Below are positions 1-64,000 of a stretch of 64,000 bases of DNA, in pieces; positions within the stretch are counted from its first letter, which is position 1, and every line of letters starts with the position of its first letter. Under the pieces are notes generated by a model. The model did not search any database. It was not told the origin of the DNA and saw only the letters and a program-made list of their open reading frames with translations. The DNA lies in assembly GCA_051418015.1 (NCBI GenBank), contig JBPRGF010000023.1, positions 172,127 to 236,126 on the forward strand. The letters run 5' to 3'. The stretch comes from Candidatus Nitrospinota bacterium M3_3B_026 (GTDB lineage: Bacteria > Nitrospinota_A > UBA7883 > JBPRGF01). A program made the translations under genes and the position numbers.

Positions 1-107
1 TGGCGGCGGAGACGATCGGGGAAGCCGTCGCGCCCGGCCCGTGGGGATGGCTTTTCGTCGAGAGGCGCGAGGACCTGCCCGCCTTTTTCGCCTCCTATTT
101 CGGGGGT

Positions 108-887
108 ATGGCTCTTTTCTTCATAATCATGGTTCCCATCCTTCTCGTCATCACGGCTGTCCTGTTCATGGTCAGCTTCCGGGCAGGGCTGGCGGCCGCC
201 GGGGCGGCCTACGTCATCCCCTTCGCCGGAGCGCCCGTCCTGCTTGGCAGGCTGGCGGGATCGTTCGTCGCCGCCGAGGAGTCCGGCCCCGTGGAGGCTG
301 GCGGGGCGGCGCCGGGGGGCGCGCTGACGGACATCAAGGACGACTTCTCTATAAAAAGGGCGGTGGAGCAAATCAGCCAAAAGGCCGAGACGGACATCAT
401 CACCGCGATCAGGGAGGCCGAGGAGCTGCGCGCCTCGCACCAGGACAACCCCGTCGTGCTGGCGGAGCTGAGCAGGCTGTACATGAAAAAGGGCGAGGGG
501 GAGAACGCCCTGCTGACCGGGAGGGTCGCCGTCAGCCGCGCCCTGGCGATGGGGTTGAACGACGAGGCGGTCAAAACGTTCCAGGCCCTCGGGAAGCTCC
601 GGGGCAAGCTCAAGCTCGAGGCCAAGGAGTTCGAAAAGCTCGCCAGGAGCTTTGTGCCCCGGGGCATGTTCGACGAGGCGGTCTGGTGTTTCCGCGCCAG
701 CGCCGCCTCGGGAGGGGACAAGATCAGGATACAGAAAGGGATCATCTCCGTTGCGGAGGCGGCCGCCCGGGCGGGGAACGCGAAAAAGGCAATGGCGGTT
801 TACGCCTTTTTCATAAAGAGCTTTCCGGATTCGGAGTTCCTGGGGTATTGCAAAAACGAGTACAAAAAGCTCAACGCCGGCAAGTAG
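108..887 (+). CDS. hypothetical membrane-anchored protein (N-terminal TM helix, Ala/Glu-rich helical C-terminus)
   Basis: ORF of 259 aa with hydrophobic N-terminus MALFFIIMVPILLVITAVLF. The overlapping 41..922 ORF is an Arg/Gly-rich alternative frame. No family recognised. Confidence 0.45.
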   Translation: MALFFIIMVPILLVITAVLFMVSFRAGLAAAGAAYVIPFAGAPVLLGRLAGSFVAAEESGPVEAGGAAPGGALTDIKDDFSIKRAVEQISQKAETDIITAIREAEELRASHQDNPVVLAELSRLYMKKGEGENALLTGRVAVSRALAMGLNDEAVKTFQALGKLRGKLKLEAKEFEKLARSFVPRGMFDEAVWCFRASAASGGDKIRIQKGIISVAEAAARAGNAKKAMAVYAFFIKSFPDSEFLGYCKNEYKKLNAGK

Positions 888-905
888 ACCCCTGCGCCGG
901 ACAGG

Positions 906-1625
906 CTACGAGAAGACCATGACGAACCCCACGGCCAGCAGCAGCGCGTGGACGATCTTCCTGAAGGACTCCTGGTCCACCCTGTCGTAGAGCGCCGCGC
1001 CGGAAAACGCCCCCAGCGCCACAAAGGGGGCCAGGATCAAAAACCACGAGACCGTCTTCATCGACGAGACGCCCGCCATGGCGTGGGCGGCGACGATTAT
1101 CACCTGGTTGATGATGAAAAACCCGGTCAGGGTGGCCTTGAAGCTGTCCCCGCCCCAGCCACGCAGCGAGCCGTAGATGACGACCGGCGGGCCGCCTGTG
1201 TTTATCGCCCCGCTGAAAAAACCCGACAGAAAACCGAAGACATAGCCCGCCCTCTCGTTCATGGCGACTTCCAGATCCTTCGCGAAAAGGGCGAACAGCG
1301 AGTAGACGACAAGGATGAAGCCCAGGATCAGCCTTATGATAGTCTCATCGTGGCTCACGAGGATATACAGCCCCAACGGTATCCCCGGCAGCGCTCCCGC
1401 CGCCAGGCGCAGAATCCGCCCGCCATCCATGTCCCGCCACGTCTTCACCGTCATGAAGACAAGCAGCGCCAGGGCGACAAGCGCTACAAGCGGTATCGCC
1501 TTTTTCACCCCCAGCAGGAGTGTAAGAAGAGGCACGGCGACCATCCCGGCGCCGAACCCCGTCAGACCCTGTATGAGGCCCGCGGCGAAAACCACCAGGA
1601 CGGCGAGCGTGATCTGAGCAGTCAT
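906..1625 (-). CDS. TauE/SafE (TSUP) family sulfite/anion exporter-like membrane protein
   Basis: 239 aa, multi-TM, with the Gly-rich motifs typical of the TSUP family (GLIQGLTGFGAGMVAVPLL ... FLSGFFSGAINTGGP). Confidence 0.75.
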   Translation of the reverse strand: MTAQITLAVLVVFAAGLIQGLTGFGAGMVAVPLLTLLLGVKKAIPLVALVALALLVFMTVKTWRDMDGGRILRLAAGALPGIPLGLYILVSHDETIIRLILGFILVVYSLFALFAKDLEVAMNERAGYVFGFLSGFFSGAINTGGPPVVIYGSLRGWGGDSFKATLTGFFIINQVIIVAAHAMAGVSSMKTVSWFLILAPFVALGAFSGAALYDRVDQESFRKIVHALLLAVGFVMVFS

Positions 1626-1685
1626 GGGCGGAAAAAAAGCGGAGGGGAAGCTCGCCGCGAAGGCGATGTGTGGCGGAGCCGCGCT

Positions 1686-2486
1686 TTACGGCCCATTCAT
1701 CCCTTTCCTGACGGATTTTACGAATCTTTCGAGGCCGCGGACGGCGGCGGCGGTGTTTTTCGCTTCTCTTATCACCCGGATGGCCTGCGAGCCTATGACT
1801 ATGCCGTCGGCCTTCCCCGCAAGCTCCCTGGCCTGCTCCGGCCCGGTGACGCCGAACCCGGCGACGACCGGAAGCCTCGACACCTTTTTAAGCCTCGATA
1901 GCCCCCTGGCCGCCTCCCTGGGGACGGCGGACTGCTTGCCCGTTATGCCGCGGACGTTGATGTAATAGACAAACCCCGTCGACCTGGCGGCGATCTTTTT
2001 AAGACGCCTGTCCGTGGAGGTGGGCGCGGCGAGGATTGTGTAATCGAGCCCCGACCGGCGAGCCGCCGGGCGAAACTGTTCCGCCTCGTCCACGGGGACG
2101 TCAGGCAGGATCAGCCCATCCACACCCGCAGAGGCGCTCTCCTTCATGAACTTTTCAACGCCGCGCCGCAGGACAAGGTTGGCCGACAGCATGAAAACCA
2201 GCGGGACATCGCTCCTTTTTCGTATCGCCCGGACAACCCCGAGGGTTTTATCCAGGTTGGCCCCCTTTTTGATGGCTCTCTGGAAGGACTCCTGGATCAC
2301 GGGCCCGTCCGCCAGCGGGTCGGAGAAGGGGACGCCGATCTCGACTATGTCCGCCCCGGCTTCGTGGGCGGCCACGGCCAGGTCGGCCGTCGCCTTCAGG
2401 CCGGGATCACCGGCGGGGAGGAATATCACCAGCGCCTTGCGCCTGTCCTCCCTCAGCCTCGCGAAGGTTTTTTGGATTCCGCTCAT
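1686..2486 (-). CDS. trpA: tryptophan synthase alpha subunit
   Basis: 266 aa with a TrpA-like N-terminus ([28 protein letters not shown]). Its ATG overlaps the trpB stop (ATGA). Confidence 0.9.
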
Positions 2487-3676
2487 CGATCCCCCTTGCC
2501 GAGGCTCTTTTGAACCACTTCCACGTCCTTGTCGCCCCGCCCGGAGAGGCAGACCACCATCAGGTCGCTCTTTTTCATCTTCGGCGCCTGCCTCATGGCG
2601 TAGGCGATGGCGTGGGCGGACTCCAGCGCGGGCAGTATCCCCTCCAGCCTGGTGAGTTTTTCAAACGCCGCGAGCGCCTGCCTGTCGGTCACGGAGACAT
2701 ACTCGGCCCTGCCCGTCTCCTTGTACCAGGCGTGCTCCGGGCCGACGCCGGGATAGTCCAGCCCCGCGGAGATGGAGTGGGTCTCCATTATCTGCCCGTC
2801 CCTGTCCTGCAGCACGTAGCTTCTTGCCCCGTGCAGGACACCCTCACGCCCGCGGGCTAGCGACGCGCCGTGGCGGCCAGTGGAAAGCCCCTCACCCGCC
2901 GCCTCGACGCCGGCCATGGCCACCTCGCCATCGTCATGGAAGGGATGAAAAAGCCCCATGGCGTTCGACCCTCCCCCCACGCACGCCACCAGCATGTTCG
3001 GGAGCCTGCCCTCCTTGGCGAGTATCTGGAACTTCGTCTCGTGCCCTATGACGGACTGGAACTCCCGCACGATCTTCGGGAAAGGGTGGGGGCCGACGAC
3101 GGAGCCGAGTATGTAGTGCGTGTCGTTGACCGATGCTATCCAGTCGCGGATCGCCTCGCTGGTGGCGTCCTTCAGCGTCTTCGTCCCCGTGTCCACCTTG
3201 ATGACCCGCGCGCCCAGGAGCTCCATGCGGAAGACGTTCAGCCTCTGCCGCTCCATGTCCTTCGCGCCCATGTAGACGTCGCACTCCAGCCCCAGGAGAG
3301 CCGCCGCCGTGGCCGTGGCGACGCCGTGCTGGCCCGCGCCCGTCTCTGCTATGACTCTTTTCTTGCCCATGGCCTCAGCCAGCAGGGCCTGGCCCACGGT
3401 GTTGTTTATCTTGTGCGCGCCGGTGTGGTTCAGGTCCTCCCGTTTCAGGTATATCTTCGCGCCGCCGCAATGGCCGGTGAGCCTTCTGGCGAGGTAAAGC
3501 GGCGTGGGCCTGCCTATGTAGGTGGAGCGGAGGCGGTCCAGCCTCCTGCGAAACCTGGGCGAGCGCATGGCCCGCTCGAACTGCCTGTCCAGCTCCTCCA
3601 GGGCGGGCATGAGCGTCTCTATGACGTACCTGCCGCCAAAAGAGCCGAAATGACCGTGAGAGTCGGGTAAAGCCAT
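2483..3676 (-). CDS. trpB: tryptophan synthase beta subunit (PLP-dependent)
   Basis: TrpB motifs are present ([37 protein letters not shown]). The ORF call runs to 4000 through a spurious N-terminal extension. The true start, [10 protein letters not shown], is at 3676. Confidence 0.9.
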
Positions 3677-3914
3677 CAATTCCTCGCCGCGGGAAAAAAG
3701 AAGTGAGTTTACACCTCTCCCGGAGTAATGTAAAGGATTATGGTTTTTTGCAAATCTCACGGTAATACAGGAAGTTGAAGTTTCACCTGCCGTGGCGGGC
3801 CGCCGTCCCCCACTTTTGCTTTTTTTTCGTTTCGCTTTCCGGCCTTTGGATATATAATAAGTCCCCGGATGCGGGCAAAGGCGGCAATTCAGCCATTTTT
3901 TTTCAGGAGGGCCG

Positions 3915-4967
3915 ATGGCCAGAGCGACAGACGAGAGGCAGAAGGCGTTGGGCAACGCTTTCGCCCAGATAGAAAAACAGTTCGGAAAGGGCGCCATCAT
4001 GCGCCTAGGCGACGGTGGGGATCACGCCCAGCCCCTGAACGTCATCTCCACCGGCTCGCTTTCCATAGACCACGCCCTTGGGATAGGCGGGTTTCCCCGG
4101 GGGAGAGTGGTGGAGGTCTTCGGGCCGGAATCCTCCGGCAAGACGACCCTCACCCTGCACGTTATCGCCCAGGCGCAAAGAAACGGCGGCGCGGCGGCGT
4201 TCATAGACGCCGAGCACGCCTTCGACCCGGTCTACGCGGGCAACCTGGGGGTGGACATCGACAACCTCATCATCTCCCAGCCGGACAACGGCGAGCAGGC
4301 CCTCGAGATCGCCGAGACTCTTGTCCGCTCCGGCGCGGTGGACGTGATAGTCATAGATTCCGTCGCGGCCCTCGTGCCGAAGTCGGAGCTGGAGGGGGAC
4401 ATGGGCGACCCCCAGATGGGGATGCAGGCCCGCCTGATGAGCCAGGCCCTGCGCAAGCTCACGGCGGTGATATCGAAATCCAAGACCAGCCTGGTGTTCA
4501 TCAACCAGATACGGCAGAAGATAGGTGTCACCTTCGGCAACCCGGAGACGACCACCGGCGGCAACGCCCTGAAGTTCTACTCCTCGGTCAGGGTGGACAT
4601 CCGCCGGCTGGCCTCCTTGAAAGACGGCGGGGACGTTATAGGCCACAGGACAAAGGTGAAAGTGGTGAAAAACAAGCTCGCTCCGCCCTTCCGCAACGCC
4701 GAGGTGGACATGGTGTTCGGCGAAGGGATATCGAGAGAAGGCGACATCGTGGACCTTGGCGTGGTCCACGGGATAATACAGAAATCCGGGGCCTGGTTCT
4801 CCTGCGGCGACGAGAGGATAGGACAGGGCAAGGAGAACGCCAAGAAGTTTTTGAGGGAATACCCGGAGATGGCCCTGGAGATAGAGAAAAAGCTGAGGGA
4901 GAAACTGGGCCTGCCCAGCCTGGAGGCCGTCTCCGAGAAGACCGAGGCGGCCGCCGAGGCCGAGTAG
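3915..4967 (+). CDS. recA: recombinase RecA
   Basis: 350 aa with Walker [11 protein letters not shown], and a canonical RecA sequence throughout. AGGAGG RBS sits 6 nt upstream. Confidence 0.95.
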
Positions 4968-4977
4968 TATTTTCAGC

Positions 4978-5484
4978 GTGGCCCGGAGGCGCGCCCCCAG
5001 GTCCTGCATGGACCATGCCCTGGCCCTGCTCGCAAGAAGGCCCCACTCCGTCCGCGAGATCGAGAAAAAGCTCGGGGAGAAGGGGCACGGCCGGGAGGAG
5101 ATAGACGCGGCTGTCAAAAGGCTCCTTGGCCTCGGCTATCTCGACGACGAATCCGTCTGCCGGGACTATGCCTCCTCGCGCGTCCGCAGGGCCCGCGTCG
5201 GGCCGGCGCGGCTGAGGATGGACCTCGCCCGCAAGGGTTTCGAAAAAGGGCTGATCAAAAGGACGCTGGAGGAGGTCTACGGCGAAGAGGGGGCCGAGCT
5301 TGCCATAGCCCGCCGCGCGGCGGCGAGGAAGGCCCGGTCGCTGAAACAGGGTCTTGGCAGGGACGAGATGAAGATAAAAATTTTCGATCACCTGGCGCGC
5401 AGGGGTTTCAGGATGGAGACGGCGCGCAGGCTCGCCCTTGATGAGTTTGACGAGATCCTGAGGCGGGCGGAGGAGAACGGATGA
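4978..5484 (+). CDS. recX: recombination regulator RecX
   Basis: 168 aa directly downstream of recA. Has a RecX-like helical repeat sequence (ALALLARRPHSVREIEKKL). Confidence 0.8.
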   Translation: MARRRAPRSCMDHALALLARRPHSVREIEKKLGEKGHGREEIDAAVKRLLGLGYLDDESVCRDYASSRVRRARVGPARLRMDLARKGFEKGLIKRTLEEVYGEEGAELAIARRAAARKARSLKQGLGRDEMKIKIFDHLARRGFRMETARRLALDEFDEILRRAEENG

Positions 5485-6257
5485 GCGATCTTCCTTCGTG
5501 GTATCTCCATATCTCCGCCTTTATCCTCGGGGCCTGCGTGGGCAGCTTCCTGAACGTGGTGATATACCGCCTGCCCATGGGCAAGTCGCTCGTCCGCCCG
5601 GGGTCCGGCTGCCCGGAGTGCGGCTCGCCGGTCCGGGCGATGGACAACGTGCCCATACTAAGCTGGCTTGTCCTGATGGGGCTGTGCCGCGACTGCGGCG
5701 CGCCGATATCGGCGAGGTACATCCTCGTGGAGCTTCTGACCGGCGTCCTGACGCTGGCCGTTGTCGTCATCCACGGCGCGGGCCCGGAGGCGCTTTTCTA
5801 TCTAGTCCTGGCGTGGTGCCTGGTGGCCGTCACGTTCATCGACCTCGAGTTCCAGATCATCCCCGACGAGCTTAGCGTGGGCGGCGTGGCGGCGGGGTTG
5901 CTGGCTTCGTCCTTTCTTTCGATGGGGCTGAAAGGCGCCCTCCTCGGCGTTCTGGCAGGCGGTGGGATATTCTTCGCCCTGGCCATAGCCTACCCCGGCG
6001 GGATGGGCGGCGGCGATATAAAGCTCATGGCGGCGATCGGCGCGTTCCTGGGCTGGAAACTGGCCCTGCTCACCATCGTGACAGGCTCGGTCCTCGGCGC
6101 CGCCGCGGGGCTTTCGGCGATGGCCTTTTTCGGCAAGGGGAGAAAAAGCAGGATACCCTTCGGCCCGTTCCTGGCTGCGGGAGGGATCGTCTCCATCCTG
6201 TGGGGGGAGCGGATCATCGGGGCCTACCTCGCCGCCTTTGGCCCCGGCACGGGCTGA
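5481..6257 (+). CDS. pilD: type IV prepilin peptidase (A24 family)
   Basis: Has the N-terminal Cys box (CPECGSPV ... CRDCGAPI), polytopic membrane segments and a GGGDIKLMAAIGAFLG motif. Overlaps the recX stop. Confidence 0.85.
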   Translation: MSDLPSWYLHISAFILGACVGSFLNVVIYRLPMGKSLVRPGSGCPECGSPVRAMDNVPILSWLVLMGLCRDCGAPISARYILVELLTGVLTLAVVVIHGAGPEALFYLVLAWCLVAVTFIDLEFQIIPDELSVGGVAAGLLASSFLSMGLKGALLGVLAGGGIFFALAIAYPGGMGGGDIKLMAAIGAFLGWKLALLTIVTGSVLGAAAGLSAMAFFGKGRKSRIPFGPFLAAGGIVSILWGERIIGAYLAAFGPGTG

Positions 6258-6300
6258 CGGACGCCCGGCCCCGTTCGACCGCCCCTGTTGTCATTCTGAG

Positions 6301-6328
6301 GCGCAAGCCGAAGAATCCCGCCGTGCCT
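6301..6328. repeat. partial copy of the same repeat motif
   Basis: GTCATTCTGAGGCGCAAGCCGAAGAATC, between the convergent pilD and cobA-hemD genes. Confidence 0.4.
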
Positions 6329-6343
6329 GACGTGGACGCGGCT

Positions 6344-7882
6344 CTACCTCACCCCGGCGCCGAAATGGCGCTCGATGGCTCCCGCCAGTGCGGCCGTGGT
6401 GAAATCTTTCGGCTCGATCACGGGGTTCAATCCAAGCTTGCGGGCGGTCTCCGAGGTGATCGGCCCGATAGAGGCCACCGTCACGCCTTCCATCAGCCGC
6501 GCCGCCTCATCCTTGCCCCACATCTGGACGAAGTTCTGGACGGTGGAGGAGGAGGTGAACGTCACAACGTCTATCAGGCCCTCCTCGAACATTTTGCGGA
6601 CCTCTTCCTTGCGCTCTTCGGGTTTGATGGTGACGTAGGCCTCGGCGATGGTCACCTCCGCGCCAAGCTCGCCGAGTTTTTCCGGCAGGACCTCCCGGGC
6701 CACTTTCGCGCGGGGGATGAGTATCTTTTTACCCTTGAGGTCCTCGGCGCCCAGCCCTTCTATGATCGCCTCGGCGCGATATTCCGCCGGCAAAAGATCG
6801 ACCCGCACGCCGAGGCTCTCCACCGCCTCCGCGGTCTTCGGCCCGATGCCGCAGACTTTCAGTCCCTTAAGGTCTCGTATGTCCATGCCGCGCTCTTTCA
6901 GCCGCTCGACGAAGAACTTTACGCCGTTGACGGAGGTGAAGATTATCCAGTCATAATCCGCGAGTCTGTCAAGGGCGGCGTCGAGGCTGTCCCAGGACTC
7001 CGGCTTCACGGTCTCTATGGTGGGGAACTCTATGACGTCCGCGCCGCGCTCAGCCAGCATGGCGGCGAAATCCGAGGCCTGCTCGCGCGCCCTGGTCACC
7101 ACTATTTTCCTGCCGAACAATGGTTTTCGCTCGAACCAGTCGAGCTCCTCCTTGAGCTCCACCACGCCGCCGACGACGGTTATGGCGGGGGGTTTTATGT
7201 TCGCCTCCCTGACCTTGTCCACTATATCCGCCAGCGTCCCGGTGACGGTCTTCTGCTCCGGCGTCGTCCCCCAGCGGATGACCGCGGCGGGAGTCTCGGC
7301 CGGGCGGCCGTGTTTGATGAGGTTCTCCACGATGTTCGGCAGGTTCTTGATCCCCATGTAAAAGACGAGGGTGCCCATGCCCGTGGCGATCCTGTCCCAG
7401 TGTATGTTCGACTCTTTTTTCGTGGGGTCCTCGTGCCCTGTTACGAAGGCGACGGTGGCCGTGTGATCGCGATGCGTGAGGGGTATCCCCGCGTAGGCCG
7501 CGCCCGCCGCGCCCGCCGTGACGCCGGGGACGACCTCGTAGCGCAGCCCGGCCCTGACAAGCTCCTGGGCCTCCTCTCCGCCGCGTCCGAAGATGAAAGG
7601 ATCTCCCCCCTTGAGCCGGGCCACGACCTTGCCCGCCCCGCAGCGGTCCACTATGATCTGGTTTATCTCGTCCTGGGTCTTAGTGTGGCTGCCGCCCTGT
7701 TTGCCGACGTATAAAATCTCCGCGTCCGGCCGGGCGCTCTCCAGCAGCTTCGGGCTGGCCAGGTAGTCATACACGATGACATCGGCGCGCTCGATGATCT
7801 CTTTTCCCTTCACCGTTATGAGGCCCGGGTCCCCCGGCCCCGCTCCGATGAGATAGACGATTCCTTTGGACGTTTGGGGCAT
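6344..7882 (-). CDS. cobA-hemD: bifunctional uroporphyrinogen-III C-methyltransferase / uroporphyrinogen-III synthase
   Basis: 512 aa. N-terminal SUMT motifs are present (VYLIGAGPGDPGLITVKG, GGDPFIFGRGGEE). The C-terminal half is HemD-like. Confidence 0.9.
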   Translation of the reverse strand: MPQTSKGIVYLIGAGPGDPGLITVKGKEIIERADVIVYDYLASPKLLESARPDAEILYVGKQGGSHTKTQDEINQIIVDRCGAGKVVARLKGGDPFIFGRGGEEAQELVRAGLRYEVVPGVTAGAAGAAYAGIPLTHRDHTATVAFVTGHEDPTKKESNIHWDRIATGMGTLVFYMGIKNLPNIVENLIKHGRPAETPAAVIRWGTTPEQKTVTGTLADIVDKVREANIKPPAITVVGGVVELKEELDWFERKPLFGRKIVVTRAREQASDFAAMLAERGADVIEFPTIETVKPESWDSLDAALDRLADYDWIIFTSVNGVKFFVERLKERGMDIRDLKGLKVCGIGPKTAEAVESLGVRVDLLPAEYRAEAIIEGLGAEDLKGKKILIPRAKVAREVLPEKLGELGAEVTIAEAYVTIKPEERKEEVRKMFEEGLIDVVTFTSSSTVQNFVQMWGKDEAARLMEGVTVASIGPITSETARKLGLNPVIEPKDFTTAALAGAIERHFGAGVR

Positions 7883-7949
7883 AAAATGTCTTTCCGAATG
7901 AAAATTTTAATTATAACGCACAGGGCCCGCCCGGAGCCTGCCCGCTCAA

Positions 7950-7987
7950 AACAAAAAAACCGGCGCCCGCTCTAAAAGGCGCCGGTT
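7950..7987 (-). terminator. rho-independent terminator downstream of rnpB (minus strand)
   Basis: 9-bp GC stem ACCGGCGCC/GGCGCCGGT with a 10-nt loop, followed on the minus strand by a U-tract (UUUUUUUGUUUUG). Confidence 0.5.
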
Positions 7988-7999
7988 CCCGTCAGTCAA

Positions 8000-8406
8000 T
8001 TTGAAGAGGCCGGCTGTAAGCCGGATCCTGTTCTCATCCCGCAGGATGAGCGACAGCCATTCATCTAGCCGCGCCGTTGCCGGCGCGGTCGAGCGGCCAA
8101 CCCGGAAGCTTTCGGGCGAGCAACCCTATACCCCTCGCGGGGGAACGCTTCCCTATTCGGCCTTGCGCCGGGTAGGGCTTGCCCTGCCGGCGATGTCACC
8201 ACCGCCGCGGTGAGCTCTTACCTCACCTTTTCACCCTTACTGCCGGAGGCCCGAAGGCCGCCGGTTAGCGGTATGTTTTCTGTGGCGCTTTCCCTGGGGT
8301 CGCCCCCGCTCCCCGTTAGGGAGTACCCTGCTCTGCGGCGTCCGGACTTTCCTCCCGCCGGCGATCCTGTGAAGGCGCCGGCCGGCGGCCGTCCACCGGC
8401 CTCTTC
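8000..8406 (-). ncRNA. rnpB: RNase P RNA, bacterial type A
   Basis: The reverse complement reads GAAGAGGCCGG...GGGAGGAAAGUCCGGAC...GGGUGAAAAGGUGAGGUAAGAGCUCACC...AGAUGAAUGGCUGUCGCUC...ACAGGAUCCGGCUUACAGCCGGCCUCUUC. These are the P1 pairing, the P4 GGAAAGUCCGG element and other universally conserved M1 RNA blocks. Confidence 0.9.
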
Positions 8407-8418
8407 ATAACTATTTTA

Positions 8419-9147
8419 CTACGTAACGCCCTTGCCAGTCTTCTCGCGCTCGAAATAGATGAACCTGCTGCAATGGGGGCAGCGGTGTATGTCGTCCGAC
8501 GTGCGGACGAGGTAGTAAAGCTGCGGCGGGATGAGCTGGTGGCATCCCTGGCACAGGTTGTCTCTGACCTGGACGACTCCCAGTCCCTCGCGGCTTTTCG
8601 AGACTCTCTCGTAGTTTTTGAGAACCGACGGGGTTATATTCGAAAGGATCGACTTCCGCTCGGCCAGCAGGGCGTCCAGCTCGGCGCGCTCCCGCGCCAT
8701 GACCGCCTCCTTCTCCGCCTTGACGGAGTTGAACTTCTTCTCCTCCTCCGCAACCTCCCCTTCCAGCGCCGCCCTGGCCGGGGCGCGGCTGTCGGTCTTT
8801 TCCATCAGCTCCAGCTGCTCATCCTCCATCCGCTTGATCCTGTTCTCGTACCCCTCCTGCTCCTTGAGGATGGCGCGGTACTCCACGTTGGTCTTCACCT
8901 GCGGAAGCTTGGCCTTGTCCTTGGCGATCTTCTCTTTAAGGTCGTCCACCTCTCTTTCGAGCTCTTTTCTCTTTTTCCCGTCCGCGTCCGTCTCCGCGTC
9001 GAACTCCGCGAGCCTGGCCCTTGCCTCCTCCAGCGCCGCGGAGGCCTGCTTGAGCTCTTCCGGGATGGATTTCAGGAGAGCCTCTTTTCCGGCGATCTTT
9101 GTGTCCAGTTTCTGGAGGGCTACGAGGCGTTCGAGATCGGCGTTCAT
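8419..9147 (-). CDS. zinc-ribbon domain protein (COG1579-like coiled coil with C-terminal C4 zinc ribbon)
   Basis: 242 aa. Long coiled coil, then CQGCHQLIPP...HRCPHCSRFIY. Confidence 0.65.
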   Translation of the reverse strand: MNADLERLVALQKLDTKIAGKEALLKSIPEELKQASAALEEARARLAEFDAETDADGKKRKELEREVDDLKEKIAKDKAKLPQVKTNVEYRAILKEQEGYENRIKRMEDEQLELMEKTDSRAPARAALEGEVAEEEKKFNSVKAEKEAVMARERAELDALLAERKSILSNITPSVLKNYERVSKSREGLGVVQVRDNLCQGCHQLIPPQLYYLVRTSDDIHRCPHCSRFIYFEREKTGKGVT

Positions 9148-9321
9148 ATATCCCGTTGGCGGTCCGTAATAAGCTTGCTCAGGAGAAAACCCAAAATATA
9201 CCGGATAAACGGAAAATTGTCAAAACATGGGATACCGTCCGCGCGTTTCAGCGCCGTCCCCGCATGGCGGACGAAGGGCTTCGCCCGAAGCCTCGGCCCC
9301 TCTTTGGCCGGGATGGGCGCG

Positions 9322-10449
9322 TCAGGCCGTGGCGCCGATCCCCGTCCCGGCCCTGTTCTTGTAGTCGCCCAGCAGGTATTTCTGGTCGCGGGTGATGAGG
9401 GTTATGGCCACGCCGCTTTTGCCGACGCGGCCGGTGCGGCCTATGCGGTGGACGTAGGTGGTGGGGTCCTCCGGCAGGCGGTAGTTTATGACCGTGGCGA
9501 TGTTGTCCACGTGTATGCCGCGGGCGGCGACATCCGTGGCCACGAGGACTTTTGTCTCGCCCTCCTTGAACTTTTTCATCACCTTGTCGCGCCGGGCCTG
9601 CCGGAAGTCGCCGTGGATCGCCTCAACGGAGAAACCATAGCCCGCCAGGCGCTCGGCGACGCTGTCCACCTCCCGCTTGGTGCGGCAGAAGATGAGGGTC
9701 TGCCCCTGTCCTTCGCGCTCCAGGGCGTCTATGAGAGCCTCGATCCTTTCGGAAGGATGGACCATGTGGAATATCTCCTCTATCCTGCCCCTTTCGGCCA
9801 CGGTGTCCTTTATCCTTATTATCTTCGGGCTGACCATGTGGTTGAAGGCTATGGCCAGGACCCTGTCCTCCATCGTCGCCGAGAGAAGGAAGGTCTGCCG
9901 CTCCTCGGGCAGAAAGCGCATGATCGCCTCCACGTCCTCGATAAAGCCCATGTTGAGCATTTCGTCCGCCTCGTCCAGGACAGCGAACTCCACGTGATCC
10001 AGCGACAATATTCCCCGGTCATGCAGGTCCAGGACGCGGCCCGGCGTCCCCACCACTATGTGCGCGCCCTTGCGGAGCCTGCGCGCCTGGTCCTCGACGG
10101 GCCGCCCCCCGACCACGGCGACGATGCGGCTTTTTCTGAGCTCGCCCAGCCTGCGGGCCTCGTCCCGGATCTGCGTGGCCAGCTCGCGGGTGGGGGCCAG
10201 AACAAGCGCCCTGGGATACCGCGGCCGACGGTCTTTTATGTTGGCGAGTATGGGCAGGGCGAAGGCGGCGGTCTTGCCCGTGCCGGTCCTGGCCTGGCCG
10301 ATCACGTCGCGCCCCTCCAGGGCGGGCGGGATGAACATCGCCTGGATCGGGGTGGGGGTTGCGTAACCCATTTTGGCCAGGGCGCCGTCCAGCTCCCAGC
10401 CCAGTCTGAAGTCGGCGAAGCTTGCGCGACGCTTTGTTGTTTCTGTCAC
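9322..10449 (-). CDS. DEAD-box ATP-dependent RNA helicase
   Basis: Q-motif (PTPIQAMFIP), Walker A (ARTGTGKTAAF), DEAD box (VLDEADEM), SAT motif and HRIGRTGR motif are all present. Confidence 0.9.
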   Translation of the reverse strand: MTETTKRRASFADFRLGWELDGALAKMGYATPTPIQAMFIPPALEGRDVIGQARTGTGKTAAFALPILANIKDRRPRYPRALVLAPTRELATQIRDEARRLGELRKSRIVAVVGGRPVEDQARRLRKGAHIVVGTPGRVLDLHDRGILSLDHVEFAVLDEADEMLNMGFIEDVEAIMRFLPEERQTFLLSATMEDRVLAIAFNHMVSPKIIRIKDTVAERGRIEEIFHMVHPSERIEALIDALEREGQGQTLIFCRTKREVDSVAERLAGYGFSVEAIHGDFRQARRDKVMKKFKEGETKVLVATDVAARGIHVDNIATVINYRLPEDPTTYVHRIGRTGRVGKSGVAITLITRDQKYLLGDYKNRAGTGIGATA

Positions 10450-10568
10450 TTGATAAGTCCGTTGAGTTTGAGATTCATGTAATATGGCGGATGAATAACA
10501 CCGCCTCGCCGGAGCGCCCGCTTGCGGGGCGCGATCCGGATTCTGTCAATGGCGGGGCGTTTCGGCCT

Positions 10569-10755
10569 CTAGGCCATGTTGCGCTGGCTTTTGCGGCGTT
10601 TTTTCAGAGCCTCTTTCTGTTTTCTTTTCCTCTTGGCGGAAGGCTTTTCGTAAGCCCGCCTTTTCTTGAGCTCTTTCCATAGGCCGTCTTTCAGAAGCTG
10701 CCTCTTAAGCACCTTCAAGGCGTGATCCACGCGCTGATTGATGACTCTAACCTGC
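10569..10755 (-). CDS. rpsU: 30S ribosomal protein S21
   Basis: S21-like basic sequence (QVRVINQRVDHALKVLKRQ...KRRAYEKPSAKRKRK). The likely start is TTG at 10755, preceded by an AGGGGAG RBS. The ATG at 10811 adds a non-conserved extension. Confidence 0.7.
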
Positions 10756-10842
10756 AAAAATAATCTCCCCTTTCGTCTTTCTCTTCCGGCGCCGGCCGGA
10801 GCCCGCGCCATGGTCCACGATAAAAATCCTCGCCCTCAAAAT

Positions 10843-10870
10843 AAAAAATCGCCGCGCCCCGGCGGCGTTT
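10843..10870. terminator. GC hairpin flanked by an A-run and a T-run (bidirectional terminator candidate)
   Basis: Stem CGCCGC/GCGGCG with a 6-nt loop. On the minus strand it is followed by UUUUUU, downstream of the 11015..12379 gene. Confidence 0.4.
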
Positions 10871-11014
10871 ATCGCTTGTTTTACTTTTTCCGCGAGGTGA
10901 CGGACGGAATATGTAAAACATGTCCCGTCACACAGTTATACATTCTTATATCATCTATGGCGATAAAATCAAGTTTTTTCAGCGGGGGTTCCGGGCAAGG
11001 ATGCGTGAGAATCC

Positions 11015-12379
11015 TCAGTCGCCGTATTGTATGGATCGCAGCCTTGATCTGACATCCGCGGGCAGGCGCGCCTCGTTTTTCAGCAGGGCGGGGGTGAGCT
11101 TTCCCTTCAGGAAAACGTCCAGTCTGCTCTCGGGGAACCCGAGGGCGCTCATGTAATCCTCGAAATAGGCCGACTCCGGCTCCTGCTCATCCTCCAGCAG
11201 CGCCCCATGGCAGAGGCCGGACACGTGCAGCGCGGCAAGCCCCGGCAGCGCGTCCTTCGGGATTTTCGCCGCCGGGAGGTAAAAGGGAAGGTTCTGAAGC
11301 TCCACCACACTGCCGACCCTCTCCGGCAGCTTCCAGCTTTTCAGCAGGGCTCCGGCGAGCCTGGCGTGGTCAAGGGTGTCGATCAGCTCGGCTATCTTGG
11401 GGTTTTTCCGTTTGAGCAGCAGGATTACGCTTCTCCCCACGTCGCTTAGCATCGCGATGGTGCTGTTCGTCCCGGCGGTCTCCCGGCTCGAAAGCAGGGA
11501 GACCTCGTGGGAGATGACGGAGAGCATGTAGGAGCGCTTCCTCAAGGCGGCGAAGTCCTCCCCCCTGGGCATCAGGTCGTGTATGCCGTGGTAAAGAACG
11601 AGCTGGTAAACCTGCGTGAAGCCGAGGAGCACTATCGCCCGGGAAAAGTCCGACACCTCCTGGGAGAGGCCGAAGTAGGGCGAGTTCACGGTCTTGAGGA
11701 TCATGGTGACAAGCGACGGGTCGAGCTTGACGGACTCGGCCACATCCTTCGGCGACGCGCGCTCGTCCAAAAGCTTCACGGCCAGCTCCCTTGCGCTCAA
11801 GGGGAGCTTGGGGATATTTTTGATGACTTCCGATACGAGCTCGGAGCGGATCACGTTCCCCCCGGTCTCCTCTTTCTCCCGGATGTAGGCCGAGAGCATG
11901 TTCTCCGCCCGCTCGACCCTGTGGAGGACGCCGAGCAGGCTTTCCATTCGCTCCTCGGCCAGCTCGGCAAGGCGCCTGAGCACGCGCAGCTGCACTCGTT
12001 CCGGGAAGTTGTCGAAAGCCTCGGGGGTGAACTCGAGGAGCGCCGACCGCCTGTTCGCGACGACGGTGGCCGTCCTCGGATTTTTGCTTATGAAGGCGAT
12101 CTCCCCCACGACATCGCCCTTGGACAGGGCGCCAAGCTTCCTGCGCGCGCCGTTGAAATCCTTGTGAACGTCCGCGCCGCCCTCGACGATGAGGTAGAAA
12201 GACCGTCTGGGATCCCCTTGTCTTATGATGAGGTCGCCGGAGGAATATTTACGCTCCGAGGCGGCCGAGTATACAAGCTCCAGGTCCCTGTCGCTCAGGC
12301 GTTCGAAGATAGGGGGGCGGAAAAGCTTTTCGGGGGTTTCATCCCCGGAGGCGTTTCTGGTTCTTGAGAAAATGGCCAT
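11015..12379 (-). CDS. cyclic nucleotide-binding domain + HDOD domain signalling protein
   Basis: 454 aa. N-terminal cNMP-binding fold (GDLIIRQGDP...FYLIVEGGADV...GEIAFI). C-terminal HDOD-like region. Confidence 0.7.
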   Translation of the reverse strand: MAIFSRTRNASGDETPEKLFRPPIFERLSDRDLELVYSAASERKYSSGDLIIRQGDPRRSFYLIVEGGADVHKDFNGARRKLGALSKGDVVGEIAFISKNPRTATVVANRRSALLEFTPEAFDNFPERVQLRVLRRLAELAEERMESLLGVLHRVERAENMLSAYIREKEETGGNVIRSELVSEVIKNIPKLPLSARELAVKLLDERASPKDVAESVKLDPSLVTMILKTVNSPYFGLSQEVSDFSRAIVLLGFTQVYQLVLYHGIHDLMPRGEDFAALRKRSYMLSVISHEVSLLSSRETAGTNSTIAMLSDVGRSVILLLKRKNPKIAELIDTLDHARLAGALLKSWKLPERVGSVVELQNLPFYLPAAKIPKDALPGLAALHVSGLCHGALLEDEQEPESAYFEDYMSALGFPESRLDVFLKGKLTPALLKNEARLPADVRSRLRSIQYGD

Positions 12380-12442
12380 GTATCTTGCGGGCCCCGCGCT
12401 TTTTCGTGAATCTTATCACAGAATCATAAAAAACTTCCCTTT

Positions 12443-13903
12443 TCAGCCGCCGTGAGACTCTTTCGCCAGGGCCCCGTTTATCATATTGAAAAGTTTTTCC
12501 TCCACTTGCCCCAGGGCCGACAGGGCGAACTCCTTTTTGAAGGCCTCCAATGGCACGACAGCCTTCGCCATGGACTGGTGCCCCCCCGCGCCTCCAAGCC
12601 TTGAGAAAAGCTCCGTGGCGACGTCACCCGCCCACAGGCCCGACGACGACATGTTCCGCATGGAGACGACGATGTTCCCCTCGTACACGCCCCCCACCGC
12701 CGTCCAGGAGCCCTCGCCTATCTGCAGGGAGAAGTCCGCCAGCCTGGGGATGATGTCCTCCTTTTCGATCTCGCCAAGCCACATGAACACAAGCTCCCCC
12801 TTCTCGCGCCTGTTGTTTATGGCCCGGACGAAATATGAAAGCTCCTTCGGGTCCAGCCTGGGCCGGGACATGCTGGAGAGAAGATGCGTGTTCCCGATAG
12901 GCCACAGCGCCGTGAAAGCCTCGAAATCCCGCCGGGAGGTGTCGCGGGCAAGGGTCATGGTGTCGCTTATTATCCCGTAGAGCAGCGCCGTGGCCAGCCG
13001 TTGCGTGATGGGCGTCCCCGCGGCGGCGAGATACTCGTACAGCATGGTGGAGGTGGCGCCGTAGGAGACATCGACGTCCTTGAACGCGGCGTCGTATTCA
13101 ACGGGGTACGGATGATGGTCCATCACCGCGTCGACACGGCCGAAAAGCCCCTCCTCGAAATAGGGCGGCTGAACGTCCACCATCACGACCCTGTCGAAAC
13201 CCGCCACATCCTTCCGCGAGATGCGCCGCACCCCGGTCCGCAAAAGACGGACCATCGCCTGGTTCTCCTTCCTGGCCACCTCCCCCAGCGAGCATATCGG
13301 GGCGCCCTCGCCGTCTCTGCCCAGGAGCGCCTGAGTGGCCATGCCGCAGGCTATCGCGTCGGGGTCCGGGTCGTTCTGGGTCATGATGAGCACCCTGTCC
13401 GCGCCGGAGAGGACTTTGAGAAGCCTGTGGACTTTCTGGCGGGTGTTTATCATGCTCCACTCGCCGGAAAGGCTTTTCTTGACCAGTTCCACGATGTTCA
13501 CCACAGAGACGTTGGCCAGCTTCTTAAAACGCGCGGGCTCCCCCTGGCTCGTCAGGGCCAGTATGGAGGGGGGGGCGGCGCGGGAGGAGAGAAACTCGAC
13601 AAGCCGCGAAAAGGACGAAAGGTCATCGGCGGCCAGCACCACCCTGTCCGACGAGGTTATGTCGAGCTTCGACACCTCGTCCAGGTAGAACTCGTTCCAC
13701 TCGAAAAGACGGCCGGGGAAGACCGGCGCCTGGCCGCTTTGAAGGGGGCCGATCTTGACCACTATCATGTCGTCGGGTCTTTCCGCCAGGCCGGATATCA
13801 CCGACAGGAGGTCATACCTGTACAGGAAAACAAAATATCTCATCTGAAAATTATAGACCATGCGCCCCAGGCGCGGGAGTCCTGGAGAACCCCCGAGCCC
13901 CAT
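12443..13903 (-). CDS. DHH-family phosphoesterase (NrnA/GdpP-like) with N-terminal extension
   Basis: DHH motifs are present (IMTQNDPDPDAIACG, MVDVQPPYF, VMDHHPYP) plus a DHHA1-like C-terminus (GGAGGHQSMAKA). Confidence 0.7.
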   Translation of the reverse strand: MGLGGSPGLPRLGRMVYNFQMRYFVFLYRYDLLSVISGLAERPDDMIVVKIGPLQSGQAPVFPGRLFEWNEFYLDEVSKLDITSSDRVVLAADDLSSFSRLVEFLSSRAAPPSILALTSQGEPARFKKLANVSVVNIVELVKKSLSGEWSMINTRQKVHRLLKVLSGADRVLIMTQNDPDPDAIACGMATQALLGRDGEGAPICSLGEVARKENQAMVRLLRTGVRRISRKDVAGFDRVVMVDVQPPYFEEGLFGRVDAVMDHHPYPVEYDAAFKDVDVSYGATSTMLYEYLAAAGTPITQRLATALLYGIISDTMTLARDTSRRDFEAFTALWPIGNTHLLSSMSRPRLDPKELSYFVRAINNRREKGELVFMWLGEIEKEDIIPRLADFSLQIGEGSWTAVGGVYEGNIVVSMRNMSSSGLWAGDVATELFSRLGGAGGHQSMAKAVVPLEAFKKEFALSALGQVEEKLFNMINGALAKESHGG

Positions 13904-13990
13904 CCTCGGCCGGTTTGGGCGAACGGGCTTGTTATCGTCTTCTTAAAGTCGTATCTTTATCTATTCGGGTGTTTAGCTCAGGCAAGGAAG

Positions 13991-14641
13991 ATGATAGACC
14001 TGCACACGCACACGCTCTTTTCCGACGGGGAGCTTCTTCCCTCGGAGCTTTTGAGGCGGGCCGAGACGGCCGGGTACCGCGCCATAGCCTTCACCGACCA
14101 CGTGGACGCCTCCAACTATGACTTCACGGCTCCGAGGATCGCCCGGGCCTGCGATGAACTGGCCGGGGGCCCCGTGACCGCCCTGCCGGGGGTGGAGATC
14201 ACCCATGTCCCGCCGGACAGGATAGGCGATCTCGTGAAAAGCTGCAGGGAGGCCGGGGCGAGGATCATAGTCGTCCACGGGGAATCGATCGTGGAGCCCG
14301 TGGCCCCGGGCACGAACAGGGCCGCCATCGAGGCGGGAGTGGACATACTCGCCCATCCGGGCCTCATAACCGGAGAGGACGCGGCGCTGGCGGCGGAAAT
14401 GGGCGTCCTGCTGGAGATAAGCGGCCGGGGAGGGCACAGCTTCACCAACGGCCACGTGGCCGCCACGGCGCGTAAGGCCGGGGCCGGACTGGTTTTCAAC
14501 ACCGACGCACACAGGATCGGCGACCTGATGGACGCCGAGATGGCCTTCAAGGTGGCCCTGGGCGCGGGGATGAGCGAAGGCGAGGTTGAAAGGATGTTCG
14601 AGGCGGCCATGGAGCTTGTCCGGAAGGCCGGGCGCGGATGA
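13991..14641 (+). CDS. PHP-domain (histidinol phosphatase-like) metal-dependent phosphoesterase
   Basis: MIDLHTHTLFSDG is the PHP motif I. Only the C-terminal 216 aa of the 12884..14641 ORF call are real. Upstream it is antisense to the DHH gene. Confidence 0.7.
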   Translation: MIDLHTHTLFSDGELLPSELLRRAETAGYRAIAFTDHVDASNYDFTAPRIARACDELAGGPVTALPGVEITHVPPDRIGDLVKSCREAGARIIVVHGESIVEPVAPGTNRAAIEAGVDILAHPGLITGEDAALAAEMGVLLEISGRGGHSFTNGHVAATARKAGAGLVFNTDAHRIGDLMDAEMAFKVALGAGMSEGEVERMFEAAMELVRKAGRG

Positions 14642-14929
14642 CGCGCCGCTTGCCATCATGGCCGGTTCTCTAATATCCTTGGTACCTTCCCGGTATTGAT
14701 AAGGAGACCTTTTCATAACTCGAAGGATAAGGCGCCGCCGGATATTTTCTCCCCCTGCCAGAGGGGGAGTGGCGCGGTCTTCCGCGGCGAGGGGATGGGA
14801 GTCAGATAAAATATACCCCCTCCCGCCTTACGGTGTCCTCCCCCTTGTGAAGGGGGAGGAAAAAATCGGAGAAGCGCGGTCATTAGGGTGATGCAAGGAT
14901 ATCATTGATAAGGAGAATAATTTTTTCAA

Positions 14930-15718
14930 ATGGGCCGCTATAAAAAGACAGCGAAGAAAAAAACAGGAGCGAAAGAGCCTTCATACGCCGACTCTTCCGT
15001 GACGGCGATGGAATGGGCTCGCGACAACATAGAGAAAGTCCTCGCCATTGCGGGCGTTCTGGTCCTCGCCGCCGCGGGCGTCTCCGGGCTTTTGTACTAC
15101 CGCCACGCCAGCGCGGAACGTGAATACACCACGCTTTACGAGGCCGTGGCCCCCGCTGCGGGCGAAGACGCGGGGGATGCCGCCCTGGACGATGGCCTCT
15201 CCAGCCTCCGGAAATTCCTTGAAAAAGATGTCTCGAAGGGCGTGGAGGCGCAGGCCAGGTTCTGGCTCGGTGATTTCCTGATCCGCAAGGATATGCCCGA
15301 AAAAGCGGCCTCCGAATACGACAGGATGGCGAAGATCACGGAAAGGGGGACCCTTTTCCATGAGCTTGCCCTCGCCAGAAGGGCGGACGCGCTCTGGAGG
15401 GCCGGAGACCCCGCCGCCGCCGCGGAGACGCTGCGGAAGCTTTACGAGTCGGCGGAGCATTACCCGCGTTCGACGGCTCTTTACAACCTGGCCCTGGCCC
15501 TCGCCGCGGCCAACGACAAGGACGAAGCCGCCGACACCATAAACAGGCTCATCGCGGATCACCCCTCTTTTCAATCCTCGGATTTTCTCGAGGCCACGAT
15601 CAGAAGGATCAGGTCCGGCGCCCTCGCCGCCCGTGGGCCCTCGGACGGGAAGATCGAGTCTGAAAAACCGGAGGCCATGCCCGTCGGCGCTTCCGATGTC
15701 CATGGCGGCGCGGGCTGA
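14930..15718 (+). CDS. TPR-like membrane-anchored protein
   Basis: 262 aa. Basic N-terminus, then a TM helix, then helical repeats. Confidence 0.5.
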   Translation: MGRYKKTAKKKTGAKEPSYADSSVTAMEWARDNIEKVLAIAGVLVLAAAGVSGLLYYRHASAEREYTTLYEAVAPAAGEDAGDAALDDGLSSLRKFLEKDVSKGVEAQARFWLGDFLIRKDMPEKAASEYDRMAKITERGTLFHELALARRADALWRAGDPAAAAETLRKLYESAEHYPRSTALYNLALALAAANDKDEAADTINRLIADHPSFQSSDFLEATIRRIRSGALAARGPSDGKIESEKPEAMPVGASDVHGGAG

Positions 15719-15763
15719 AGCCTTCGGCGTTCCGGCCCGCCGCCCGGAGTTGGAGGCCATTGA

Positions 15764-16465
15764 ATGACTCCCCACTGGTTCGACGTCTTTGTCGCCCTGT
15801 TTCTGCTGGCCTCGGCGGTCTGGTCATACTTCCGCGGGTTCATAAAGGAGGTCTTCTCCATAGCCTCCATCGCCGCGGGAGTGTTCGCCGGCTCCATGTA
15901 CCACGAGAAAGCGGCGCCCTGGTTTGAAATCATCACAGGCGATGAGTTCTACCGGAGACTCGCGGCGTTCGTCACGCTCTTCGTTCTCGCCGCCGCGGCG
16001 GTCGCGTTCATCGGGAGCCTGATACGGCGCGTCCTCCATGTCTCCTGGGCGATAAACTTCGCCGACAGCGTGGCCGGCGTCTTCCTCGGCGTTTTGAAAG
16101 GCTTTCTTATCCTTGTTATCATCACGCTTCCGCTGGCGCTCGCGCCCACGCTGAACAAGGAGGTTGTGAGAGGCTCCAGGAGCGCGCCGCTCCTGGCCGA
16201 AGCGGGGAGGCGGATCATCGAGATCACCGCGCCGGGCCTCGCGCCGGAGGCCCGCAAGTCCGAGAAATCCGACCCGGACACTGCGGCCGTGAAGCGCTAC
16301 ATGGAGGCGCTGAAAGAGAAGGCCGCGGTCATCGGGGGAAAGCTCGGTCTCGATGACAAAAAGAGCGGACGCGGGGACAAGATAACGGAAGAGGATAAAA
16401 AAGAGCTGGACAAGCTCATAGAGAGACTGAACAAAAACGCGGACAGCGAAACAGGGAGAGAGTAG
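15764..16465 (+). CDS. cvpA: CvpA family membrane protein
   Basis: N-terminal MxxxDxxxxxxLxxSAxxxYxRGF signature. Four TM helices. Confidence 0.75.
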   Translation: MTPHWFDVFVALFLLASAVWSYFRGFIKEVFSIASIAAGVFAGSMYHEKAAPWFEIITGDEFYRRLAAFVTLFVLAAAAVAFIGSLIRRVLHVSWAINFADSVAGVFLGVLKGFLILVIITLPLALAPTLNKEVVRGSRSAPLLAEAGRRIIEITAPGLAPEARKSEKSDPDTAAVKRYMEALKEKAAVIGGKLGLDDKKSGRGDKITEEDKKELDKLIERLNKNADSETGRE

Positions 16466-16468
16466 CCG

Positions 16469-17512
16469 ATGTTCAAGACCGTGGAATGGAAAGGCGATAA
16501 AGTCCGGCTCATAGACCAGCGCAAGCTGCCGCTGGAGGAGACCTATATCGACCTCGAGACGAGCGGCGAGGCGGCGGCGGCGATAAAAGACATGGCCGTC
16601 CGCGGCGCCCCGGCCATCGGCGTCACCGCCGCCATGGGCGCGGCGCTGGCGGCGAAGTCGATAAACGCCCCGGACGCCGACGGCTTCATGGCCGAGTTCG
16701 AAAAAGCGCTCGAAACCCTCGCCGCGTCGCGCCCCACGGCGGTGAACCTTTTCTGGGCGGTGGAGAGGATGCGCGCGAGAGCGCTGGCGGAAAAACCGAA
16801 CGGCGTCGAGGCGGTCAAAACGGCGCTGGAGGAGGAGGCGCTGCGGATATACCGCGAGGACCTTGCCATAAACAGGACGATGGGGGAGAACGGCGCCGCG
16901 CTGCTGGACGACGGCGATACCGTCCTGACCCATTGCAACGCCGGGGCGCTGGCGACGGCGGGCGATTACGGCACGGCCCTCGGCGTGATAAAGGCCGCCC
17001 ACCTCGCCGGGAAGAATGTGAAAGTCTTCGCCGACGAGACGCGGCCCTGGCTGCAGGGGGCGAGGCTGACCACCTGGGAGCTGATGAAGGAGGGGATACC
17101 GGTGACCCTGATCTGCGACAACATGGCGGGGAGCCTCATGAAGCGCGGCATGATAAACAAGGTCGTGGTGGGCGCGGACAGGATCGCGGCGAACGGCGAC
17201 GCGGCGAACAAGATAGGGACGTACACCGCCGCCGTCCTGGCGGCGCGGCATGGAGTCCCTTTCTACGTGGCGGCCCCCATGTCCACCATCGATTTCGACA
17301 CGCCGGACGGGGATGGAATACCCATAGAGGAGCGCGACTCCTCGGAGATCACAAAAGTCATGGGCGGCCAGAGGATAGCCCCGGAAGGGGTGGACGTGTA
17401 CAATCCCGCCTTCGACGTGACGCCGAACGAGCTTATCACGGCGATAATCACGGAGAAGGGAGTGGCCAGGCCGCCTTTCACCGAGTCGCTGGAAAAACTG
17501 CGGCGAGGATGA
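16469..17512 (+). CDS. mtnA: S-methyl-5-thioribose-1-phosphate isomerase
   Basis: 347 aa of the eIF-2B/MtnA family ([24 protein letters not shown]). Confidence 0.8.
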
Positions 17513-17587
17513 ACGCAACCGCCAATACGCCGAGACGGCGTCCAACGGCCCCGTTTCGCGCCGGCGCGGCGCAACGTTGACGGCGCA

Positions 17588-17721
17588 GTCCTGAGGCGAA
17601 AGCCCTGATTCCCCTTTCCCGGACGGCAAAGGCAAGGTCCTTCACTTCGCTGACGCTTCGTTCAGGACGCCGGGTTGAAGCGAAGATGCCAGCTTTCTCG
17701 TCCTGAGCAACGCGAAGGGCC
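17588..17721. repeat. short inverted-repeat intergenic element (GTCCTGA...TCAGGAC) plus a partial extra copy
   Basis: GTCCTGAGGCGAAAG...CAAGGTCCTTCAC...CGTTCAGGACGCCGG, then CGTCCTGAGCAACGCGAAGGGCC. It is a homologue of the 49647..49739 element. Confidence 0.6.
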
Positions 17722-17762
17722 TTGGCTTTCAAACCGAAACACCCCGCCCCTTTCCTGTACAA

Positions 17763-20726
17763 TTGACAGGTAAAACGCAGGGCGGGAAGATGAGAAACGA
17801 CGCGCTGGAAAGAGCCACGGGCGAGATCGGCCGGGAGATATTCTCCCGGATGGAAAAAGAAAAGCCGCGTTTCTGGGAGACCTCCTGGTGGGAGCGGCGA
17901 GTCGTGGAATGGCTCACCTCGGACCCGGAAGTGAAAAGCCGCGTCCTGCGCTTCGTGGACGTCTACCCTTCGCTTAAAAGCGACAGGGCCGTCGCGCGCC
18001 ACATAAAGGAATACCTGCCTGACGCCGCCGCGCGCCTGCCGGAGGGGCTTCGCGTGGGCGGCGCCATAATGAAATCCGCCCTCCACGCGCCCGCCGCCGC
18101 CTCCGCTGCCACCAGGGCGGCCATGTCGAGGATGGCGAAAAAGTTCATCGCCGGCTCGAGCATGGAGGAGATGACGGAGCGGCTGGACATTCTGCTCGAG
18201 GCGGGGATGAGCTACACCGTGGACATCCTCGGCGAGGCGACGCTTTCCGACAGGGAGGCGGACTTCTACGCGGACAGCTACCTGAAGCTCATAACCTATC
18301 TGGCCGCGGGGCGCGCTCCGGGCGACCCGGCGGCGAGCGTCTCCCTGAAGCTTTCATCCCTCGCGCCGCGTTTCGACCCGGCCGCGCCGGAATACGCCAA
18401 GACCGAGGCGCTGCGCCGTCTCCGCCCCATATTGAAAGCCGCCGCAAAGACAGGATCCGGCGTCAACATAGACATGGAGAGTTTCGAGCTTCGCGATCTT
18501 GCGCTGGAAGTTTTCCGGGAAATTCTGAACGACAGCTCCCTTGACGGGTGGGACGGCCTTGGAACGGTGGCCCAGGCGTACCTGAAAGACTCTGAAGAGT
18601 CGCTCGACGGCCTTCTCGGCATGATACGAGACAGCGGCCGCCGCGCCGCCGTCCGGCTCGTCAAGGGCGCATACTGGGACATGGAGGCCGTCATCGCCAG
18701 CCAGAGGCGCTGGCCCCTCCCCACACGGGAGAGCAAGGCCGCCACGGACGCAGCCTTCGAGCGGATGACGCTCAAGCTGCTCGAAAACACCGATCACGTG
18801 ACCGCGGCGGTAGCCTCGCACAACGTCCGCTCCATAGCCCGCGCCGTCGCCGCGGCGCGATGGATGGGAGCGCCCGAGGGGCGGTTCGAGATACAGACCC
18901 TCTACGGCATGGCCGATCCCGTGAAAAAGGCGCTGGTGGAGATGGGCGTCCCCGTCCGGGTGTACGCCCCCTTCGGCGAGATGATCCCCGGCATGGCCTA
19001 CCTTGTAAGGAGGCTTCTCGAAAACTCCTCGAACGAGTCCTTCCTGCGCCGCTCCCTGCTGGAGGAGGCTTCGCCGGAGGAGCTTTTGAGAGATCCGGCG
19101 GAGACCCCGGAGCAAACGGCGGAAAAGGCCGAGGAGGAAAACGAGTCAAAAATATTCGTCAACGAGCCCGCGCCCATGTTCCATGAAAAAAGCTTCAGGG
19201 ACGCCCTTGATGAAACCGTGGAGAAGACCCGCGCCGGGCTGGGAAAGCGTTACCATCCCATCATAGACGGCGAAAGAATCGAAGCGAACGTCTCCTTTTC
19301 CTCCACGGATCCTTCCAATCCTTCCCGGATCGTGGGGATCATATCGAAAGCCGGGGCGGATCTTGCCGAAAGGGCGATGAACACGGCCCTGGCCGCTTTC
19401 GGCTCCTGGGCGGCGCTGCCTGCGGAGAGCCGCTCGGAAAAGCTATTCAAAGCCGCGGCGATCATGAGAGAGCGCAAGCTCGGACTCGCCGCGCTTCAGA
19501 TGTTCGAGGTCGGCAAGACCAGGCAGGAGGCCGTGGCGGACGTGGACGAGGCCATCGACCACGTGATGTTCAACGCGGCCCATGCTCCCGCCCTGTCCAA
19601 GCGGGAGAGGACAAATGACGTCCTGGGCGAGGTGAACACCCTGCGTCACCGTCCCCGCGGCCCGGGAGTGGTGATCGCGCCGTGGAACTTCCCGCTGGCC
19701 ATCCTGGCGGGGATGGCCAGCGCCGCGCTGGCCGCCGGGAACACGGTGGTGGTGAAACCGTCGTCGAACTCCGCGGCGCTGGCTGCTGTGTTCATGGATA
19801 TCCTGCTGGAGGCCGGGGTCAGCCCAGGCGCGGCGGGTTTTCTGCCCGGCCCCGGCCCGATACTCGGCAAGGCGCTGATCTCCCATCCGGCGACATCCTT
19901 CGTCATGTTCACCGGGTCGTGGGAGACGGGCTCGGCCATCGTGGAGGCGGCGGCGGTAAAAAGGGCAGGCAGGCGCGGCTTCATCAAGACCTTCGCAGAG
20001 ATGGGAGGTAAAAACGCCGTAATCGTGGACGGGTCGGCCGACCTGGACGAGGCCGTCGCGGGGGTTGTATCGTCCGCCTTCGGGTTCGGAGGGCAGAAAT
20101 GCTCCGCCTGCTCGAGGGTGATCGCGCTGAATGATGTGTACGGCGATTTCGTGGAAAGACTCGTCGCCGCCGCGGAGAGCCTCGTCGTAGGCCCCCCATC
20201 AGACCCCGCGTCCTTCTACGGGCCGCTGATCGACGAGGCGGCGGTGGAGAAAGCCGGAAAGTACATCAGGATGGGGGAGAAAGAGGCCACGCCCCTGCTG
20301 GTCCGCAAGGATGTTTTCGAGAAGGGGCGCTTTGTCCCCCCCGCCCTGTTCGGCGACGTGGACCCCGCTTCGAGCCTTGCCAGGGACGAAATATTCGGCC
20401 CCGTGCTCTCCGTCATGAGGGCGAAGGATATGAGCCGGGCGATAGAGATCGTCAACGGCTCCGATTACGCCCTTACAGCGGGCCTTTACTCGCGCACGCC
20501 TTCGAGCGTGGAGAAGCTCATGGAAGGAATAGAGGCGGGCAACGTCTACATCAACAGGGGGATCACCGGCGCCGTCGTGGGAAGACAGCCTTTCGGCGGT
20601 TTCAAGAAATCCGGCGCGGGCTCGGCTAAGGCCGGGTCGCTCGCTCTTTTAAAGGAGCTTTCCATCCCCGTGGCGGAGACGGAGAACATCGTCCGCCACG
20701 GCTTTTCGCCGGACATCGGGAGCTGA
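17763..20726 (+). CDS. putA: bifunctional proline dehydrogenase / L-glutamate gamma-semialdehyde (P5C) dehydrogenase, PutA-like
   Basis: 987 aa. N-terminal proline dehydrogenase barrel. C-terminal ALDH domain with catalytic Cys context (FGFGGQKCSACSR) and EMGGKN. Confidence 0.8.
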   Translation: MTGKTQGGKMRNDALERATGEIGREIFSRMEKEKPRFWETSWWERRVVEWLTSDPEVKSRVLRFVDVYPSLKSDRAVARHIKEYLPDAAARLPEGLRVGGAIMKSALHAPAAASAATRAAMSRMAKKFIAGSSMEEMTERLDILLEAGMSYTVDILGEATLSDREADFYADSYLKLITYLAAGRAPGDPAASVSLKLSSLAPRFDPAAPEYAKTEALRRLRPILKAAAKTGSGVNIDMESFELRDLALEVFREILNDSSLDGWDGLGTVAQAYLKDSEESLDGLLGMIRDSGRRAAVRLVKGAYWDMEAVIASQRRWPLPTRESKAATDAAFERMTLKLLENTDHVTAAVASHNVRSIARAVAAARWMGAPEGRFEIQTLYGMADPVKKALVEMGVPVRVYAPFGEMIPGMAYLVRRLLENSSNESFLRRSLLEEASPEELLRDPAETPEQTAEKAEEENESKIFVNEPAPMFHEKSFRDALDETVEKTRAGLGKRYHPIIDGERIEANVSFSSTDPSNPSRIVGIISKAGADLAERAMNTALAAFGSWAALPAESRSEKLFKAAAIMRERKLGLAALQMFEVGKTRQEAVADVDEAIDHVMFNAAHAPALSKRERTNDVLGEVNTLRHRPRGPGVVIAPWNFPLAILAGMASAALAAGNTVVVKPSSNSAALAAVFMDILLEAGVSPGAAGFLPGPGPILGKALISHPATSFVMFTGSWETGSAIVEAAAVKRAGRRGFIKTFAEMGGKNAVIVDGSADLDEAVAGVVSSAFGFGGQKCSACSRVIALNDVYGDFVERLVAAAESLVVGPPSDPASFYGPLIDEAAVEKAGKYIRMGEKEATPLLVRKDVFEKGRFVPPALFGDVDPASSLARDEIFGPVLSVMRAKDMSRAIEIVNGSDYALTAGLYSRTPSSVEKLMEGIEAGNVYINRGITGAVVGRQPFGGFKKSGAGSAKAGSLALLKELSIPVAETENIVRHGFSPDIGS

Positions 20727-20749
20727 CCCCCATCCTTCGGAGAGGACGC

Positions 20750-22012
20750 TCAGGCCTTCTCCAGAACACCGCCCACGGAGACGAAAAGCTCCGGGAATGT
20801 GGGGAAGGTTATGTTCACCGCCTCGGCGGTGTCTATCACCGTCTCCCCCCCCGCCGCCGAGGCGAGAAGCGCAAGGCTCATCACCACCCTGTGGTCGCCG
20901 TGGCCTGTGACCTGCGCGCCGCTCGGCTCGCCGCCGTGTATGATGAGCGCGTCCGGCTCCTCCTCGCATCTGATCCCCATCTTCGCAAGCTCCCCGGCCA
21001 TGACGGCTATGCGATCGGTCTCCTTTATCCTCGCCTGGGGGACGGCGCCGAGCCTCGTCGTCCCCTCCGCCAGCGCCGCCAGGGCGGCCATGGCGGGAAG
21101 GGCGTCCGGCGTGGCGTTCAGGTCAAGCTCCACCCCGGCTAGCTCCGCGCCCGTCACCGTGACGCGGTCATCCCCAACCGTGACACGCGCCCCCATCTGT
21201 TCAAGATAGCCGAAGACGGCCTTGTCGCCCTGCGGGTCGTTCATATCAAGCCCCAGCAATGTCACCTCGTTGCCCGGGATCGCGCCCATGCAGGCGAAGA
21301 AGGTCGCCGAGGAAAAATCGCCCGGAATCGTCTCCTCGAAGGGCCTGTAGCCCTGCCCTCCGCGGGTTCTGAAAAGCTCGTAGCCCTCTCTTTCGTACTC
21401 GATCCCCATCTTGTCAAGCCACGCCAGGGTCATGTCCGCGTAGGGTTTTTCGTTGAGGCGGGCGAGCATCAGGGTTGTGTCTTCCGGCGCGAGGGGGGTA
21501 TGGACAAGGAGGCTTGAAAGATACTGAGACGTGGCGCCGTCCACCTTCGTCTTCCCGCCTTTTAGCGGCCCCGTGACCGTGGCCGGCAACTTTCCGTTCG
21601 CGCTCTCGGTCCTCGCGCCCAGATTTGACAGCGCCTCCAGCAACGGCCCCATCGGGCGGGCGCTGGTGCTCCTGTCACCGGTGATGGTTATGGGTACGCT
21701 GCCAAGCGACGCCATGGAAAGGATGAACCGGGCCGTCGTGCCGGAGTTGCCGACGTCCACCGGCGCGCCGGGCGCCGTGATCCTGCCTCCCGTCCCCCGT
21801 ATCCTCCAGGCGTCCGCGGCCGCCTCCGCCTCCGCCCCGAGAGCGGACACAGCCGTCAGGGCCGACCGGCCGTCGCTGGATTCCAGCGGGTTCCTTATCG
21901 TGGAGACGCCCCCGGCCAGCGCGGCTATGAAGACGGCGCGGATCGTGTGCGACTTCGACGCCGGTATACGCGCCTCGCCACGGATACGCGAAGGTTTTAC
22001 AGCGAATCTCAT
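20750..22012 (-). CDS. aroA: 3-phosphoshikimate 1-carboxyvinyltransferase (EPSP synthase)
   Basis: PASKSHTIRA motif. The likely start is MRFAVKPS at 22012. The ORF call extends to 22042. Confidence 0.85.
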   Translation of the reverse strand: MRFAVKPSRIRGEARIPASKSHTIRAVFIAALAGGVSTIRNPLESSDGRSALTAVSALGAEAEAAADAWRIRGTGGRITAPGAPVDVGNSGTTARFILSMASLGSVPITITGDRSTSARPMGPLLEALSNLGARTESANGKLPATVTGPLKGGKTKVDGATSQYLSSLLVHTPLAPEDTTLMLARLNEKPYADMTLAWLDKMGIEYEREGYELFRTRGGQGYRPFEETIPGDFSSATFFACMGAIPGNEVTLLGLDMNDPQGDKAVFGYLEQMGARVTVGDDRVTVTGAELAGVELDLNATPDALPAMAALAALAEGTTRLGAVPQARIKETDRIAVMAGELAKMGIRCEEEPDALIIHGGEPSGAQVTGHGDHRVVMSLALLASAAGGETVIDTAEAVNITFPTFPELFVSVGGVLEKA

Positions 22013-22029
22013 CCCGCCGCCCTTCCGCG

Positions 22030-22800
22030 TCAGAGCCCCCATCCCCGGATATCGTCGAGAAGGTCGTAACGGGTGAGGTCGAAGTGTATCGGCGTGACGG
22101 TGACGTACCCCTGCTCCAGCAGGACGATGTCCGCGTCGTTGTCCTCGTCGTCCACGACCATGTCGCCGCCCTGCCAGTAGTAGTCATGCTGGCGCAGGTC
22201 CACTCTCTTTTCGAACACCTCCAGGAACTTGCTCGACCCCATGCGGCAGACGGCGACGCCCTTGATCTCGTCCGCGCCGAGGGGGGGGACGTTGACGTTG
22301 AGCAGGACCCCTTTCGGCAGGCCCTTCTCCGCGACTTTCCGGGCTATCCGCGCGCCGTAGTCCGCCGCGGTTGAAAAATCCCCGCTGGAAAAGGAGGCCA
22401 GGGAGACGGCGACCGACGGGATACCGAGGATCATCCCCTCCGTTGCGGCGGAGACGGTGCCCGAGTATATGACGTTCGTGGCCACGTTGGGGCCCTGGTT
22501 CACTCCGGAGACCACCACGTCCGGCCTGTGTTTCAATATGGCGCGGACGGCGATCTTCACGCAGTCGGCCGGGGTGCCGTTCACGGCTATACCGAAAAGC
22601 GACCCGTTCCTGTTCACGTTCCGAACGCGCAGCGGGTCCGTGATGGTGATGGCGTGCCCCACGGCGGACATCTCCATCTCCGGCGCCACGACGTCCACCT
22701 GGGTCTCTTCAGCGAAGGCGCCGCGCATCGCCTTCAGGCCCCTGGCGTTTATTCCATCGTCGTTCGTAAGCAGTACTTTCAAATCACTCTCCACGTTCAA
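22030..22800 (-). CDS. surE: 5'/3'-nucleotidase SurE
   Basis: VLLTNDDGINARGL N-terminal motif. Confidence 0.9.
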   Translation of the reverse strand: MNVESDLKVLLTNDDGINARGLKAMRGAFAEETQVDVVAPEMEMSAVGHAITITDPLRVRNVNRNGSLFGIAVNGTPADCVKIAVRAILKHRPDVVVSGVNQGPNVATNVIYSGTVSAATEGMILGIPSVAVSLASFSSGDFSTAADYGARIARKVAEKGLPKGVLLNVNVPPLGADEIKGVAVCRMGSSKFLEVFEKRVDLRQHDYYWQGGDMVVDDEDNDADIVLLEQGYVTVTPIHFDLTRYDLLDDIRGWGL

Positions 22801-22834
22801 AAAAAGGCTCCAGCCTCGAGGTGAATTTTAGAGT

Positions 22835-23686
22835 TTATCGCAAAGCGGCGGACCCTATCCACAACACGCCGGATTTCCCGTCCGTCAAGTCATGCGGACG
22901 CAGGTAGAAATTCATCGCCTCGATCTTCTCCGGGTACGCCCATTTCTCCGGGAAGACATACCCTTTCCCGGCCAGGTTGTAAAACCACATCTCGAAATCC
23001 GTGAAGGGGATGGTTATCCGGCTCCACTCACCCTTCGGATCAAGGCCGTTGACGGTCCAACCGACGGTCCCCTTTCCCCTGGACGTCATGACGCTCAGGC
23101 TGAAACTTTCCAGGCCCTCGCTTTTCACGGCCAGCTCCATGCCCTTCATGCCAGCGGCGCTGACGGGCTCCGGAAACTCGACAAGCCCCGCCGCGAACCT
23201 CTCGCCTCCCCCGCCAAGGCCGGCCACGGAGAGCCTGGCGGAGACCGGGACGGGTTCTTCCTCCGTCTTCACTATCTCGAAGGCCGCCTTTGCGCCGGGG
23301 GAGCTTTTGAGTCTTGTCATGGAGGCCTGCCGCTCGGACGAGAAGTCCAGAAAGATCACCGGCGTGTCCGAAAGAGGGGGCGGCTCAGGCTTGGAGGCGC
23401 GTTGCCTGGCCCTTGCGAGCCTGGCCTCCCGCTCGCGCTCCATGGCCTTTTCTTTTTCCGACAGGCCGCTGAAAAGACCGCCCGAGCCTTCCAGCTCCTT
23501 CAATAGCATCTTCGCGGCCTTTTTCGTCTCCTCGATCACCCTCGTCGCCGCTCCCATCCCGCGGCCTGTCTCGATAGACGCGACGAAGGAATAGACCCCA
23601 AACAGAAACACGGCCACGAAGACAAAAAAGGCTATGGGGATGTAATTCAGATAAGCGGGTGGGCCTTGTTTTTTCACCGCTTTCAA
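22835..23686 (-). CDS. hypothetical membrane-anchored protein
   Basis: 283 aa. N-terminal TM helix, a charged coiled segment, and a C-terminal beta-rich domain. No family recognised. Confidence 0.45.
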   Translation of the reverse strand: MKAVKKQGPPAYLNYIPIAFFVFVAVFLFGVYSFVASIETGRGMGAATRVIEETKKAAKMLLKELEGSGGLFSGLSEKEKAMEREREARLARARQRASKPEPPPLSDTPVIFLDFSSERQASMTRLKSSPGAKAAFEIVKTEEEPVPVSARLSVAGLGGGGERFAAGLVEFPEPVSAAGMKGMELAVKSEGLESFSLSVMTSRGKGTVGWTVNGLDPKGEWSRITIPFTDFEMWFYNLAGKGYVFPEKWAYPEKIEAMNFYLRPHDLTDGKSGVLWIGSAALR

Positions 23687-23757
23687 CGATCTTCAGGTTT
23701 TCGTCCCGCCATGGCGGCGGATCCGGCGGCAGGGCCGCGCGGCGCTCCGTGAAAACT

Positions 23758-25677
23758 TCAGGACCCGCCGACGCTCTCCCTGGAGCCGCGCTCCCCGCGC
23801 TCCAGCGCCACGCCCTCGTCCTCCTTCTCGCCTTTGCCGGAAGAGGCCGCGGCGCGCGCGGCTTCATCCCCGGTCTTCTCTTTGGAGGTTTTGCGCTCGT
23901 CCACCATCTTCTGGATTTCCGATCCGTCGACGACCTCGTTCTCCAGCAGAAGCTCCATCACCTCGTCCAGGACGTCCCTGTACTCGATGAGCAGGCTTTT
24001 GGCCGTGTTGTAGGCCTCATAGACGAGCTTTTTGACCTCCTTGTCTATCTCGATGGCCGTGTGTTCGCTGTAGTCGCGGTGCTGGGCGATCTCGCGGCCG
24101 AGGAAAATCTGCTCCTCCTTCTGGCCGAAGGCTATGGGCCCGAGCTTGTCGCTCATCCCCCACTCGCACACCATCTTGCGCGCGAGGTTGCTCACCCGCT
24201 CGATGTCATTGGTGGCGCCAGTCGTGAGCTGGTCCAGCACAAGCTCCTCAGCCGCGCGGCCGCCCATCAGTATCTTCAGCTGGTTGACCAGGTAGCTTTT
24301 GGGGTGCGTGTGCTTTTCGTCCACCGGCAGCTGCTGGGTCACGCCGAGAGCCCTGCCACGGGGGATTATGCTCACCTTGTGTATGGGGTCCGTCCCCGGC
24401 AGCAGGGACGCCACCAGGGCATGGCCGGCCTCGTGGACGGCGGTGGTTTTCTTCTCCTCGTCGCTTATTATCATGGAGCGGCGCTCCGCCCCCATCATCA
24501 CCTTGTCCTTGGCCTGCTCGAAATGGCGCATACCGACCTTGTCCGCGTCCTCCCTGGCCGCCAGCAGCGCCGCCTCGTTGGTCAGGTTGGCAAGGTCCGC
24601 CCCCGTGAAGCCGGGAGTGCCGCGGGCGAGGACGCGGATATTCACGTCGTCCTCGAGGGGCAGGTTGCGGGTGTGCACCTTGAGTATCGCCTCCCGGCCG
24701 CCTATGTCCGGCCGGGGGACGACTATCTGCCTGTCGAACCTGCCGGGGCGCAGAAGCGCCGGGTCCAGCACGTCGGGCCTGTTCGTGGCGGCGATGACGA
24801 TGGCGCCCTCGTTGCCCTCGAACCCGTCCATCTCCACCAGCAGGGCGTTCAGCGTTTGCTCCCGCTCATCGTGGCCGCCTCCGAGGCCCGCGCCGCGATG
24901 CCGCCCCACGGCGTCTATCTCATCGACGAAGATAATGCACGGGGCGCTCTTTTTAGCCTGCTCGAAAAGGTCTCGCACGCGGGAGGCGCCGACGCCGACG
25001 AACATCTCCACGAAGTCAGAGCCGGATATGGAAAAGAACGGCACGCCGGCCTCGCCGGCTATGGCGCGGGCCAGCAGGGTCTTGCCGGTCCCCGGAGGGC
25101 CCATCAGCAGAACGCCTTTGGGTATCTTGCCGCCGAGTTTCTGGAACTTCTGGGGGTCCTTCAGAAACTCGATAATCTCCTGCAGGTCGTCCTTGGCCTC
25201 CTCCACGCCGGCCACGTCTTTGAAAGTGGCTTTCTGGTTCGTGTCAGAGACGAGCCTGGCCTTGCTCTTGCCGAAAGACAGCGCCCGCGTCCCGCCGTTT
25301 TGCATCTGGCGCATGAAAAATATCCAGATGGCTATCAGCAGGATCATCGGGAACCAGGAGATCAGGACGCTGAGGTACCACGGCGTCTGCTCCTGGGGGC
25401 GGACGGTCACCTTGACCTCGGCCTCCCGGAGGTCCTGGAAAAGCTCCGGGTAATCCATGATGTAGACCCGGAAATTCCTGCCGTCCACGAACTTTCCGAG
25501 GGCCGTGTTGCCCTGGATGATTACTTCGCCTATCTTTCCGTTCTCCACCGAGTTTATGAACTCGGTGAAAGTTATCTCGGAACCCGCCGGCCTGGTCTGG
25601 CTGAACATGTTGAACAGGGCTATCATCACGAGCCCCACGACCAGCCAGAGGGCTATGTTTTTGTAAAACTGGTTCAA
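23758..25677 (-). CDS. ftsH: ATP-dependent zinc metalloprotease FtsH
   Basis: Two N-terminal TM helices. AAA Walker A GPPGTGKT and the SRH motif. Zn site HEAGHA. Confidence 0.95.
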
Positions 25678-25832
25678 ACCTGCTCTCCCGGTTGGATCAA
25701 CGATCTAATGGGTCTTACTTGAGACTCAATGCATCTACATTAACATGCGTGGCGGCGCGCCTCAATCTATTTCAAGCCCGCGGCGGCGTGTCCCTCAGGG
25801 GCTGGATGAGACGAACGGGGAAATCCCGGCCG

Positions 25833-26249
25833 CTACCGTTTTTCAGCCCCGGCGCCCTCCTCCGTGGAGGGCGGAGCGGGGGGCAGGGTCCTGGAGAAAG
25901 TCTCCGCGGCGATGGGAAGAGAGGCCGCGGGCTCTTCCCCGGGAACGGGGTAGACGCCGGGCTCATCCGGGAGGGGTTTTTGTTTCAGCTCGGTAAGCTC
26001 TTTTTCCAGACGGGAGACCTTCCTTGAAAGCCTCCAGTTTCTGCCCTTTTCCCTCAACGAAGAGACAGCCCACCCCAGCCCCGCAAGCAGAGCCCCCGCG
26101 CCGAAGGAAGCCAGGATGGCGACCCACAGCCTGACGGTGTACTCGTACCCGAAAAAGTAGGATATATCCACCATCCCCTGGTTCTTTACGGCGAAGGTGA
26201 CCAGGAAGAAAACGATTATAAGGCCGAGTACAAGTTTGACCGCCAACAT
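25833..26249 (-). CDS. LapA/DUF1049-like small inner-membrane protein
   Basis: 138 aa. Two N-terminal TM helices, then a coiled segment (RLEKELTELKQ). Lies immediately upstream of ftsH. Confidence 0.4.
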   Translation of the reverse strand: MLAVKLVLGLIIVFFLVTFAVKNQGMVDISYFFGYEYTVRLWVAILASFGAGALLAGLGWAVSSLREKGRNWRLSRKVSRLEKELTELKQKPLPDEPGVYPVPGEEPAASLPIAAETFSRTLPPAPPSTEEGAGAEKR

Positions 26250-26255
26250 GGGCTT

Positions 26256-26759
26256 TTACTCTTCCCCCCGCGGTTTGTCATCATCGCCCCGGCCGCTCTC
26301 CCCGCCGGACCGGGGAGAGGGTTCGCCGCCCGCCGCGGCTTCGTCCGCCTTTTTCCCTTCACCGCCCGCCGGCTTCTGAAAAGAGCTGGCGCCGCTGGCC
26401 CCGGCGGATGACGCGGCGGCCTTCTCTCGCCTGGCGGACCTGAGCTTTTGCCGGTATTCTTCCCTTTCGCGCCGGGCCTCGGCTTTCCGCTGGTCGATGG
26501 CCTCCTCGGCCTTCGATATCTCATCCCCGGCCGAGCGCGTCTCCTCGACAAGTCTTTTGACCTTTTCGTCCTCCCAGGCGGGTTTCCCTTCAGCGATGTT
26601 CCTGTATACGGCCTCCCCAAGCTTGGTCAGCAGGCCGTTTCTTTTGTTGGAGAAGCCTATTATCCTGAGTTTCAGCCTCATGATCTCGATGAAGTGGGAC
26701 GTCTGCCGCCATGCGGCCCTCAGGGTATCCTTCAAAACCTCAAGAAAGCTCATATACAA
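26256..26759 (-). CDS. hypothetical coiled-coil protein
   Basis: 167 aa, charged helical protein with a Gly/Glu-rich tail. Confidence 0.4.
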   Translation of the reverse strand: MYMSFLEVLKDTLRAAWRQTSHFIEIMRLKLRIIGFSNKRNGLLTKLGEAVYRNIAEGKPAWEDEKVKRLVEETRSAGDEISKAEEAIDQRKAEARREREEYRQKLRSARREKAAASSAGASGASSFQKPAGGEGKKADEAAAGGEPSPRSGGESGRGDDDKPRGEE

Positions 26760-26774
26760 AAATCCCCGCCTCGT

Positions 26775-27686
26775 TTAAAGCCCCGTTCCCCTCTCTTCGG
26801 ACTCGATCGGCTGAGTCTCTATGTCAAGCGGGGAAAGGGGCTCCATGATGTCCCCGTCGCTTTCTCCCTCCTCGGGCGTCCCGGCCTCCGCGTCCATCGG
26901 CTCTTCCATTCCGGCCGGGCTCTGCTCTTCCTCCAGCCCCGTAACGGGCTCATCCACACCGATCTCCTCTTCTTCGGGAAGGTATTCTCCCACGTCCCCG
27001 GGCTCGGGGGCGCCGGGCCCTTCCTCCATGACCACGGCTGGCTCTTCGGTCTCCACGGGCTCCTCCATCAGCGGCGATTCTTCTTCGGCTCCAGGGGCCA
27101 GGGCGTCGGCGCCAGGCGCCACGAATATCCCCGCCCTTCCCTCTTCCGGGGCTCGCTTCCCGGCGTCCGACCCGAGGACAGCGAGAAGCCCGAGCGTCTC
27201 ATCCTTCAACTCGCGGGCCCTTTCGGCCGCCTCCGGCCCCCCCAGCGCGATCGCCTCGTCAAGGGCGTTCAGGGTTTGCCTCAGCTCGGCCCGGGCGGCG
27301 GCGGCGCTGGCCGCCCTGCCCTCCTCCCGTTGCGCTCGAAGCTGGCCGGACAGTTTCCTCACGGCGGCGTTCAGCCTCTCCATCTCGCCGGACACGTCAC
27401 CCGCGACCTTCCACGCCATGAAACCCACGGCAAGGACCGCCGCCAGCGAGACAACGGCCGCCACGTTGGCCAATGAGAGAATGGCCCTCGAAGAGCGTTC
27501 CCGGCCCCTATCTTCCTCCTCGAAGCCGTAGTCATATGGTGAACGGCCGCTTTCCACGTAGTCGGCCATTCTCCTCCTGGCGTCGCCTGCGCGCCCGGCG
27601 CTTTCCCTGGACTCCGGCGGCGCCGGGGCGTCCGGATTGGGAGGACGGTCTTCCCCGGACGAGGAGCCTTCGTTTTTCTCCGTCAT
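26775..27686 (-). CDS. hypothetical acidic membrane-anchored protein
   Basis: 303 aa. A central TM helix, with a very acidic Glu/Pro-rich C-terminus. Confidence 0.4.
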   Translation of the reverse strand: MTEKNEGSSSGEDRPPNPDAPAPPESRESAGRAGDARRRMADYVESGRSPYDYGFEEEDRGRERSSRAILSLANVAAVVSLAAVLAVGFMAWKVAGDVSGEMERLNAAVRKLSGQLRAQREEGRAASAAAARAELRQTLNALDEAIALGGPEAAERARELKDETLGLLAVLGSDAGKRAPEEGRAGIFVAPGADALAPGAEEESPLMEEPVETEEPAVVMEEGPGAPEPGDVGEYLPEEEEIGVDEPVTGLEEEQSPAGMEEPMDAEAGTPEEGESDGDIMEPLSPLDIETQPIESEERGTGL

Positions 27687-27726
27687 CTAAATAGCCCCGT
27701 AGGATTCAACAGAAAATTTGACCTCG

Positions 27727-27756
27727 CGCCCGTTATCCGCATAATATCTTCTCTCG
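27727..27756 (+). promoter_or_regulatory. candidate sigma70-type promoter upstream of folD
   Basis: TTGACC, then an 18-nt spacer, then TAATAT. Lies about 140 nt upstream of the folD ATG in a divergent intergenic region. Confidence 0.3.
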
Positions 27757-27895
27757 GCGGGGACATTTGCAAATCTTCCCGGCTTTTGCGCGCGCGGCCG
27801 TGGCTTTTTAATTATGGAAAAATCGTACTTGAGCTTCCCTTGAGCGTCAAGACCAATTAAGGTTCCAGGTTTTACAAGAGGAGATTGAACGAGTA

Positions 27896-28753
27896 ATGAC
27901 GGTAAAGATAGACGGCAGGGAGGTGGCGGCCTCCATTCGCGAAGAGATCAAAAAGGAGACCTGGCACATAGAGAAGGAGAAGGGCGAGCGCCCCGGCCTC
28001 GCCGTCATCCTCGTGGGCGACGACCCGGCCTCGCAGGTCTACGTCCGCCTGAAGAAAAAGGGATGCGAGGAGGTGGGGATCACATCCTACCAGCATATCC
28101 TCCCGGCGGACACGGGGATGGAGGAGCTGCTAGCCCTGATCGACAGGCTGAACACGGATCCCAAGGTGAACGGGATACTGGTCCAGTTGCCGTTGCCGGA
28201 TCATATGGATAAAAGCGTCGTCCTGGACAGGATCCACCCGGACAAGGACGTGGACGGCTTTCATCCGGTGAACGTGGGGCTGCTGTCGCACAAGCTGGCC
28301 AAACTCATGCCCTGTACGCCGTCGGGCTGCATGGAGCTTCTCGACCGGAGCCACATCCCCATCGAGGGCGCCCACGCGGTGGTGGCGGGCAGGTCTGACA
28401 TCGTGGGCAAGCCGGTGGCCATGATGCTGTTGCACAGGAACGCCACGGTCACCATCTGCCACTCCAGAACAAAAGACCTCAAGGCGATAACCTCCCAGGC
28501 GGACATACTCGTCGCCGCCATCGGCAGGCCGGGGACGATCACCGCGGACATGGTGAAGGAGGGGGCGGCCGTAATAGACGTCGGCGTCAACAAGGTGGAC
28601 AACAAGATAGTGGGCGACGTGGACTATGACGGCGTCTTCGGCAAGGCTGGGTGGATAACCCCCGTGCCCGGCGGCGTCGGGCCGATGACTATCGCCATGC
28701 TGCTTTACAACACGATGCTCGCCTACAAAATCCAGCGCGGGCTGGTGGTCTAG
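27896..28753 (+). CDS. folD: bifunctional methylene-THF dehydrogenase / methenyl-THF cyclohydrolase
   Basis: 285 aa with FolD motifs (LAVILVGDDPASQVYV, GILVQLPLP, GGVGPMT). Confidence 0.9.
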   Translation: MTVKIDGREVAASIREEIKKETWHIEKEKGERPGLAVILVGDDPASQVYVRLKKKGCEEVGITSYQHILPADTGMEELLALIDRLNTDPKVNGILVQLPLPDHMDKSVVLDRIHPDKDVDGFHPVNVGLLSHKLAKLMPCTPSGCMELLDRSHIPIEGAHAVVAGRSDIVGKPVAMMLLHRNATVTICHSRTKDLKAITSQADILVAAIGRPGTITADMVKEGAAVIDVGVNKVDNKIVGDVDYDGVFGKAGWITPVPGGVGPMTIAMLLYNTMLAYKIQRGLVV

Positions 28754-28766
28754 AAACCAGCGAGCC

Positions 28767-30203
28767 ATGCCTGAGGACGAAGGCCGCAAAATATACACCG
28801 TCGCGGAGCTTTCCCGCGACATCAAGACCATCCTGGAGGGCGCTTTTTCGAGCGTCTGGGTCGAGGGCGAAGTCTCCAAGTTTTTCGTTCAGCCCGTCTC
28901 CGGGCACGCCTACATAACCATCAAGGACGAACAGGCCGTTCTCAACGCGGTCATGTGGAAGAGCAAGAGAGCCTACCTCAAGTTCGAGCCCAAAATGGGC
29001 GACCTTATCGTCTGCCGCGGCAGGGTGTCGGCCTACGGTAAGCGCAGCGAGTACCAGCTCGTCGTGGAGGCGATGGAGCCAAAGGGGCTGGGGGCGCTTC
29101 AGGCGGCTTTCGAGCAGCTGAAAAAAAAGCTGGCCGCCGAGGGGCTCTTCGACGAGAAACATAAAAAACCGCTTCCCGACATCCCATGGTCCGTCGGCCT
29201 GGTCACGGCTCCGAAGGGCGCGGCCGTCCGCGACATGGCGCGGACGATCAATCGCAGGTTTCCCGGCCTGCGGATAGTTCTCGCCCCGGTTAGAGTGCAG
29301 GGCGAAGGGGCGGCCGAGGAAATCGCGGCGGCGATAAAAGATTTCAATGAGTATGGGAAGGTGGACGTCATCATAGCCGGGCGCGGCGGCGGCTCGCTGG
29401 AGGACCTCTGGGCGTTCAACGAGGAGGTGGTGGCGCGGGCCATATTCGCGTCGAAAATCCCGGTCGTCTCCGCCGTGGGGCACGAGACGGACTTTACGAT
29501 AGCCGACTTCACGGCGGACGTGAGAGCCTCCACGCCCACCGCCGCGGCGGAGCTTGTCGCGCCGGAGAAGGAGACAGTCTACAGGCAGATCGACGATCAC
29601 GCCAGGCGGCTGACCGTGGCCCTTCGCGACATGACGGAGAAATATATTAGAGACGTCGACGAGCTTTACGCAAGGGGGCGACGGGCCGTCGAATCCTCGA
29701 ACCGGGAACTTAAAGAGCGCCTGAACGGCGCCGCGCGCCACCTTGGGGCGCTCAGCCCGATGGCAAGGCTGAAAGAGAGAAAAACCATCGCCGCGACTCT
29801 TTCAAGGCGGCTCGGGAGGTCCGCCGAAAAGGCGACAAAGGAAAAACGAAAAGAGGCGCGGGCGTTCGCCTCAAGACTTTTCGCCTTCAGGCCGGAGCGG
29901 GTGGCGGCCCAGCTTCGCGGCGTACTCGATAAAAACCTCGCCACCCTCGTGGACAGGACGCGGGCGCTCGCCTCCATCAGGCGCGGACGGCTGGAGACGG
30001 CCGCGGGCAGGCTCAACGCCGTCAGCCCCCTGGCGGTGCTCGAGCGCGGGTACAGCATCGTCTCATCGCCCGACGGCAAGAGGGTTTACAGATCGATCAA
30101 AACCCTGAAACCGGGCGACAGGGTCAGGATCCGCATGGCCGACGGCCACACCGGCGCCACGATCAGCGGCGACAGGTCTGAACGGCAGGAAAAACTTTTT
30201 TGA
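28767..30203 (+). CDS. xseA: exodeoxyribonuclease VII large subunit
   Basis: 478 aa. OB-fold N-terminus plus a catalytic domain (GRGGGSLEDLWAFNEE). Confidence 0.9.
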   Translation: MPEDEGRKIYTVAELSRDIKTILEGAFSSVWVEGEVSKFFVQPVSGHAYITIKDEQAVLNAVMWKSKRAYLKFEPKMGDLIVCRGRVSAYGKRSEYQLVVEAMEPKGLGALQAAFEQLKKKLAAEGLFDEKHKKPLPDIPWSVGLVTAPKGAAVRDMARTINRRFPGLRIVLAPVRVQGEGAAEEIAAAIKDFNEYGKVDVIIAGRGGGSLEDLWAFNEEVVARAIFASKIPVVSAVGHETDFTIADFTADVRASTPTAAAELVAPEKETVYRQIDDHARRLTVALRDMTEKYIRDVDELYARGRRAVESSNRELKERLNGAARHLGALSPMARLKERKTIAATLSRRLGRSAEKATKEKRKEARAFASRLFAFRPERVAAQLRGVLDKNLATLVDRTRALASIRRGRLETAAGRLNAVSPLAVLERGYSIVSSPDGKRVYRSIKTLKPGDRVRIRMADGHTGATISGDRSERQEKLF

Positions 30204-30220
30204 TGTGTTAAACTGCGCTC

Positions 30221-30487
30221 ATGGCCGAAAAGGAAAAACCTGAAAAAGAGATGAAGTTCGAGGCGGCTCTGAAACGCCTCGAGGAGATAGTCGGCAAGCT
30301 CGAGGACGGAGACCTCGAGCTCGAAAAATCCATAGAGCTTTTCGAGGAAGGGATCAAGATGGCCAAGACCTGCCAGAAGAAGCTCGACGAAGCGGAAAAG
30401 AAAATAGAGAAACTGGTCAAAGAGCGCGGCGGGGAGCTTGGCGCCGAGCCTCTGGAAGAGATCGGCGAGGAGGACGCGCCGTTCTAG
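30221..30487 (+). CDS. xseB: exodeoxyribonuclease VII small subunit
   Basis: 88 aa (FEAALKRLEEIVGKLEDGDLELE). Confidence 0.85.
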   Translation: MAEKEKPEKEMKFEAALKRLEEIVGKLEDGDLELEKSIELFEEGIKMAKTCQKKLDEAEKKIEKLVKERGGELGAEPLEEIGEEDAPF

Positions 30488-30537
30488 CCCATGCCCGCGT
30501 CATATAACCATCCGTCCGGCCGGCTCTTCCAGCGCGA

Positions 30538-31431
30538 TTGATGCCTCTTACAAGGTATTTCGCTGAAATAAAAGAACAGGTTGACGTCGAGCTTGACCGC
30601 CTCGTCCCGGACGAGACGACGCGCCCAGCCGCGCTGATAAAAGCCATGCGCCACTCCCTTTTCGCCGGGGGCAAGCGCCTGCGCCCAATACTGGCCGTGG
30701 CGGCGGCGGAGGCCGTCGACGGCTCCCGCGAAGCCGTCATGCCCTTCGCGGCGGCGGTGGAGATCATCCACACCTACACCCTCATCCACGACGACCTTCC
30801 CGCCCTGGACGACGACGACACCAGGCGCGGCGCGGCGACATGCCATGTCAAGTTCGGCGAGGCCACGGCCATACTGGCCGGCGACGCTCTCCTGACGCTG
30901 GCCTTCGAAGTGATGACAGACTCTAAAAATTTTCCCGGCGCGGAGGCGGCCATGCTTCTCGACGTGGCCAGGGAGACGGCGGAGGCCATCGGCTCCACAG
31001 GCACGATCGGCGGGCAGGTGGTGGACCTCGAGATGGAGGGCAAGGAAGCGGACATGGCCGCGCTCGAGTATATCCATACGCACAAGACCGGAAAACTCAT
31101 CGTGGCGTCTATCAGAGGCGGCGCAAGGCTCGGCGGCGCGGAGGAGGACAGGCTGGAGGCGCTGACCGTCTACGGCAAGAACGTTGGGCTGGCCTTCCAG
31201 GTGGTGGATGACATCCTGGACGTTGAGGGAGACGCGGAAAAGCTCGGAAAGGCGGCGGGAGCGGACGCGAAAAAGAAGAAGGCGACATACCCTTCGCTCA
31301 TGGGCGTCGAGGAGTCCCGCAAGCTCGCCGCAAGGCTCATCGACAGGGCGATAGCGGCCTTGGATATGCTGGGAGACAGCGGGGAGAAGCTCTCGGACCT
31401 GGCGCGATACGTTATAGCCCGCGCCTTCTAG
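30538..31431 (+). CDS. ispA: polyprenyl (farnesyl/geranylgeranyl) diphosphate synthase
   Basis: FARM motif LIHDDLPALDDDDTRRG and SARM motif VVDDILD. Follows xseAB, the conserved gene order. Confidence 0.85.
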   Translation: MMPLTRYFAEIKEQVDVELDRLVPDETTRPAALIKAMRHSLFAGGKRLRPILAVAAAEAVDGSREAVMPFAAAVEIIHTYTLIHDDLPALDDDDTRRGAATCHVKFGEATAILAGDALLTLAFEVMTDSKNFPGAEAAMLLDVARETAEAIGSTGTIGGQVVDLEMEGKEADMAALEYIHTHKTGKLIVASIRGGARLGGAEEDRLEALTVYGKNVGLAFQVVDDILDVEGDAEKLGKAAGADAKKKKATYPSLMGVEESRKLAARLIDRAIAALDMLGDSGEKLSDLARYVIARAF

Positions 31432-31530
31432 GGCCGCCCGGCGCGCCGCGGAAACCGGGCGGCGTGGAAAGCGAAAAGGAGCTTATATTAAGCTATGTGA
31501 CTATCACCAAACGACGCTGCGGCTTCCGGC

Positions 31531-32676
31531 ATGAATGAACACCACGGACAGAACAACGGCGCCAGGCTGATGGACTCGTCCGGTCTGGACGCGCTCATCG
31601 CCGCCCTTGTCCGTGAGGGCCGCCGGGTCGTGGGGCCGGTGATCCGGGACGGGGCCATACTCCTCGACGAGATCAACGGCGTCGAAGACCTGCCGCGCGG
31701 CGTGTCGGACGAGCAGGACGCCGCATTCTACCGGCTCCGCGAGACCGGTGGGAATACCCTTTTCGGATATAACGCAGGCCCCCAACTCTGGAAAAAGTTT
31801 CTGTTTCCCCCGAGGCTTACTTTGTGGACGGCGAAGCGGAACGGCCAAGGCTTCGAGATCGAGCCGGACGGGGGGGAACCTGAGAAACTCGCCCTCCTCG
31901 GCGTCCGGCCCTGCGATCTGGCGGCGATAAGGATACAGGACAGGGTCTTCGCGGATGGCGAATTCAAGGACCTCTCATATGCGACGCGAAGGCGAAATAT
32001 TTTCGCCATCGCCGTGAACTGCTCCCGCGCCGGGGGGACGTGCTTTTGCGCCTCCATGGGGACGGGACCGAAAGCTTCCGGTGAGTTCGACATCGCGCTC
32101 ACGGAGATAGAAGACGAAGTGGGCCATCGTTTCCTGCTTGAAACAGGCTCGGCCGAAGGCGAAAGAGTTCTCGAAAACACATCCACCACGAAAGCCAGCG
32201 AGAACGACCTCATCGCCGCGAAGGCGATTCTCGAAAAGACCTCCCGGAGCATGGGCAGGAGGCTTGAAACGGAGGGCCTGAAAGAGATTTTGTACGAGTC
32301 CGCCGAAGGCAGGATTTGGGAGGACGCGGCTGAAAGATGCCTCGCCTGCGCTAATTGTACGATGGTGTGCCCCACCTGTTTTTGCTCCACGGTGGAGGAC
32401 ATGACGGATCTTTCCGGCGATTTCACGAGGCGGGAGCGGCGCTGGGACTCGTGCTTCACGCTGGATTTTTCCTACATCCACGGCGGGCCCGTCAGGAGGA
32501 CGCGCGCGGCCCGGTACCGCCACTGGATAACCCATAAGCTAGCGTCGTGGATGGACCAGTTCGGGACGGCCGGGTGCACAGGGTGCGGGCGCTGCATCAC
32601 ATGGTGCCCCGCGGCGATAGACATTACGAAAGAGGCCCGGGCGGCGCGGGACGCGGCGGCCCGGGAGAAAGTATGA
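31531..32676 (+). CDS. NiFe hydrogenase (group 3b-like) beta subunit, AsrA-like Fe-S protein
   Basis: 381 aa with two C-terminal 4Fe-4S motifs (CLACANCTMVCPTCFC, CTGCGRCITWCP). First gene of a beta-gamma-small-large gene order. Confidence 0.7.
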   Translation: MNEHHGQNNGARLMDSSGLDALIAALVREGRRVVGPVIRDGAILLDEINGVEDLPRGVSDEQDAAFYRLRETGGNTLFGYNAGPQLWKKFLFPPRLTLWTAKRNGQGFEIEPDGGEPEKLALLGVRPCDLAAIRIQDRVFADGEFKDLSYATRRRNIFAIAVNCSRAGGTCFCASMGTGPKASGEFDIALTEIEDEVGHRFLLETGSAEGERVLENTSTTKASENDLIAAKAILEKTSRSMGRRLETEGLKEILYESAEGRIWEDAAERCLACANCTMVCPTCFCSTVEDMTDLSGDFTRRERRWDSCFTLDFSYIHGGPVRRTRAARYRHWITHKLASWMDQFGTAGCTGCGRCITWCPAAIDITKEARAARDAAAREKV

Positions 32677-32698
32677 TTTTTCAAGGGGAGACGAGGCG

Positions 32699-33166
32699 AT
32701 GAGACCAAAATCCCTTGCGCCGGTACTGGAGGGGCACCCGTTCCTTGAGGGGATGGAGAAAAAGCACATCGACCTGATCGTGGGATGCGCCAAAAACGTC
32801 CGCTTCAACGCCGGGGACTACATCTTCCGCGAAGGCGAAGCGGCGAACGATTTCTACATCATCCGCCGGGGCCTCGTCTCGGTGGAGCTTTACAGCCCCC
32901 GGAAAGGCCCCATCTCCATCCAGACCCTTCGCGACGGCGACATACTCGGCTGGTCGTGGCTCATACCGCCACACCAGTGGCGGTTCGACGCGCGGGCGGT
33001 GGAGACAACGAGGGCCATAGCGCTGGACGGCGGATGCCTGCGCGGGAAGCTGGAGGACGACCACGGCCTCGGCTACCAGCTGCTGAAAAGATTCTCCCGG
33101 GTCATGGCAAAGACGCTCGAGGGCACGAGGCTCCAGCTGCTGGACCTTTACGGCGAAGGCGCATGA
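32699..33166 (+). CDS. stand-alone cyclic nucleotide-binding domain protein (no DNA-binding domain)
   Basis: 155 aa with a cNMP-binding fold (GDYIFREGEAANDFYIIRRGLVSVEL, GDILGWSWL). GGGGAG RBS. Its stop overlaps the ATG of the next gene (ATGA). Confidence 0.65.
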   Translation: MRPKSLAPVLEGHPFLEGMEKKHIDLIVGCAKNVRFNAGDYIFREGEAANDFYIIRRGLVSVELYSPRKGPISIQTLRDGDILGWSWLIPPHQWRFDARAVETTRAIALDGGCLRGKLEDDHGLGYQLLKRFSRVMAKTLEGTRLQLLDLYGEGA

Positions 33167-34017
33167 CGACGCCCGTTTCCATCAATCCCGGAGCGGACGC
33201 GGCGATCCCCGTTCCCTGGATGGTGACGGCCAGGAGGGAGCAGACGCGCGACGTCTTCACCCTCGAGCTTGCCCCGCCCGCCGGGATGGACGGTCTCCGG
33301 TTCGCGCCGGGCCAGTTCAACATGCTGTACCAGTTCGGCGCGGGCGAGGCGCCGATCTCCATCAGCGGCGACCCAGCGAGGACCGGCGCGCTGGAGCACA
33401 CGATCCGGGCCGTCGGCGGCGTGACAAGGCTTATGGCCAGCCTTAGGGAAGGAGACGCCATCGGCGTCCGGGGCCCATACGGGCGTGGATGGCCGATGCC
33501 TGAGGCGGAGGGGAAAGACGTCGTCATCGCCGCGGGCGGGATCGGGCTGGCCCCGCTGCGCCCGGCGGTTCTTGGCATACTGGCGGAGCGGGAAAAATTT
33601 GGAAGAGTCGTCCTGTTTTACGGCGCGCGATCCGACGAGGACATAGTCTTCGAAGACGACCTGCGGGAATGGCGGTCGAGGTTCGACATGGAGATCGAGG
33701 TGACCGTCGACCGGGGGTCCGGCGGATGGCGCGGACCCGTCGGCGTCGTCACACAGCTTATTCCGCGGGCCGCCTTTGATCCCGCGAAAACGCTGGCCAT
33801 GATATGCGGGCCGGAGGTGATGGCGAAGTTCACCGTGTCGGAGTTTTTAAGGCTCGGCGTTGAGCCGGGGAGGATATACGTCTCCATGGAACGGAGCATG
33901 AAATGCGGAGTCGGCCTTTGCGGGCATTGCCAGATGGGCCCGCTTTTCGTCTGCAAGGACGGGCCGGTTTTCACCTATGACAGCATCCGCCGCCTCATGG
34001 CTCTGCGGGAGATATAG
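33163..34017 (+). CDS. NiFe hydrogenase gamma subunit, AsrB-like FAD/NAD(P)-binding 2Fe-2S oxidoreductase
   Basis: 284 aa. FAD-binding barrel (RDVFTLEL...GQFNMLY), an NAD-binding region (VVIAAGGIGLAPL), and a C-terminal 2Fe-2S Cys cluster (CGVGLCGHCQMGPLFVCKDGPVF). The ORF call at 32785 is a spurious extension. Confidence 0.75.
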   Translation: MTTPVSINPGADAAIPVPWMVTARREQTRDVFTLELAPPAGMDGLRFAPGQFNMLYQFGAGEAPISISGDPARTGALEHTIRAVGGVTRLMASLREGDAIGVRGPYGRGWPMPEAEGKDVVIAAGGIGLAPLRPAVLGILAEREKFGRVVLFYGARSDEDIVFEDDLREWRSRFDMEIEVTVDRGSGGWRGPVGVVTQLIPRAAFDPAKTLAMICGPEVMAKFTVSEFLRLGVEPGRIYVSMERSMKCGVGLCGHCQMGPLFVCKDGPVFTYDSIRRLMALREI

Positions 34018-34782
34018 ATGAAAAAGAAACTGGCCGTCTTCAAGTTCGCCTCATGCGACGGCTGCCAGCTTTCGCTTCTCAACCTGGAGGACGAGCTTCT
34101 GGCCATCGCCGGCGCCATCGACATCGCCTATTTCCCCGAGGCGTCGCGGGAGTACGTCAAGGGGCCTTACGACCTTTCCCTGGTGGAAGGCTCCATAACC
34201 ACCTCCCACGACGCGGAGCGGATCCAGAAGGTGAGGGAAAACTCGAAATTCCTCGTGACCATCGGCGCCTGCGCGACGGCGGGGGGCATCCAGGCGCTCC
34301 GGAATTTTCAGGACGTAAACGAGTTCATATCCGTGGTCTATGCCTCGCCGGAGTATATCAGCGCGCTCGGCGAGTCCACGCCCATCGCCGATCACGTCGC
34401 CGTGGACTTCGAGCTTCGCGGCTGCCCCGTGAACAAAGGGCAGCTGCTGGAGGTCGTAACGGCCTTCATCCACGGGAGAGCGCCAAAAGTCCCGGCCCAC
34501 AGCGTCTGCCTGGACTGCAAGCTGGCGGGGAACGTCTGCGTGATGGTGGCCCGGAGTGAGCCGTGTCTTGGGCCCGTGACCCACACAGGCTGCGGCGCGC
34601 TCTGCCCGGCGTATCATCGCGGCTGCTACGGCTGTTTCGGGCCGATGGAGACGCCGAACACGCGCTCCATGGGCGGGCGGCTGAAGGCGCTGGGGCTTTC
34701 GGGGGAGGACGTCGTCCGCTCTTTCCGGGGCTTCAACGCCTGGGCGGAGGATTTCAGGGAGGCCGGCGGGGAGGATGAGTGA
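34018..34782 (+). CDS. NiFe hydrogenase small (delta) subunit
   Basis: 254 aa. Proximal-cluster Cys pattern [27 protein letters not shown]. Confidence 0.8.
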
Positions 34783-36070
34783 AACCAGGAAGATAAGGGT
34801 GGACTACCTCGCCCGCGTCGAGGGAGAGGGGGCTATGACATTGAAGATAAAGGACGGCGCCGTCTCCGGCGTGGCCCTTGAGATATTCGAGCCGCCACGC
34901 TTTTTCGAGGCTTTTTTGAGGGGGCGGAGATTCCAGGAAGCGCCGGACATCACCGCCCGGATATGCGGCATATGCCCCATCGCCTACCAGATGAGCGCCG
35001 TCCACGCCATGGAGGACGCGCTGGGGGTCGCCGTCGACGGGGCCACGAGGGATCTTCGCAGGCTGATCTACTGCGGCGAGTGGATAGAAAGCCACGCCCT
35101 CCACGTCTACATGCTCCATGCCCCCGATTTCCTCGGGTACGAAAGCGCCATCCACATGGCAAAAGACCACCCGGAAATAGTAAAACGCGGTCTTTTTATA
35201 AAGAAGGCGGGCAACGCCATCGTCTCGCTTCTTGGCGGCAGGGAGGTTCACCCCATAAACGTCCGGGTGGGGGGTTTTTACAGGTTGCCGCGAGCTGGCG
35301 AGCTTTCCGGCCTGGAGGAGACTCTCAAAAGAGCCAGGGACGAGGCCGTGGAAACCGTGAAATGGGCCGCCGCCCTCCCCTTCCCCGAGTTTGAGAGGGA
35401 TTATGTCTTCGTGGCGTTGTCTCATGAAAGAGAGTATCCCTTCAACGAGGGAAGAATCACCTCCACCGGCGGGCTCGACATCCCTGTCAGCGACTACGAA
35501 AAACATTTCGAGGAGGAGCACGCCGCCCATTCCACGGCCCTGCGCTCGAAGATAAAGGGAGGCGGCGCGTACATGACCGGGCCGATGGCGCGGTATAGCA
35601 TCAACTTCGGGAAGCTGCGGCCGATAGCGGTGGAAACGGCGCGGGCGGCGGGCCTTGCGCCGTACATCACGAACCCGTACAAGAGCATAGCCGTCCGCGC
35701 CGTGGAGATTCTCCACGCCATAGACGAGGCGCTGCGGATCATCGGGGACGGAAAGCTTCCCGAAAAGCCGTTCGTGGAGGCGGAGCCCTCCGAGTCCACG
35801 GGATACGGCGCGACGGAGGCGCCGCGGGGGCTTCTCTACCACAGGTACACGCTTGACGAGAGCGGGCTGATAACGAGCGCCAGGATCGTCCCCCCCACGT
35901 CGCAGAACCAGCGGATAATCGAGGAGGACCTTTTCAAGGCCGCCTCCGAAAACCTCCGCCTGCCCGACGATGAGCTTACGTTACGGCTGGAACAGACGAT
36001 AAGGAACTATGACCCGTGCATATCCTGCTCCACGCATTTTCTGAAGCTGAAAATAGAACATGAACGGTAA
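34775..36070 (+). CDS. NiFe hydrogenase large (alpha) subunit
   Basis: N-terminal L1 motif RICGICP. C-terminal L2 motif DPCISCSTH followed by a 10-aa cleavable tail. Confidence 0.9.
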
Positions 36071-36536
36071 GGTCCTCATAGGCGTCGGGTCCGAGGATCG
36101 CGGCGACGACGCCGCAGGGCTCAGGATCGTCCGCGCCCTCAGGGACATGGTTCCCAGGAGCGTCGAGGTGGTGGAGGCGCCGGGCGAGGGAGCGCGTATA
36201 ATGGAGGCTTGGCAGGGTTTTCATTTCACGCGGGTGTTCGACGCCGTCTCCTCCGGCGCGCCGCCGGGGACGATCGTAAAGCTCGACCCGCGTAAGGACC
36301 CCTTTCCCGCGGCCTTTTTTCGCAGTTCCTCCCACACTTTCGGCCTGGCGGAGGCGGTGGAGCTTGCGCGGTCGCTCGGCGCTCTTCCGCCGTCTCTCAT
36401 GATCTACGGGGTGGAGGGGAAGGACTACGGGCTGGGGCGGGGGCTCTCGGCGGAGGTGTCCGCCGCCGTGGATGAGATCGTGGAGATGGTCAAAAAGGAG
36501 ATGCTCTCTTCGCCATCCATGGGAGATGATGGCTAG
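36060..36536 (+). CDS. hydrogenase maturation endopeptidase (HycI/HoxW family)
   Basis: 158 aa ([17 protein letters not shown]). Overlaps the large-subunit stop. Confidence 0.8.
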
Positions 36537-37054
36537 GACTTGGAGAACCGCTCCGACACGGAGTCGAAGCCTATGACCACCTTGTCGCGGCTTTCGAGGG
36601 TGACCGTCCCTTCGAAAGAGTGGCCGAACGTCTCGTCCCCGTCCCTGGTGTCCTTTATGGCCACTTTTATCGCATGCGAGCCGAGGGGCAGGATGAACTT
36701 CTCGTAGACATACGTGGCGCTGTCCTGCCTTATGCCCGATGGGACGATCTGCTTGTCCAGGGCGGTTTCGCCGTCGATCCACACCTTGAGCCGCAGGGGG
36801 ACGCGTTCCCGGCTGCCGCAAACCCTGTCCGCCCGCTGCATGTGCGGGCGTCTCAGCTTGGCCTCCTTTTTGAACTCTTCGAGCTCCTCCTCGTCGCACA
36901 GGCTCCTGCGCTCGGTCACTCTCTTGAACGATATGATGACCCCCCCCACGTCGTCGCTGTAATAGCTGTAGGACGGCGAGTCGGAAAGAAAATACACCAG
37001 CGGCGCGGGGGACAAAAGCAGGATCACGGCCCAGACCGTCAGTCTATCCTTCAT
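36533..37054 (-). CDS. hypothetical secreted protein
   Basis: 173 aa with an N-terminal signal-like helix. Last gene of the minus-strand oxidase operon. Its stop overlaps the protease stop (convergent). Confidence 0.4.
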   Translation of the reverse strand: MKDRLTVWAVILLLSPAPLVYFLSDSPSYSYYSDDVGGVIISFKRVTERRSLCDEEELEEFKKEAKLRRPHMQRADRVCGSRERVPLRLKVWIDGETALDKQIVPSGIRQDSATYVYEKFILPLGSHAIKVAIKDTRDGDETFGHSFEGTVTLESRDKVVIGFDSVSERFSKS

Positions 37055-38730
37055 TTCAGCGCGCCCTCCATGTCGTTGGCGGCGGTCTTTCCGCCGGATG
37101 GTTTTCTGACGATCTCCAGGAACTTCTTTATGTCCGCCACCACTTCCTCGTCCTCAAACCTCGACACCAGCATGACTTTTATCCGCTCCCCCGCGCTCTC
37201 GTCCACTCCGGTGATGTTCGCCGGGTCCGTCGCCTCCTCGATCCGCTCGTTGCCTTCCCTGTAATGGCAGTCCAGCGGCCTGCAGCCCACGACCACGACC
37301 CCCTTCGCGCCGTCCTTGAACGCCGCTCCCACAAGGTCCGGCTCCAGGACGCCGGCGCAGGGGATGACCATCACGGCCGCCGCGGGCTCGCCGGCAAGGC
37401 TTCTCTCGTCGTCCGACAGGACGTTCGAGAGGGTCATGCTCCGCTCGCACATGAAGCAGAGGATGACCGGCTTCTCCCCCTCCGCGGGCGCCATAAGGGA
37501 CTTTATGTCCTCCAGCATCGAATCCCGCGTCATCTCCCCCATGGATATCCCGGACGTGGGGCACGCCGTCACGCAGAACCCGCATCCCTCGCACCGCGCC
37601 GGGAATATTTCCACCTGTGTGTCGTATGGTCTTCCGTCCGTTCTGGGAGTTATGCTCACCGCCTCGAAAGGGCAGACCGGCTGGCAGAGGTTGCATCCTT
37701 TGCATTTTTCAAGGTCTACCAGCGCGAACTGTTTTCGGGCTTTTTTTTTTGCCGCCGCCTTTCGCTTCTCACGCTCCAGCGCCGGCGCGGGGATGAGCCA
37801 TGGCAGGGCCGTGAAAAGCGCGAGGGCCGCGGAGCCGGCGATCCACATCGCGCCGGGGGCGACCCTGAAGGCGTCCATGAAGGGGAACGGGATCAGGTAG
37901 AACCAGTCTATCTCCACTCTTCCTAAAAGCTTCGAAAGGTCCGCGGGTCCCATACTGACGGCCGGTTTCACGAGGGAGAGGCCCAGCAGGCCCGCCAGTA
38001 TGACCAACGCCACCGGCCGCGGCGGGGAGATCAGGGGCCTGGAAAGGCGCATGTAGTGGATCCAGGCCATTATCAACAGGAAACAGGGGATCATGAGATG
38101 CAGGTAGTTGGTCACGAAAAAGAGCACGCTCGTGACCGTCTCGTTGGTCAGGAACGTCCTGGAGACGGGCTCCACGGTGATGGGGAGGGCGTCCAGCAGG
38201 CGGGCGAACTCCACGGCCACCATCTTCCCCTTCTCGTCCCACACCAGCACGTAGCCGGATATCCCCTCGAACCAGACCCAGAACAGGATCACCGAGCCGG
38301 AGACCCACGCCACCCATCTAGCGCGCCTGAACCGGTCGGAGAAAAAGACCTGGGCCACGTGCAGAAGGATGGATATGGCCAGCCCGTCGGCGGCGTAGCG
38401 GTGCATGGAGCGCATTATGCCGCCGTAATATTTCTGCTCCTTGGTGATGTATTGTACGGACTCGTAGGCCCCTTCCACGCTCATATCGTAAAAGAGGAAC
38501 AGGTATGACCCGGTGATGATGAGGATCCAGAACAGGAACAGGGATATGGCCCCGAGGAAGTACATGGGGTTCAGCCTCGGCGGGAAGATCTTGTTCAGCT
38601 GCTCCTGGATGAAGACCAGCGTCGTGTTGCCGGGCCGCAATATCCAGGGGATAAGCTCATTCTGGTACGTCTTGGAGGCCCTTTTCAGGGACCTTTCGAG
38701 TTCTCTCTCCTTGTCCGTGTCTTGTCTCAT
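37051..38730 (-). CDS. fusion protein: di-haem cytochrome b6-like membrane domain + 2x[4Fe-4S] ferredoxin + MvhD-like (FlpD) domain
   Basis: Cytochrome b His pairs 14 residues apart (MHRYAADGLAISILLH and YLHLMIPCFLLIMAWIH) and a b6-like GYVLVWD motif. Two CxxCxxCxxxCP motifs (CKGCNLCQPVCP, CEGCGFCVTACP). MvhD signature GCRPLDCHYREGN. Confidence 0.7.
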   Translation of the reverse strand: MRQDTDKERELERSLKRASKTYQNELIPWILRPGNTTLVFIQEQLNKIFPPRLNPMYFLGAISLFLFWILIITGSYLFLFYDMSVEGAYESVQYITKEQKYYGGIMRSMHRYAADGLAISILLHVAQVFFSDRFRRARWVAWVSGSVILFWVWFEGISGYVLVWDEKGKMVAVEFARLLDALPITVEPVSRTFLTNETVTSVLFFVTNYLHLMIPCFLLIMAWIHYMRLSRPLISPPRPVALVILAGLLGLSLVKPAVSMGPADLSKLLGRVEIDWFYLIPFPFMDAFRVAPGAMWIAGSAALALFTALPWLIPAPALEREKRKAAAKKKARKQFALVDLEKCKGCNLCQPVCPFEAVSITPRTDGRPYDTQVEIFPARCEGCGFCVTACPTSGISMGEMTRDSMLEDIKSLMAPAEGEKPVILCFMCERSMTLSNVLSDDERSLAGEPAAAVMVIPCAGVLEPDLVGAAFKDGAKGVVVVGCRPLDCHYREGNERIEEATDPANITGVDESAGERIKVMLVSRFEDEEVVADIKKFLEIVRKPSGGKTAANDMEGALK

Positions 38731-38779
38731 GTCAAGTGTAGATTCGATAACTGCGTGGCGGATTCGGCGCTGGTCTCAC

Positions 38780-39595
38780 TTAGGAGGCTTGCGCGCCCCT
38801 CGCGCGGCCTGAGTGGCGGGAGAAAAGATGGGCTATCCTGCCCCGCAACAGGTAAACGACAGTGGCCACTATCAGGATGTACTGCAAAATGACTGCGAAG
38901 ACAAACGTGTAATCGACCTTGTAGGTCTTGGTGACGGGATCGTAGTTCGAGCAGTAGATCAACAGCTTTGACAGGGCGCTGGTCATCCTCCCCTGCGCCG
39001 TGCGGCCGGCGAGGACATCCCGGACGGCGTTCTCCACTTCCGCGGGATCGTAGTCCACTCCGTAGAAATGCCTGGCGACGGAGCCGTCGGGCGCGACGAG
39101 GGTGAGGCGGTTCAGGTGATCGAGGCTGTCCGCCTTCTTCTCGTAGGAAAAGCCGAGGTCCGACACCATCATCCCCAGCGTCTCGTCGTCGGTGGTCGTG
39201 AATATCCATCTTTCGAAATTGTCCGCGAAAGCCGCGCCGTACTCCCTGAGCCTGGCGGGGTTGTCGTTATGGTTGTCGATGCTTATCGACAGCGTCATCA
39301 GCTTCCCGGCGACGGCCGGGTCGATGGCCGCCAACATGTTTTTAAGGCTCTCGTTTATGAGCCAGCAAGGGCCGTGGCAGTCCACGTACATGAAGCTTAC
39401 GAGGACGGGCCTGCCTTTCAGGCTGTGGAACGGGAGGTAGTCCCCGTCCTGCGTAATAAGCCTGTAGTTTCGCACCTTCCGCCCCACCGCCAGCTCCGAG
39501 CGCTCCAGGACCGAAGCCCCAGGCGCGGCCGGCGCCGTGGCGGAAAGCGGCGAAACGATCAGAACAACCGCTAATACCAGCGCACGTTTCAGCAT
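38780..39595 (-). CDS. SCO1/SenC family copper chaperone (thioredoxin-like)
   Basis: 271 aa. Signal peptide, CHGPC (CxxxC) motif, and a C-terminal TM segment. Confidence 0.7.
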   Translation of the reverse strand: MLKRALVLAVVLIVSPLSATAPAAPGASVLERSELAVGRKVRNYRLITQDGDYLPFHSLKGRPVLVSFMYVDCHGPCWLINESLKNMLAAIDPAVAGKLMTLSISIDNHNDNPARLREYGAAFADNFERWIFTTTDDETLGMMVSDLGFSYEKKADSLDHLNRLTLVAPDGSVARHFYGVDYDPAEVENAVRDVLAGRTAQGRMTSALSKLLIYCSNYDPVTKTYKVDYTFVFAVILQYILIVATVVYLLRGRIAHLFSRHSGRARGAQAS

Positions 39596-39685
39596 GGGGT
39601 AAAGGCCGCTCCCCTTAAAAACCGCCGCGGCTCCGGGCCGGTGGTGTTACCCCCGCCGGAGCCGCGGCTCCCCTCTCTAAGCGCG

Positions 39686-39814
39686 TCAACCCACCTTCCA
39701 TACTCCTACAAGATACTTCCAGTTGAGGAAGTAGAAGGCCACGAACGTAATGAAAAATATGATGATGATGGCGAACGAGCCTTTCGGCCTGTGTTCGTCT
39801 CTCTCTTCAACCAT
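39686..39814 (-). CDS. small single-TM membrane peptide (42 aa), candidate oxidase accessory subunit
   Basis: Not in the ORF track. ATG is preceded by AGGAGG at -5. MVEERDEHRPKGSFAIIIIFFITFVAFYFLNWKYLVGVWKVG. Lies between SCO1 and subunit I. Confidence 0.45.
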   Translation of the reverse strand: MVEERDEHRPKGSFAIIIIFFITFVAFYFLNWKYLVGVWKVG

Positions 39815-39844
39815 GATGACACCTCCTATGCTAAAAAGGCCCTG

Positions 39845-41365
39845 TCAAGCCTCGATCTTTTTGCCGACTAGCAGCGTCCCGACGGCCACCAACACATACA
39901 TGGCGCCGCCCAGCACCGCTATGACGCCGCCGATGCCCACGATCGCCATCGAAAGGTCCACGATGGGCCCGAAGTTGACGGCGAAGGGCGAATCCGCCCC
40001 GGTCATGTCCCAGCTTCTCCTGGGCACGCCGAACACCCCGGCGAACATCATGAAGATGCACAGCAGGTACATCCCTATGCCATAGACGTAGGGCTGGGCC
40101 TTGGCTATGCCCTTGAAGGCCACCTCGCGCCTGAATATGAGAGGCAGCACGTAGTAGGTCACGCCCATGAAGGCCATCGTCGTGCCCGCCACCACTGTGG
40201 CGTGGAAATGGCCGGGGACGCGGATGGTGTTGTGGACGACTATGTTCAGCTGCTCCGTGCCGTATATGACGCCGGAGATGCCTCCCAGGAAGCCGAAGCC
40301 CACCATCGAGAACCACAGCGAGGACCATCCCGGATCGCCCCACGGGGCCTTCTTGAGCCACTCGAAAAGACCGGCGGTGTAGCCCTTCTTCCTGAGCGCC
40401 ACCTCCGTCGCCGCCGGCACGGAGAAGGCGTGGATCATCGAGGCCAGCACAGCAAGGTGCATGAAGTACCCCGTGTTCCACGACTTGTGCGCCGCCGAGA
40501 GGCCCGGGTCGACCAGCAGGTGGTGCTCCGAGGCTATCAGGATGAACAAGATGTAAAGGCCGAAAGCGATGCGGCTGACCTTCTCGTTGATCGGCGTGGA
40601 GCCGACCGTCAATGTCCCCAGAAGGTACCAGACAGCCACCATGGCGCAGACGTTTATCTGCTGCGACGAGTGGCCGAAGCCCCAGAACAGCAGCCTGTAG
40701 ACCTCCGCGTCCATCATGGGGATGAGCCCCAGGGCCCACAGCCACGTGGGGATAAAAGTGGCCGCTCCATGCGCCAGGGTCAGTATGGCGATGATCGCCG
40801 CCGCCATGGCCCCGAAGGTCACAAGCGGGACGGAGCCTTCGTAGGTCTTGTCCCTCTTGGCCACCGCCAGCGTGGCGAAAAAGACCACGCAACCCACGAT
40901 GGCGCCCACGGCGAAGAGTATCACGCCGAGGTAGTACCAATGGTCGGCCTTCAAGGGGATGTACGAGGTGAACATCACGTCCGCCTTGCCGAGCAGTATC
41001 TCCACCGCCGCTATTGCGGCTCCGCCCAGCATCAGCAGATACGCCAGCCACCCGGCCCATGGCGCGGCCAGCCTGGTGTTCAGCAACACCGCGGACGCGA
41101 AGTAGAGCACAGCTATCTCGAAGAAGATGATCCACGCCACCAGCATGGCGATCCCGTGCAGGGTCAGCAGCCGGTAGAACCACTCGTCATTGAGTATGTG
41201 CACGGCCTGCCACCTGGTGAGGACCATGAACAGCCCGATTATCCCCCCCACGAGGAGGAACACGATCGAAGTCACCGCGTTGACCTGTATCAGGGTCTGC
41301 GCGGGAAGGTGTATCTTGAAACCGGTTGTCGGACAGGTTCTGAACCGTCCTTCTTGCTCCGCCAT
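39845..41365 (-). CDS. heme-copper oxidoreductase superfamily subunit I (12+ TM), possibly a nitric oxide reductase
   Basis: All six canonical His are present: helix II (LTLHGIAM), helix VI (GFGHSSQQ), helix VII (SEHH) and helix X (GHFHATV). There is no Tyr at H+4 in helix VI. Confidence 0.85.
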   Translation of the reverse strand: MAEQEGRFRTCPTTGFKIHLPAQTLIQVNAVTSIVFLLVGGIIGLFMVLTRWQAVHILNDEWFYRLLTLHGIAMLVAWIIFFEIAVLYFASAVLLNTRLAAPWAGWLAYLLMLGGAAIAAVEILLGKADVMFTSYIPLKADHWYYLGVILFAVGAIVGCVVFFATLAVAKRDKTYEGSVPLVTFGAMAAAIIAILTLAHGAATFIPTWLWALGLIPMMDAEVYRLLFWGFGHSSQQINVCAMVAVWYLLGTLTVGSTPINEKVSRIAFGLYILFILIASEHHLLVDPGLSAAHKSWNTGYFMHLAVLASMIHAFSVPAATEVALRKKGYTAGLFEWLKKAPWGDPGWSSLWFSMVGFGFLGGISGVIYGTEQLNIVVHNTIRVPGHFHATVVAGTTMAFMGVTYYVLPLIFRREVAFKGIAKAQPYVYGIGMYLLCIFMMFAGVFGVPRRSWDMTGADSPFAVNFGPIVDLSMAIVGIGGVIAVLGGAMYVLVAVGTLLVGKKIEA

Positions 41366-41378
41366 AAGCCCCCCCTAC

Positions 41379-41906
41379 CTATTCAACGTATATCTTGCCG
41401 AACATCAGGTGATGCCCGATGCCGCAGAACTCGTTGCAGATTATGGTGTACTCCCCGGCTTTCGTCGGCGTGATGGTCAGCACCGAGTCCCACCCGGGGA
41501 CGGCCTGGAAGTTCATGTTCAAAGGATAGATCGAAAAACCGTGGTTCACGTCCACGGAGGACAGATGCAGCCTGTAGGTCTGGCCCGCCTTGAGCTTCAG
41601 GATGGGGTCCCACGACCACTGGGCGGCTCTCATGAAGGCGTCGCTGTTGGGAGGAGGCTCCACGACCGGGATTCCTTCCTCCTCGCCCACCTTGTACTTC
41701 TCTATGAACTTATCGGTCAGGTTGTAGAAATCGTCGGTGGTGAGCTTGTAGTACTCCTGCGGCGGGTTCTGCTCCCCGATTATATGCCAGGCCGGCATAA
41801 TAAGTGTTATCAATATGCACCATATCAGCGCGATGGTGATCCATATCTTCTCCTCCGCATGGAGAGGACTGCGCCACCAGTGCCGCGCGGGCGAATGAAT
41901 GCTCAT
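41379..41906 (-). CDS. heme-copper oxidase subunit II with CuA site (cupredoxin), no cytochrome c domain
   Basis: N-terminal TM helices. CuA motif VNHGF...ICNEFCGIGHHLM (H-x35-CxExCGxxHxxM). Confidence 0.8.
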   Translation of the reverse strand: MSIHSPARHWWRSPLHAEEKIWITIALIWCILITLIMPAWHIIGEQNPPQEYYKLTTDDFYNLTDKFIEKYKVGEEEGIPVVEPPPNSDAFMRAAQWSWDPILKLKAGQTYRLHLSSVDVNHGFSIYPLNMNFQAVPGWDSVLTITPTKAGEYTIICNEFCGIGHHLMFGKIYVE

Positions 41907-41928
41907 GTCTTCCCCCCTTATTTAGTTT

Positions 41929-42132
41929 TCACCCTTTGACCAAAGGAGACGTGGCGACGCTGCCCAACTCCACAAGTCCCCAGACGGTGTACAACAGCAG
42001 GAAAATCGCCGCCCCGAGGAAAAACAGCAGATACACGTCATCGAAAAACACCTGCCAGAAAGATACCGGCTCCTCTTCCCGCGCCTCTTCTTGTTCCATA
42101 TGACTTCCCCCCTTTAATCTAAGGTTCGCCAA
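41929..42132 (-). CDS. small membrane protein (first gene of oxidase operon)
   Basis: 67 aa with one TM helix. Possibly starts at the internal MEQEE. Confidence 0.35.
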   Translation of the reverse strand: MANLRLKGGSHMEQEEAREEEPVSFWQVFFDDVYLLFFLGAAIFLLLYTVWGLVELGSVATSPLVKG

Positions 42133-42263
42133 AGATGAGGATCACGCCTGTAGCGCCGGCTCCGTCGCCGGGTACCGCGCCGCGCGCCGCGATCACGCTC
42201 AAACCGGCGCTCATGCGCCACGCTCTTACCGCGTTTTTATATCGGCAACCATCGGTAAAAGCT

Positions 42264-42277
42264 ATGATAAAAGTCAT
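42264..42277. promoter_or_regulatory. FNR/Dnr(Crp-Fnr family)-type palindrome
   Basis: ATGATaaaagTCAT, versus the consensus TTGAT-N4-ATCAA. Lies in the divergent intergenic region, about 130 nt upstream of the oxidase operon. Confidence 0.35.
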
Positions 42278-42529
42278 AAACAACAGACGCATTTCATTAC
42301 CATCCGCGACGCTCTGGCTATATGCCTGCGGCGCCCCGTAAGCGCCGGGACGCTCTGGCGAACACCCTGGAAAACCGTCGGCGCCAAGGAAAGCAAAACG
42401 CTTCGCCCGAAGAAAATAATTTCGCGCGGAGGGCGCAATTTTTTTCCAGGCCACCGCGGAATCTTCAGCAACCGCCGAGAATCCAAAAAGTTACATCATG
42501 AAAAATTCCGCAAGATACTTTTCAAATGT

Positions 42530-42543
42530 ATGACTTTAATCAT
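42530..42543. promoter_or_regulatory. FNR/Dnr-type palindrome upstream of nirS
   Basis: ATGACtttaATCAT, centred 77 nt upstream of the nirS ATG. This is consistent with a -41.5 class II site. Confidence 0.45.
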
Positions 42544-42613
42544 ATCGTCCGGCCGGAGTCCCGTTTATAAACGGTATTAAGCAGCGAATAAGACTTTTTT
42601 TTGGGGGGGACAC

Positions 42614-44218
42614 ATGAAAAGATATTTCTTTCTGTTCGCGCTGAGTCTTGCGTTAATCACCACGTTTTACACGCCACAAGCCCTGGCGGAGCCCGAAGCG
42701 CCACCGTTGAACCAGGATGAATGGCACATCGCCAAGAGCATCTACTTCAACAGGTGCGCCGGCTGCCACGGCACCCTGAGGAAAGGCGCCACGGGGCCCA
42801 ACCTCCTTCCGGAGAAGACCCTCGAATTCGGCACGGAGACCATCAGGAGCTTCATTATGGAGGGGACCGAGGGGGGCATGCCGGCCTTCGGCAGGGGCGG
42901 AATCCTGACGCCGGAGGAGGTCGACATCATGGCCAGGTTCGTCCAGCATGACCCCGTGGCCCCGCCGGAGATGTCGCTGGCGGACATGATGGAAAGCTGG
43001 AACCTTGTCGTGCCGCCGAACAAGAGGCCGAAAAAGCCGGCCCACAACAGGAACTGGCAGAACTTCTTCGGCGTGGTCCTGCGCGACGCTGGCCAGGTGG
43101 CCATCATCGACGGCGACACCAAGGAGAAGGTATCCACCGTCAACACAGGCTTCGCGGTGCACATCCTGCGCGCCTCGGCGTCGGGCCGGTATATCTTCTC
43201 AATCGGCCGCGACGGCAAGGCGACCATGATCGACACCTGGATGAAAAAGCCGTCCATCGTGGCCGAGGTCAAGACCTGCTCCGAGGCCCGCTCCATCGAC
43301 ACCAGCAAATACGAAGGCTACGAGGACAAGTACGCCGTGGTGGGCTGCTACTGGCCGCCGCACTTCGTCGTCCTGAACGGCGCCACGCTGGAGCCGATGA
43401 AAATCGTCAGCACCAGAAGCTACACCTACGACTCGTATGAGTACCATCCCGAGCCCCGCGTGGCGGCGATCGTCTCCTCGCACTACAGCCCGGAGTGGGT
43501 CCTGAACGTCAAGGAGACGGGCTACGTCTGGCTGGTCGATTACTCCGATATCGAGAACATGAAGATCACCCAGATCGAGTCTGAGCGCTTCCTTCACGAC
43601 GGGGGCTGGGACGCCAAGCACCGCTACTTCATGGCGGCGGCGAACATGCGCGACACCATGGTTGTCATAGACACCAAGACCAGGAAGAAGGTGGCGCAGT
43701 TCAAGGTCGGCACCAAGCCGCACCCGGGCCGCGGCGGAAACTGGGTCGACCCGAAATACGGCCCCGTCTCGGGCACGGTGCACCTCGGCGAGGGACTGCT
43801 CTCGGTGTGGGGGTCCGACCCTGAGGGTCACCCGGAACACGCCTGGAAGGTCGTGAGAAGCATCGAGCTTCCCGGCGGCGCCGGCAGCCTGTTCATGAAG
43901 ACCCACCCCAAGAGCAAACACATGTGGATGGACTTCACCCTGAACCCGGACCCGAAGAACCATCGCAGCGTATGCGTGATGGACATCAACAAGCCTAACA
44001 CCAAGGACCTGAACTGTTTCCAGGTGACCGACCACGGACGCGTCGTGCACATGGAGTACAACAAGAAAGGGGACGAGGTGTGGCTGAGCGTCTGGGACAA
44101 GGAGGGCGAGCTGGTCATCTACGACGACAGGACCCTGAAGGTCAAGAAGAGGATCAAGGGTCTTCGCACTCCCACGGGCAAGTTCAACGTGTACAACACG
44201 CAGCACGACATCTACTGA
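42614..44218 (+). CDS. nirS: cytochrome cd1 nitrite reductase
   Basis: 534 aa. Signal peptide, haem c site IYFNRCAGCHGTLRKGATG, a d1 beta-propeller, and a C-terminus FNVYNTQHDIY near-identical to Pseudomonas NirS. Confidence 0.92.
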   Translation: MKRYFFLFALSLALITTFYTPQALAEPEAPPLNQDEWHIAKSIYFNRCAGCHGTLRKGATGPNLLPEKTLEFGTETIRSFIMEGTEGGMPAFGRGGILTPEEVDIMARFVQHDPVAPPEMSLADMMESWNLVVPPNKRPKKPAHNRNWQNFFGVVLRDAGQVAIIDGDTKEKVSTVNTGFAVHILRASASGRYIFSIGRDGKATMIDTWMKKPSIVAEVKTCSEARSIDTSKYEGYEDKYAVVGCYWPPHFVVLNGATLEPMKIVSTRSYTYDSYEYHPEPRVAAIVSSHYSPEWVLNVKETGYVWLVDYSDIENMKITQIESERFLHDGGWDAKHRYFMAAANMRDTMVVIDTKTRKKVAQFKVGTKPHPGRGGNWVDPKYGPVSGTVHLGEGLLSVWGSDPEGHPEHAWKVVRSIELPGGAGSLFMKTHPKSKHMWMDFTLNPDPKNHRSVCVMDINKPNTKDLNCFQVTDHGRVVHMEYNKKGDEVWLSVWDKEGELVIYDDRTLKVKKRIKGLRTPTGKFNVYNTQHDIY

Positions 44219-44301
44219 TGGCAAGCGCGCGGTAACACCGTTGAGGGCGCCCCGGCGCGGCGGCAAGCCCCCGGGGCGCCCCGAATTAAAAGAGGCGCAT
44301 T

Positions 44302-46017
44302 ATGACCTCGCCATCCATGACGCGGATCGCGGCTCTCATCCTTGCGCCGGTGTTTATCTCCGGCCCCGGATCGGCCTTCGCCGAAACTTCCGCGAAGAAC
44401 CTCTATGGGGAGCATTGCGCGAGCTGCCATCACCCGAAAAGGCTGGGGCTCACGGCCCCTCCCTTGATACCGGGTCTTTTTTCAAGAAGCGCCAAGGGCC
44501 GCCTGCCCCAAATAATCCGCGACGGGCTTCCGGCCACGCGGATGCCGGCTTTCGGCGGCGAGCTTTCTGATGAACAGATAAAACTTCTGGCGGAACTCAT
44601 ACAAGAACCGGCGAAGGAGTTGGACTGGACTTTTGAGGACATACGGTCTAGCAAGATTGACATTGACGAGCCTGGAAAAGTTTTAAGAGCCGACATCGAG
44701 AATATAACGCTGGTCATGGAGCGCGGGACGCAGAGCCTCGTCGTTCTGGACGGCGCGGATTTCAGCGAGCTCGGCAGGTTCCACGTGGGCGCCGTCCACG
44801 GCGGGCCGAAGTTTTCGTATTCCCTGGATCGTGTGTACGCCCTTGCCAGGGACGGGATACTGACAAGCTATAATCTGAGAGCCCTTTCCGCCGAGACCAG
44901 GCTCAAGGCGGGGATAAACTCCCGCTCCGTCGCCGTATCAAGCGGCGACAAAACGGTGGCCGTGGCCAATTACCTTCCGTCCAACGTCGTCCTTTTCGAC
45001 AAAGACCTGGAGCCCGTCGGCGAGATACCACTGCCCGGAAAGGCGGGGGGGTTCTACTCGCTGCCGTCCCTGAAAAGCTTCGCCCTGTCGTTCAGGGAGA
45101 TTCCGGAACTCTGGATAATCGGCGAGAGCCCGCCTTTCGAGATCGAAAAACGAAAGCTGCCCGAGGCTTTCCAGGATTTTTCGGTCAGTCCCGTCAAGCC
45201 TTACATAATCGGGACGAAACGGGGCGGCGATCATATGTACATCTACGACTACATGGAGGACAGGATACTCAAAAAGATCCCCACCAGCGGCCTGCCGCAC
45301 CTGGCCTCGGCCGCGTTCTACATACACAAGGGCGAGCTTTTCGCCGGGGTCAACCACATAAAAAAGCCAGCGGCCACGATCATATCCCTCGACCGGCTCG
45401 ACAAGGTGGCCGAGATACCCCTTCCCGGCGCGGGCTTTTTCGTCCGGACGCATCATGCCACGCCGTACCTGTGGATAGATACCGAGACGGAGCGGATCGC
45501 CCTCGTGAACAAGGACGACTTCTCCGATATCCGCTACCTGACGCCCCACGAGGGGCGCAAGGCGATGCACGTGGAATTCACCAAGGAGGGCGCCCGCGCC
45601 CTGGTCACCATCCCGGGCAGGGGCGGCGAGGTGGTCATATACGACGCGAAGACCCTGGAAAAGATCAACGCCATCCCCTTCGAACGGCCCGTCGGCAAGT
45701 ACAACGCCACGAACAAGACGTACCCGGGCAGATCGCTCGCGGCGCGGAAGGCGGATGGGGCCAGCGCGGGCAAACAGGTCTTCGACAAATACTGCATGGG
45801 GTGCCACCACCAGGTCTACGAGGCGTTCGGGCCATCCTTCACCCGGATAGCCAGGGAGAGGGGCGCGGCAAGGATAAAGTTTCACATCCTGTCGCCCGAG
45901 GCCAGCGCAAAGACCCTGGGGTACAAGAGAAACTCCATGCCCAGGATAAAACTTTCGCCGGAGCAGCTGGAGGCGATAGTCAGATACATAAAAAGCTTCG
46001 GCCAGACGGGGGGATAA
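44302..46017 (+). CDS. nirN: cd1-family beta-propeller protein with N- and C-terminal c-type cytochrome domains (NirN-like fused to a NirC-like cytochrome c)
   Basis: 571 aa. Signal peptide. CASCHH at the N-terminus, a d1-type propeller, and a second CMGCHH motif in a C-terminal domain of about 90 aa. Confidence 0.65.
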   Translation: MTSPSMTRIAALILAPVFISGPGSAFAETSAKNLYGEHCASCHHPKRLGLTAPPLIPGLFSRSAKGRLPQIIRDGLPATRMPAFGGELSDEQIKLLAELIQEPAKELDWTFEDIRSSKIDIDEPGKVLRADIENITLVMERGTQSLVVLDGADFSELGRFHVGAVHGGPKFSYSLDRVYALARDGILTSYNLRALSAETRLKAGINSRSVAVSSGDKTVAVANYLPSNVVLFDKDLEPVGEIPLPGKAGGFYSLPSLKSFALSFREIPELWIIGESPPFEIEKRKLPEAFQDFSVSPVKPYIIGTKRGGDHMYIYDYMEDRILKKIPTSGLPHLASAAFYIHKGELFAGVNHIKKPAATIISLDRLDKVAEIPLPGAGFFVRTHHATPYLWIDTETERIALVNKDDFSDIRYLTPHEGRKAMHVEFTKEGARALVTIPGRGGEVVIYDAKTLEKINAIPFERPVGKYNATNKTYPGRSLAARKADGASAGKQVFDKYCMGCHHQVYEAFGPSFTRIARERGAARIKFHILSPEASAKTLGYKRNSMPRIKLSPEQLEAIVRYIKSFGQTGG

Positions 46018-46018
46018 G

Positions 46019-47188
46019 ATGTTCAGACTAAGCCATTATTACAACATAGCTGAAGGGCGCGCGGGCCGCGGCGGAAAGTCCCATGGCGCCAGATGCGGCG
46101 GGAAGCCGATCGTGATATGGAACCTCACGAGGACATGCAACCTCTCGTGCGTCCATTGCTACGCCTCGTCGAAGGCGCGCGGCTACAGCAGGGAGCTTTC
46201 CACGGAGCAGGCCGTCTCGGTCATGGACGGCCTTTACGCCGCCGGGGTGAGAACGGTCATCCTCTCCGGCGGCGAGCCGATGATCCGCGGGGATATCCTT
46301 AACCTTGCCGCAAGCGCTAAAGAAAAAGGCTTCATGACCTCCATCTCCACCAACGGCACACTTATAGGAGAGAAGGAGGCGGACAGGATAGCCGCCGCGG
46401 GGCTGGACTACGTCGGCGTGAGCCTGGACGGCATCGGCGAGACCCACGACCGCGTCCGGGGCGTCGAAGGCTCTTTCGAGCAGGCCGTGGCGGGGCTTTT
46501 CAGGCTGGCGGAGCGGGGGGTAAAATGCGGCGTGCGTTTCACGCTGACGAGGATGAACATGAACGACCTGCCGGCGATCTTCGAGTTCGCCGAGAAGAAC
46601 GGGATAGGGAAAATATATTTATCACACCTCGTCTACTCCGGCAGGGGTGGCGTCAATCGGGGGGAGGACGTCACCCCGGCTGAGACGAGGGAAGCGATGG
46701 ATTACGTTTTCAGCAAGGCGCGGGAGTACACGCGGCGCGGGCGCGGGCCGCAGATCGTCACCGGGAACAACGACGCCGACGCCGCGTACCTGCTCCTGCG
46801 TCTCATGGAGGGGAGCCCGGAGGGGGCCGAGCGGCTCCTGCCGGTGATGGAGAGGTTCGGCGGGGCCAACGCCGGGGTGGGGGTCGCGAACATAGACCCC
46901 ACCGGTGAGGTCCACCCCGATCCTCTCATGTCCTCCGTGAACCTGGGGAACGTCACCGAAAAATCTTTCGGTGAGATATGGCATGACTCCGAAAACCCCG
47001 TCCTGAAAAGGCTCCGGGCGAGGCCCCGCGTCTTCAACGGCCGGTGCGGACGGTGCGCCTGGCTGAAGGTGTGCGGCGGCTCCTGCCGCGTCCGGGCTCT
47101 GCGGATGACGGGGGACATGTGGGGTCACGACCCCGCCTGCTACCTTACCGACGAGGAAACCCAGGTTGAGCTTGCGCAGGCTGTATAG
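46019..47188 (+). CDS. nirJ: haem d1 biosynthesis radical SAM protein
   Basis: 389 aa. CNLSCVHCY radical SAM cluster plus a C-terminal SPASM-like Cys cluster (CGRCAWLKVCGGSC). Lies in the nir context. Confidence 0.8.
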   Translation: MFRLSHYYNIAEGRAGRGGKSHGARCGGKPIVIWNLTRTCNLSCVHCYASSKARGYSRELSTEQAVSVMDGLYAAGVRTVILSGGEPMIRGDILNLAASAKEKGFMTSISTNGTLIGEKEADRIAAAGLDYVGVSLDGIGETHDRVRGVEGSFEQAVAGLFRLAERGVKCGVRFTLTRMNMNDLPAIFEFAEKNGIGKIYLSHLVYSGRGGVNRGEDVTPAETREAMDYVFSKAREYTRRGRGPQIVTGNNDADAAYLLLRLMEGSPEGAERLLPVMERFGGANAGVGVANIDPTGEVHPDPLMSSVNLGNVTEKSFGEIWHDSENPVLKRLRARPRVFNGRCGRCAWLKVCGGSCRVRALRMTGDMWGHDPACYLTDEETQVELAQAV

Positions 47189-48338
47189 CGCTGTTATCCC
47201 GGCCGTTCTCGCGCTCGCGGCAGCAGCGGCGACAGCGGGCGAGTGGGGCACGGGGGCGCTCATGGTGGTCATCGAGCGCGAAAGCGGCTCCGTCCTGGTC
47301 ATAGACTCCGCCCAGGACCACAAAGTCCTGGGCAGGATAGAGGGTCTCGGCGTACTGCATCACGCATCGGTCTCCTTCTCCCGCGGCGGGCGCTACGGCT
47401 ACGTCGTCAGCCGCGACGGCTTTTTGAGCAAGATCGACCTTCTGAGGCTCGAAGTCACCGCCAGGGTGAAGGTGGGAGAGAGCGCCATCGGGCTGGCTGT
47501 CACGCAGGACGGGAAACATATCGCCATCAGCAATTACAAGCCGGGGAACATCGTCATCGTCTCCGATGAGACTTTTGAGATCGTAAAGACCATAGACGCC
47601 GACGAGTCGAAGACCGTCGGCCTCGTGGACGCCCCGGAGAACAGGCTGGTGGTCTCTTTAATGGACGCGAACGAGATATGGGTAATAGACGCGAACGATC
47701 CGGATTTCCCCGTCATCAAAAAGTTCAAGGACGTCGGCGAGAAGCCATACGACGGCCTGCTGACTCCCGACGGGCGGTATTACATCGCCGGGCTTTTCCA
47801 TTCCCCGTGGGCGGCGATGGTGGACCTCTGGAGCATGGACGGGGTTGAAAAAATCCCGCTGCCCGTCCCGCCCGAAAAAAAGGACAAACCGCCGGTCCTG
47901 AAGATCCCCCACCTGGAGGGGTGGATCATGGCCGGGCAGGGCCTTTTCGCGCCGGTGATAGGCGGCTCCGGGCTGGCGCTGATCGACATGGAGACATGGA
48001 AGGTAAAGAAGGTGATAGACCTGCTGGCATACCCCGTCTTCGCCATGGCCCAGCCGGACATGAGGAGGATATGGACCAACTACGTCCTGGGCGAACACCA
48101 CGACACCGTGCAGGTCGTGGACGTGAAAACCCTCGAGGTGGTCAAAACCCTCAAACCCGGCGACAAAATTTTCCACATGCAGTTCACGCCCAAGGGCGGC
48201 GCCGTCTACCTCTCCTCCAACGGCGACGACAAGGTCCTGATCTACGACACGAAGACTTTTGGGCTTGTCAGGGAGATATCAGCCAGAAAACCATCCGGGA
48301 TATTCTCAAGCGCCCGCTCCGCCACCTTCGGGCTGTGA
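47166..48338 (+). CDS. nirF: haem d1 biosynthesis protein NirF (d1-type propeller without haem c)
   Basis: 390 aa. Signal peptide. cd1-propeller-like repeats. No CxxCH. Confidence 0.7.
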   Translation: MSLRRLYSAVIPAVLALAAAAATAGEWGTGALMVVIERESGSVLVIDSAQDHKVLGRIEGLGVLHHASVSFSRGGRYGYVVSRDGFLSKIDLLRLEVTARVKVGESAIGLAVTQDGKHIAISNYKPGNIVIVSDETFEIVKTIDADESKTVGLVDAPENRLVVSLMDANEIWVIDANDPDFPVIKKFKDVGEKPYDGLLTPDGRYYIAGLFHSPWAAMVDLWSMDGVEKIPLPVPPEKKDKPPVLKIPHLEGWIMAGQGLFAPVIGGSGLALIDMETWKVKKVIDLLAYPVFAMAQPDMRRIWTNYVLGEHHDTVQVVDVKTLEVVKTLKPGDKIFHMQFTPKGGAVYLSSNGDDKVLIYDTKTFGLVREISARKPSGIFSSARSATFGL

Positions 48339-48488
48339 TCCCTCCGAAACGCGCCGGCCGGGGAGCGGAGTGACAAAAAACATGGCGGACTGGTCTCGGT
48401 AATGTAGAATATCTCGCATGTTTTTTCGGCTGTAACCCAGGGCGGGCCGCAGCGGCGCCTCCCGCATCATCCAGCGGCAGCATACGCA

Positions 48489-49592
48489 ATGAGCACGATC
48501 CTTATCGTGGACGACAACGAGGACAGCATTGTCCTTTACGAGTCCATCATCTCGTCGCGCGGCTACAGGGTCATCACCGCCGGCGACGGCGAGGAAGCCC
48601 TGGAGAAGCTTAAAGCCGCCGAAGGGGGCGTGGACCTCGTCCTCTCCGACATCATGATGCCGAAAATAGACGGGCTGGGCCTTGCCAGGAGGATAAAGAG
48701 CGACCCCGACGCGCGCCACATCCCGGTGATCCTGCTCACCGCCGGGAAACGTGAGCGCGAGGACATGGCGGGCGGACTGGACGTCGGCGCGGACGACTAT
48801 CTCGTAAAGCCCGTGGACACCGTGGAGCTGATGGCGAGGCTGCGCTCACACCTGAGGGTGAAAAAGCTCCAGGACGAGCTGACGCTGGCGAACCGCCGCC
48901 TGGCGGAGATGAACGACAACCTGGAGCAGTTGGTCGAGGAGCGGACGGTCGAGATCATGCTGACCAGGAACGCGGCCATATTCGGCCTCGCCAAGATCGC
49001 CGAGCGCCGCGACCCGGAGACCGGCGGGCATCTTGAGAGGATACGCGAATACACCAGGGCGCTGGCCATCCAGATGCGGAAGGCGCCGCGTTTCAGGGAC
49101 GTGATCGACGACGACTTCATCGTCAATATCTACCAGTCCAGCCCCCTGCACGACGTGGGCAAGGTGGGCATCCCGGACAGCATATTGCTCAAGCCCGGCA
49201 AGCTGACGCCCGAGGAGTTCGAGATCATGAAAACCCATTCAACGATCGGCGGGGACTCCCTCGCGGCGGCGGAGCGCTCCTTCGCGGGTGACAGCTTTCT
49301 TTCCATGGGAAGAGACATCGCCTACTACCACCATGAACGGTGGAACGGGAAGGGATACCCGAAAGGTTTGGAGGGGGATGAAATCCCTCTCGCCGCCCGG
49401 ATAATGGCCCTGGCCGACGTCTACGACGCCCTGGTCAGCAAACGGGTCTACAAGGAGGCCATGTCCCACGAAGAGGCCAGGAAAATCATCCTGGGCGAAG
49501 AGGGGGAGCATTTCGACCCGGACATCGTGGCGGCTTTCCGGGAGATAGACCAGTTGTTCCTGGAGACAAGAAGAAAACACTCGGACGAGTGA
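48489..49592 (+). CDS. response regulator with HD-GYP phosphodiesterase domain (RpfG-like)
   Basis: REC domain (VDDNED...DLVLSDIMMP...DYLVKP). HD motif HDVGKVGIP. GYP motif WNGKGYPKGL. Confidence 0.85.
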   Translation: MSTILIVDDNEDSIVLYESIISSRGYRVITAGDGEEALEKLKAAEGGVDLVLSDIMMPKIDGLGLARRIKSDPDARHIPVILLTAGKREREDMAGGLDVGADDYLVKPVDTVELMARLRSHLRVKKLQDELTLANRRLAEMNDNLEQLVEERTVEIMLTRNAAIFGLAKIAERRDPETGGHLERIREYTRALAIQMRKAPRFRDVIDDDFIVNIYQSSPLHDVGKVGIPDSILLKPGKLTPEEFEIMKTHSTIGGDSLAAAERSFAGDSFLSMGRDIAYYHHERWNGKGYPKGLEGDEIPLAARIMALADVYDALVSKRVYKEAMSHEEARKIILGEEGEHFDPDIVAAFREIDQLFLETRRKHSDE

Positions 49593-49646
49593 ACGGAGGG
49601 TAAAAAGAAGACCTTTGCCTAACCTGGATGCTCCGGTGTTTTGAAG

Positions 49647-49739
49647 TCCTGAGCCGCAAGGCGAAGGATCTTGCCTTTGCCGTCCCATGATGAAATCAAG
49701 GTCCTTCACGTCACGGCGAAGACTCCGCTCGTTCAGGAC
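49647..49739. repeat. short inverted-repeat intergenic element (GTCCTGA...TCAGGAC)
   Basis: GTCCTGAGCCGCAAGGCGAAGG...CAAGGTCCTTCACGTCACGGCGAAG...CGTTCAGGAC. Lies between the convergent HD-GYP and CheY genes. Spurious + strand ORFs are called over it. Confidence 0.6.
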
Positions 49740-49787
49740 GGCGGCAACGGGCGGCAAGGCCGGTTGCGAAGGTATCGGAAAAGGCCC

Positions 49788-50174
49788 TCAAGCCCCCTGT
49801 CCCGGCTCCGGGGTCAGGACCTCCGCCACCGCCTCCAGCATCTCCTGCTGGTTGATCGGCTTCCTGAACACCTTTGCCGCTCCCAGGATGCTGGCCATCC
49901 TGAGCATGTCGGACATGTCATCCTTCGAGCCGCCGGAAATGACGATTATTTTGACGCCGGGGAAATCCTTCCGCAGCTTCTCCAGGACCTCTATCCCGCT
50001 CCTGCCGGGCATCATGACGTCGGTGACGATAAGGTCGGGCTTGTTCTCCTTGAAAAGACGCATCCCCTCCCCGCCGTCGGCGGCCTCCACCACGTTGTGC
50101 CCCCTCGGCTCAAGAAGATAGCGCAACGTCATGCGCATCAACTCGTCGTCGTCTATTACCAGTATGTCAGCCAT
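49788..50174 (-). CDS. single-domain CheY-like response regulator
   Basis: The true start is MADILVIDDDELM at 50174. DLIVTDVMMP and a conserved K are present. The ORF call to 50255 is a spurious extension. Confidence 0.75.
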   Translation of the reverse strand: MADILVIDDDELMRMTLRYLLEPRGHNVVEAADGGEGMRLFKENKPDLIVTDVMMPGRSGIEVLEKLRKDFPGVKIIVISGGSKDDMSDMLRMASILGAAKVFRKPINQQEMLEAVAEVLTPEPGQGA

Positions 50175-50451
50175 TACAGACCCCTGACAGATCAGGCGGA
50201 CGCGCGAAAAAACCTGGCCGCCCCCACTCGTTGAAAGCCTCAGCTTCGGCCGCAAGTTTACACAGATTCTACACCATGCCCGGTGTTTTTGACATTATAA
50301 CTTATCCATACAGCTTTCGAGCAGAAAAAACAAAGACTCCTCCCGCAGAACCCCGCGAGAGGTAAAATGATTTTTTACTATCCCCGGCGCCTCCGCGCGA
50401 TTGAGCGCGCTATTGATGAAATCTTTATAACCTGTTATTATTAATGGAATT

Positions 50452-51336
50452 ATGAAAAGCTTTGACCTGCGCCCGGCGAGATTCCTCCTGCTCTTCGCGG
50501 CGTTCGTTCTCGCCGCCTGCGGCGCCGAGCCCGGCGGGACGGCGCCAGACAGCGCGTCGGATGGCGCGGAAAACAGGCGCGCTTTCGGCCGCGGCGCCCC
50601 GGATAACACCCTCGCCCGGGAGCGGGAATTAAGGGAAAACCCGGCCTGCGGCAGGGCTGGCGAAGAGTTCGTCTTGCCGATCCTGTACATAGTGGACAGG
50701 TTCAACGAGTTCGTCTCCAAAACCGGCGGGGAAAAGGGGATGGCGCTCCTGCCCGCCGGACATCCGGACTCCCCCGATGGCGTCTCCGTCCTTGTCTGCC
50801 GCGATGAGGGAGTCGCCGCCTACGCTTACGGCAGGACGGTGGTTCTCGGCGGAGGTCTTCTGGCCGTCCTGAGGGACGCGGCCCGAAGCGCCGTGGTCTA
50901 CAACGGCGACGATGCGGCGATCAGGGCGAGGCTCGACCACATCGCCGCCAGGGCGAGGATGGGCGATTTCTCCGGCATTGCGTTCCCGGAGACGCGGGAG
51001 CGGACGCAAGACGACGACGGCGCGCGCGAGGCCGAGGAGCTTTTCACCTCCGCCACGGCGTTCGTGCTGTTCCACGAGCTCGCCCACACCCAGGCCGGCC
51101 AGGAGGCGGCAAAGATGGATTACCCAGACCCTTACGCCGAGCTCAAGGCGGATATCTTCGCCGCCGAGGTCATGCGCCCGACCGGCTTCAGCATGGAGGG
51201 AGTGGACCTCGTTTTCGAGGTGCTGGAGAGGCTGGCCCCCGGCGAGTCCATAGGGCACCTGCCGCCATGGGAGAGGGCCAGGGCGGTTAAAGAGGCCGAA
51301 GGGGATTACGGCCCCCTCGCCTTCGCCCGGGAATAG
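50452..51336 (+). CDS. lipoprotein with HExxH zinc-metallopeptidase-like motif
   Basis: Lipobox LAAC. FVLFHELAHTQ motif. 294 aa. Confidence 0.45.
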   Translation: MKSFDLRPARFLLLFAAFVLAACGAEPGGTAPDSASDGAENRRAFGRGAPDNTLARERELRENPACGRAGEEFVLPILYIVDRFNEFVSKTGGEKGMALLPAGHPDSPDGVSVLVCRDEGVAAYAYGRTVVLGGGLLAVLRDAARSAVVYNGDDAAIRARLDHIAARARMGDFSGIAFPETRERTQDDDGAREAEELFTSATAFVLFHELAHTQAGQEAAKMDYPDPYAELKADIFAAEVMRPTGFSMEGVDLVFEVLERLAPGESIGHLPPWERARAVKEAEGDYGPLAFARE

Positions 51337-51355
51337 CCGCCGCCCCAGGCTTTCC

Positions 51356-53596
51356 CTACTTGGCGAGGTCGTACACCCCCTCCCAGTCATCCGTCGGCAG
51401 CTCCCGCATGAGCCGCGATATCCTCTCCAGGTAAAGCGACACAGCCTTGTCCTCGCCGCCCGCCGCGGCGTCGAGGTTTTTGAATATCTCTAAGGCGCGG
51501 GAGAGGGCGCGTCCCTGGAACGCCTTCACCGCCTCCTGGAACTCGTGGGCGAAGCGCCGCTGCTCCTCCGTCGCGGCGTCTTTCTCCTCGATGACCTCGT
51601 AAACCCTGATAGGCTCCTTCTTCCCGGCCACCCGCACCCTGTCCAATTCCCTGAGCAGGAACCTGTCGGCCACCTCGGCGCGGGTGAACTCCGATATCAT
51701 TATCTTCGACCCGTAATACTTGTTCGCTCCCTCCAGGCGGGAGGCCAGGTTCACGGCGTCGCCCATCATGGTGTAGTCCATCCTGTCCTTGGACCCCATG
51801 TTGCCCACCACCATCGGGCCGGTGTTGATCCCCATCCTGACGTTTATGTCGGCCTTCGCCCCGCGCCGCCACCTTTCCCTGTCCGCGGCTATCCTTCGCT
51901 GCATCATCACCGCCGCGAGAACGCAAAGCTCGGCGTGATTCTTCACGTCGAGGGGCGCGCCCCAGAAGGCGATGATCGCGTCGCCCTCGTACTTGTCCAC
52001 TGTCCCGTCGAGCTCCAGGATTATGTCCGTCATGGCGGAGAGGTAGTCGTTCAACAGCGCCACCAGCTCGTTCGGCTGGAGTTTCTCGCTTATGCTGGTG
52101 AACCCGGCTATGTCCGAAAAAAAGGCGGTCATCTCCCTCTTCTCCCCGCCGAGTTTCAGCAGACCGGGGTCTTCTATAATCTTCGCGATCACCTTGGGGG
52201 AAAGGTAATGCCCGAACGCCTCCTGGATGAACTTCTTGGACTTGCGCTCGGCGACGAACTGGTAAACCGTGATCGTCAGGTAGCCGAGCCCGATCGTCCC
52301 GGAGGGGATAACGCTGTTGAACCAGACCAGCTTCTCCCTGAACATCCAGTAGTTGAACCACCCCAGCGCCCCGAACAGAAGCAGGGCAAATACAAGCCCT
52401 ATGTATATGTTGACCCTTGGGATGACCAGCAGCAGGACCAGCCCGATGACAACCGCCAGGGCCGCGTCGTAGGCGCTCTGGTATCCGAACTTGGTGACGG
52501 ACAGGTTATTGAGCGCGGCGGCCATGGCGTTCGCCTGGACCTCGACGCCGTTCGTCTGGCCGTAGGGGGTCGTCCGCACATCCTTGATCTCCGTAGCCGT
52601 GGCCCCCACCAGCGCCAGCCGCCCGGCCAGCATCCCGCGCAGCCTCTCGTCGTCCGGCGGCGCTTCCATGAGCGTCTTGACGGAGACGCTGTTGAAAATC
52701 CCCTCCGGCCCGAGAAAGCGCAGGAGAACCATCCCGTGCTCGTCCGTGTCCACGAAATGGCTTCCCAGTCCCACACCGTGAAAGACGCCGTGCTTGAAAT
52801 AGACGTAGGTGTCGTTCAACACCCCGCCGTAGAGCGCCACCGAAGCAAGAGCCAGCGAGGGATAGAAGTCTCCCTTGTGCTCCATGACCATGGGATATGA
52901 GCGGAAAACCCCGTCCGGGCCCGACGCGACGTTCAAAAACCCCGACGCCGCGGAGACCTTCTGTATGACCGGGATGTTGGGCGCCACGCTGGTCATCCCG
53001 GCGTCTATCGACACCTCGCGGCTGTCCTTGGTCCTTCGAACGAGCTTGATCCTGAAGGGCCTTATCTGTTTTCGCTTCTCCTCCCGCGCTTCGGCGGTGA
53101 ACTCGTCGCCCTTGTGGAACAAAAAGCCCGTGACGACGTTCCCCGCCTTCCTGAGCGACCCGGCCAGCGCGTCGTCTCTGGACACCTCCCCGCGCAAAGC
53201 CAGAAGCTCGCTGTAGAACCCAGGATGCGCCCTGTCCACCCCCTCTTCCTTCGCCGCTTCGCCGATCCTCTCCACGACCTCCCCGGTCAGCTTGTTAGCC
53301 TCGGTCGTGAAAGTCATGTCCAGAGCCGTCACCACGGCGCCGTATCCGGCCAGCTTCTCCACTATCTCGCCGATGAAGCTCCTGGGCCATGGCCACCTGC
53401 CGAAGGCGTCCAGAGAGCTTTCGTCCACGCCGACTATCACTATCCTGGGGTCCGGCTCGTTGGGGGCGGTCTGCTTGATAAGAAGATCGTATATCTTCAG
53501 CTCGAACTCCTCGATGAAACCCGGCGGACGAAAGGCGAGGAGAGCCAGCACGGCCAGCAGCGGAAGGTATATCCTGCCAAGGGAGATCATCGCCAA
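51356..53596 (-). CDS. CHASE2 sensor domain - class III adenylate/guanylate cyclase
   Basis: 746 aa. N-terminal TM plus a periplasmic CHASE2 domain and TM bundle. C-terminal cyclase homology domain (FFSDIAGFTSISEKL ... GDAIIAFWGAP ... GINTGPMVVGNMG). Confidence 0.85.
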   Translation of the reverse strand: MAMISLGRIYLPLLAVLALLAFRPPGFIEEFELKIYDLLIKQTAPNEPDPRIVIVGVDESSLDAFGRWPWPRSFIGEIVEKLAGYGAVVTALDMTFTTEANKLTGEVVERIGEAAKEEGVDRAHPGFYSELLALRGEVSRDDALAGSLRKAGNVVTGFLFHKGDEFTAEAREEKRKQIRPFRIKLVRRTKDSREVSIDAGMTSVAPNIPVIQKVSAASGFLNVASGPDGVFRSYPMVMEHKGDFYPSLALASVALYGGVLNDTYVYFKHGVFHGVGLGSHFVDTDEHGMVLLRFLGPEGIFNSVSVKTLMEAPPDDERLRGMLAGRLALVGATATEIKDVRTTPYGQTNGVEVQANAMAAALNNLSVTKFGYQSAYDAALAVVIGLVLLLVIPRVNIYIGLVFALLLFGALGWFNYWMFREKLVWFNSVIPSGTIGLGYLTITVYQFVAERKSKKFIQEAFGHYLSPKVIAKIIEDPGLLKLGGEKREMTAFFSDIAGFTSISEKLQPNELVALLNDYLSAMTDIILELDGTVDKYEGDAIIAFWGAPLDVKNHAELCVLAAVMMQRRIAADRERWRRGAKADINVRMGINTGPMVVGNMGSKDRMDYTMMGDAVNLASRLEGANKYYGSKIMISEFTRAEVADRFLLRELDRVRVAGKKEPIRVYEVIEEKDAATEEQRRFAHEFQEAVKAFQGRALSRALEIFKNLDAAAGGEDKAVSLYLERISRLMRELPTDDWEGVYDLAK

Positions 53597-53641
53597 CCTC
53601 TAAAAAAACCGCCGCCGGGCGGCGCGCCCCGGCGGCCGCCG

Positions 53642-54811
53642 TCAGAAACTGTACACCAGCCCGGCGTCCACGTTAAAGACGTCGTAGGCGGCGTCCTCGG
53701 ACGACGCGGCGTCCTTTTTGTCCAGAACGCGGGAATAGCGCGCCCGCAGCGTCGCGTAGACGCTGGAGCTGAAGCTCCAGGTCATCCCCGGCTCGATGTA
53801 CGCCTTGCTCCGGCCGGCGTCGTAGTAATCGTCCTCCTCGTGATAGCCGTTCGCGCCCACCTCCTTGTAGCCGAGAAGGCCCGTTGCGGAAAGCCTGCCG
53901 GAGAATTTGTACGAGCCGCTGACATATGCCTCCAGGGAGTTGTTGTTGGAGTTGGCCCGCTCGCTCTCCAGGGTGTCGCCGTCGCCTATGACCTCGTTTT
54001 TCCGCTGTGTGGAATACGTGACCCCCGCCACGCTGGTGAAAGACCCGCCCCACTTGCGAATGTAGCGGGCGGTGGCGATGATGACATCCCCCTGCCGGAA
54101 AACGCCGCGCCCGCTCTGCTTGTCCTCTCCGTACCGGCTGTAGGCAAGTGAGAAAAGGGCGTAGTCCTCCCCCACGGTCCGCGCCACCGTGTTCAGGACG
54201 AGAAGAAGCCTGTCCCCTGGGTCGAACTCGTCGCCCGCGGTCTCGGTGGCGGGGTCGTATTCCCCCGTGAACTCGTACCGCGCTCCCAGCCCCGCGGCGC
54301 CCCATTTGAACCTGTATACCGCCATCAGGTGCGGCGCGACGTTGAGCCCGGCGCCGTAGGTGTTTATCAGCATCAGGTCCTGGCTCAGGTCGTCCACCAT
54401 CACTTTCTTGAGCTCGTCCTCCGAGTACGAGCTTTTCCCGGTGGGCGCGCCCACGTCCACCCCGCCGCGAAGGGTGAGCCCGCCTCTTTTGATGGAGTAG
54501 TACGTGGATATGTCCGTGTCCGCCAGCGTCGTGACATCGAACCTGTCCTCGGCGTGGGAGGCTTTGTACGAGGTGCTCACGAAAACGCCGTTTATCGCCG
54601 CGCCCCAGCTTTTCCCCTCGTAGGAGACTTGCGCGAAGCTCAAAGCCTGCGTCCCGTCGCTGTCGAGGTCGCCGGTCCTCCATGAGCCGTAATTCAGGGA
54701 AAGCGAGACAAGCCACGGCCGCTTTTCGTCTTCGCCGTGGGCGACGCCGGCCGTCCCCGCGAGAAGGGCCGCCAACAGCGCGAAACCGGACAACCACGGG
54801 CGGCGTTTCAT
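53642..54811 (-). CDS. outer-membrane beta-barrel protein
   Basis: Signal peptide and alternating amphipathic strands. C-terminal ...GLVYSF with a terminal Phe. Confidence 0.5.
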   Translation of the reverse strand: MKRRPWLSGFALLAALLAGTAGVAHGEDEKRPWLVSLSLNYGSWRTGDLDSDGTQALSFAQVSYEGKSWGAAINGVFVSTSYKASHAEDRFDVTTLADTDISTYYSIKRGGLTLRGGVDVGAPTGKSSYSEDELKKVMVDDLSQDLMLINTYGAGLNVAPHLMAVYRFKWGAAGLGARYEFTGEYDPATETAGDEFDPGDRLLLVLNTVARTVGEDYALFSLAYSRYGEDKQSGRGVFRQGDVIIATARYIRKWGGSFTSVAGVTYSTQRKNEVIGDGDTLESERANSNNNSLEAYVSGSYKFSGRLSATGLLGYKEVGANGYHEEDDYYDAGRSKAYIEPGMTWSFSSSVYATLRARYSRVLDKKDAASSEDAAYDVFNVDAGLVYSF

Positions 54812-55890
54812 CTGAGGTCGATGATAATGTCGAAGGTTGTCTTGCTGACGGGTGGGGCGGCTTCTCCCCCGCTCTTCGTCTTCTGCTCCACTATCCCCTG
54901 CTCGCCGGTATTCTGGCCCTCGACCCCCTCGTCGGTTCCCACCTTGTCAGGCGCGATTTGCTTGGGGATGGAGACGCTCCTGGTCATGTTGTTTATGGCC
55001 ATGCTCTCCGCGGCGTCCTGGGGAGGGGGCGGCGGCGGAGAAGACGGCTCAGGAGGAGCGGGAGCCCCGGCCTTTTCCTGAGCTTTCTCAGGCTCTTTGC
55101 CGGGCTTTTCCTCGGGGGGCGCCTCCGGCTCTTCTTTCTTCTCCTCCTCTGGCGCCTTCGGGGCGGGCTTTGGCTTTTCGGCCGGGGGACGCTCCTTTTT
55201 CGGCGTCGTTTTAAAGGGGATCGTCCTGTTGAGATTCCTCAGGCGCGCGGGCGAGATGGGGAACGGCTTGAGAGGCGGCGCCCCGGGCGTGACGGCGGTG
55301 CGGCGTCCGGCTGTCAGGTTCACGACGGTCGCCGCCGGGTCGAACCCGCGGACATAGACCTGGCCCTTCTCCCCGGCCCTTCCGAGCAGGTCTATCGACG
55401 TCCTTTCCTTCTTGTGCTCCACGACGAAGGGGGGGGTTCCAGCGACGCCGCATATCGCCGCCTTGGTGTGGTATTCGAACTTGGAATCCGGCGTGGTCAG
55501 CTTCGTCACGGAGGCTTTCACCCTCCCCACCATCAGTCCGAACACGGAGGATGTGGCCCCCTTCTCGTCCCTGCTCAGCGATTTTATGACCATGTCCGTG
55601 TCACGGTCCACGCGCATCAGGTCGCCGGTGTCGAACTCTATCTCAATGATTCCGTCGGCGGCGGTCCTGATCCTGTCCCCCTCGCTGAACACCATTCCGA
55701 TGGACACCTCGCTCTCCCTGGAGTCGGCCGCCGATATGACCATGACCTTCCCTTCCACGTAGACGGCTTCGGCGATTATCGGCGTGGAAGACGCAAAAGT
55801 TGGTGACCCAACGGATAAAACCAGCGCGAAGACGAAGACGGAAAAAAAACCCGCGCCAAAGTTGCTGGGGATCGACCCGGGGATTCTCAT
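54808..55890 (-). CDS. FecR-domain protein with Pro/Glu/Lys-rich linker
   Basis: Likely start MRIPGS at 55890. N-terminal TM, then a FecR-like beta domain (DRIRTAADGIIEIEF...), then a PEPK-rich low-complexity tail. Overlaps the start of the downstream barrel gene. Confidence 0.6.
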   Translation of the reverse strand: MRIPGSIPSNFGAGFFSVFVFALVLSVGSPTFASSTPIIAEAVYVEGKVMVISAADSRESEVSIGMVFSEGDRIRTAADGIIEIEFDTGDLMRVDRDTDMVIKSLSRDEKGATSSVFGLMVGRVKASVTKLTTPDSKFEYHTKAAICGVAGTPPFVVEHKKERTSIDLLGRAGEKGQVYVRGFDPAATVVNLTAGRRTAVTPGAPPLKPFPISPARLRNLNRTIPFKTTPKKERPPAEKPKPAPKAPEEEKKEEPEAPPEEKPGKEPEKAQEKAGAPAPPEPSSPPPPPPQDAAESMAINNMTRSVSIPKQIAPDKVGTDEGVEGQNTGEQGIVEQKTKSGGEAAPPVSKTTFDIIIDLR

Positions 55891-56085
55891 CCGGATCAAC
55901 CGGAAAAGCTTGTTGAGTGAAACATGACGCCGCTTTCGCGCCTCCGCCGATATGAAAGCTTTGGCTTTTTGAATCAGTATTTTACAAGGGAGTCGCGATG
56001 TTGTCAACGAAAGCGCGGCTCTTTTTTCAAAGCGGCGGGCCTCCGCCTGCTTGACAATTTCCAGGCGCGAGGGGCGGTGGTATAA

Positions 56086-56766
56086 TTGAGAATGCTCAAA
56101 CTCGGGAGATTTTCAGGTTTTTCGGTACTGCTGATCCTGCTCCTTTCCGGCGCGCTTCCCGACGCCGCCCGCGCCGATATCTACAAGTGGGTTGACGACG
56201 CGGGGAAAGTACATTTCACCGACGACCCATACGAAGCTGAGCGCAAAGGCGTCAAGCCCGCCGAAACCGGCGAGGTCCGCAAGCCGGAAGATGAGGCCCC
56301 GGAGCAGGCCGAGCCAGCCGCCGAGGTCGGCGGCGCCGACGAAGAGAAAAAAGAAGAAGCCCAGCGAAAAGGCTCCGTGGAGCTGGTGGGGGATATCGAG
56401 TTCAAGCCTTCCGCGGGCGGGCGGGCCATATTGAGCGCGGCGATAAAAAACGGCTCCTCCCTGCCCGTTCGCGACATATGGCTGGACGTTTTCCTTTTCA
56501 CCCGCGAGGGGGAGCGTTTCGACTATTCCGTCAAGCTCACCAGCGGAAAGACCGCTCCGGACAGGCTCGCGCCGGGCGAGACGGGGATCATGGAACAGGA
56601 GACGGATCTTGCCCCCGAGGAGATATTCGCCCACAAGTACAGGCTCTCCTGGCGGGAGTTCGACATCGTCTCTCCTCCACCGGGCGACAAAGAGCTTCCC
56701 GAGGGGGTCATCCACAAGGTCATAAAAAAGAGCCCCGAAAAAGCGTCCGAGGGCGCGCCGCAGTAA
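56086..56766 (+). CDS. DUF4124-like secreted protein
   Basis: Signal peptide, then a DIYKWVDDAGKVHFTDDP motif. Confidence 0.55.
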   Translation: MRMLKLGRFSGFSVLLILLLSGALPDAARADIYKWVDDAGKVHFTDDPYEAERKGVKPAETGEVRKPEDEAPEQAEPAAEVGGADEEKKEEAQRKGSVELVGDIEFKPSAGGRAILSAAIKNGSSLPVRDIWLDVFLFTREGERFDYSVKLTSGKTAPDRLAPGETGIMEQETDLAPEEIFAHKYRLSWREFDIVSPPPGDKELPEGVIHKVIKKSPEKASEGAPQ

Positions 56767-56768
56767 CC

Positions 56769-58136
56769 GTGGCGAAATCCTCCACAGTTTTCATCTGCCA
56801 GTCCTGCGGCTACCAGAGCGCCAAGTGGATGGGCAAATGCCCCTCCTGTGACAAATGGGACACCTTCAGCGAGGAGCTCTCAGTCCCCACGGCCCGCTCC
56901 CACGAAAAGCGAAGATGGGTCGAAACCGACGGACGAAACGATCCCGTTCCCATAACCGAAGTGAAGTCCGACGCCGCCGAGCGCGTATCCACCGGGATAG
57001 GCGAGCTGGACAGGACGCTCGGCGGAGGGGTCGTCTCCGGCTCGCTGACGCTCGTGGGGGGCGACCCGGGGATAGGCAAGTCAACCCTTCTTCTGCAGGT
57101 GGCGGGAGCGCTCGCGAAAACCGCGCCGGTCCTTTACGTCTCCGGAGAGGAGTCGCCCAGCCAGATCAGGATGAGGGGCGAGCGGCTGGGGCTCATGTCC
57201 GAGGCGCTAATGGTCCTGCCGGAGACGCAGGTGGAGATGATCGAGAGGCGAATCCTCGAGATACGCCCCGCCCTCGCCGTGGTGGACTCCATCCAGACCA
57301 TATTCACATCCGAGCTGCCCTCGGCGCCGGGGACGGTGGGGCAGGTCCGCGAGTCCGCCGGGAGGCTCCTTGCGTTGTCCAAGCGGACCGGCATCCCGCT
57401 GTTCCTGATCGGACACGTCACGAAGGACGGGGCCATAGCAGGCCCGAGGCTGCTTGAGCACATGGTGGACACGGTGCTCTACTTCGAGGGGGACAAGGGC
57501 GGCCCGTACAGGATATTGCGCGGGGTGAAAAACAGGTTCGGCTCCACAAACGAGATAGGCGTTTTCGAGATGAAAGGCGACGGGCTGGCCTGCGTGGACA
57601 ACCCGTCGGAGATATTCATCTCCGAGCGGCCCGGCGGCGTCTCAGGCTCGGTGGTGGTGGCCTGCGTCCACGGCGCGCGGCCGCTGCTTGTGGAGACACA
57701 GGCCCTCGTCGCCTCGTCGCATTATCCCACGCCGCGCAGGACGAGCGTCGGCGTGGACCCGAACAGGGTGGCGATACTGCTTGCGATCGTGGAAAAACGG
57801 GCGGGCTACCACATCATGGGAGAGGACGTCTTCGTCAACGCCGCCGGAGGCGTCCGCGTCGACGAGCCGGCGACGGACCTGGGCGTGGTGACCGCCATGG
57901 TCTCCAGCTTCCGCGACGCGCCGGTGGACTCCCGAACCGTCGTCATCGGCGAGGTGGGCCTGAGCGGGGAGATACGCTCCGTGCCGATGATGGACCTGCG
58001 GCTGAACGAGGCGGCCAAGCTCGGGTTCCGCCGCGCCGTCATCCCGAAAGCGAGGAAGACCGCGCCGTTGCCGGACAGCATCGAGCTTATCGAAGTGGCA
58101 GACGTCGGCGAGGCGCTGGAAGTGTTGCTGGACTAA
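56769..58136 (+). CDS. radA: DNA repair protein RadA
   Basis: GTG start. Zinc finger CQSCGYQSAKWMGKCPSC. Walker A GDPGIGKST. KNRFG motif. Lon-like C-terminus. The ORF call from 56478 is a spurious N-terminal extension. Confidence 0.9.
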   Translation: MAKSSTVFICQSCGYQSAKWMGKCPSCDKWDTFSEELSVPTARSHEKRRWVETDGRNDPVPITEVKSDAAERVSTGIGELDRTLGGGVVSGSLTLVGGDPGIGKSTLLLQVAGALAKTAPVLYVSGEESPSQIRMRGERLGLMSEALMVLPETQVEMIERRILEIRPALAVVDSIQTIFTSELPSAPGTVGQVRESAGRLLALSKRTGIPLFLIGHVTKDGAIAGPRLLEHMVDTVLYFEGDKGGPYRILRGVKNRFGSTNEIGVFEMKGDGLACVDNPSEIFISERPGGVSGSVVVACVHGARPLLVETQALVASSHYPTPRRTSVGVDPNRVAILLAIVEKRAGYHIMGEDVFVNAAGGVRVDEPATDLGVVTAMVSSFRDAPVDSRTVVIGEVGLSGEIRSVPMMDLRLNEAAKLGFRRAVIPKARKTAPLPDSIELIEVADVGEALEVLLD

Positions 58137-58151
58137 AATGGCGCGGCGGCG

Positions 58152-58652
58152 TCAACCGTCGACCTCCGTCAGCTTTCCCGTCCCGACGTCGTACACGAAG
58201 CCGCGAGCTGTGACGGGGGCGGGTATCCATGGGTGTTTTTTAATCTTCCGTACCTGCTCGCGAACGTTCTCCTCAAGGCCGGAGAAGGCGTGGAACGCGC
58301 GCGGAGCGTCCGCCTCGGCGCCGGTGTCCTTTATCAACCTGCCCCGCAGCTCTTCGTCCGTGAAGGTCAGCATCCCGCAATCGGTGTGGTTGACGACCAT
58401 GACCTCCTCCACGCCGAGCAGCTCGCAGGCTATGACAAGCGACCGGATAGCGTCATCGGAGACGATCCCGCCCGCGTTGCGGATCACGCACGCGTCGCCT
58501 TTTTCGAGTCCCATGACGCTGAACACGTCGAGGCGCGCGTCCATGCATGTGATCACGGCCAGTTTTTTACCAGGCCGCCGGGCAAGCCCGCCGTCCCTGA
58601 AATCGGCTGAAAACTCCTCGTTGGCCTCCAACACCTCATCGATCGCGCTCAT
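58152..58652 (-). CDS. beta-class carbonic anhydrase
   Basis: CMDARLD and HTDCGM zinc-ligand motifs. Confidence 0.8.
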   Translation of the reverse strand: MSAIDEVLEANEEFSADFRDGGLARRPGKKLAVITCMDARLDVFSVMGLEKGDACVIRNAGGIVSDDAIRSLVIACELLGVEEVMVVNHTDCGMLTFTDEELRGRLIKDTGAEADAPRAFHAFSGLEENVREQVRKIKKHPWIPAPVTARGFVYDVGTGKLTEVDG

Positions 58653-60618
58653 GCCCTCCCCCCATGCTTCGCATCACCCCCATCATCTCGTCCACGCGGT
58701 GGGCGTAGGTGTGCTTTTCCAGGACCGCCCGCCTGCCCGCCGCGGCGATCCGCTCACGCTCCTTTTCATGTTCGATGTAATACTCGGCCAGCTCGGCCGC
58801 GTTCTCGTCGTCGTAGATGACAAGGCTCTCGCGGTCGGTGAAAAAGTCGCGCAGACCGTCGGCGTCGTCGGTCAGCAGCATGGAGCCCGAACAGAGAGCC
58901 TCGAAGACGCGCATGTTCAGATCGTTTTTTATCGCGTTGTTGAAAACGATGCGCGACTGGCAGAAAAACCTGGCCATGTCCTCGAGGAACAGCCGGTCGT
59001 AGCGCGTCCGCGTCCTCTCGGCGATCCGCATGAGAAGCCGCGTCCGCCGCTCGTCGGTCAGCGATCCGACGAACCCCACGTCGTGTTTTTTCTCCACGTC
59101 GATTTTGCCGTGTATCTCGGGGTCGCAGGCCAGCGGGAGCCAGTGGACGTTCTCGACCCCGGCTTCACTGAAGTTTGGAATATAAGCCCGCTGGGCGAGG
59201 AAAACCACGTCGAACATCTTCGCCGTCTGGATATGCTTTTCAAGGTGTATGTGCGTGTCGATGAGGTAGGCCGCCTTCGGGACGGAAAGCGCCTCCAGCG
59301 CGGCGGGAGGGCCGCCGATCCCCGTCTCCACCCAGACGAAAAAGTCCGGCGCGAACCCCTCCGGCAGCCTTTCGATGACGGAGCGCATGTCCAGAACCGC
59401 CTTCTGGTCGTCGATATCGTGCGTCCACGCGGGAGTTTTCATGTTCCCAAGGTCCCATTTCGCGATGGCCTCTCGCGGCAGCTTCGCGCCTGCCGTCACC
59501 ACGTTCAGCTTTTTACGCATAGCCCTTTCCAGGTACGCGCCTGTCGTGGCTGGGTAGGAGGTGTACGAGAGAAGGACGTTCTCGGCGCCTTCGAAGGAGG
59601 GTTTGAACACCTTCTTTTTCGCCGCTTTCGGAAAGGCCGCGCGCGGCTTTGCGGGGCGCCACTCCACGGCGCGCCTTATGGCGGCGCTCCATTTTTCCAG
59701 GAACGCGCTCAGCGGGAAGAGTCTTTCAACGGTTTTGCGCCCTTCGGCGCCGATCTTTTTCGCAAGGTCTGCGTCATCGAGCAGCGCCAGAACCTTTTCG
59801 CGCAACTCCTCGGCCGTCGCGCCGATGAACCCATCCACGCCGCCGGTTATCGGGCAGGTGGGGTTCTCCACGGCGGCCACCGGCATACCCGTGGCCATCG
59901 CCTCCAGAACGGCGAGGTTGTAGCCGTCCTCCCAGGGCGGCATGGCCGTGCTCAAAAGCAGCCTGTTCTCCCGGTACGCCTTTTTCAAGCCCTCCCATCC
60001 GGCGGAGACCCGCGACTCCGGGATGTCCGGGTTCTCGCCCACTATGACGTTGGGAAGACCGTCCTTCAGAACCTCCTCCTGGAGCGAGAAGCCGGTCATC
60101 AGGTCCCGCGCCTTTATGCTGTTGCCGACCCTCAGGACGCGCCGCTGCTCGCCGGTGTAGCCGCCGTATTGCGAAACATCCACGCCGGGGAGGATGATCT
60201 CGCCCGGCATGTCCCAGTCGGCCCGCTTCGTCTCGGAGATAAAGACGCGGTAGACGAGGCTGGTCAGGGTCTTCACCTGTTCTCTGTGACCGTCCGCCGC
60301 CTCCGGCCTGCCGCCGAGCGCCGCCTCGGTGGAGAGCCTGTTGTGGAACACCAGGAGCTTCGGAAGGCGCGCCTCCTTCGCCATCACGATGTCTTTCACG
60401 TTGTGGGCGAGCAGCAGATCGTAATGACCCTCCTTTAATAGCCGCTCGCTGGCCTGCGCCGTCGTGATTTCCTTCACGTTCGGCGGCATGGGGCGCATGG
60501 CGTGGTCCCACGATTTCAACGGCGCGCCTATGTTCGGCGGGGCCACCTCGAACTCATGATCGAGCCGGACGAGAAGCGACAGGTAGGGCGTGTGCCAGTT
60601 GAAGGTTAAAATTCTCAT
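58636..60618 (-). CDS. two-domain glycosyltransferase with CgeB-like (DUF3880/GT1-type) C-terminal domain
   Basis: 660 aa. The C-terminal block (VFEALCSGSMLLTD...AAGRRAVLEKHT) is shared with the next gene. Confidence 0.55.
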   Translation of the reverse strand: MRILTFNWHTPYLSLLVRLDHEFEVAPPNIGAPLKSWDHAMRPMPPNVKEITTAQASERLLKEGHYDLLLAHNVKDIVMAKEARLPKLLVFHNRLSTEAALGGRPEAADGHREQVKTLTSLVYRVFISETKRADWDMPGEIILPGVDVSQYGGYTGEQRRVLRVGNSIKARDLMTGFSLQEEVLKDGLPNVIVGENPDIPESRVSAGWEGLKKAYRENRLLLSTAMPPWEDGYNLAVLEAMATGMPVAAVENPTCPITGGVDGFIGATAEELREKVLALLDDADLAKKIGAEGRKTVERLFPLSAFLEKWSAAIRRAVEWRPAKPRAAFPKAAKKKVFKPSFEGAENVLLSYTSYPATTGAYLERAMRKKLNVVTAGAKLPREAIAKWDLGNMKTPAWTHDIDDQKAVLDMRSVIERLPEGFAPDFFVWVETGIGGPPAALEALSVPKAAYLIDTHIHLEKHIQTAKMFDVVFLAQRAYIPNFSEAGVENVHWLPLACDPEIHGKIDVEKKHDVGFVGSLTDERRTRLLMRIAERTRTRYDRLFLEDMARFFCQSRIVFNNAIKNDLNMRVFEALCSGSMLLTDDADGLRDFFTDRESLVIYDDENAAELAEYYIEHEKERERIAAAGRRAVLEKHTYAHRVDEMMGVMRSMGGGHERDR

Positions 60619-62984
60619 GACCCCAAAACCCCCGCCTCGCCAAGCGTTTTGAAAATCTCCTGGAAGCGTTTTTCGAGGGTATGGTTTTCGATTACCTTTC
60701 TATATCCCGCCTCCGCCACGCGCTCCCGCTCTTCCGGGTGGTCAAGGTAATACCGCGCCTTCTCCCGCGCCTCCTCCGGCGTCGAGTAACAGGCGAAGTC
60801 CTCCCCCTCCGCAAGGACACCCTCCCAGGCCGCGCGCCGCTCGGCCAGGGCGAACCCGCCGCAGGCCATGATCTCCAGCGCCCTCAGGGGGGCGGCGTCC
60901 CACGGGGCGGCGGCGTCATGGGCGAGGTTTACCTTCGCATTGAAGTAGATATCGGGGTATGACTCCGGGTCAAACGGGCGCCAGTAATCCCCGGCGCTCC
61001 CGGAGGCGGCGGAGAATAAATCGCCCAGCCCTTCGGCGACGGCTCCCAGAATTCTCGCGGAAACCTCCTCGCCCAGGATGGCCTGGATATCCTCCTCCGA
61101 AAAAACCCCGCCGAGAGGCGGCGCGCCTTGCGCCTCCTCCTCCCACAGCCTTGGTATTATCCAGTCCCCGTAGTTTTCAAGCTGCCGCTCCATTATCCGC
61201 CGGAACCCGCGAAGCCACCCGAAAAGCGCGTCCTTGCTCTCCACCGGAAGGCCGCGTCCCGTAAGTTCTTTCTTTATCCGCTCCATAAAGCCGGGGTACC
61301 TGTTTTCCCACTCCGGCCGTTCGAGATAGAGAACAGCCGCCTCCCGTTTCGAGTTCAGCGCGCCGCGTTTTACCACGCCAGTGTCCACTCCGGGGGGGAG
61401 AACGTGGACGTTCTCAGCGCCAAGCCTCTTGTAGCGCGCAAGCTCCGAAGGCGACGAGCTGAATATGAAGATAGTTTTGTCCATAAGGCCGCGCCGCCAC
61501 TCGATCTTTCCCCGCCGCCTGCCGTACTCCCACGCCGCGTATGGTATCCCCATCAGCGCCATCCTTTCGGCGACTCTGAAATCGTAGACCGGCGTGATGA
61601 AAACCTCCGGCGCGAAGTCCCGCAAGACCAGCTCCTGGGACCACGTGACCCCGCCCTTCTCCGCCATGGGGATCTCGATCACGGAGTTTCCGATCCGCTC
61701 CAGGACGTCGAGCCAGCCGAAGGAGGAGGCATGGCCGCAGGCCAGCGCCACGCGGCGGCCGCCGCGCTCACGCGAGACGTGGAAGGGGGGCTCCCCGGGA
61801 AAGGGGAAAGGATGGAGTTCGTCCGGATCAGCGGGAAGCTCGGCGTCTGGATCAAGCTCCCTCGCCTTGCGCAGGGCCGCGGCGGCGGTGTCGTTCATGC
61901 CCGCCATAACGGCCAGCTCGGCGCGCTTCAAGACACCCGCGGCGATCATCCGGTTGAGCTTTTTCCTGTAAGGATACGACGCCTTCGCGCCCGGCGCGGT
62001 TTTCTCCGCCACGAGGTATATCGACCATTCGTTCTGGCACGTCCCCTGCTCCACAATGGACAGGCCGGGGATGAGAGAGACCAGGGAACAGAGTGATGCG
62101 CGGGTGAAGGCGCTCTTGTGGGCCGGGTCTGCGCGCAGGGTGTCGAACGCCTCGTCGTCGGGCAGGACCAGCCCCAGGACGCCGCCGGGTTTCAACACGC
62201 GCGTCCATTCCGAGAGCGCCCTGACGGGGTCGGCATAATGCTCCAGGTTGTGGCGGGCGATAACGTAGTCCAACGAGTCATCGGCGAACATGTAAAGATT
62301 GTCCCCGCTGGCCTGGACGTCCGCCTGGGAGGTCATCTGTCTCTGGCTGGTCTCGGCCCCGCTCTTCCCCGGCGGTGTGATGTCAACCCCTATGGCCTCC
62401 GGGCTCGTCTTCGCCCCGCCGCATCCCACGTCGATCCCCCTGCCCTCGACCAGGGGCAGCATCGGCTCGGCCTCGGGATTAAGATGGCGGTGGGTGTTTT
62501 TCATCATCGTGTTGGCCAGGTTCAGGACGATCCTGGCGTCCTTGTGGTTCGCGTTGACCTTCACGGCCTCGGTCCACTTCATGAACGCCCGGCCCCAGGC
62601 GCCCATGACGTAGTCCGCCACGCCCGCCAGGAACCACAGCTCGCCATAGCCCTCGAAGCGGGTCAGCGCCTTCTCGAAATATTTCGACGCCTCGTGGTAG
62701 CTCTTGTGATAGAAGAGGATTTTTCCCAGCAGGTAGTCCAGCTCGAAAGAGCGGGTCAGGAAGTCGCGCTCCGCCTCGGTTTCGGCGACCGACTCGAAAA
62801 CGACGTCCGTGTTCCCCTGCGCCGCCTCCCTGACAAGATACTCAAAAGCCTTCCTCTCCACCTCGCCGAGGTCTTCCGGGACGACGGGGATGTCCGCGTA
62901 GTCCGGCGGCCCGGAAAGGATCTCGTCGATGAGCTTGGCGAGCATGTCCGGCGCGTCGCCGGGCCTGATGTAAAGATCGGTCAT
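60615..62984 (-). CDS. multidomain TPR - class I SAM methyltransferase - CgeB-like glycosyltransferase protein
   Basis: 789 aa. SAM motif GIDVGCGGAKT. C-terminal block (ALEIMACGGFALAER...AEAGYRKVIENHT) paralogous to 58636..60618. Confidence 0.55.
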   Translation of the reverse strand: MTDLYIRPGDAPDMLAKLIDEILSGPPDYADIPVVPEDLGEVERKAFEYLVREAAQGNTDVVFESVAETEAERDFLTRSFELDYLLGKILFYHKSYHEASKYFEKALTRFEGYGELWFLAGVADYVMGAWGRAFMKWTEAVKVNANHKDARIVLNLANTMMKNTHRHLNPEAEPMLPLVEGRGIDVGCGGAKTSPEAIGVDITPPGKSGAETSQRQMTSQADVQASGDNLYMFADDSLDYVIARHNLEHYADPVRALSEWTRVLKPGGVLGLVLPDDEAFDTLRADPAHKSAFTRASLCSLVSLIPGLSIVEQGTCQNEWSIYLVAEKTAPGAKASYPYRKKLNRMIAAGVLKRAELAVMAGMNDTAAAALRKARELDPDAELPADPDELHPFPFPGEPPFHVSRERGGRRVALACGHASSFGWLDVLERIGNSVIEIPMAEKGGVTWSQELVLRDFAPEVFITPVYDFRVAERMALMGIPYAAWEYGRRRGKIEWRRGLMDKTIFIFSSSPSELARYKRLGAENVHVLPPGVDTGVVKRGALNSKREAAVLYLERPEWENRYPGFMERIKKELTGRGLPVESKDALFGWLRGFRRIMERQLENYGDWIIPRLWEEEAQGAPPLGGVFSEEDIQAILGEEVSARILGAVAEGLGDLFSAASGSAGDYWRPFDPESYPDIYFNAKVNLAHDAAAPWDAAPLRALEIMACGGFALAERRAAWEGVLAEGEDFACYSTPEEAREKARYYLDHPEERERVAEAGYRKVIENHTLEKRFQEIFKTLGEAGVLGS

Positions 62985-63031
62985 GGCTCCTTCAGGCGGG
63001 CTCTTCGGCCCGCCCCCCGGCGCGCCCCCTG

Positions 63032-64000
63032 TCAGCTCCAGCTCGCAAGGCCCGGCTCGATCCTGTTGAACATGCTCGGGTGGGTGGGGAGAACGCGGAT
63101 TGAAAAGCCGTGGCGGCCGCTTTCAGTAAGCGGTATGGCGCCCTTGAACATCGCCCTGTGGCTGTCCAGCTCCTCGAAGACCATCGGGGCGGGTTTGCCC
63201 TCCACCAGCCGATCGTTGTAGTCCAGCGCGCCGTAGTACAGCTCCACCCTCAGGTCCTCCGGCTTCAGGCGGCCGAGACGGATGAACGCCGCCACCTCCA
63301 GCATCCTGCCCACGTACAGGTCCCCGTCACCGTCCTTCTGCCTCACTTCTTCTATGGCCACCTGCGCCCACTGGTCGTAAAGCTCCCTTTTCCACGCGGC
63401 CAGTTCCTTGAGCTTTTTTCTGTCTTCCCCTTTAAGCTCCCTGATCCTGCTGACGCAGGGCAGGTAGAAATACGTGGTGTAGTTTCTTACCATCCTGTTG
63501 GTGTTGAAGACCGCGTTGAGCTTCGATATCGAGGATTTCACCATTTTTATCCAGCCCCGGGGCATGTCATCCCTTCCGCGGCCGTAAAACAGCGGCACGA
63601 TCTCTTTTTCCAGCATGTCGTAGAGCGCCCTGGACTCTATCTGGTCCTGCTCGGCGGTGTCGGTGTACTCCTCGCCGCGGCCGATGGCCCAGCCCGTGTC
63701 CACGCTGTAGCCCTCGCACCACCAGCCGTCCAGCACCGAGAAGTTCAGGGCTCCGTTTGCGGCGGCTTTCATGCCCGACGTGCCCGAGGCCTCCATTGGC
63801 CGGCGAGGGTTGTTCAGCCAGACGTCGACGCCCTGGACCATGTACCTTGCGACGTTGATGTCGTAGTTTTCCAGGAAGACCACCTTGTCGCGCAGGTCCT
63901 CGTCGCGGGCCCAGTGGACTATGTTCTTGATGAGGGTTTTCCCTTCGTGGTCGCGGGGATGGGCCTTGCCGGCGAAGATGATCTGGACGGGCCTGTCCTT
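63032..64000 (-). CDS. glgP: alpha-glucan (glycogen/maltodextrin) phosphorylase, GT35 family; 5' end beyond window
   Basis: PLP-site motif EASGTSGMKAAANGALN. Upstream frame-continuous sequence QIIFAGKAHPRD runs to the window edge. Confidence 0.8.
   Translation of the reverse strand, partial: KDRPVQIIFAGKAHPRDHEGKTLIKNIVHWARDEDLRDKVVFLENYDINVARYMVQGVDVWLNNPRRPMEASGTSGMKAAANGALNFSVLDGWWCEGYSVDTGWAIGRGEEYTDTAEQDQIESRALYDMLEKEIVPLFYGRGRDDMPRGWIKMVKSSISKLNAVFNTNRMVRNYTTYFYLPCVSRIRELKGEDRKKLKELAAWKRELYDQWAQVAIEEVRQKDGDGDLYVGRMLEVAAFIRLGRLKPEDLRVELYYGALDYNDRLVEGKPAPMVFEELDSHRAMFKGAIPLTESGRHGFSIRVLPTHPSMFNRIEPGLASWS

Follow-up and report, generated by a model that had tools for sequence, protein, structure and literature searches.

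Hairpin repeats of probable REP type in intergenic gaps of a Nitrospinota genome, with relatives in many phyla

The DNA analysed here, called the window, is a 64,000-nucleotide (64-kb) stretch of the genome of Candidatus Nitrospinota bacterium M3_3B_026. Three of its intergenic gaps hold six copies of a short hairpin unit (u1 to u6), five of them clear and one decayed. Gene context was taken from a GC3-based ORF map, from Pfam and from gene calls on matching contigs. The genes flanking u6 are convergent, as are those flanking u4 and u5, and the genes flanking u1 to u3 are co-directional. The features are listed below, with bit scores from the covariance model R1 described further on.

5481-6257, + strand: prepilin peptidase gene
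6287-6326, + strand: u6, single copy, ATTCT/AGAAT variant (ATTCT from 6293), a predicted hairpin; 40.7 bits
6344-7882, - strand: cysG/hemD
16469-17512, + strand: mtnA
17572-20730: segment missing from a relative at 91% protein identity; it opens on the left with the repeat cluster, and putA takes up the remainder
17588-17625, + strand: u1, decayed, left half of doublet A, reading GTCCT-GA-GGC-GAAA-GCC
17627-17674, - strand: u2, long type, right half of doublet A (17588-17668); 34.7 bits, E 1.8e-8
17694-17730, + strand: u3, short type (GTCCTGA from 17700); 42.8 bits, its sequence included in the model
about 17790, + strand: start of putA
48489-49592, + strand: response regulator gene with HD-GYP domain
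about 49609/49621-49806: segment missing from a relative at 92% identity, with doublet B and its flanks
49640-49679, + strand: u4, short type, left half of doublet B (49646-49739); 45.1 bits, its sequence included in the model
49691-49745, - strand: u5, long type, right half of doublet B; 29.3 bits, E 1e-6
49788-50255, - strand: CheY-like receiver gene

The initial annotation had described these sites as elements of 80-95 bp, bounded by GTCCTGA and TCAGGAC, with 7-bp terminal inverted repeats. The inverted ends are perfect and the bounds hold at 17588-17668 (81 nt) and 49646-49739 (94 nt), the latter start having been given as 49647; the basic repeat, however, is a hairpin unit of 25-45 nt, and the 80-95 bp elements are two such units in inverted orientation. 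The best mutual match between elements A and B ran in opposite orientation (30 nt, 87%), which was the first sign of two inverted halves per element. Since the usual doublet layout is a + unit followed by a - unit, what looked like 7-bp "terminal inverted repeats" is the 5' arm of each of the two oppositely oriented units. Two shared blocks were found as described, with CAAGGTCCTTCAC exact at 17633 and 49697, once per element, and CGTTCAGGACG closing both elements. A third block, GCGAAGG, occurs in both element B and the copy at 17700, whereas 17588-17668 lacks it. One supposed partial copy, at 17699-17721, exists but begins at 17700 and is the full unit u3; the other, placed at 6301-6328, exists as the string GTCATTCTGAGGCGCAAGCCGAAGAATC but at 6290-6317, 11 nt away. 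All copies are intergenic, as had been claimed, and two of the three sites are convergent, but the 17.6-kb site, between mtnA and putA, is not. The original observation is thus partly confirmed, being real and far beyond chance apart from these slips of coordinates.

The consensus of the unit is GTCCT-GA-(2-3 bp stem + GNRA/GAA loop)-GA-AGGAY-CTTGCCTTT. Its outer stem of 5 bp (GTCCT/AGGAY, with ATCCT or ATTCT variants in other copies) passes through a 5'-GA/5'-GA purine step into an inner stem of 2-4 bp, which is capped by a GAA or GNRA-like loop (GCAA, GAAA and AAC in the window), and a CTTGCSTTT tail follows 3' of the hairpin. A long form has three tiers, with an extra purine-rich internal loop, and its additional sequence lies inside the GA steps. 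Among the short units, u3 reads cuc-GTCCT-GA-GC-AAC-GC-GA-AGGGC-CTTGGCTTTC, u4 reads GTCCT-GA-GCC-GCAA-GGC-GA-AGGAT-CTTGCCTTTG, and the single copy u6 reads uGUC-ATTCT-GA-GGC-GCAA-GCC-GA-AGAAT-CCC. The long unit u2 forms the three-tier hairpin GTCCT-GA-AC-GAA-GC-GUCA-GC-GAA-GU-GA-AGGAC-CTTGCCTTT, and u5 runs from GTCCTGAACG to CGTGAAGGACCTTGATTTCA with a 19-nt insert. The decayed u1 retains the 5' arm, the GA step, the inner stem and the GNRA loop; its 3' arm is gone, CTGATTC replacing GAAGGAY, and the model missed it even at E<=10. A 5' TGTC/CGTC tag is intact (TGTC) in u6 only and degenerate in the other five window units, which carry cgca, cggc, tctc, tgaa and cgcc.

In predicted folds u1 pairs with u2. 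Likewise, u2 and u3 make up another inverted pair, whose tags lie on the inner side of a 31-nt spacer arrangement; as these two also pair in the fold of 17585-17730, the 17.6-kb site is a three-unit cluster of alternating orientation. The RNA folding that had been suggested as a check gave predicted hairpins in the units. The folding z-scores of the window elements were modest (-0.4 to -2.6), and the lowest belonged to doublet B, which as RNA is predicted to form a three-way junction (-38 kcal/mol, z = -2.6).

Inner stems covary even within the window, GCC/GGC in the unit at 49646 standing against GGC/GCC in the unit at 6293. In alignment A3, two-sided changes occurred at 5 of 8 stem pairs and the covariation score was 0.378 compared to 0.176 ± 0.020 for shuffles, counts that come from rows pre-selected for perfect pairing. 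Among copies picked by outer sequence or flanks alone, the inner stem pairs in most tagged members, and the types met were GC/GC, GG/CC, AC/GT, AT/AT, AT/GT, GT/AC and TG/CA. A test of tag against inner-stem pairing was marginal (p = 0.048), because its controls also contain genuine members whose tags have decayed. For 12 long-type units RNAalifold returned, unprompted, the three-tier hairpin (((((..((...((....))...))..))))), with compensatory pairs at 4 of 9 positions and internal loops of 2x2 (GA/GA) and 3x3 (purine-rich), and the structure of u2 agrees with this consensus. A generic scan for stem5-GA-stem-loop-stem-GA-stem5 found the hairpin in u3, u4 and u6; with 7 matches in the window compared to 4.1 expected, such a scan is unspecific alone. 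A K-turn reading of the GA/GAA loop was rejected on inspection, the GA/GA step being symmetric and lacking a 3-nt bulge followed by G·A pairs.

By itself, GTCCTGA has 22 matches in the window, most of them within genes. The composite GTCCTGA-N(5-30)-GAAGGRYCTTG, in contrast, matched four times where 100 shuffles gave an expectation of 0.00. The covariance model R1 was built on alignment A3, whose 34 units come from other genomes, with u3 and u4 included and u2 and u5 left out. Run on the window with filters off, it recovered exactly five units at 29-45 bits (E 1e-6 to 8e-12), and the next match scored 11 bits. The copies in the window have diverged from one another (87% over 30 nt at best), and so give no sign of a recent burst.

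The family recurs widely. When each GTDB species, represented by one genome, was scanned for the pattern GTCCTGA-N(5-30)-GAAGGRYCTTGNNTTY, at least 112 stretches matched; roughly 40% of those listed were obvious relatives by eye, and the remainder were chance or coding matches. A typical relative reads tgtcGTCCTGAGCGAAGCGAAGGAYCTTGCGTTT, and ATCCT and ATTCT stem variants were present in the same loci, though the search pattern does not select them. On the genome loci among the matches listed, R1 gave 89 matches at E<0.01 and 17 more at E<=0.1, and on two plasmid loci it gave 3 matches. In all, the unit recurs at more than 100 places in other genomes, and its flanks are conserved there even though the search had not demanded them. 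A BLAST search of plasmids added a Hymenobacter doublet with an ATGCT/AGCAT stem and a Nostoc unit. The hosts, by record title, are Acidobacteriota, Nitrospirota, Nitrospinota, Elusimicrobiota, Synergistota, Bacillota, Bdellovibrionota, Pseudomonadota, Balneolales, Bacteroidota and Cyanobacteriota, and the unit and its doublet layout are common to at least ten phyla. Among the matches listed, there were at least 8-9 loci in Nitrospirae HyVt-426 and at least 7 in one Acidobacteriaceae MAG. Most copies outside the window carry a 5' tag (tgtc, cgtc or ggtc). On viral contigs the first search pattern gave 94 matches, all of them chance or coding, and on metagenome contigs a 23-nt subfamily tail gave a single match that was not an element; it falls within a coding region, by its translation probably a riboflavin-synthase-like gene. 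A search of the searchable literature by sequence string found no quotation of family sequences.

The units occur singly, as inverted doublets, or in small clusters of alternating orientation. Outside the window, at least 15 loci have doublets in which a + unit, a gap of 6-10 nt and a - unit follow one another; the partners are often one short and one long, the total is 90-105 bp (80-105 bp once the doublets of the window are counted in), and every doublet found has its tags outside. One Aminivibrio locus has about 15 units in 1.2 kb, in nearly uniform orientation.

The copies are extragenic, and most of them follow a gene. In the window, u6 lies 35 nt past the prepilin-peptidase stop and 27 nt before the convergent cysG/hemD stop. 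For the loci of other genomes among the matches listed, crude ORF calls placed the clusters in 15 co-directional, 7 convergent and 3 divergent gaps, and about 10 of 12 single units had the orientation of the upstream gene (a by-eye count on the same kind of calls). The neighbouring genes are ordinary and mutually unrelated: mtnA and putA, a two-component pair, prepilin peptidase and cysG in the window, and others elsewhere. Housekeeping genes (aminotransferase, RNase III, ankyrin protein, CdsA, TPP enzyme) stand beside dense clusters or between doublets.

Relatives of the window differ at two of the three sites. At the 17.6-kb locus, in a relative with 91% MtnA identity (L208), only 78 nt separate mtnA from an EPSP-synthase gene that comes next. 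At the 49.6-kb locus, a relative with 92% protein identity (L212 and L213) has the two regulator genes 21 nt apart. The segment missing there extends beyond doublet B by 27-37 nt on the left and about 67 nt on the right, and it provides the last codons and the stop of the receiver (response-regulator) gene, which thus has a new C-terminal end. In more distant relatives (76-83% protein identity), the elements are likewise missing at these gene ends, and R1 found zero copies in the contigs of these relatives, including about 33 kb from the relative at 91-92%. At the 6.3-kb locus the closest relative (83% identity) carries a different neighbouring gene, and the comparison there is therefore uninformative. 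The insertion polymorphism that had been proposed as a check thus exists in the sense that the carrying segments are present or absent at two loci, but neither is a clean one-element difference: the segments are 186-198 nt around a 94-nt doublet and 3.16 kb including putA, and neither ends at element ends. Deletion or recombination could explain both polymorphisms as well as insertion.

Of the interpretations offered in the initial annotation, which was partly supported in this respect, the REP-like one proved right: the copies are short imperfect extragenic palindromes, arranged in inverted doublets and clusters, mostly behind genes, and members of a large multi-genome family. We consider it very likely that the units are a family of REP-type repeats. 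The fuller statement, that they are REP-type repeats (BIME/REPIN-like) of a family spanning many phyla, with mobilisation and roles at the RNA level included, is on balance probable. Those mobilisation and RNA-level roles, taken together, are a tentative proposal that we would hold at somewhat less than even chances. The units are an ordinary kind of genomic repeat, from a poorly described family.

In E. coli and Pseudomonas, GTAG-tagged REPs, which form BIMEs and REPINs, are mobilised by TnpA-REP (RAYT), a Y1 HUH enzyme. The present repeats resemble them as imperfect extragenic palindromes that form inverted doublets and alternating clusters, that lack target-site duplication, and whose copy sets vary between strains; the short and long partners of the doublets resemble the Y and Z REPs of E. 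coli BIMEs. They differ in having no GTAG foot, and a crude regular-expression search of the window and of the loci found no RAYT gene. Their sequence is also conserved across phyla, whereas that of E. coli and Pseudomonas REPs is conserved just within a genus.

The best fit is a place within or next to the superfamily of CGTC-tagged REPs. The text of Di Nocera et al. (2013, BMC Genomics 14:522; PMC3733652), which includes Neisseria dRS3 and Rickettsia RPE-4/RPE-6 in it, describes an unpaired 5' CGTC tag (variants TGTC, CCTC), a stem of 8-9 bp starting A-T, T-A, a loop of 4-5 nt, and a 3-nt unpaired tail, CCA. Dimers in that account are mostly "HH", with the tags outside; the repeats lie behind ORFs in several phyla, and no transposase was found. 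Our comparison is with this text description of the paper's four CGTC families. By it, the present family is similar in the 5' CGTC/TGTC tag of u6 and of most copies outside the window, in the AT start of its ATCCT and ATTCT variants, in loops of 3-5 nt, in dimers with tags outside, in its position behind ORFs in co-directional or convergent gaps, in its many phyla, and in having no adjacent transposase gene. If one includes the GA/GA step in the stem, ATCCTGAG-CGAAG-CGAAGGAT comes to 8 + 5, and the long forms exceed that. Relative to the same description, one or two purine-purine steps (GA/GA, RRA/RRA) interrupt the stem of the present family, which also has a three-tier form, most window units start GTCCT without a tag, and the tail is CTT(G) in GTCCT/ATCCT units and CCC in u6 rather than CCA. 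Nitrospinota, Acidobacteriota, Nitrospirota and other hosts of the present family are absent from the host list in that text.

An alphaproteobacterial repeat, CGTCATTGCGAGCGAAGCGAAGCAATCCA (CGTC-ATTGC-GAGCGAAGCGAAG-CAAT-CCA), is abundant in Novosphingobium, where a single megaplasmid carries it at no fewer than 40 places, and it is likewise present in N. aromaticivorans; Novosphingobium and N. aromaticivorans are cited for family CGTC-2 in the text of PMC3733652. It shares the 13-nt core GAGCGAAGCGAAG with the present family, but R1 scores the Novosphingobium type at 15.9 bits only, and it is a sister family and not the same one.

A lead to an enzyme comes from Quentin et al. (2018, BMC Genomics 19:475; PMC6006769, Table S1), who list REP-like hairpins beside TnpA-Y1 genes of class 3 and subclass 2.6. 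Examples given there are CCGC-GA-CC-GTAA-GG-GA-GCGG (Legionella, Solibacter) and CACGCTCT-GA-GG-TCCT-CC-GA-AGGGCGTG (Planctomyces limnophilus), and according to PMC6006769 such hairpins can be high-copy, with about 600 in Solibacter usitatus. Their order of stem, GA, 2-bp stem, GNRA or other tetraloop, 2-bp stem, GA and stem is that of our units, whereas the stem sequences and the feet (CnGA or GTGG in theirs) differ. This match of design may be the best available lead to an enzyme for the present family.

If the units are REP-type repeats, the copies would be non-autonomous, and their gain and loss would depend on the high stability of the hairpins that they form as single strands. Most likely a tyrosine HUH enzyme (IS200-like, RAYT/TnpA-Y1) encoded elsewhere would cut single-stranded DNA and rejoin it, and for E. 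coli REPs such a reaction has been demonstrated. A crude regular expression for the HUH/Y1 motif had no match in the window, nor in the loci, which total about 0.9 Mb; a distant single-copy gene would escape this search. Behind a gene, the units would be transcribed into the 3' untranslated region, where their stem-loops might block 3' exonucleases and so stabilise the mRNA, or might reduce read-through. The stem-loops of enterobacterial REPs have been described in both of these roles.

A bolder possibility is that this is an undescribed REP family that spreads horizontally and is shared by at least ten phyla, and that its mobilising enzyme is the one that the "orphan" REPs of CGTC type lack. 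It draws on the 13-nt purine-rich core (GAGC-GAA-GCGAAG and covarying versions) with one or two tandem G·A steps, on the conserved short-plus-long layout of the doublets, and on units of Nitrospinota and Acidobacteriota that are up to 93% identical. We regard it as speculative and clearly less likely than not. Were it true, the filled and empty sites of these Nitrospinota populations could be used to study target and mechanism.

Among the alternatives, selected and immobile terminators or 3'-end stabilising stem-loops, similar through shared function alone, survive best, and we judge them unlikely. The position of copies behind genes, their rarity in divergent gaps and the agreement of most single units with the direction of the upstream gene would all be expected of such stem-loops, as would the T-rich tail (CTTGCGTTTT) found in many genomes, and one weak terminator-like site lies directly before element B. 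However, a scan for a stem followed by a T run passed none of the six window hairpins; its matches near element B were at 49703-49722, in the long insert of u5, and in two short hairpins outside the elements. None of the units has a run of T behind a G+C-rich stem, so by the classical criteria the bidirectional terminators envisaged in the initial annotation are unsupported. Shared function alone also does not predict the 93% identity over 41 nt between u2 and a copy in an Acidobacteriaceae MAG (L203), to which u2 is nearer than to any other window unit. The lack of copies at these sites in a relative with 91-92% protein identity, and dense clusters of units away from gene ends, for example at locus L113, argue against this explanation as well.

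Less probable still is a MITE, that is, a deletion derivative of an IS on whose 7-bp ends, GTCCTGA/TCAGGAC, a DDE transposase would act. Elements of 81-94 bp with perfect inverted ends, in DNA that is present or absent between close relatives, look the part. Yet flanking direct repeats are lacking at both elements, and half-elements stand alone at 6293, at 17700 and in many other genomes. Moreover, each "terminal repeat" is one arm, the 5' one, of a hairpin and pairs with an arm 15-35 nt further on in the same half, the ends of the polymorphic segments differ from those of the elements, and no related transposase was found among the flanking genes inspected. The MITE-like behaviour that had been suggested thus finds no support. 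Inspection also led us to reject an integron attC site, with its RYYYAAC ... GTTRRRY cores, as the ends here are GTCCTGA/TCAGGAC and GTTCAGG violates GTTRRRY.

A dedicated structured RNA, whether a small RNA gene or a cis-regulatory element of the neighbouring genes, is very improbable. Covarying helices and the junction predicted for doublet B would suit it, but Rfam (Rfam 15) gave no meaningful match at E<=10 for the elements and one Acidobacteria doublet; across the whole window at the gathering score, RNase P at 8001-8404 was the sole match. The units also lack a constant gene association, lying in both orientations beside unrelated genes, they are not kept at orthologous sites, and no promoter-like site was found beside elements A and B. 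Chance similarity among G+C-rich intergenic sequences, for which the frequency of GTCCTGA alone and the weak enrichment in the generic structural scan might speak, is refuted by the counts of the composite pattern and the R1 matches in the window and in other genomes, and its probability is negligible.

With the identification as REP-type repeats, the family extends the REPs to new hosts and to a hairpin of distinctive design with purine steps, and it bears on the question raised in 2013 of which enzyme, if any, moves the CGTC type. A model of the unit would also allow masking in the annotation of Nitrospinota, Acidobacteriota and many MAGs. Such repeats can rewrite gene ends, as at the response-regulator gene of the window, and they seed spurious ORFs. 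The two spurious ORFs already reported, 49671-50234 and 49687-50121, both exist as mechanical calls that start inside element B, and they are antisense shadows of the real response-regulator gene at 49788-50255 on the - strand.

The gap after mtnA differs between the window and a relative population sharing 91% protein identity with it (L208). The window segment 17572-20730, which holds putA (proline dehydrogenase / P5C dehydrogenase) and the repeat cluster, is missing from that population (compared with L208 9927-9990), where the EPSP-synthase gene comes directly after mtnA. The G+C of this segment is the same as that of the surrounding DNA. The segment around the doublet at 49646-49739 reaches into a gene: the C-terminus of the CheY-like receiver reads ...EVLTPEPGQGA* in the window (49788-49806) compared to ...EVLAPEGNA* in a relative (L212 11126-11140), and the new final codons and the stop codon come from the inserted repeat-bearing segment.

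The flanks immediately outside the two minus-strand units resemble each other (window 49740-49787 vs 17669-17699, CCGGTTGCGAAGGTATC vs CCGGGTTGAAGCGAAGATGCC). Because both are also similar in sequence to the 3' half of a unit, they may be additional, decayed copies of the repeat. The window also contains the following feature.

8001-8404, minus strand, bacterial RNase P RNA, class A (full-length match, 296 bits)

The repeat family also forms a cluster in an Aminivibrio sp. MAG (Synergistota), where approximately 15 units lie within 1.2 kb (L113 559-1747), adjoining an aminotransferase gene. Nearly all of these units have the same orientation, their spacing is irregular, and two subtypes alternate, with inner sequences GCGNCAGC and GGAGCGAAGCGAG, a departure from the family's usual doublet layout. 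Nor is the cluster a CRISPR array. The 23-nt tail of the window subfamily, GGACGGCAAAGGCAAGATCCTTC, has an exact match at 93-115 of a JGI metagenome contig (Ga0155276_164; L219), within a coding region that translates as ...HVDGKGKILRV... and apparently belongs to a riboflavin-synthase-like gene; the covariance model found no repeat unit at this match.

Five Chloroflexota / Dehalococcoidia MAG loci (L109, L119, L137, L141, and L148) carry a distinct repeat, gttcGTCCTGAGCCNNGTCGAAGGRCCTTGGMTTCGGCG...GGTTCGACGGGGCTCACCA, that has the GTCCTGAGC...GAAGG frame in common with the window family. Its hairpin is longer and has an inverted partner of its own, and it looks like a sister family. The related alphaproteobacterial repeat, CGTCATTG(C/T)GAGCGAAGCGAAGCAATCCA, occurs in at least 40 places on a single 1.76-Mb replicon, Novosphingobium resinovorum pSA1 (NZ_CP017076.1; L218).

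Follow-up and report, generated by a model that had tools for sequence, protein, structure and literature searches.

A stand-alone protein with a cyclic-nucleotide-binding (CNB) domain, encoded inside a canonical group 3b [NiFe] hydrogenase operon, is probably an accessory component of the enzyme that docks on its FeS subunit HyhB, and not a receptor for cAMP or cGMP; we give this explanation as a whole a probability of about 0.6. The operon was found in a 64,000-nucleotide stretch of a Nitrospinota genome (hereafter the window), and the evidence comes from its gene order, from the conservation of the CNB gene in related operons, from fusions of the CNB domain to the beta subunit and from the residues that line the nucleotide pocket.

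A group 3b hydrogenase operon

Six closely packed ORFs on the forward strand (31531-36536) encode the beta subunit, the CNB protein, the gamma subunit, the small and large hydrogenase subunits and a maturation protease (Table 1), which bears out the gene order of the original prediction. The predicted ATGA overlap between the CNB and gamma genes can be read directly in the sequence (gamma ATG at 33163-33165, CNB TGA at 33164-33166). Gamma and small subunit genes are separated by 0 nt, while the small and large subunit genes overlap by 8 nt and those of the large subunit and the protease by 11 nt.

Table 1. Genes and features of the hydrogenase operon and the two other cNMP-related genes of the window
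Feature	Position	Strand	Size	Basis and remarks
Beta, HyhB/HydB-like (AsrA-like), two [4Fe-4S] motifs, diaphorase half	31531-32676	+	381 aa	Fer4_22 E 4.9e-31; NCBIfam ShyB 2.7e-47, HydB 1.2e-42, AsrA 8.6e-34
Spacer between beta and CNB	32677-32698	+	22 nt	Shine-Dalgarno-like GGGGAG/GAGG upstream of the CNB start codon, read from the sequence
CNB protein, stand-alone, GWSW type	32699-33166	+	155 aa	PF00027, sole Pfam domain, E 9.2e-15, 54.8 bits (cut-off 27.5)
Gamma, HyhG/HydG-like (AsrB-like), FAD/NAD(P)-binding and [2Fe-2S]	33163-34017	+	284 aa	NAD_binding_1 8.6e-15; DHODB_Fe-S_bind 4.4e-11; PRK08345 1.9e-66; ShyC 6.7e-58
[NiFe]-hydrogenase small subunit (delta)	34018-34782	+	254 aa	Oxidored_q6 2.6e-24; ShyD 1.4e-52
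[NiFe]-hydrogenase large subunit (alpha)	34775-36070	+	431 aa	NiFeSe_Hases; ShyA 3.7e-84
Hydrogenase maturation endopeptidase	36060-36536	+	158 aa	HycI 3.9e-12; TIGR00072 3.5e-29
cNMP-HDOD protein	11015-12379	-		
CHASE2-cyclase (class III)	51356-53596	-		

The large subunit carries both Ni-Fe ligand motifs, RICGIC (C64, C67) and DPCISCSTH (C415, C418, H421), and their ligand columns are invariant in the large-subunit alignment. Among the NCBIfam models it scored best against sulfhydrogenase alpha subunits (ShyA 3.7e-84 and HydA 3e-71, versus 1.4e-40 for VhuA and 2.6e-40 for FrhA), and no NCBIfam score reached the archaeal equivalog cut-off, as one would expect of a bacterial relative. The structural matches gave the same picture: 5yxy and 9nez were best at about 224 bits, compared with 175 for Mvh, 146 for the NAD-reducing enzyme 5xf9 and 135 for Frh. 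The neighbouring genes encode the AsrA-like FeS beta subunit and the AsrB-like gamma subunit with FAD, NAD(P) and [2Fe-2S] sites. On sequence grounds we assign the operon to the bacterial group 3b (Hyh-type, sulfhydrogenase-like) cytosolic NAD(P)-linked [NiFe] hydrogenases, with the large subunit nearest to 3b enzymes and inside group 3, as had been proposed. The literature assigns operons with the same six genes in Frankia, Rhodococcus equi and 'Methylocapsa acidophilus' to group 3b, and the plasmid operon of Rhodococcus sp. DK17 encodes a large subunit 53% identical to that of the window.

Conserved position of the CNB gene within the operon

A genome scan with the large-subunit alignment returned 80 loci, 78 of them informative. 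In 76 of these 78 operons, which are spread over more than 15 phyla (Acidobacteriota, Ignavibacteria, Zixibacteria, Planctomycetota, Chloroflexota, Binatia, Proteobacteria, Nitrospinota and others), beta and gamma flank the CNB gene, as they also do in annotated operons on plasmids of Paraburkholderia and Rhodococcus. The original prediction had regarded the gene as an insertion whose conservation needed checking; far from unusual, it is the default layout of a large bacterial 3b clade, conserved and tightly coupled in related genomes, and it had already been noted in Frankia (Francci3_4500-4495, where the CNB-domain gene is explicitly placed between the two diaphorase genes), in the 3b operon of R. 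equi 103S, where it is listed, and in that of the methanotroph 'M. acidophilus' 29, where it is called HoxI. These three lineages belong to phyla other than that of the window. Subunit by subunit, the DK17 plasmid operon is 38-61% identical to the window's, and actinobacterial CNB proteins are much more diverged from the window's (about 38%) and do not have its conserved Cys residues. The operon of the window is thus ordinary for its clade and adds one more example to an established operon type.

More than 2000 CNB homologues were found, with 60-68% identity across phyla. Among 75 loci, with start sites picked heuristically, an overlap between the predicted CNB ORF and the start of gamma occurs in about 54, and one with the stop of beta in about 43. 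Over 58 operons (57 loci plus the window), mean pairwise identity was 52% for the CNB protein, 56% for beta, 57% for gamma and 41% for the protease, and CNB distances co-varied with those of gamma, small and large subunits (r 0.55-0.58). By these alignments the conservation of the CNB protein is on par with that of beta and gamma.

Certain 3b operons do not contain the CNB gene, namely M. smegmatis Hyd3 (MSMEG_3931-3927), those of four Streptomyces replicons and that of one Anaerolineae MAG (L055); the CNB protein is therefore not needed for catalysis. To our knowledge, the archaeal 3b operons of Pyrococcus and Thermococcus also lack it. Within the loci sampled, the five-component type is the commoner bacterial 3b form.

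Fusion of the CNB domain to the beta subunit

In one metagenomic lineage the CNB domain is joined to the C terminus of beta. This clade comprises proteins of 540-546 aa (11 clusters at 90% identity) that are 57-76% identical to P0140 and originate from JGI, ENA and Logan samples. Three independent contigs carry, downstream of the fusion gene and ahead of gamma, small and large, an additional free CNB gene, so that two CNB domains would be available per beta subunit. The arrangement points to physical attachment of the CNB protein to beta, together with dimer formation, as with HoxI2 (see below). An AF2 monomer model of one fusion protein (pTM 0.64) had a disordered linker and no defined interface between beta and the CNB domain.

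Fold and nucleotide pocket of the CNB protein

The AF2 model of the CNB protein (pLDDT 87.3, pTM 0.81) consists of a CRP-like beta-barrel followed by a 30-residue C-terminal helix (122-152), which corresponds to the dimerisation architecture of CRP. Foldseek placed 3mdp, GlxR and Mtb CRP at the top and also matched PKG and PKA domains; no hydrogenase-associated chain was among the PDB matches. The nearest solved fold is the stand-alone CNB-like protein Gmet_1532 from structural genomics (3mdp; Foldseek E 5.8e-12, target-length-normalised TM-score 0.87, profile E 1.9e-13), which shares the G-x-S-x-L-I-x-P-Y...ARA pattern with the CNB protein and likewise does not have the canonical Glu and Arg. 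The CRP/FNR regulators GlxR, Mtb CRP and DNR possess related sensor domains but carry a helix-turn-helix, whereas a Pfam search of the 155-aa protein detected PF00027 and no helix-turn-helix DNA-binding domain, in line with the prediction of a CNB protein without an output domain. Tandem proteins with two or three CNB domains exist and carry the G-W-S motif of this family or one closely related to it. In Streptomyces, GWSW-type paralogues stand alone in hypoxia-type islands among USP, CBS-BON, globin and GAF genes; judging from this gene context, the fold can evidently work away from the operon, and such an arrangement fits a diffusible regulator as well.

Canonical CNB domains contact the ribose 2'-OH of the ligand through a Glu and the cyclic phosphate through an Arg. 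The pocket of the GWSW family reads G84-W85-S86-W87 ... W94-(H/R/Q)95-F96, with W85 in 70, W87 in 78 and W94 in 68 of 80 family members and a variable position 95. When the protein was aligned with CNB-A and CNB-B of PKG using HMMER, W85 took the place of the canonical Glu and W94 that of the canonical Arg, and alignment to canonical domains found no phosphate-binding cassette Gly-Glu ... Arg-(Ser/Thr)-Ala. The cNMP-HDOD protein served as a control from the same window and keeps the canonical GE...RTA (GEIAFISKNPRTATV). As conserved Trp residues replace both the Glu and the Arg, sensing of cAMP or cGMP is unlikely, and the CNB protein has probably lost the ability to bind these nucleotides.

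Comparison with characterised hydrogenases

The closest functional parallel is HoxI, a stand-alone CNB protein that is a subunit of the soluble NAD+-reducing hydrogenase of Cupriavidus necator (Ralstonia eutropha) H16 (group 3d, HoxHYFUI2). HoxI forms a dimer, associates with the diaphorase module, dissociates easily and is thought to bind a pyridine nucleotide (NADP) and not to sense cNMPs. The two proteins are of similar length (167 aa for HoxI, 155 aa for the CNB protein) and the gene of each sits within the operon of a cytosolic [NiFe] hydrogenase linked to pyridine nucleotides. However, the hoxI gene follows the protease gene, whereas the CNB gene of the window lies between the diaphorase genes; the partner of HoxI is the Nuo-like, FMN-containing HoxFU, compared with the AsrAB-like HyhBG with FAD; and HoxI retains the Glu of the GE motif (GELGF) where the window's family has GWSW. 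Orthology of the two proteins was rejected, BLASTP giving 30% identity over only 73 residues (pairwise E 9e-7), and pHG1 was not among the hits of a tblastn search of the plasmid collection at E 1e-3.

All four structural subunits have homologues in Pyrococcus furiosus SHI and SHII and in the Thermococcus kodakarensis cytosolic hydrogenase (3b, alpha-beta-gamma-delta). For each of the four, these archaeal sulfhydrogenases, described as four-subunit enzymes, ranked first among the NCBIfam and PDB matches, at identities far below those to the bacterial operons. Hyh/Hyd3 of M. smegmatis, a studied bacterial 3b enzyme (operon name hyhBGSL), shares the order beta, gamma, small, large, protease, and its gene numbers, MSMEG_3931-3927, are consecutive with no CNB gene. 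Hence 3b is viewed in the field as an enzyme of four subunits.

Proposed role and alternative explanations

We propose that the CNB protein is a conserved accessory component produced along with the 3b enzyme, with a role akin to that of HoxI2. It would most likely dock on HyhB in the diaphorase half and probably works as a dimer through its long C-terminal helix, like the sensor domains of the CRP family. Its nucleotide pocket has been rebuilt into a Trp-rich site. The protein would tune activation, activity or stability on the diaphorase side and may answer to a different ligand, the natural candidates being a pyridine nucleotide or a nucleoside, or to no ligand at all. It is tempting to speculate that it is a resident, dimeric fifth subunit on HyhB that gates activation or electron flow in response to a non-cNMP ligand, for example NADPH/NADP+ or a nucleoside, bound in the Trp-lined pocket, although we hold this more specific version only tentatively. 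Of the originally predicted regulatory subunit that senses cAMP or cGMP, the association with the enzyme thus remains probable, while the ligand does not.

A true cAMP/cGMP receptor through which cyclic nucleotides, supplied for instance by the CHASE2 cyclase, control H2 metabolism would agree with the CNB fold and the significant PF00027 match, and the predicted class III cyclase and canonical cNMP-HDOD protein are both found in the window. Such a signalling layer, suggested in the original prediction, draws solely on genes 15-20 kb away (15 kb for the cyclase, 19 kb for the HDOD gene) that lie in unrelated neighbourhoods with no operon link, and the CNB gene accompanies the hydrogenase in more than 15 phyla whatever the state of those genes. 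Together with the Trp residues at the ribose- and phosphate-contacting positions, the H/R/Q at the adjoining one and the GE...RTA retained in the HDOD protein of the same genome, this makes a receptor very unlikely. In a second alternative the protein is a free regulator and no enzyme subunit: a sensor domain without helix-turn-helix that would use its C-helix to pair with full-length CRP/FNR-type regulators, or with other partners, and so act on hydrogenase or hypoxia gene expression. Database annotation as a CRP/FNR-family regulator, the term 'small transcriptional regulator' in the Frankia paper, the lone Streptomyces paralogues and the 3b operons that function without the gene all fit this explanation. 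We nevertheless consider it quite unlikely, as the protein has no DNA-binding domain, a fixed place with overlapping frames between two diaphorase genes is unusual for a regulator, and both conservation at the level of structural subunits and a covalent fusion to HyhB in a diverged, persistent lineage argue against it.

The same fusion bears on the possibility that the CNB protein helps to assemble or mature the enzyme, binding HyhB/HyhG only for a time (at FeS/FAD loading or subunit docking, for instance), and is gone from the finished complex. Its gene adjoins those of the subunits concerned within the operon and the enzyme exists without it; moreover, HoxI-like proteins are readily lost in purification, and absence from purified enzymes would go unnoticed. 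A permanent attachment to HyhB, however, suits a resident domain better than a released chaperone, and the CNB protein is far more conserved than the maturation protease. We know of no chaperone role for the CNB fold, and regard an assembly factor as unlikely. An accessory component docked on HyhB remains our preferred explanation.

Implications for group 3b hydrogenases

Few hydrogenases are as widespread in environmental bacteria as those of group 3b, whose physiology and regulation have nonetheless been inferred from M. smegmatis Hyh and Pyrococcus SHI/SHII, enzymes whose operons have no CNB gene. The customary four-subunit picture, hyhBGSL, is incomplete, because the commonest bacterial form among the loci sampled encodes a conserved, co-translated fifth component that is fused to HyhB in one lineage; this component is uncharacterised and absent from the model enzymes. 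If the CNB protein is a ligand-gated modulator, it would account for the way in which a reversible NAD(P)H/H2 valve is regulated in cells and would add a new ligand class to the cyclic-nucleotide-binding fold. Should the gating version hold, allosteric control and a five-component make-up would apply to most bacterial 3b hydrogenases, and the GWSW clade, including the tandem forms and the Streptomyces hypoxia-island proteins, would constitute a CNB subfamily whose ligand specificity is new.

The six-gene operon and its class

Six closely packed ORFs on the plus strand occupy 31531-36536 of the window, and their order and coordinates agree with the original prediction, as does the ATGA at 33163-33166, in which the stop codon of the CNB gene overlaps the start codon of gamma. 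The CNB gene is separated from beta by a 22-nt spacer with a ribosome-binding site, the other junctions measure 0, -8 and -11 nt, and a scan for promoters and terminators inside the operon gave nothing exceeding the shuffled background. The sole sizeable intergenic gap ahead of the operon contains a perfect inverted repeat (AGCTTA-TAT-TAAGCT, 31480-31494), located 37-51 nt before the start codon of beta, which might serve as an operator or belong to a promoter. The identical CNB protein is recorded for a MAG named 'Candidatus Nitrospinota bacterium'.

The large subunit contains RICGIC as well as DPCISCSTH, the two motifs that supply the Ni-Fe ligands. Among NCBIfam models it matched ShyA (3.7e-84) and HydA (3e-71), with VhuA and FrhA at only about 1e-40; in the PDB, the Thermococcus kodakarensis cytosolic hydrogenase and Pyrococcus furiosus SHI scored about 224 bits, compared with 175 for Mvh, 146 for the NAD-reducing enzyme (5xf9) and 135 for Frh. 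Sulfhydrogenase alpha models and structures are thus by far the best matches, which, together with the AsrA- and AsrB-like partners, supports the proposed assignment to group 3b.

Features of the operon, its surroundings in the window and the fusion lineage
Feature	Position	Strand	Size	Description	Source
beta		+	381 aa	AsrA/HydB-like FeS protein	Pfam, NCBIfam
CNB		+	155 aa	PF00027 cNMP_binding as sole domain, E 9.2e-15	Pfam
gamma	from ATG at 33163	+	284 aa	AsrB/HydG-like FAD/NAD(P)/[2Fe-2S] protein	Pfam, NCBIfam
small subunit		+	254 aa	[NiFe]	Pfam, NCBIfam
large subunit		+	431 aa	[NiFe]	Pfam, NCBIfam
endopeptidase		+	158 aa	maturation	Pfam, NCBIfam
cNMP-HDOD protein	11015-12379	-		canonical phosphate-binding cassette
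DHH/DHHA1 phosphoesterase	12443-13903	-
ORF	36533-37054	-	173 aa	no Pfam matches; precedes cytochrome b-MvhD fusion
cytochrome b-ferredoxin-MvhD fusion	37051-38730	-	559 aa	N-terminal cytochrome b (PF00033), two [4Fe-4S] ferredoxin motifs, C-terminal MvhD/FlpD (PF02662)
SCO1/SenC	38780-39595	-
COX1-like protein	39845-41365	-		heme-copper oxidase or NO-reductase subunit
three cytochrome cd1 genes	42614-44218, 44302-46017, 47166-48338	+		NirS/NirN/NirF-like
radical-SAM gene	46019-47188	+
response-regulator-HD-GYP-type protein	48489-49592			after heme d1-type cluster
CHASE2 adenylate/guanylate cyclase	51356-53596	-	746 aa	class III
ORF	53642-54811	-		no Pfam matches; cyclase gene downstream
FecR-domain protein	54808-56007	-		cyclase gene downstream
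beta-CNB fusion and free CNB	L093 7001-9184; L096 6001-8181; L097 694-2851			metagenomic loci

The CNB gene is a regular part of the operon

An alignment of six large subunits, used to scan a single genome from each species, gave 80 loci at which the large subunit shares at least 60% identity with that of the window; gene order there was tabulated by tblastn. For 78 of them the contig covers the beta-gamma interval, and in 76 of these the CNB gene immediately follows beta and precedes gamma (in one of the 76, beta is cut off by the contig edge). The set spans Acidobacteriota, Ignavibacteria/Bacteroidota, Zixibacteria, Planctomycetota/Brocadia, Chloroflexota, Binatia, Alpha-, Gamma- and Deltaproteobacteria, Nitrospinota, Bipolaricaulia, Trueperaceae, Acidimicrobiia and others, and the two exceptions are an Anaerolineae MAG and a rearranged Zixibacteria operon. 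The same six genes form annotated plasmid operons in Paraburkholderia and Rhodococcus, and carriers of a CNB-type 3b enzyme include Paraburkholderia phytofirmans OLGA172, Burkholderia thailandensis, Rhodococcus sp. DK17 and Enhydrobacter aerosaccus. In 15 plasmid or linear-replicon records the large subunit exceeds 50% identity; the CNB gene is within the operon in 11 of them, and the other four, all Streptomyces, carry a CNB homologue 10-18 kb away instead, in one case inside a hypoxia-type island that also encodes USP, CBS-BON and hemerythrin-ATPase proteins. The CNB gene is conserved and co-organised with the hydrogenase in related genomes, so the original prediction is not refuted; its position is the rule, not the unusual insertion first supposed, and the window operon is an ordinary member of its clade.

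The protein family is large: homologues number more than 2000, with a length of about 153 aa, and the top 120 are 59-85% identical and, where taxon-labelled, come from several phyla. Across 58 complete operons (57 loci and the window), pairwise identity averages 71% for the small subunit, 66% for the large subunit, 57% for gamma, 56% for beta, 52% for CNB and 41% for the protease, and CNB distances correlate with those of gamma, small and large subunits at r 0.55-0.58, in the range found between the remaining subunits. With start sites picked heuristically, reading frames overlap at the CNB-gamma junction in about 54 of 75 loci and at the beta-CNB junction in about 43 of them.

At one Zixibacteria site (CP070766.1; locus L001, 4844-7460), beta-CNB-gamma is followed by a 43-residue small-subunit remnant, and another site in this genome (L069) carries gamma-small-large-protease without beta or CNB. 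What first resembled an independent beta-CNB-gamma module is, by these two observations, better read as a 3b operon that has been rearranged and, it seems, duplicated. A contig labelled 'Candidatus Bathyarchaeia archaeon' (CAZLHM010000029.1) bears a bacterial-type beta-CNB-gamma-small-large order with a large subunit 65% identical; either an archaeon acquired the operon by horizontal transfer or the contig was misbinned.

The nucleotide pocket of the CNB protein

The AF2 model of the window CNB protein (pLDDT 87.3, pTM 0.81) shows a CRP-like beta-barrel that leads into a helix of 30 residues, the element through which CRP/FNR proteins dimerise. Over 80 family members the cassette is G84(80/80)-W85(70)-S86(77)-W87(78)-L-x-P-P91(79)-Y-x-W94(68)-[H/R/Q]95-F96(67)-D-A-R-A, with the number of members in brackets. 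HMMER alignments to both PKG CNB domains, whose cassettes are of equal length, pair W85 with the canonical Glu and W94 with the canonical Arg, whereas the cNMP-HDOD protein of the window keeps a canonical cassette, GEIAFISKNPRTATV. The closest solved structure, Gmet_1532 (3mdp), of unknown function, shares the degenerate pattern. Where the cassette of a CNB fold is altered, the domain is known to bind a different ligand or no ligand at all, as in trypanosomal PKA regulatory subunits, CooA/DNR and CNBH domains, the last of which have an intrinsic ligand filling the pocket. The substitutions argue against the cAMP/cGMP sensing initially proposed, and the window protein is probably not a cNMP receptor. 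Residues C30, C113 and C118 are kept in most family members; an FeS or redox-Cys site was rejected as a family-wide feature because position 118 is Leu in the window protein, none of the three occurs in Rhodococcus, and C30 and C113 are missing from the fused lineage.

Related folds also occur away from the operon. Tandem proteins with two GWSW-type CNB domains (P0122-P0131) and a three-repeat protein with a related GWSA/GWST variant (P0159) were found; on the one two-domain contig examined (P0122, 2.9 kb), no hydrogenase gene adjoins. Single-domain GWSW paralogues are present in Streptomyces islands (L009, L010, L011 13900-14420) that are rich in USP, CBS-BON, globin, GAF and hemerythrin genes and resemble hypoxia or dormancy regulons.

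Genomic surroundings

Of the cNMP signalling layer over H2 metabolism that was envisaged, the CHASE2 cyclase and cNMP-HDOD genes do exist, but they lie 15 and 19 kb from the operon among unrelated genes, and a link to the hydrogenase finds no support. The cNMP-HDOD gene adjoins that of the DHH/DHHA1 phosphoesterase, and the two could act as a pair in nucleotide second-messenger signalling that has nothing to do with the hydrogenase. The operon is flanked upstream by folD, xseAB and ispA and downstream by cytochrome b-ferredoxin-MvhD fusion, SCO1, COX1-like and cytochrome cd1-type genes; ispA, xseA and the downstream genes were sought at related 3b loci and were absent there. The fusion combines a membrane cytochrome b with an MvhD-like domain, an unusual architecture, in a region convergent with the operon and abutting it; we rejected it as part of the system because it is not found beside other 3b operons. 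Positions 38780-48338 hold a respiratory and heme d1-type cluster.

Probable association with the diaphorase half

A profile search covering 1.84 billion representatives retrieved a 542-aa protein that joins beta and CNB (P0140). Searching with this protein revealed a clade of fusions 540-546 aa long, drawn from JGI, ENA and Logan assemblies and comprising 11 clusters at 90% identity, with members 57-76% identical to P0140, as well as a more distant fusion (P0281); a 720-aa candidate (P0282) was not counted because its long-read contig is full of frameshifts. Three independent contigs from different assemblers (L093, L096, L097) share the order beta-CNB fusion, second free CNB gene (about 150 aa), gamma, small, large. 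The free copy has diverged, with GYCW...C replacing GWSW...W in L093. Persistence of the fusion through this much divergence suggests, by the Rosetta-stone argument, that CNB sits physically on HyhB, and the two CNB domains per beta, one fused and one free, point to CNB working as a dimer. The AF2 monomer model of fusion P0273 (pTM 0.64) has a disordered linker (pLDDT below 50) and no defined interdomain arrangement. At another locus (L095, 5372-9437), a 515-aa Pyr_redox_2 flavoprotein gene directly precedes a beta-CNB fusion and gamma, with no hydrogenase gene within 7 kb in this long-read assembly, where errors are possible; this module may serve another catalytic partner.

As an analogue, the closest precedent for CNB is HoxI, a stand-alone CNB protein encoded in the operon of the Cupriavidus necator soluble hydrogenase, which it resembles in size, fold and genomic logic; the diaphorase partner is of a different kind. 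HoxI dissociates from its enzyme under high-salt and alkaline conditions. Direct comparison with hoxI of pHG1 gave 30% identity over 73 residues, and a CNB search of the plasmid collection returned no match on pHG1. So weak a local match rules out orthology, and HoxI is therefore retained as an analogue, not as a family assignment.

The CNB gene of 3b operons is mentioned in passing for Rhodococcus equi (PMC13332983) and, under the name HoxI, for 'M. acidophilus' 29 (PMC12319191). The usual operon notation is hyhBGSL, and 3b enzymes are described as four-subunit. In contrast to the window operon, that of the studied M. smegmatis enzyme Hyd3 (MSMEG_3931-3927) has no CNB gene (PMC2799521). Absent from model 3b enzymes, CNB is best read as a putative accessory subunit of the diaphorase half, HoxI-like without being an orthologue, that no longer has the canonical cNMP contacts.

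What the first reader, a model, noticed from the sequence alone, without database searches (positions are those of the whole stretch)
36533..42132. Heme-copper oxidase operon with CuA subunit II, SCO1 and a cyt b–ferredoxin–MvhD fusion, divergent from nirS: candidate non-canonical nitric oxide reductase module
A seven-gene minus-strand operon sits head-to-head with the cd1 nitrite reductase cluster (nirS starts 480 bp away on the other strand). Its genes are a small membrane protein, CuA-containing subunit II, HCO subunit I, a 42-aa peptide, a SCO1/SenC copper chaperone, a cytochrome b6–2[4Fe-4S]–MvhD fusion and a secreted protein. No cytochrome c subunit is encoded. cd1 NirS produces NO, and nir and nor genes are typically clustered and co-regulated. 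No norBC is present in the window. The gene composition (CuA subunit II + Sco + HCO I with a modified active site + a unique membrane/Fe-S electron-input subunit) does not match caa3, ba3, cbb3, cNOR or qNOR layouts. It may be one of the poorly characterised CuA-type NOR families (bNOR/eNOR/sNOR/gNOR-like), or an undescribed respiratory complex that links a quinol/Fe-S donor to NO or O2 reduction in an organism that otherwise looks anaerobic.
Basis: partly seen in the sequence, partly recalled or inferred. Interest (0 to 1): 0.85.

Follow-up and report, generated by a model that had tools for sequence, protein, structure and literature searches.

The report
eNOR-type nitric oxide reductase operon
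This is a gene cluster for a known but little-studied copper-containing nitric oxide reductase (the eNOR family), placed next to the nitrite reductase that makes its substrate, and it carries a widely conserved membrane iron-sulfur partner protein whose role is still unknown.

Summary
Seven same-strand ORFs at 36533-42132 encode a small membrane protein, a CuA subunit II, a heme-copper subunit I, a 42-aa helix, SCO1/SenC, a cytochrome b–2[4Fe-4S]–MvhD fusion and a membrane-anchored beta-sandwich protein. They lie 481 bp head-to-head with nirS.

Subunit I is closest to B-type (ba3) oxidases. It keeps all six His metal ligands. The cross-linked Tyr is replaced by Gln in all 84 family members aligned, and Gln at this site is the published eNOR signature. 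Ser309 of the K-channel is kept, which argues against sNOR. gNOR, bNOR, nNOR, cNOR and qNOR signatures are not met. It is therefore an eNOR-family NO reductase, a family shown biochemically in Rhodothermus marinus (Murali 2024).

Two exact copies of a CRP/FNR-like palindrome lie between nirS and the operon and recur in relatives, which suggests co-regulation.

The cytochrome b–Fe-S–MvhD gene and its beta-sandwich partner lie beside this oxidase in 71 of 80 related loci across several phyla. Some homologs fuse the two, and one adds a cytochrome c domain. I infer a dedicated electron-input module; this is untested. A 2026 preprint noted similar genes in Ferrigenium.

Verdict: new member of a known kind, moderate interest.

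The parts
41929..42132 (-). g1: 67-aa single-helix membrane protein upstream of subunit II. By position it corresponds to ba3 subunit IIa.
   Evidence: ORF; no Pfam or NCBIfam hit. Homologs found at the same position in all 12 same-strand loci and in about 22 of the other 68. Small ORFs also sit upstream of subunit II in Thermus, T. roseum and Defluviimonas. The start codon (TTG 42132 or ATG 42099) is not settled.
41379..41906 (-). g2: eNOR subunit II, one TM helix plus a CuA cupredoxin domain
   Evidence: Pfam COX2 E 5.3e-07. Best PDB matches are T. thermophilus ba3 subunit II/CuA domains, E about 2e-14. CuA ligands align: DVNHGF and CNEFCGIGHHLM against DVLHGF and CSEICGTNHAFM.
39845..41365 (-). 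g3: eNOR catalytic subunit I (506 aa, 12 TM helices)
   Evidence: COX1 E 4.6e-63. Best solved relatives are B-type ba3 oxidases, E about 1e-39. His ligands H70, H232, H281, H282, H386 and H388 are kept. ba3 Y237 is Q236 in 84 of 84 family sequences. Q235 and N238 are family-specific. K-channel positions are Y247, S309, H312 and S315. All 240 nearest database homologs carry H-x-x-Q-Q.
39686..39814 (-). g4: 42-aa helix, the detached 13th transmembrane helix of subunit I
   Evidence: Aligns to residues 533-573 of the 576-aa Defluviimonas subunit I, E 8e-09. Subunit I is mostly about 570-590 aa in the other phyla, against 501-506 aa plus a separate g4 in Nitrospinota. Weak CoxIIa Pfam hit, E 0.0035, below threshold.
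39615..39668 (-). GC-rich hairpin followed by UUUUU between g4 and sco: a terminator- or attenuator-like element that splits structural from accessory genes
   Evidence: Minimum free energy -47.6 kcal/mol, z -4.2, and 0 of 200 shuffles fold as well. In relatives this same gap holds the palindromic box.
38780..39595 (-). g5: SCO1/SenC copper chaperone (CHGPC motif), presumably for CuA assembly
   Evidence: Pfam SCO1-SenC E 7e-13. Conserved downstream of subunit I in Nitrospinota, Defluviimonas and Thermoanaerobaculia loci.
37051..38730 (-). g6: 6-TM bc-type cytochrome b (two b hemes, Qo-like motifs) fused to a cytoplasmic 2x[4Fe-4S] ferredoxin domain and an MvhD-like [2Fe-2S] domain
   Evidence: Pfam Cytochrome_B, Fer4 x2 and FlpD. 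NCBIfam matches the HdrA2 C-terminal region, E 5e-32. Residues 45-237 align to cytochrome b6, E 6e-24, including VWDE against PWDQ. H110, H124, H211 and H225 are invariant. The eight Fe-S Cys and C428, C458, C483 and C488 are invariant or nearly so (at least 95%). D275 in the IDWF motif is invariant. AF2 pLDDT 88.5, pTM 0.88; Foldseek matches bc1 cytochrome b over about 300 columns. 100% identical to a protein of 'Candidatus Nitrospinota bacterium M3_3B_026'.
36533..37054 (-). g7: membrane-anchored periplasmic beta-sandwich protein, partner of g6 (possibly the 'eNOR scaffold protein' of the Ferrigenium preprint)
42264..42277 (.). Palindromic box ATGATAAAAGTCAT (core TGA-N6-TCA, CRP/FNR-like) about 130 bp upstream of g1
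   Evidence: One of only two exact matches to ATGAY-N4-RTCAT in 64 kb. The same box lies upstream of g1 in L001, L003, L004, L005, L007, L009, L011, L017 and L040.
42530..42543 (.). Second copy of the palindromic box, ATGACTTTAATCAT, 71 bp upstream of the nirS start codon
   Evidence: Conserved upstream of nirS in L003 (ATGACTTAAATCAT) and L004 (ATGACTAAAGTCAT).
42614..48338 (+). Divergent nirS, nirN-like, nirJ, nirF cluster (cd1 nitrite reductase and heme d1 maturation), the source of NO
   Evidence: Cytochrom_D1 E 6.6e-131 and 1.7e-53. Radical SAM and a d1-type beta-propeller. The same divergent arrangement occurs in L002, L003, L004 and L074.

Best explanation
The locus encodes an eNOR-family heme-copper nitric oxide reductase. 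This family descends from B-type (ba3-like) oxidases.

Proposed working:
- NirS, made from the divergent cluster, reduces nitrite to NO in the periplasm.
- Electrons enter eNOR at the periplasmic CuA centre of subunit II. They pass through the low-spin heme to the high-spin heme/non-heme metal site of subunit I, where 2 NO + 2 e- + 2 H+ give N2O + H2O.
- The site lacks the cross-linked Tyr (it is Gln), so it cannot supply the fourth electron that O2 reduction needs.
- A retained K-channel-like row of polar residues (Y247, S309, H312, S315) could bring protons from the cytoplasm. That would make the reaction electrogenic.
- The 67-aa protein and the 42-aa detached 13th helix are small structural subunits. 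Sco loads CuA.
- Both divergent promoter regions carry the same CRP/FNR-like palindrome, so nirS and eNOR are probably switched on together.
- The cytochrome b–2[4Fe-4S]–MvhD protein (g6) and its periplasmic beta-sandwich partner (g7) most likely form a dedicated transmembrane electron-input module. It would connect the quinol pool and/or a cytoplasmic Fe-S donor to CuA, taking the place of bc1 plus soluble cytochrome c.

Shown here: gene content, family signatures, conserved synteny, gene fusions and the shared palindrome.

Inferred: NO-reductase activity (by homology to the R. marinus enzyme), proton uptake, co-regulation, and the whole role of g6/g7.
For: Family assignment:
- Best solved relatives are ba3 oxidases.
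- Gln replaces Tyr237 in 84 of 84 aligned family members and in all 240 nearest database homologs.
- Gln at this site is the criterion used to define eNOR. sNOR and bNOR have Asn, gNOR has Asp, cNOR and qNOR have Glu (PMC8756737 Table A4).
- Ser309 is kept. It is kept in eNOR and lost in sNOR (PMC11214002).
- CuA ligands are intact.
- The family includes a Thermus plasmid gene. A Thermus sequence with the key active-site residues was in the published eNOR alignment together with Rhodothermus profundi.

Function:
- R. marinus eNOR reduces NO and does not reduce O2 (PMC11214002).
- nirS is divergent here and in L002, L003, L004 and L074.
- In Thermus the homolog lies about 4.5 kb from nirS and a multicopper-oxidase gene, with an Rrf2 regulator gene immediately downstream.
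- L098 has Crp/Fnr and Rrf2 regulators.

Regulation:
- The only two exact copies of ATGAY-N4-RTCAT in 64 kb lie in the 481-bp intergenic region, and the box recurs in relatives.

g6/g7:
- g6 is present beside the oxidase in 71 of 80 loci. Only 2 loci with adequate flanks lack it.
- The loci come from Nitrospinota, Gemmatimonadota, Acidobacteriota, and Alpha-, Gamma- and Deltaproteobacteria. The same module is also in Defluviimonas and Thermoanaerobaculia.
- g6 and g7 are fused in at least 10 homologs. One fusion adds a C-terminal cytochrome c, the classic CuA donor, and sits directly after COX2-COX1.
- All cofactor ligands are conserved at 95% or more, most of them invariant.
- Qo-type motifs are retained.
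- The Ferrigenium eNOR subunits and both cytochrome b-[Fe-S] proteins were detected in the proteome under denitrifying conditions.
Against: - I could not obtain the sequence of the characterised R. marinus enzyme. Clustering with it is indirect.
- No heme O or heme A synthase gene lies in the 64-kb window, although eNOR is reported to use heme As. The heme type here is unknown.
- Thermus, T. roseum and two Nitrospinia loci have the oxidase without g6/g7. The module is therefore not needed for catalysis.
- g6 relatives also occur alone (L093), next to diheme cytochromes c (L094), in a bc-like cluster (L097), and beside a Tyr-containing true B-type oxidase (L096). The module is not specific to NO reduction.
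- g7 has no evident cofactor site.
- No Rieske protein or cytochrome c gene is in the operon, so no route from the b hemes to CuA has been demonstrated.
- A terminator-like hairpin separates g1-g4 from sco-g6-g7.
Confidence: 0.8

Rival explanations
1. g6/g7 plus eNOR form a Rieske-less, cytochrome c-less, quinol-oxidising supercomplex with Qo-type electron bifurcation. One electron from quinol goes uphill in potential to CuA and NO. The other goes through the two b hemes and the Fe-S/MvhD domains to a low-potential cytoplasmic acceptor such as ferredoxin or NAD(P)+. NO reduction would thus drive reverse electron flow.
For: - g6 keeps a bc-type cytochrome b core with (P)WD(Q)- and P(E/D)W(Y/F)-like Qo motifs and an invariant Asp275.
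- Its cytoplasmic half matches the ferredoxin-plus-MvhD end of the bifurcating HdrA2.
- The Ferrigenium preprint proposes quinol:NAD+ coupling for its FAD/NADH-binding variant.
- Subunit II has the same topology as a Rieske protein: an N-terminal anchor plus a periplasmic redox domain (inference).
Against: - Nothing shows that CuA can dock at the Qo-like site.
- No acceptor protein is encoded in the operon.
- The adjacent hydrogenase is not conserved in relatives.
- The module also accompanies an O2 reductase and a bc-like cluster.
- The idea rests on motifs and analogy only.
Confidence: 0.12
2. g6/g7 are maturation or scaffold factors for the oxidase (heme or metal insertion, or an oxygen-independent step of heme modification) and not electron donors.
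For: - In the same-strand loci they follow the assembly genes sco and, where present, heme O synthase.
- The Ferrigenium preprint calls a conserved operon gene an 'eNOR scaffold protein of unknown function'.
- g7 has no cofactor motif.
- eNOR needs heme A, whose known synthase needs O2 (PMC11214002). Only one of the 80 fetched loci (L054) has a weak match to the heme A synthase half of the T. roseum fusion.
Against: - Five redox centres with conserved ligands, and a cytochrome c fusion, are far more typical of an electron-transfer chain.
- Ferrigenium encodes heme A synthases yet keeps cytochrome b-[Fe-S] genes.
- Thermus and T. roseum make do without the module.
- Relatives sit in a bc-like cluster with no oxidase.
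Confidence: 0.12
3. The enzyme is mainly a high-affinity O2 reductase or O2 scavenger and not an NO reductase. This has been argued for the related sNOR of Nitrosomonas.
For: - It derives from B-type oxidases, which have high O2 affinity.
- sNOR transcription rises under O2 limitation, and its NO-reductase role is disputed (bioRxiv 10.1101/765727).
- R. marinus expressed eNOR only under microoxic conditions.
Against: - The redox-active Tyr is absent in every family member. I cannot exclude a migrated Tyr without a model of subunit I: Y271 is invariant in helix VII but lies 10 residues before the His pair, against 6 in cbb3 as I recall it.
- Purified R. marinus eNOR showed no O2 reduction with several donors.
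- nirS adjacency and the shared operator point to NO.
Confidence: 0.06

Closest known systems
eNOR of Rhodothermus marinus DSM 4252 (Murali et al. 2024, PMC11214002; family defined by Hemp & Gennis 2008)
   Same: A descendant of B-type heme-copper oxidases with a CuA subunit II. Gln replaces the cross-linked Tyr. All three active-site His are kept. K-channel-like residues, including Ser309, are kept. It occurs in a genome that has nirS.
   Different: I could not compare the sequences directly. No heme A or heme O synthase gene is nearby here. Subunit I is split here (506 aa plus a separate 42-aa helix). The host appears to be an uncultured Nitrospinota bacterium. Whether R. marinus has the cytochrome b–Fe-S–MvhD partner is unknown to me.
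eNOR operon of Ferrigenium straubiae KS (bioRxiv 10.64898/2026.01.22.701106)
   Same: Contains II, I, sco1 and a protein of unknown function, plus neighbouring cytochrome b-[Fe-S] fusion genes. The eNOR subunits and the cytochrome b-[Fe-S] proteins were detected in the proteome under denitrifying conditions.
   Different: Ferrigenium has a heme o synthase gene in the operon. One of its cytochrome b fusions carries FAD- and NADH-binding domains. Here the cytoplasmic end is an MvhD-like [2Fe-2S] domain. The preprint calls these genes 'rather unusual'; my survey finds the MvhD version in 71 of 80 loci.
Thermus thermophilus cytochrome ba3 oxidase (PDB 1EHK/1XME), B-family O2 reductase
   Same: Closest solved structure (E about 1e-38). 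Same helix count once g4 is added. One-helix CuA subunit II. A small extra one-helix subunit. Tyr248 and Ser309 of the K-channel are kept.
   Different: Here Tyr237 is Gln, Val236 is Gln, Trp239 is Asn, Thr312 is His and Tyr244 is Val. The predicted substrate is NO, not O2.
sNOR (norSY-senC) of ammonia oxidisers
   Same: A CuA-type B-related oxidase with a SenC/Sco gene in the cluster. Its role is debated.
   Different: sNOR has Asn at the Tyr site and lacks Ser309. This protein has Gln and keeps Ser309.
Cytochrome b of bc1/b6f complexes
   Same: The N-terminal 320 residues of g6 have four invariant heme-ligand His, PWDQ-like and PEWY-like Qo motifs, and a fold match over about 300 columns.
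   Different: Only 6 helices. No Rieske or cytochrome c1/f partner is encoded in the operon. No Cys for heme cn. Fused to cytoplasmic Fe-S domains.
HdrA2 C-terminal ferredoxin + MvhD module / MvhD of Mvh-Hdr complexes
   Same: Residues 333-543 of g6 match this region (E 5e-32). The eight [4Fe-4S] Cys and four MvhD Cys are conserved.
   Different: There is no HdrA flavin domain and no HdrBC. It is tethered to a membrane cytochrome b. The neighbouring hydrogenase includes a FAD/NAD-binding subunit and is not conserved in relatives.

Membership tests
eNOR | Gln at the position of the cross-linked active-site Tyr (helix VI) | tested here: met
   ba3 Y237 aligns with Q236. This holds in 84 of 84 aligned family members and in 240 of 240 nearest homologs, which carry H-x-x-Q-Q. 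Criterion from PMC8756737.
eNOR | All three active-site His and both heme axial-ligand positions retained | tested here: met
   H232, H281 and H282, and H70, H386 and H388, are conserved at 98% or more.
eNOR | CuA-binding cupredoxin subunit II | tested here: met
   The H...CxExCGxxHxxM ligand set aligns with the T. thermophilus CuA domain.
eNOR | K-channel-like polar residues, including Ser309 (ba3 numbering) | tested here: met
   Y247 100%, S309 99%, H312 100%, and S or T at position 315. Ser309 is kept in eNOR and bNOR and lost in sNOR (PMC11214002).
eNOR | Clusters with the characterised R. marinus (and M. magnetotacticum) enzyme in an HCO phylogeny | not testable with these tools
   The reference sequences could not be retrieved. 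Indirect link only: the family contains a Thermus plasmid gene (50% identity), and a Thermus sequence with the key residues was in the published eNOR alignment with Rhodothermus profundi.
eNOR | Heme As in both heme sites; a CtaA homolog in many eNOR operons | tested here: inconclusive
   No heme O or heme A synthase homolog in the 64-kb window. Heme O synthase is present in some related loci. Heme content cannot be read from sequence.
eNOR | Reduces NO to N2O and does not reduce O2 | not testable with these tools
   Needs enzyme assays. The only support is context: nirS adjacency and the shared operator.
sNOR | Asn at the Tyr position; Ser309 missing | tested here: not met
   Gln at the Tyr position, and Ser309 present.
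gNOR | One active-site His replaced by Asp; subunit II lacks CuA ligands | tested here: not met
   All three His are present and the CuA ligands are present.
bNOR (qCuANOR) | Asn at the Tyr position; restricted to Bacillales | tested here: not met
   Gln at the Tyr position. The host is Nitrospinota.
nNOR | cNOR-like active-site residues (Glu at the Tyr position, per Table A4); low-spin heme ligated by His and Met | tested here: not met
   Gln at the site. Both low-spin heme ligands are His, H70 and H388.
cNOR / qNOR | Glu at the Tyr position; NorC cytochrome c subunit or a fused quinol-binding N-terminal domain; related to the C family | tested here: not met
   Gln at the site. The solved relatives found are B- and A-family oxidases; no NorB chain reached E 0.001. 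No cytochrome c in the operon.
B-family O2 reductase (ba3 type) | Cross-linked His-Tyr cofactor (Tyr237) | tested here: not met
   Tyr is replaced by Gln, whereas ten genuine B-type reference sequences all have Tyr.
bc-type cytochrome b (for g6, N-terminal part) | Four bis-His heme ligands on helices B and D; Qo-site motifs | tested here: met
   H110, H124, H211 and H225 are invariant. WD(E) aligns with PWDQ. The IDWF motif has an invariant Asp275. The fold matches bc1 cytochrome b.
bc1/b6f complex (for g6/g7 as a complex) | Rieske Fe-S subunit and cytochrome c1/f partner | tested here: not met
   Neither is encoded in the operon, and no Rieske domain appeared in my Pfam scans of the other large window ORFs.
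MvhD/FlpD (for g6, C-terminal part) | FlpD domain with conserved Cys for a [2Fe-2S] cluster | tested here: met
   Pfam FlpD E 2.4e-16. C428 and C458 are invariant, C483 is 99% and C488 is 95% conserved.

The most novel reading that the evidence does not exclude
The conserved cytochrome b–2[4Fe-4S]–MvhD protein and its periplasmic partner dock onto eNOR to form a Rieske-less, cytochrome c-less quinol:NO oxidoreductase. In it the CuA domain plays the part of the Rieske head at a Qo-type site. The second electron is exported through the b hemes and Fe-S clusters to a low-potential cytoplasmic acceptor. This would be electron bifurcation powered by NO reduction, giving denitrifiers reduced ferredoxin or NAD(P)H as well as proton motive force.
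Probability: 0.1. Interest if true: 0.85.

Novelty: new member of a known kind. Interest (0 to 1): 0.45.

Why it matters
- **Annotation.** eNOR genes are routinely annotated as 'cbb3-type cytochrome c oxidase subunit I', as in the database names returned. Organisms that carry them are therefore scored as lacking an NO reductase. Recognising this locus makes this Nitrospinota bacterium a nitrite-to-N2O denitrifier, which bears on N2O budgets.
- **The open question.** The less ordinary result is comparative. A five-centre membrane redox protein and its partner travel with this oxidase across at least five phyla, and are sometimes fused to each other and to a cytochrome c. How eNOR receives electrons, and whether NO reduction conserves energy, are both open.
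- **Testability.** The same module occurs in Rhodobacterales genomes with species names (Defluviimonas; Tabrizicola, Litoreibacter and Roseovarius by subunit I homology). That makes the question directly testable by genetics and cryo-EM.

Tried and rejected
- **Exact look-up of subunit I in public assemblies:** not on record. The organism was identified through g6 instead.
- **Reaching the R. marinus, Accumulibacter or Magnetospirillum reference eNORs:** a search from the Defluviimonas homolog returned only Alphaproteobacteria at 80% identity or more. Supplementary files of the two key papers are not held. Direct phylogenetic placement was therefore not possible.
- **Canonical FNR box TTGAT-N4-ATCAA:** no match in the nirS/eNOR intergenic region at up to 2 mismatches. 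The different palindrome ATGAY-N4-RTCAT was then found by comparing orthologous intergenic regions.
- **Sigma-70 promoter scan of the operon region:** nothing found.
- **Hypothesis that the neighbouring [NiFe] hydrogenase feeds the MvhD domain:** rejected as a general mechanism, because the adjacency is not conserved in relatives.
- **Hypothesis that g6 substitutes for the O2-dependent heme A synthase:** weakened. Ferrigenium has heme A synthases yet keeps such genes, and the chemistry is implausible for low-potential b hemes.
- **Glu before the His-His pair (SEHH) as a possible FeB ligand:** rejected. It is Ala in most family members.
- **Plasmid-borne Haloarcula, Natrialba, Geobacillus, Deinococcus, Methylobacterium, Variovorax and Caballeronia homologs as possible eNOR/sNOR references:** all have Tyr, so they are ordinary B-type oxidases.
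- **Structure search for g7:** only generic beta-sandwich folds, with no functional lead.
- **NCBIfam:** no specific model for any of the seven proteins.

Full report
**Observation**

Pfam assigns the following:
- COX2/cupredoxin to the 175-aa protein.
- COX1 (E 4.6e-63) to the 506-aa protein.
- SCO1/SenC (E 7e-13) to the 271-aa protein.
- Cytochrome_B (E 2.8e-24), two 4Fe-4S domains and FlpD/MvhD (E 2.4e-16) to the 559-aa protein.

The 67-aa and 173-aa proteins have no family. The 42-aa peptide gives only a sub-threshold CoxIIa hit.

Gaps between the genes are 13-90 bp, and the last two genes overlap by 4 bp. nirS starts 481 bp away on the other strand. It is followed by a nirN-like gene with cytochrome c domains at both ends, nirJ and nirF. 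Pfam scans of the other large ORFs I called in the 64-kb window found no second COX1/NorB-type protein.

The 559-aa protein is 100% identical to a protein of 'Candidatus Nitrospinota bacterium M3_3B_026' on a 312-kb contig. The closest subunit I relatives are Nitrospinota MAGs.

**What subunit I is**

Its best solved relatives are B-type ba3 oxidases from Thermus, plus PDB entry 7DEG, at E about 1e-39. A-type oxidases are far weaker.

I aligned 84 family members with ten genuine B-type references. The family set was the window, 80 loci from GTDB species representatives, and plasmid-borne homologs from Defluviimonas, Thermomicrobium roseum and Thermus thermophilus. The results:
- All six His metal ligands are kept (window H70, H232, H281, H282, H386, H388).
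- The cross-linked Tyr237 of ba3 is Gln in 84 of 84 sequences.
- The neighbouring Val236 is Gln and Trp239 is Asn, both in 100%.
- All 240 nearest database homologs of the window and Defluviimonas proteins carry H-x-x-Q-Q.
- The ten references (Haloarcula, Natrialba, Geobacillus, Deinococcus, Brevibacillus, Methylobacterium, Variovorax, Caballeronia and ba3 itself) all have Tyr.

The literature gives the residue at this site as the family discriminator (PMC8756737 Table A4 after Hemp & Gennis 2008):

| Family | Residue at the Tyr site |
|---|---|
| O2 reductases | Tyr |
| cNOR / qNOR | Glu |
| sNOR and CuANOR (bNOR) | Asn |
| eNOR | Gln |
| gNOR | Asp |

That paper defined its eNOR ingroup by this Gln.

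Murali et al. 2024 add that eNOR and bNOR keep the K-channel Ser309, whereas sNOR has lost it. Here Ser309 is 99% conserved. Tyr248 is 100% conserved, Thr312 is an invariant His, and position 315 is Ser or Thr.

Subunit II has the full CuA ligand set. That excludes gNOR, which also replaces an active-site His.

The published eNOR alignment included a Thermus sequence and Rhodothermus profundi, both said to retain the key active-site residues. The Thermus plasmid homolog of my family is 50% identical to the window protein.

I could not retrieve the R. marinus sequence, so clustering with the characterised enzyme is indirect. On the features I could test, the protein is an eNOR. It fails the tests for every other family.

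**Function**

R. marinus eNOR reduces NO (kcat about 0.7 s-1 at 25 °C) and does not reduce O2 (PMC11214002). NO-reductase activity here is inferred by homology and from context:
- nirS is divergent here and in four related loci (L002, L003, L004, L074).
- In Thermus the homolog lies about 4.5 kb from nirS and a multicopper-oxidase gene. An Rrf2 regulator gene and a DUF542 gene follow it immediately.
- Another locus has Crp/Fnr and Rrf2 regulators beside it.

A canonical FNR box is absent from the intergenic region. Comparing orthologous intergenic regions revealed a different palindrome, ATGAY-N4-RTCAT, with a TGA-N6-TCA core.
- Its only two exact copies in 64 kb are at 42264-42277, about 130 bp upstream of the first operon gene, and at 42530-42543, 71 bp upstream of nirS.
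- With one mismatch allowed there are 11 hits against 2.5 expected, and none of 100 shuffles reached 11.
- The box recurs upstream of the operon in nine other Nitrospinota-type loci, and in the gap before sco in four.

This is good sequence evidence for a shared regulator. The regulator itself was not identified.

**Small subunits and operon structure**

The 42-aa peptide aligns to residues 533-573 of the 576-aa Defluviimonas subunit I (E 8e-09). Subunit I is mostly about 570-590 aa in Gemmatimonadota and the other phyla. It is 501-506 aa with a separate small gene in all Nitrospinota loci. The peptide is therefore the detached 13th helix, which ba3 also has, and the split is specific to this lineage.

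The 67-aa protein sits where ba3 subunit IIa is encoded.

Between the 42-aa gene and sco lies a GC hairpin followed by UUUUU (-47.6 kcal/mol, z -4.2). The structural genes (g1-g4) and the accessory genes (sco, g6, g7) may therefore be expressed at different levels. 'Seven-gene operon' should be read with that caveat.

No heme O or heme A synthase gene is in the window. Some related loci have heme O synthase between subunit I and sco.

**The cytochrome b–Fe-S–MvhD protein (g6) and its partner (g7)**

g6 has the following features:
- Residues 45-237 align to cytochrome b6 at E 6e-24.
- The four heme-ligand His (H110, H124, H211, H225) are invariant. The eight Cys of two [4Fe-4S] clusters and the four Cys of the MvhD-like domain are invariant or at least 95% conserved, in 69-98 homologs.
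- The Qo-site framework is recognisable. VWDE aligns with PWDQ, and an IDWF motif with invariant Asp275 sits in the loop before the sixth helix.
- There is no Cys for heme cn.
- The AF2 model is confident (pLDDT 88.5, pTM 0.88). Its membrane part matches bc1 cytochrome b over about 300 columns.
- The cytoplasmic half matches the C-terminal ferredoxin-plus-MvhD region of HdrA2 (E 5e-32).

From the topology of cytochrome b6 and the positively charged linker that follows the sixth helix, I infer that the Fe-S domains are cytoplasmic.

g7 overlaps g6 by 4 bp. It models as a TM helix plus an 8-strand beta-sandwich (pLDDT 84). Only generic structural neighbours were found, and it has no cofactor motif.

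Two pieces of evidence tie g6 and g7 together:
- In at least ten longer g6 homologs the C-terminal extension is homologous to g7, TM helix included (best E 2.5e-24).
- In P0224 a weaker g7-like stretch (E 0.008) is followed by a cytochrome c domain with a CxxCH motif.

So g6 and g7 form one unit, and the g7 domain is periplasmic.

**Conservation of the module**

Among the 80 GTDB loci, g6 lies next to the oxidase in 71:
- 12 on the same strand downstream: Nitrospinota-type loci and one gammaproteobacterium.
- 59 divergent upstream: Gemmatimonadota, Acidobacteriota and a deltaproteobacterium.
- 7 contigs are too short to tell.
- Only 2 loci with adequate flanks lack it (L012, L014). Those two carry heme O synthase instead, and L012 an HmuY-like gene.

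A Defluviimonas plasmid has small-II-I-cyoE-SCO-g6-g7-hemerythrin. A Thermoanaerobaculia contig has small-II-I-SCO-g6-g7.

Thermus and T. roseum have the oxidase without g6/g7.

More distant g6 relatives occur in other settings:
- Alone (L093).
- Beside two diheme cytochromes c (L094).
- Split, inside a ccm/cytochrome c/cytochrome b cluster (L097).
- As the g6-g7-cytochrome c triple fusion directly after a COX2-COX1 pair whose COX1 keeps Tyr (HPLVY), which is a true B-type oxidase (L096).

The neighbouring [NiFe] hydrogenase in the window is not conserved in relatives.

**Interpretation of g6/g7**

The module has five conserved redox centres spanning the membrane and a periplasmic domain. It is occasionally fused to cytochrome c, the classic CuA donor. 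It is associated with CuA-type oxidases of both the Gln and the Tyr kind. It is dispensable in some lineages.

This pattern fits a dedicated electron-input module best. It fits a catalytic subunit or a maturation factor less well.

Whether electrons come from quinol at the Qo-like site, from a cytoplasmic Fe-S or NAD(P)H-linked donor, or are bifurcated between CuA and a cytoplasmic acceptor cannot be decided from sequence. I give the generic electron-input reading about 0.5, a bifurcating variant about 0.1, and a maturation or scaffold role about 0.1.

**Prior art and novelty**

eNOR was proposed in 2008 and validated in 2024.

A 2026 preprint on Ferrigenium straubiae describes an eNOR operon of II, I, heme o synthase, sco1 and a 'scaffold protein of unknown function' as 'a very common observation'. 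It calls two adjacent cytochrome b-[Fe-S] fusion genes 'rather unusual'. It speculates on a quinol:NAD+ oxidoreductase supercomplex, and it reports the proteins in a denitrifying proteome.

Two full-text searches found no paper describing the MvhD-type fusion, its fusion with the beta-sandwich protein, or its breadth across phyla.

The locus is therefore a new member of a known kind. The comparative picture of its accessory module is a modest addition, not a new class.

**Verdict**

My confidence that this is an eNOR-family NO reductase is about 0.8. Interest is moderate (0.45). Its main value lies in correcting annotation and in the testable question of how eNOR is fed with electrons.

Noticed in passing
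window 42264-42277 and 42530-42543; L001, L003, L004, L005, L007, L009, L011, L017, L040 upstream of the operon; L002, L003, L017, L074 before sco: A 14-bp palindrome ATGAY-N4-RTCAT (CRP/FNR-like TGA-N6-TCA core) occurs exactly twice in 64 kb. Both copies are in the nirS/eNOR intergenic region, and the box is conserved at the equivalent places in related Nitrospinota loci. The regulator that binds it was not identified.
   Followed up: partly
window 39615-39668 (minus strand): A strong GC hairpin followed by UUUUU (-47.6 kcal/mol, z -4.2) lies between the 42-aa gene and sco. It could be a terminator or attenuator separating the structural genes from the accessory genes.
   Followed up: partly
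window 39686-39814 versus L083 8968-10698: The 42-aa ORF is the 13th transmembrane helix of subunit I, encoded as a separate gene in Nitrospinota and fused to subunit I in most of the other lineages sampled.
   Followed up: yes
L096 3144-7774: A triple fusion (cytochrome b–Fe-S–MvhD, a weakly g7-like stretch, then cytochrome c) lies directly after a COX2-COX1 pair whose subunit I keeps the cross-linked Tyr (HPLVY). The accessory module therefore also accompanies a genuine B-type O2 reductase.
   Followed up: partly
L097 4788-9670: A split version (cytochrome b–2[4Fe-4S] with a separate FlpD/MvhD gene) sits in a cluster with ccm genes, a diheme cytochrome c and a full-length cytochrome b. This looks like an unusual bc-type complex with no heme-copper oxidase nearby.
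   Followed up: no
L098 966-9322: A locus with Crp/Fnr and Rrf2 regulators, an extra 477-aa COX1-family protein lacking the usual motifs, then II, a Gln-type subunit I, SCO and a fused g6-g7 protein. The 477-aa protein was not examined.
   Followed up: no
window 31531-36536 (plus strand): A [NiFe]-hydrogenase cluster with six genes: an Fe-S subunit, a cNMP-binding protein, a FAD/NAD-binding subunit, the small and large subunits, and a HycI-type protease. It converges on the eNOR cluster, and its last gene overlaps the end of g7 by 4 bp. The adjacency is not conserved in relatives.
   Followed up: partly
window 44302-46017: The second cytochrome d1-type protein after nirS has cytochrome c domains at both its N- and C-termini, which is unusual for NirN.
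   Followed up: no
window 6344-7882: A fused uroporphyrinogen-III methyltransferase/HemD gene, which could supply precorrin-2 for heme d1 synthesis.
   Followed up: no
window 48489-56007: A signalling cluster next to the nir genes: a response regulator with an HD-type domain, a stand-alone receiver, a CHASE2-adenylate/guanylate cyclase and a FecR-domain protein. Elsewhere in the window, a cNMP-binding HDOD protein lies at 11015-12379.
   Followed up: no
window 4005-5117, 8473-10482, 13973-14716, 26448-27476: Long ORFs with inverted codon-position GC (first position about 0.8, third about 0.65). The two I scanned (4005-5117 and 8473-10482) have no Pfam hit. They are probably not the true reading frames of those stretches, so the real genes there remain uncalled.
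   Followed up: no
L081 10826-12628 and 2222-3586: On the Thermomicrobium roseum megaplasmid the eNOR-type pair is followed by a 600-aa protein annotated as heme o synthase. Its C-terminal half matches heme O synthases; I read the N-terminal half as a heme A synthase fusion but did not test this. A 454-aa 'assembly protein' nearby has a C-terminus homologous to subunit II.
   Followed up: partly
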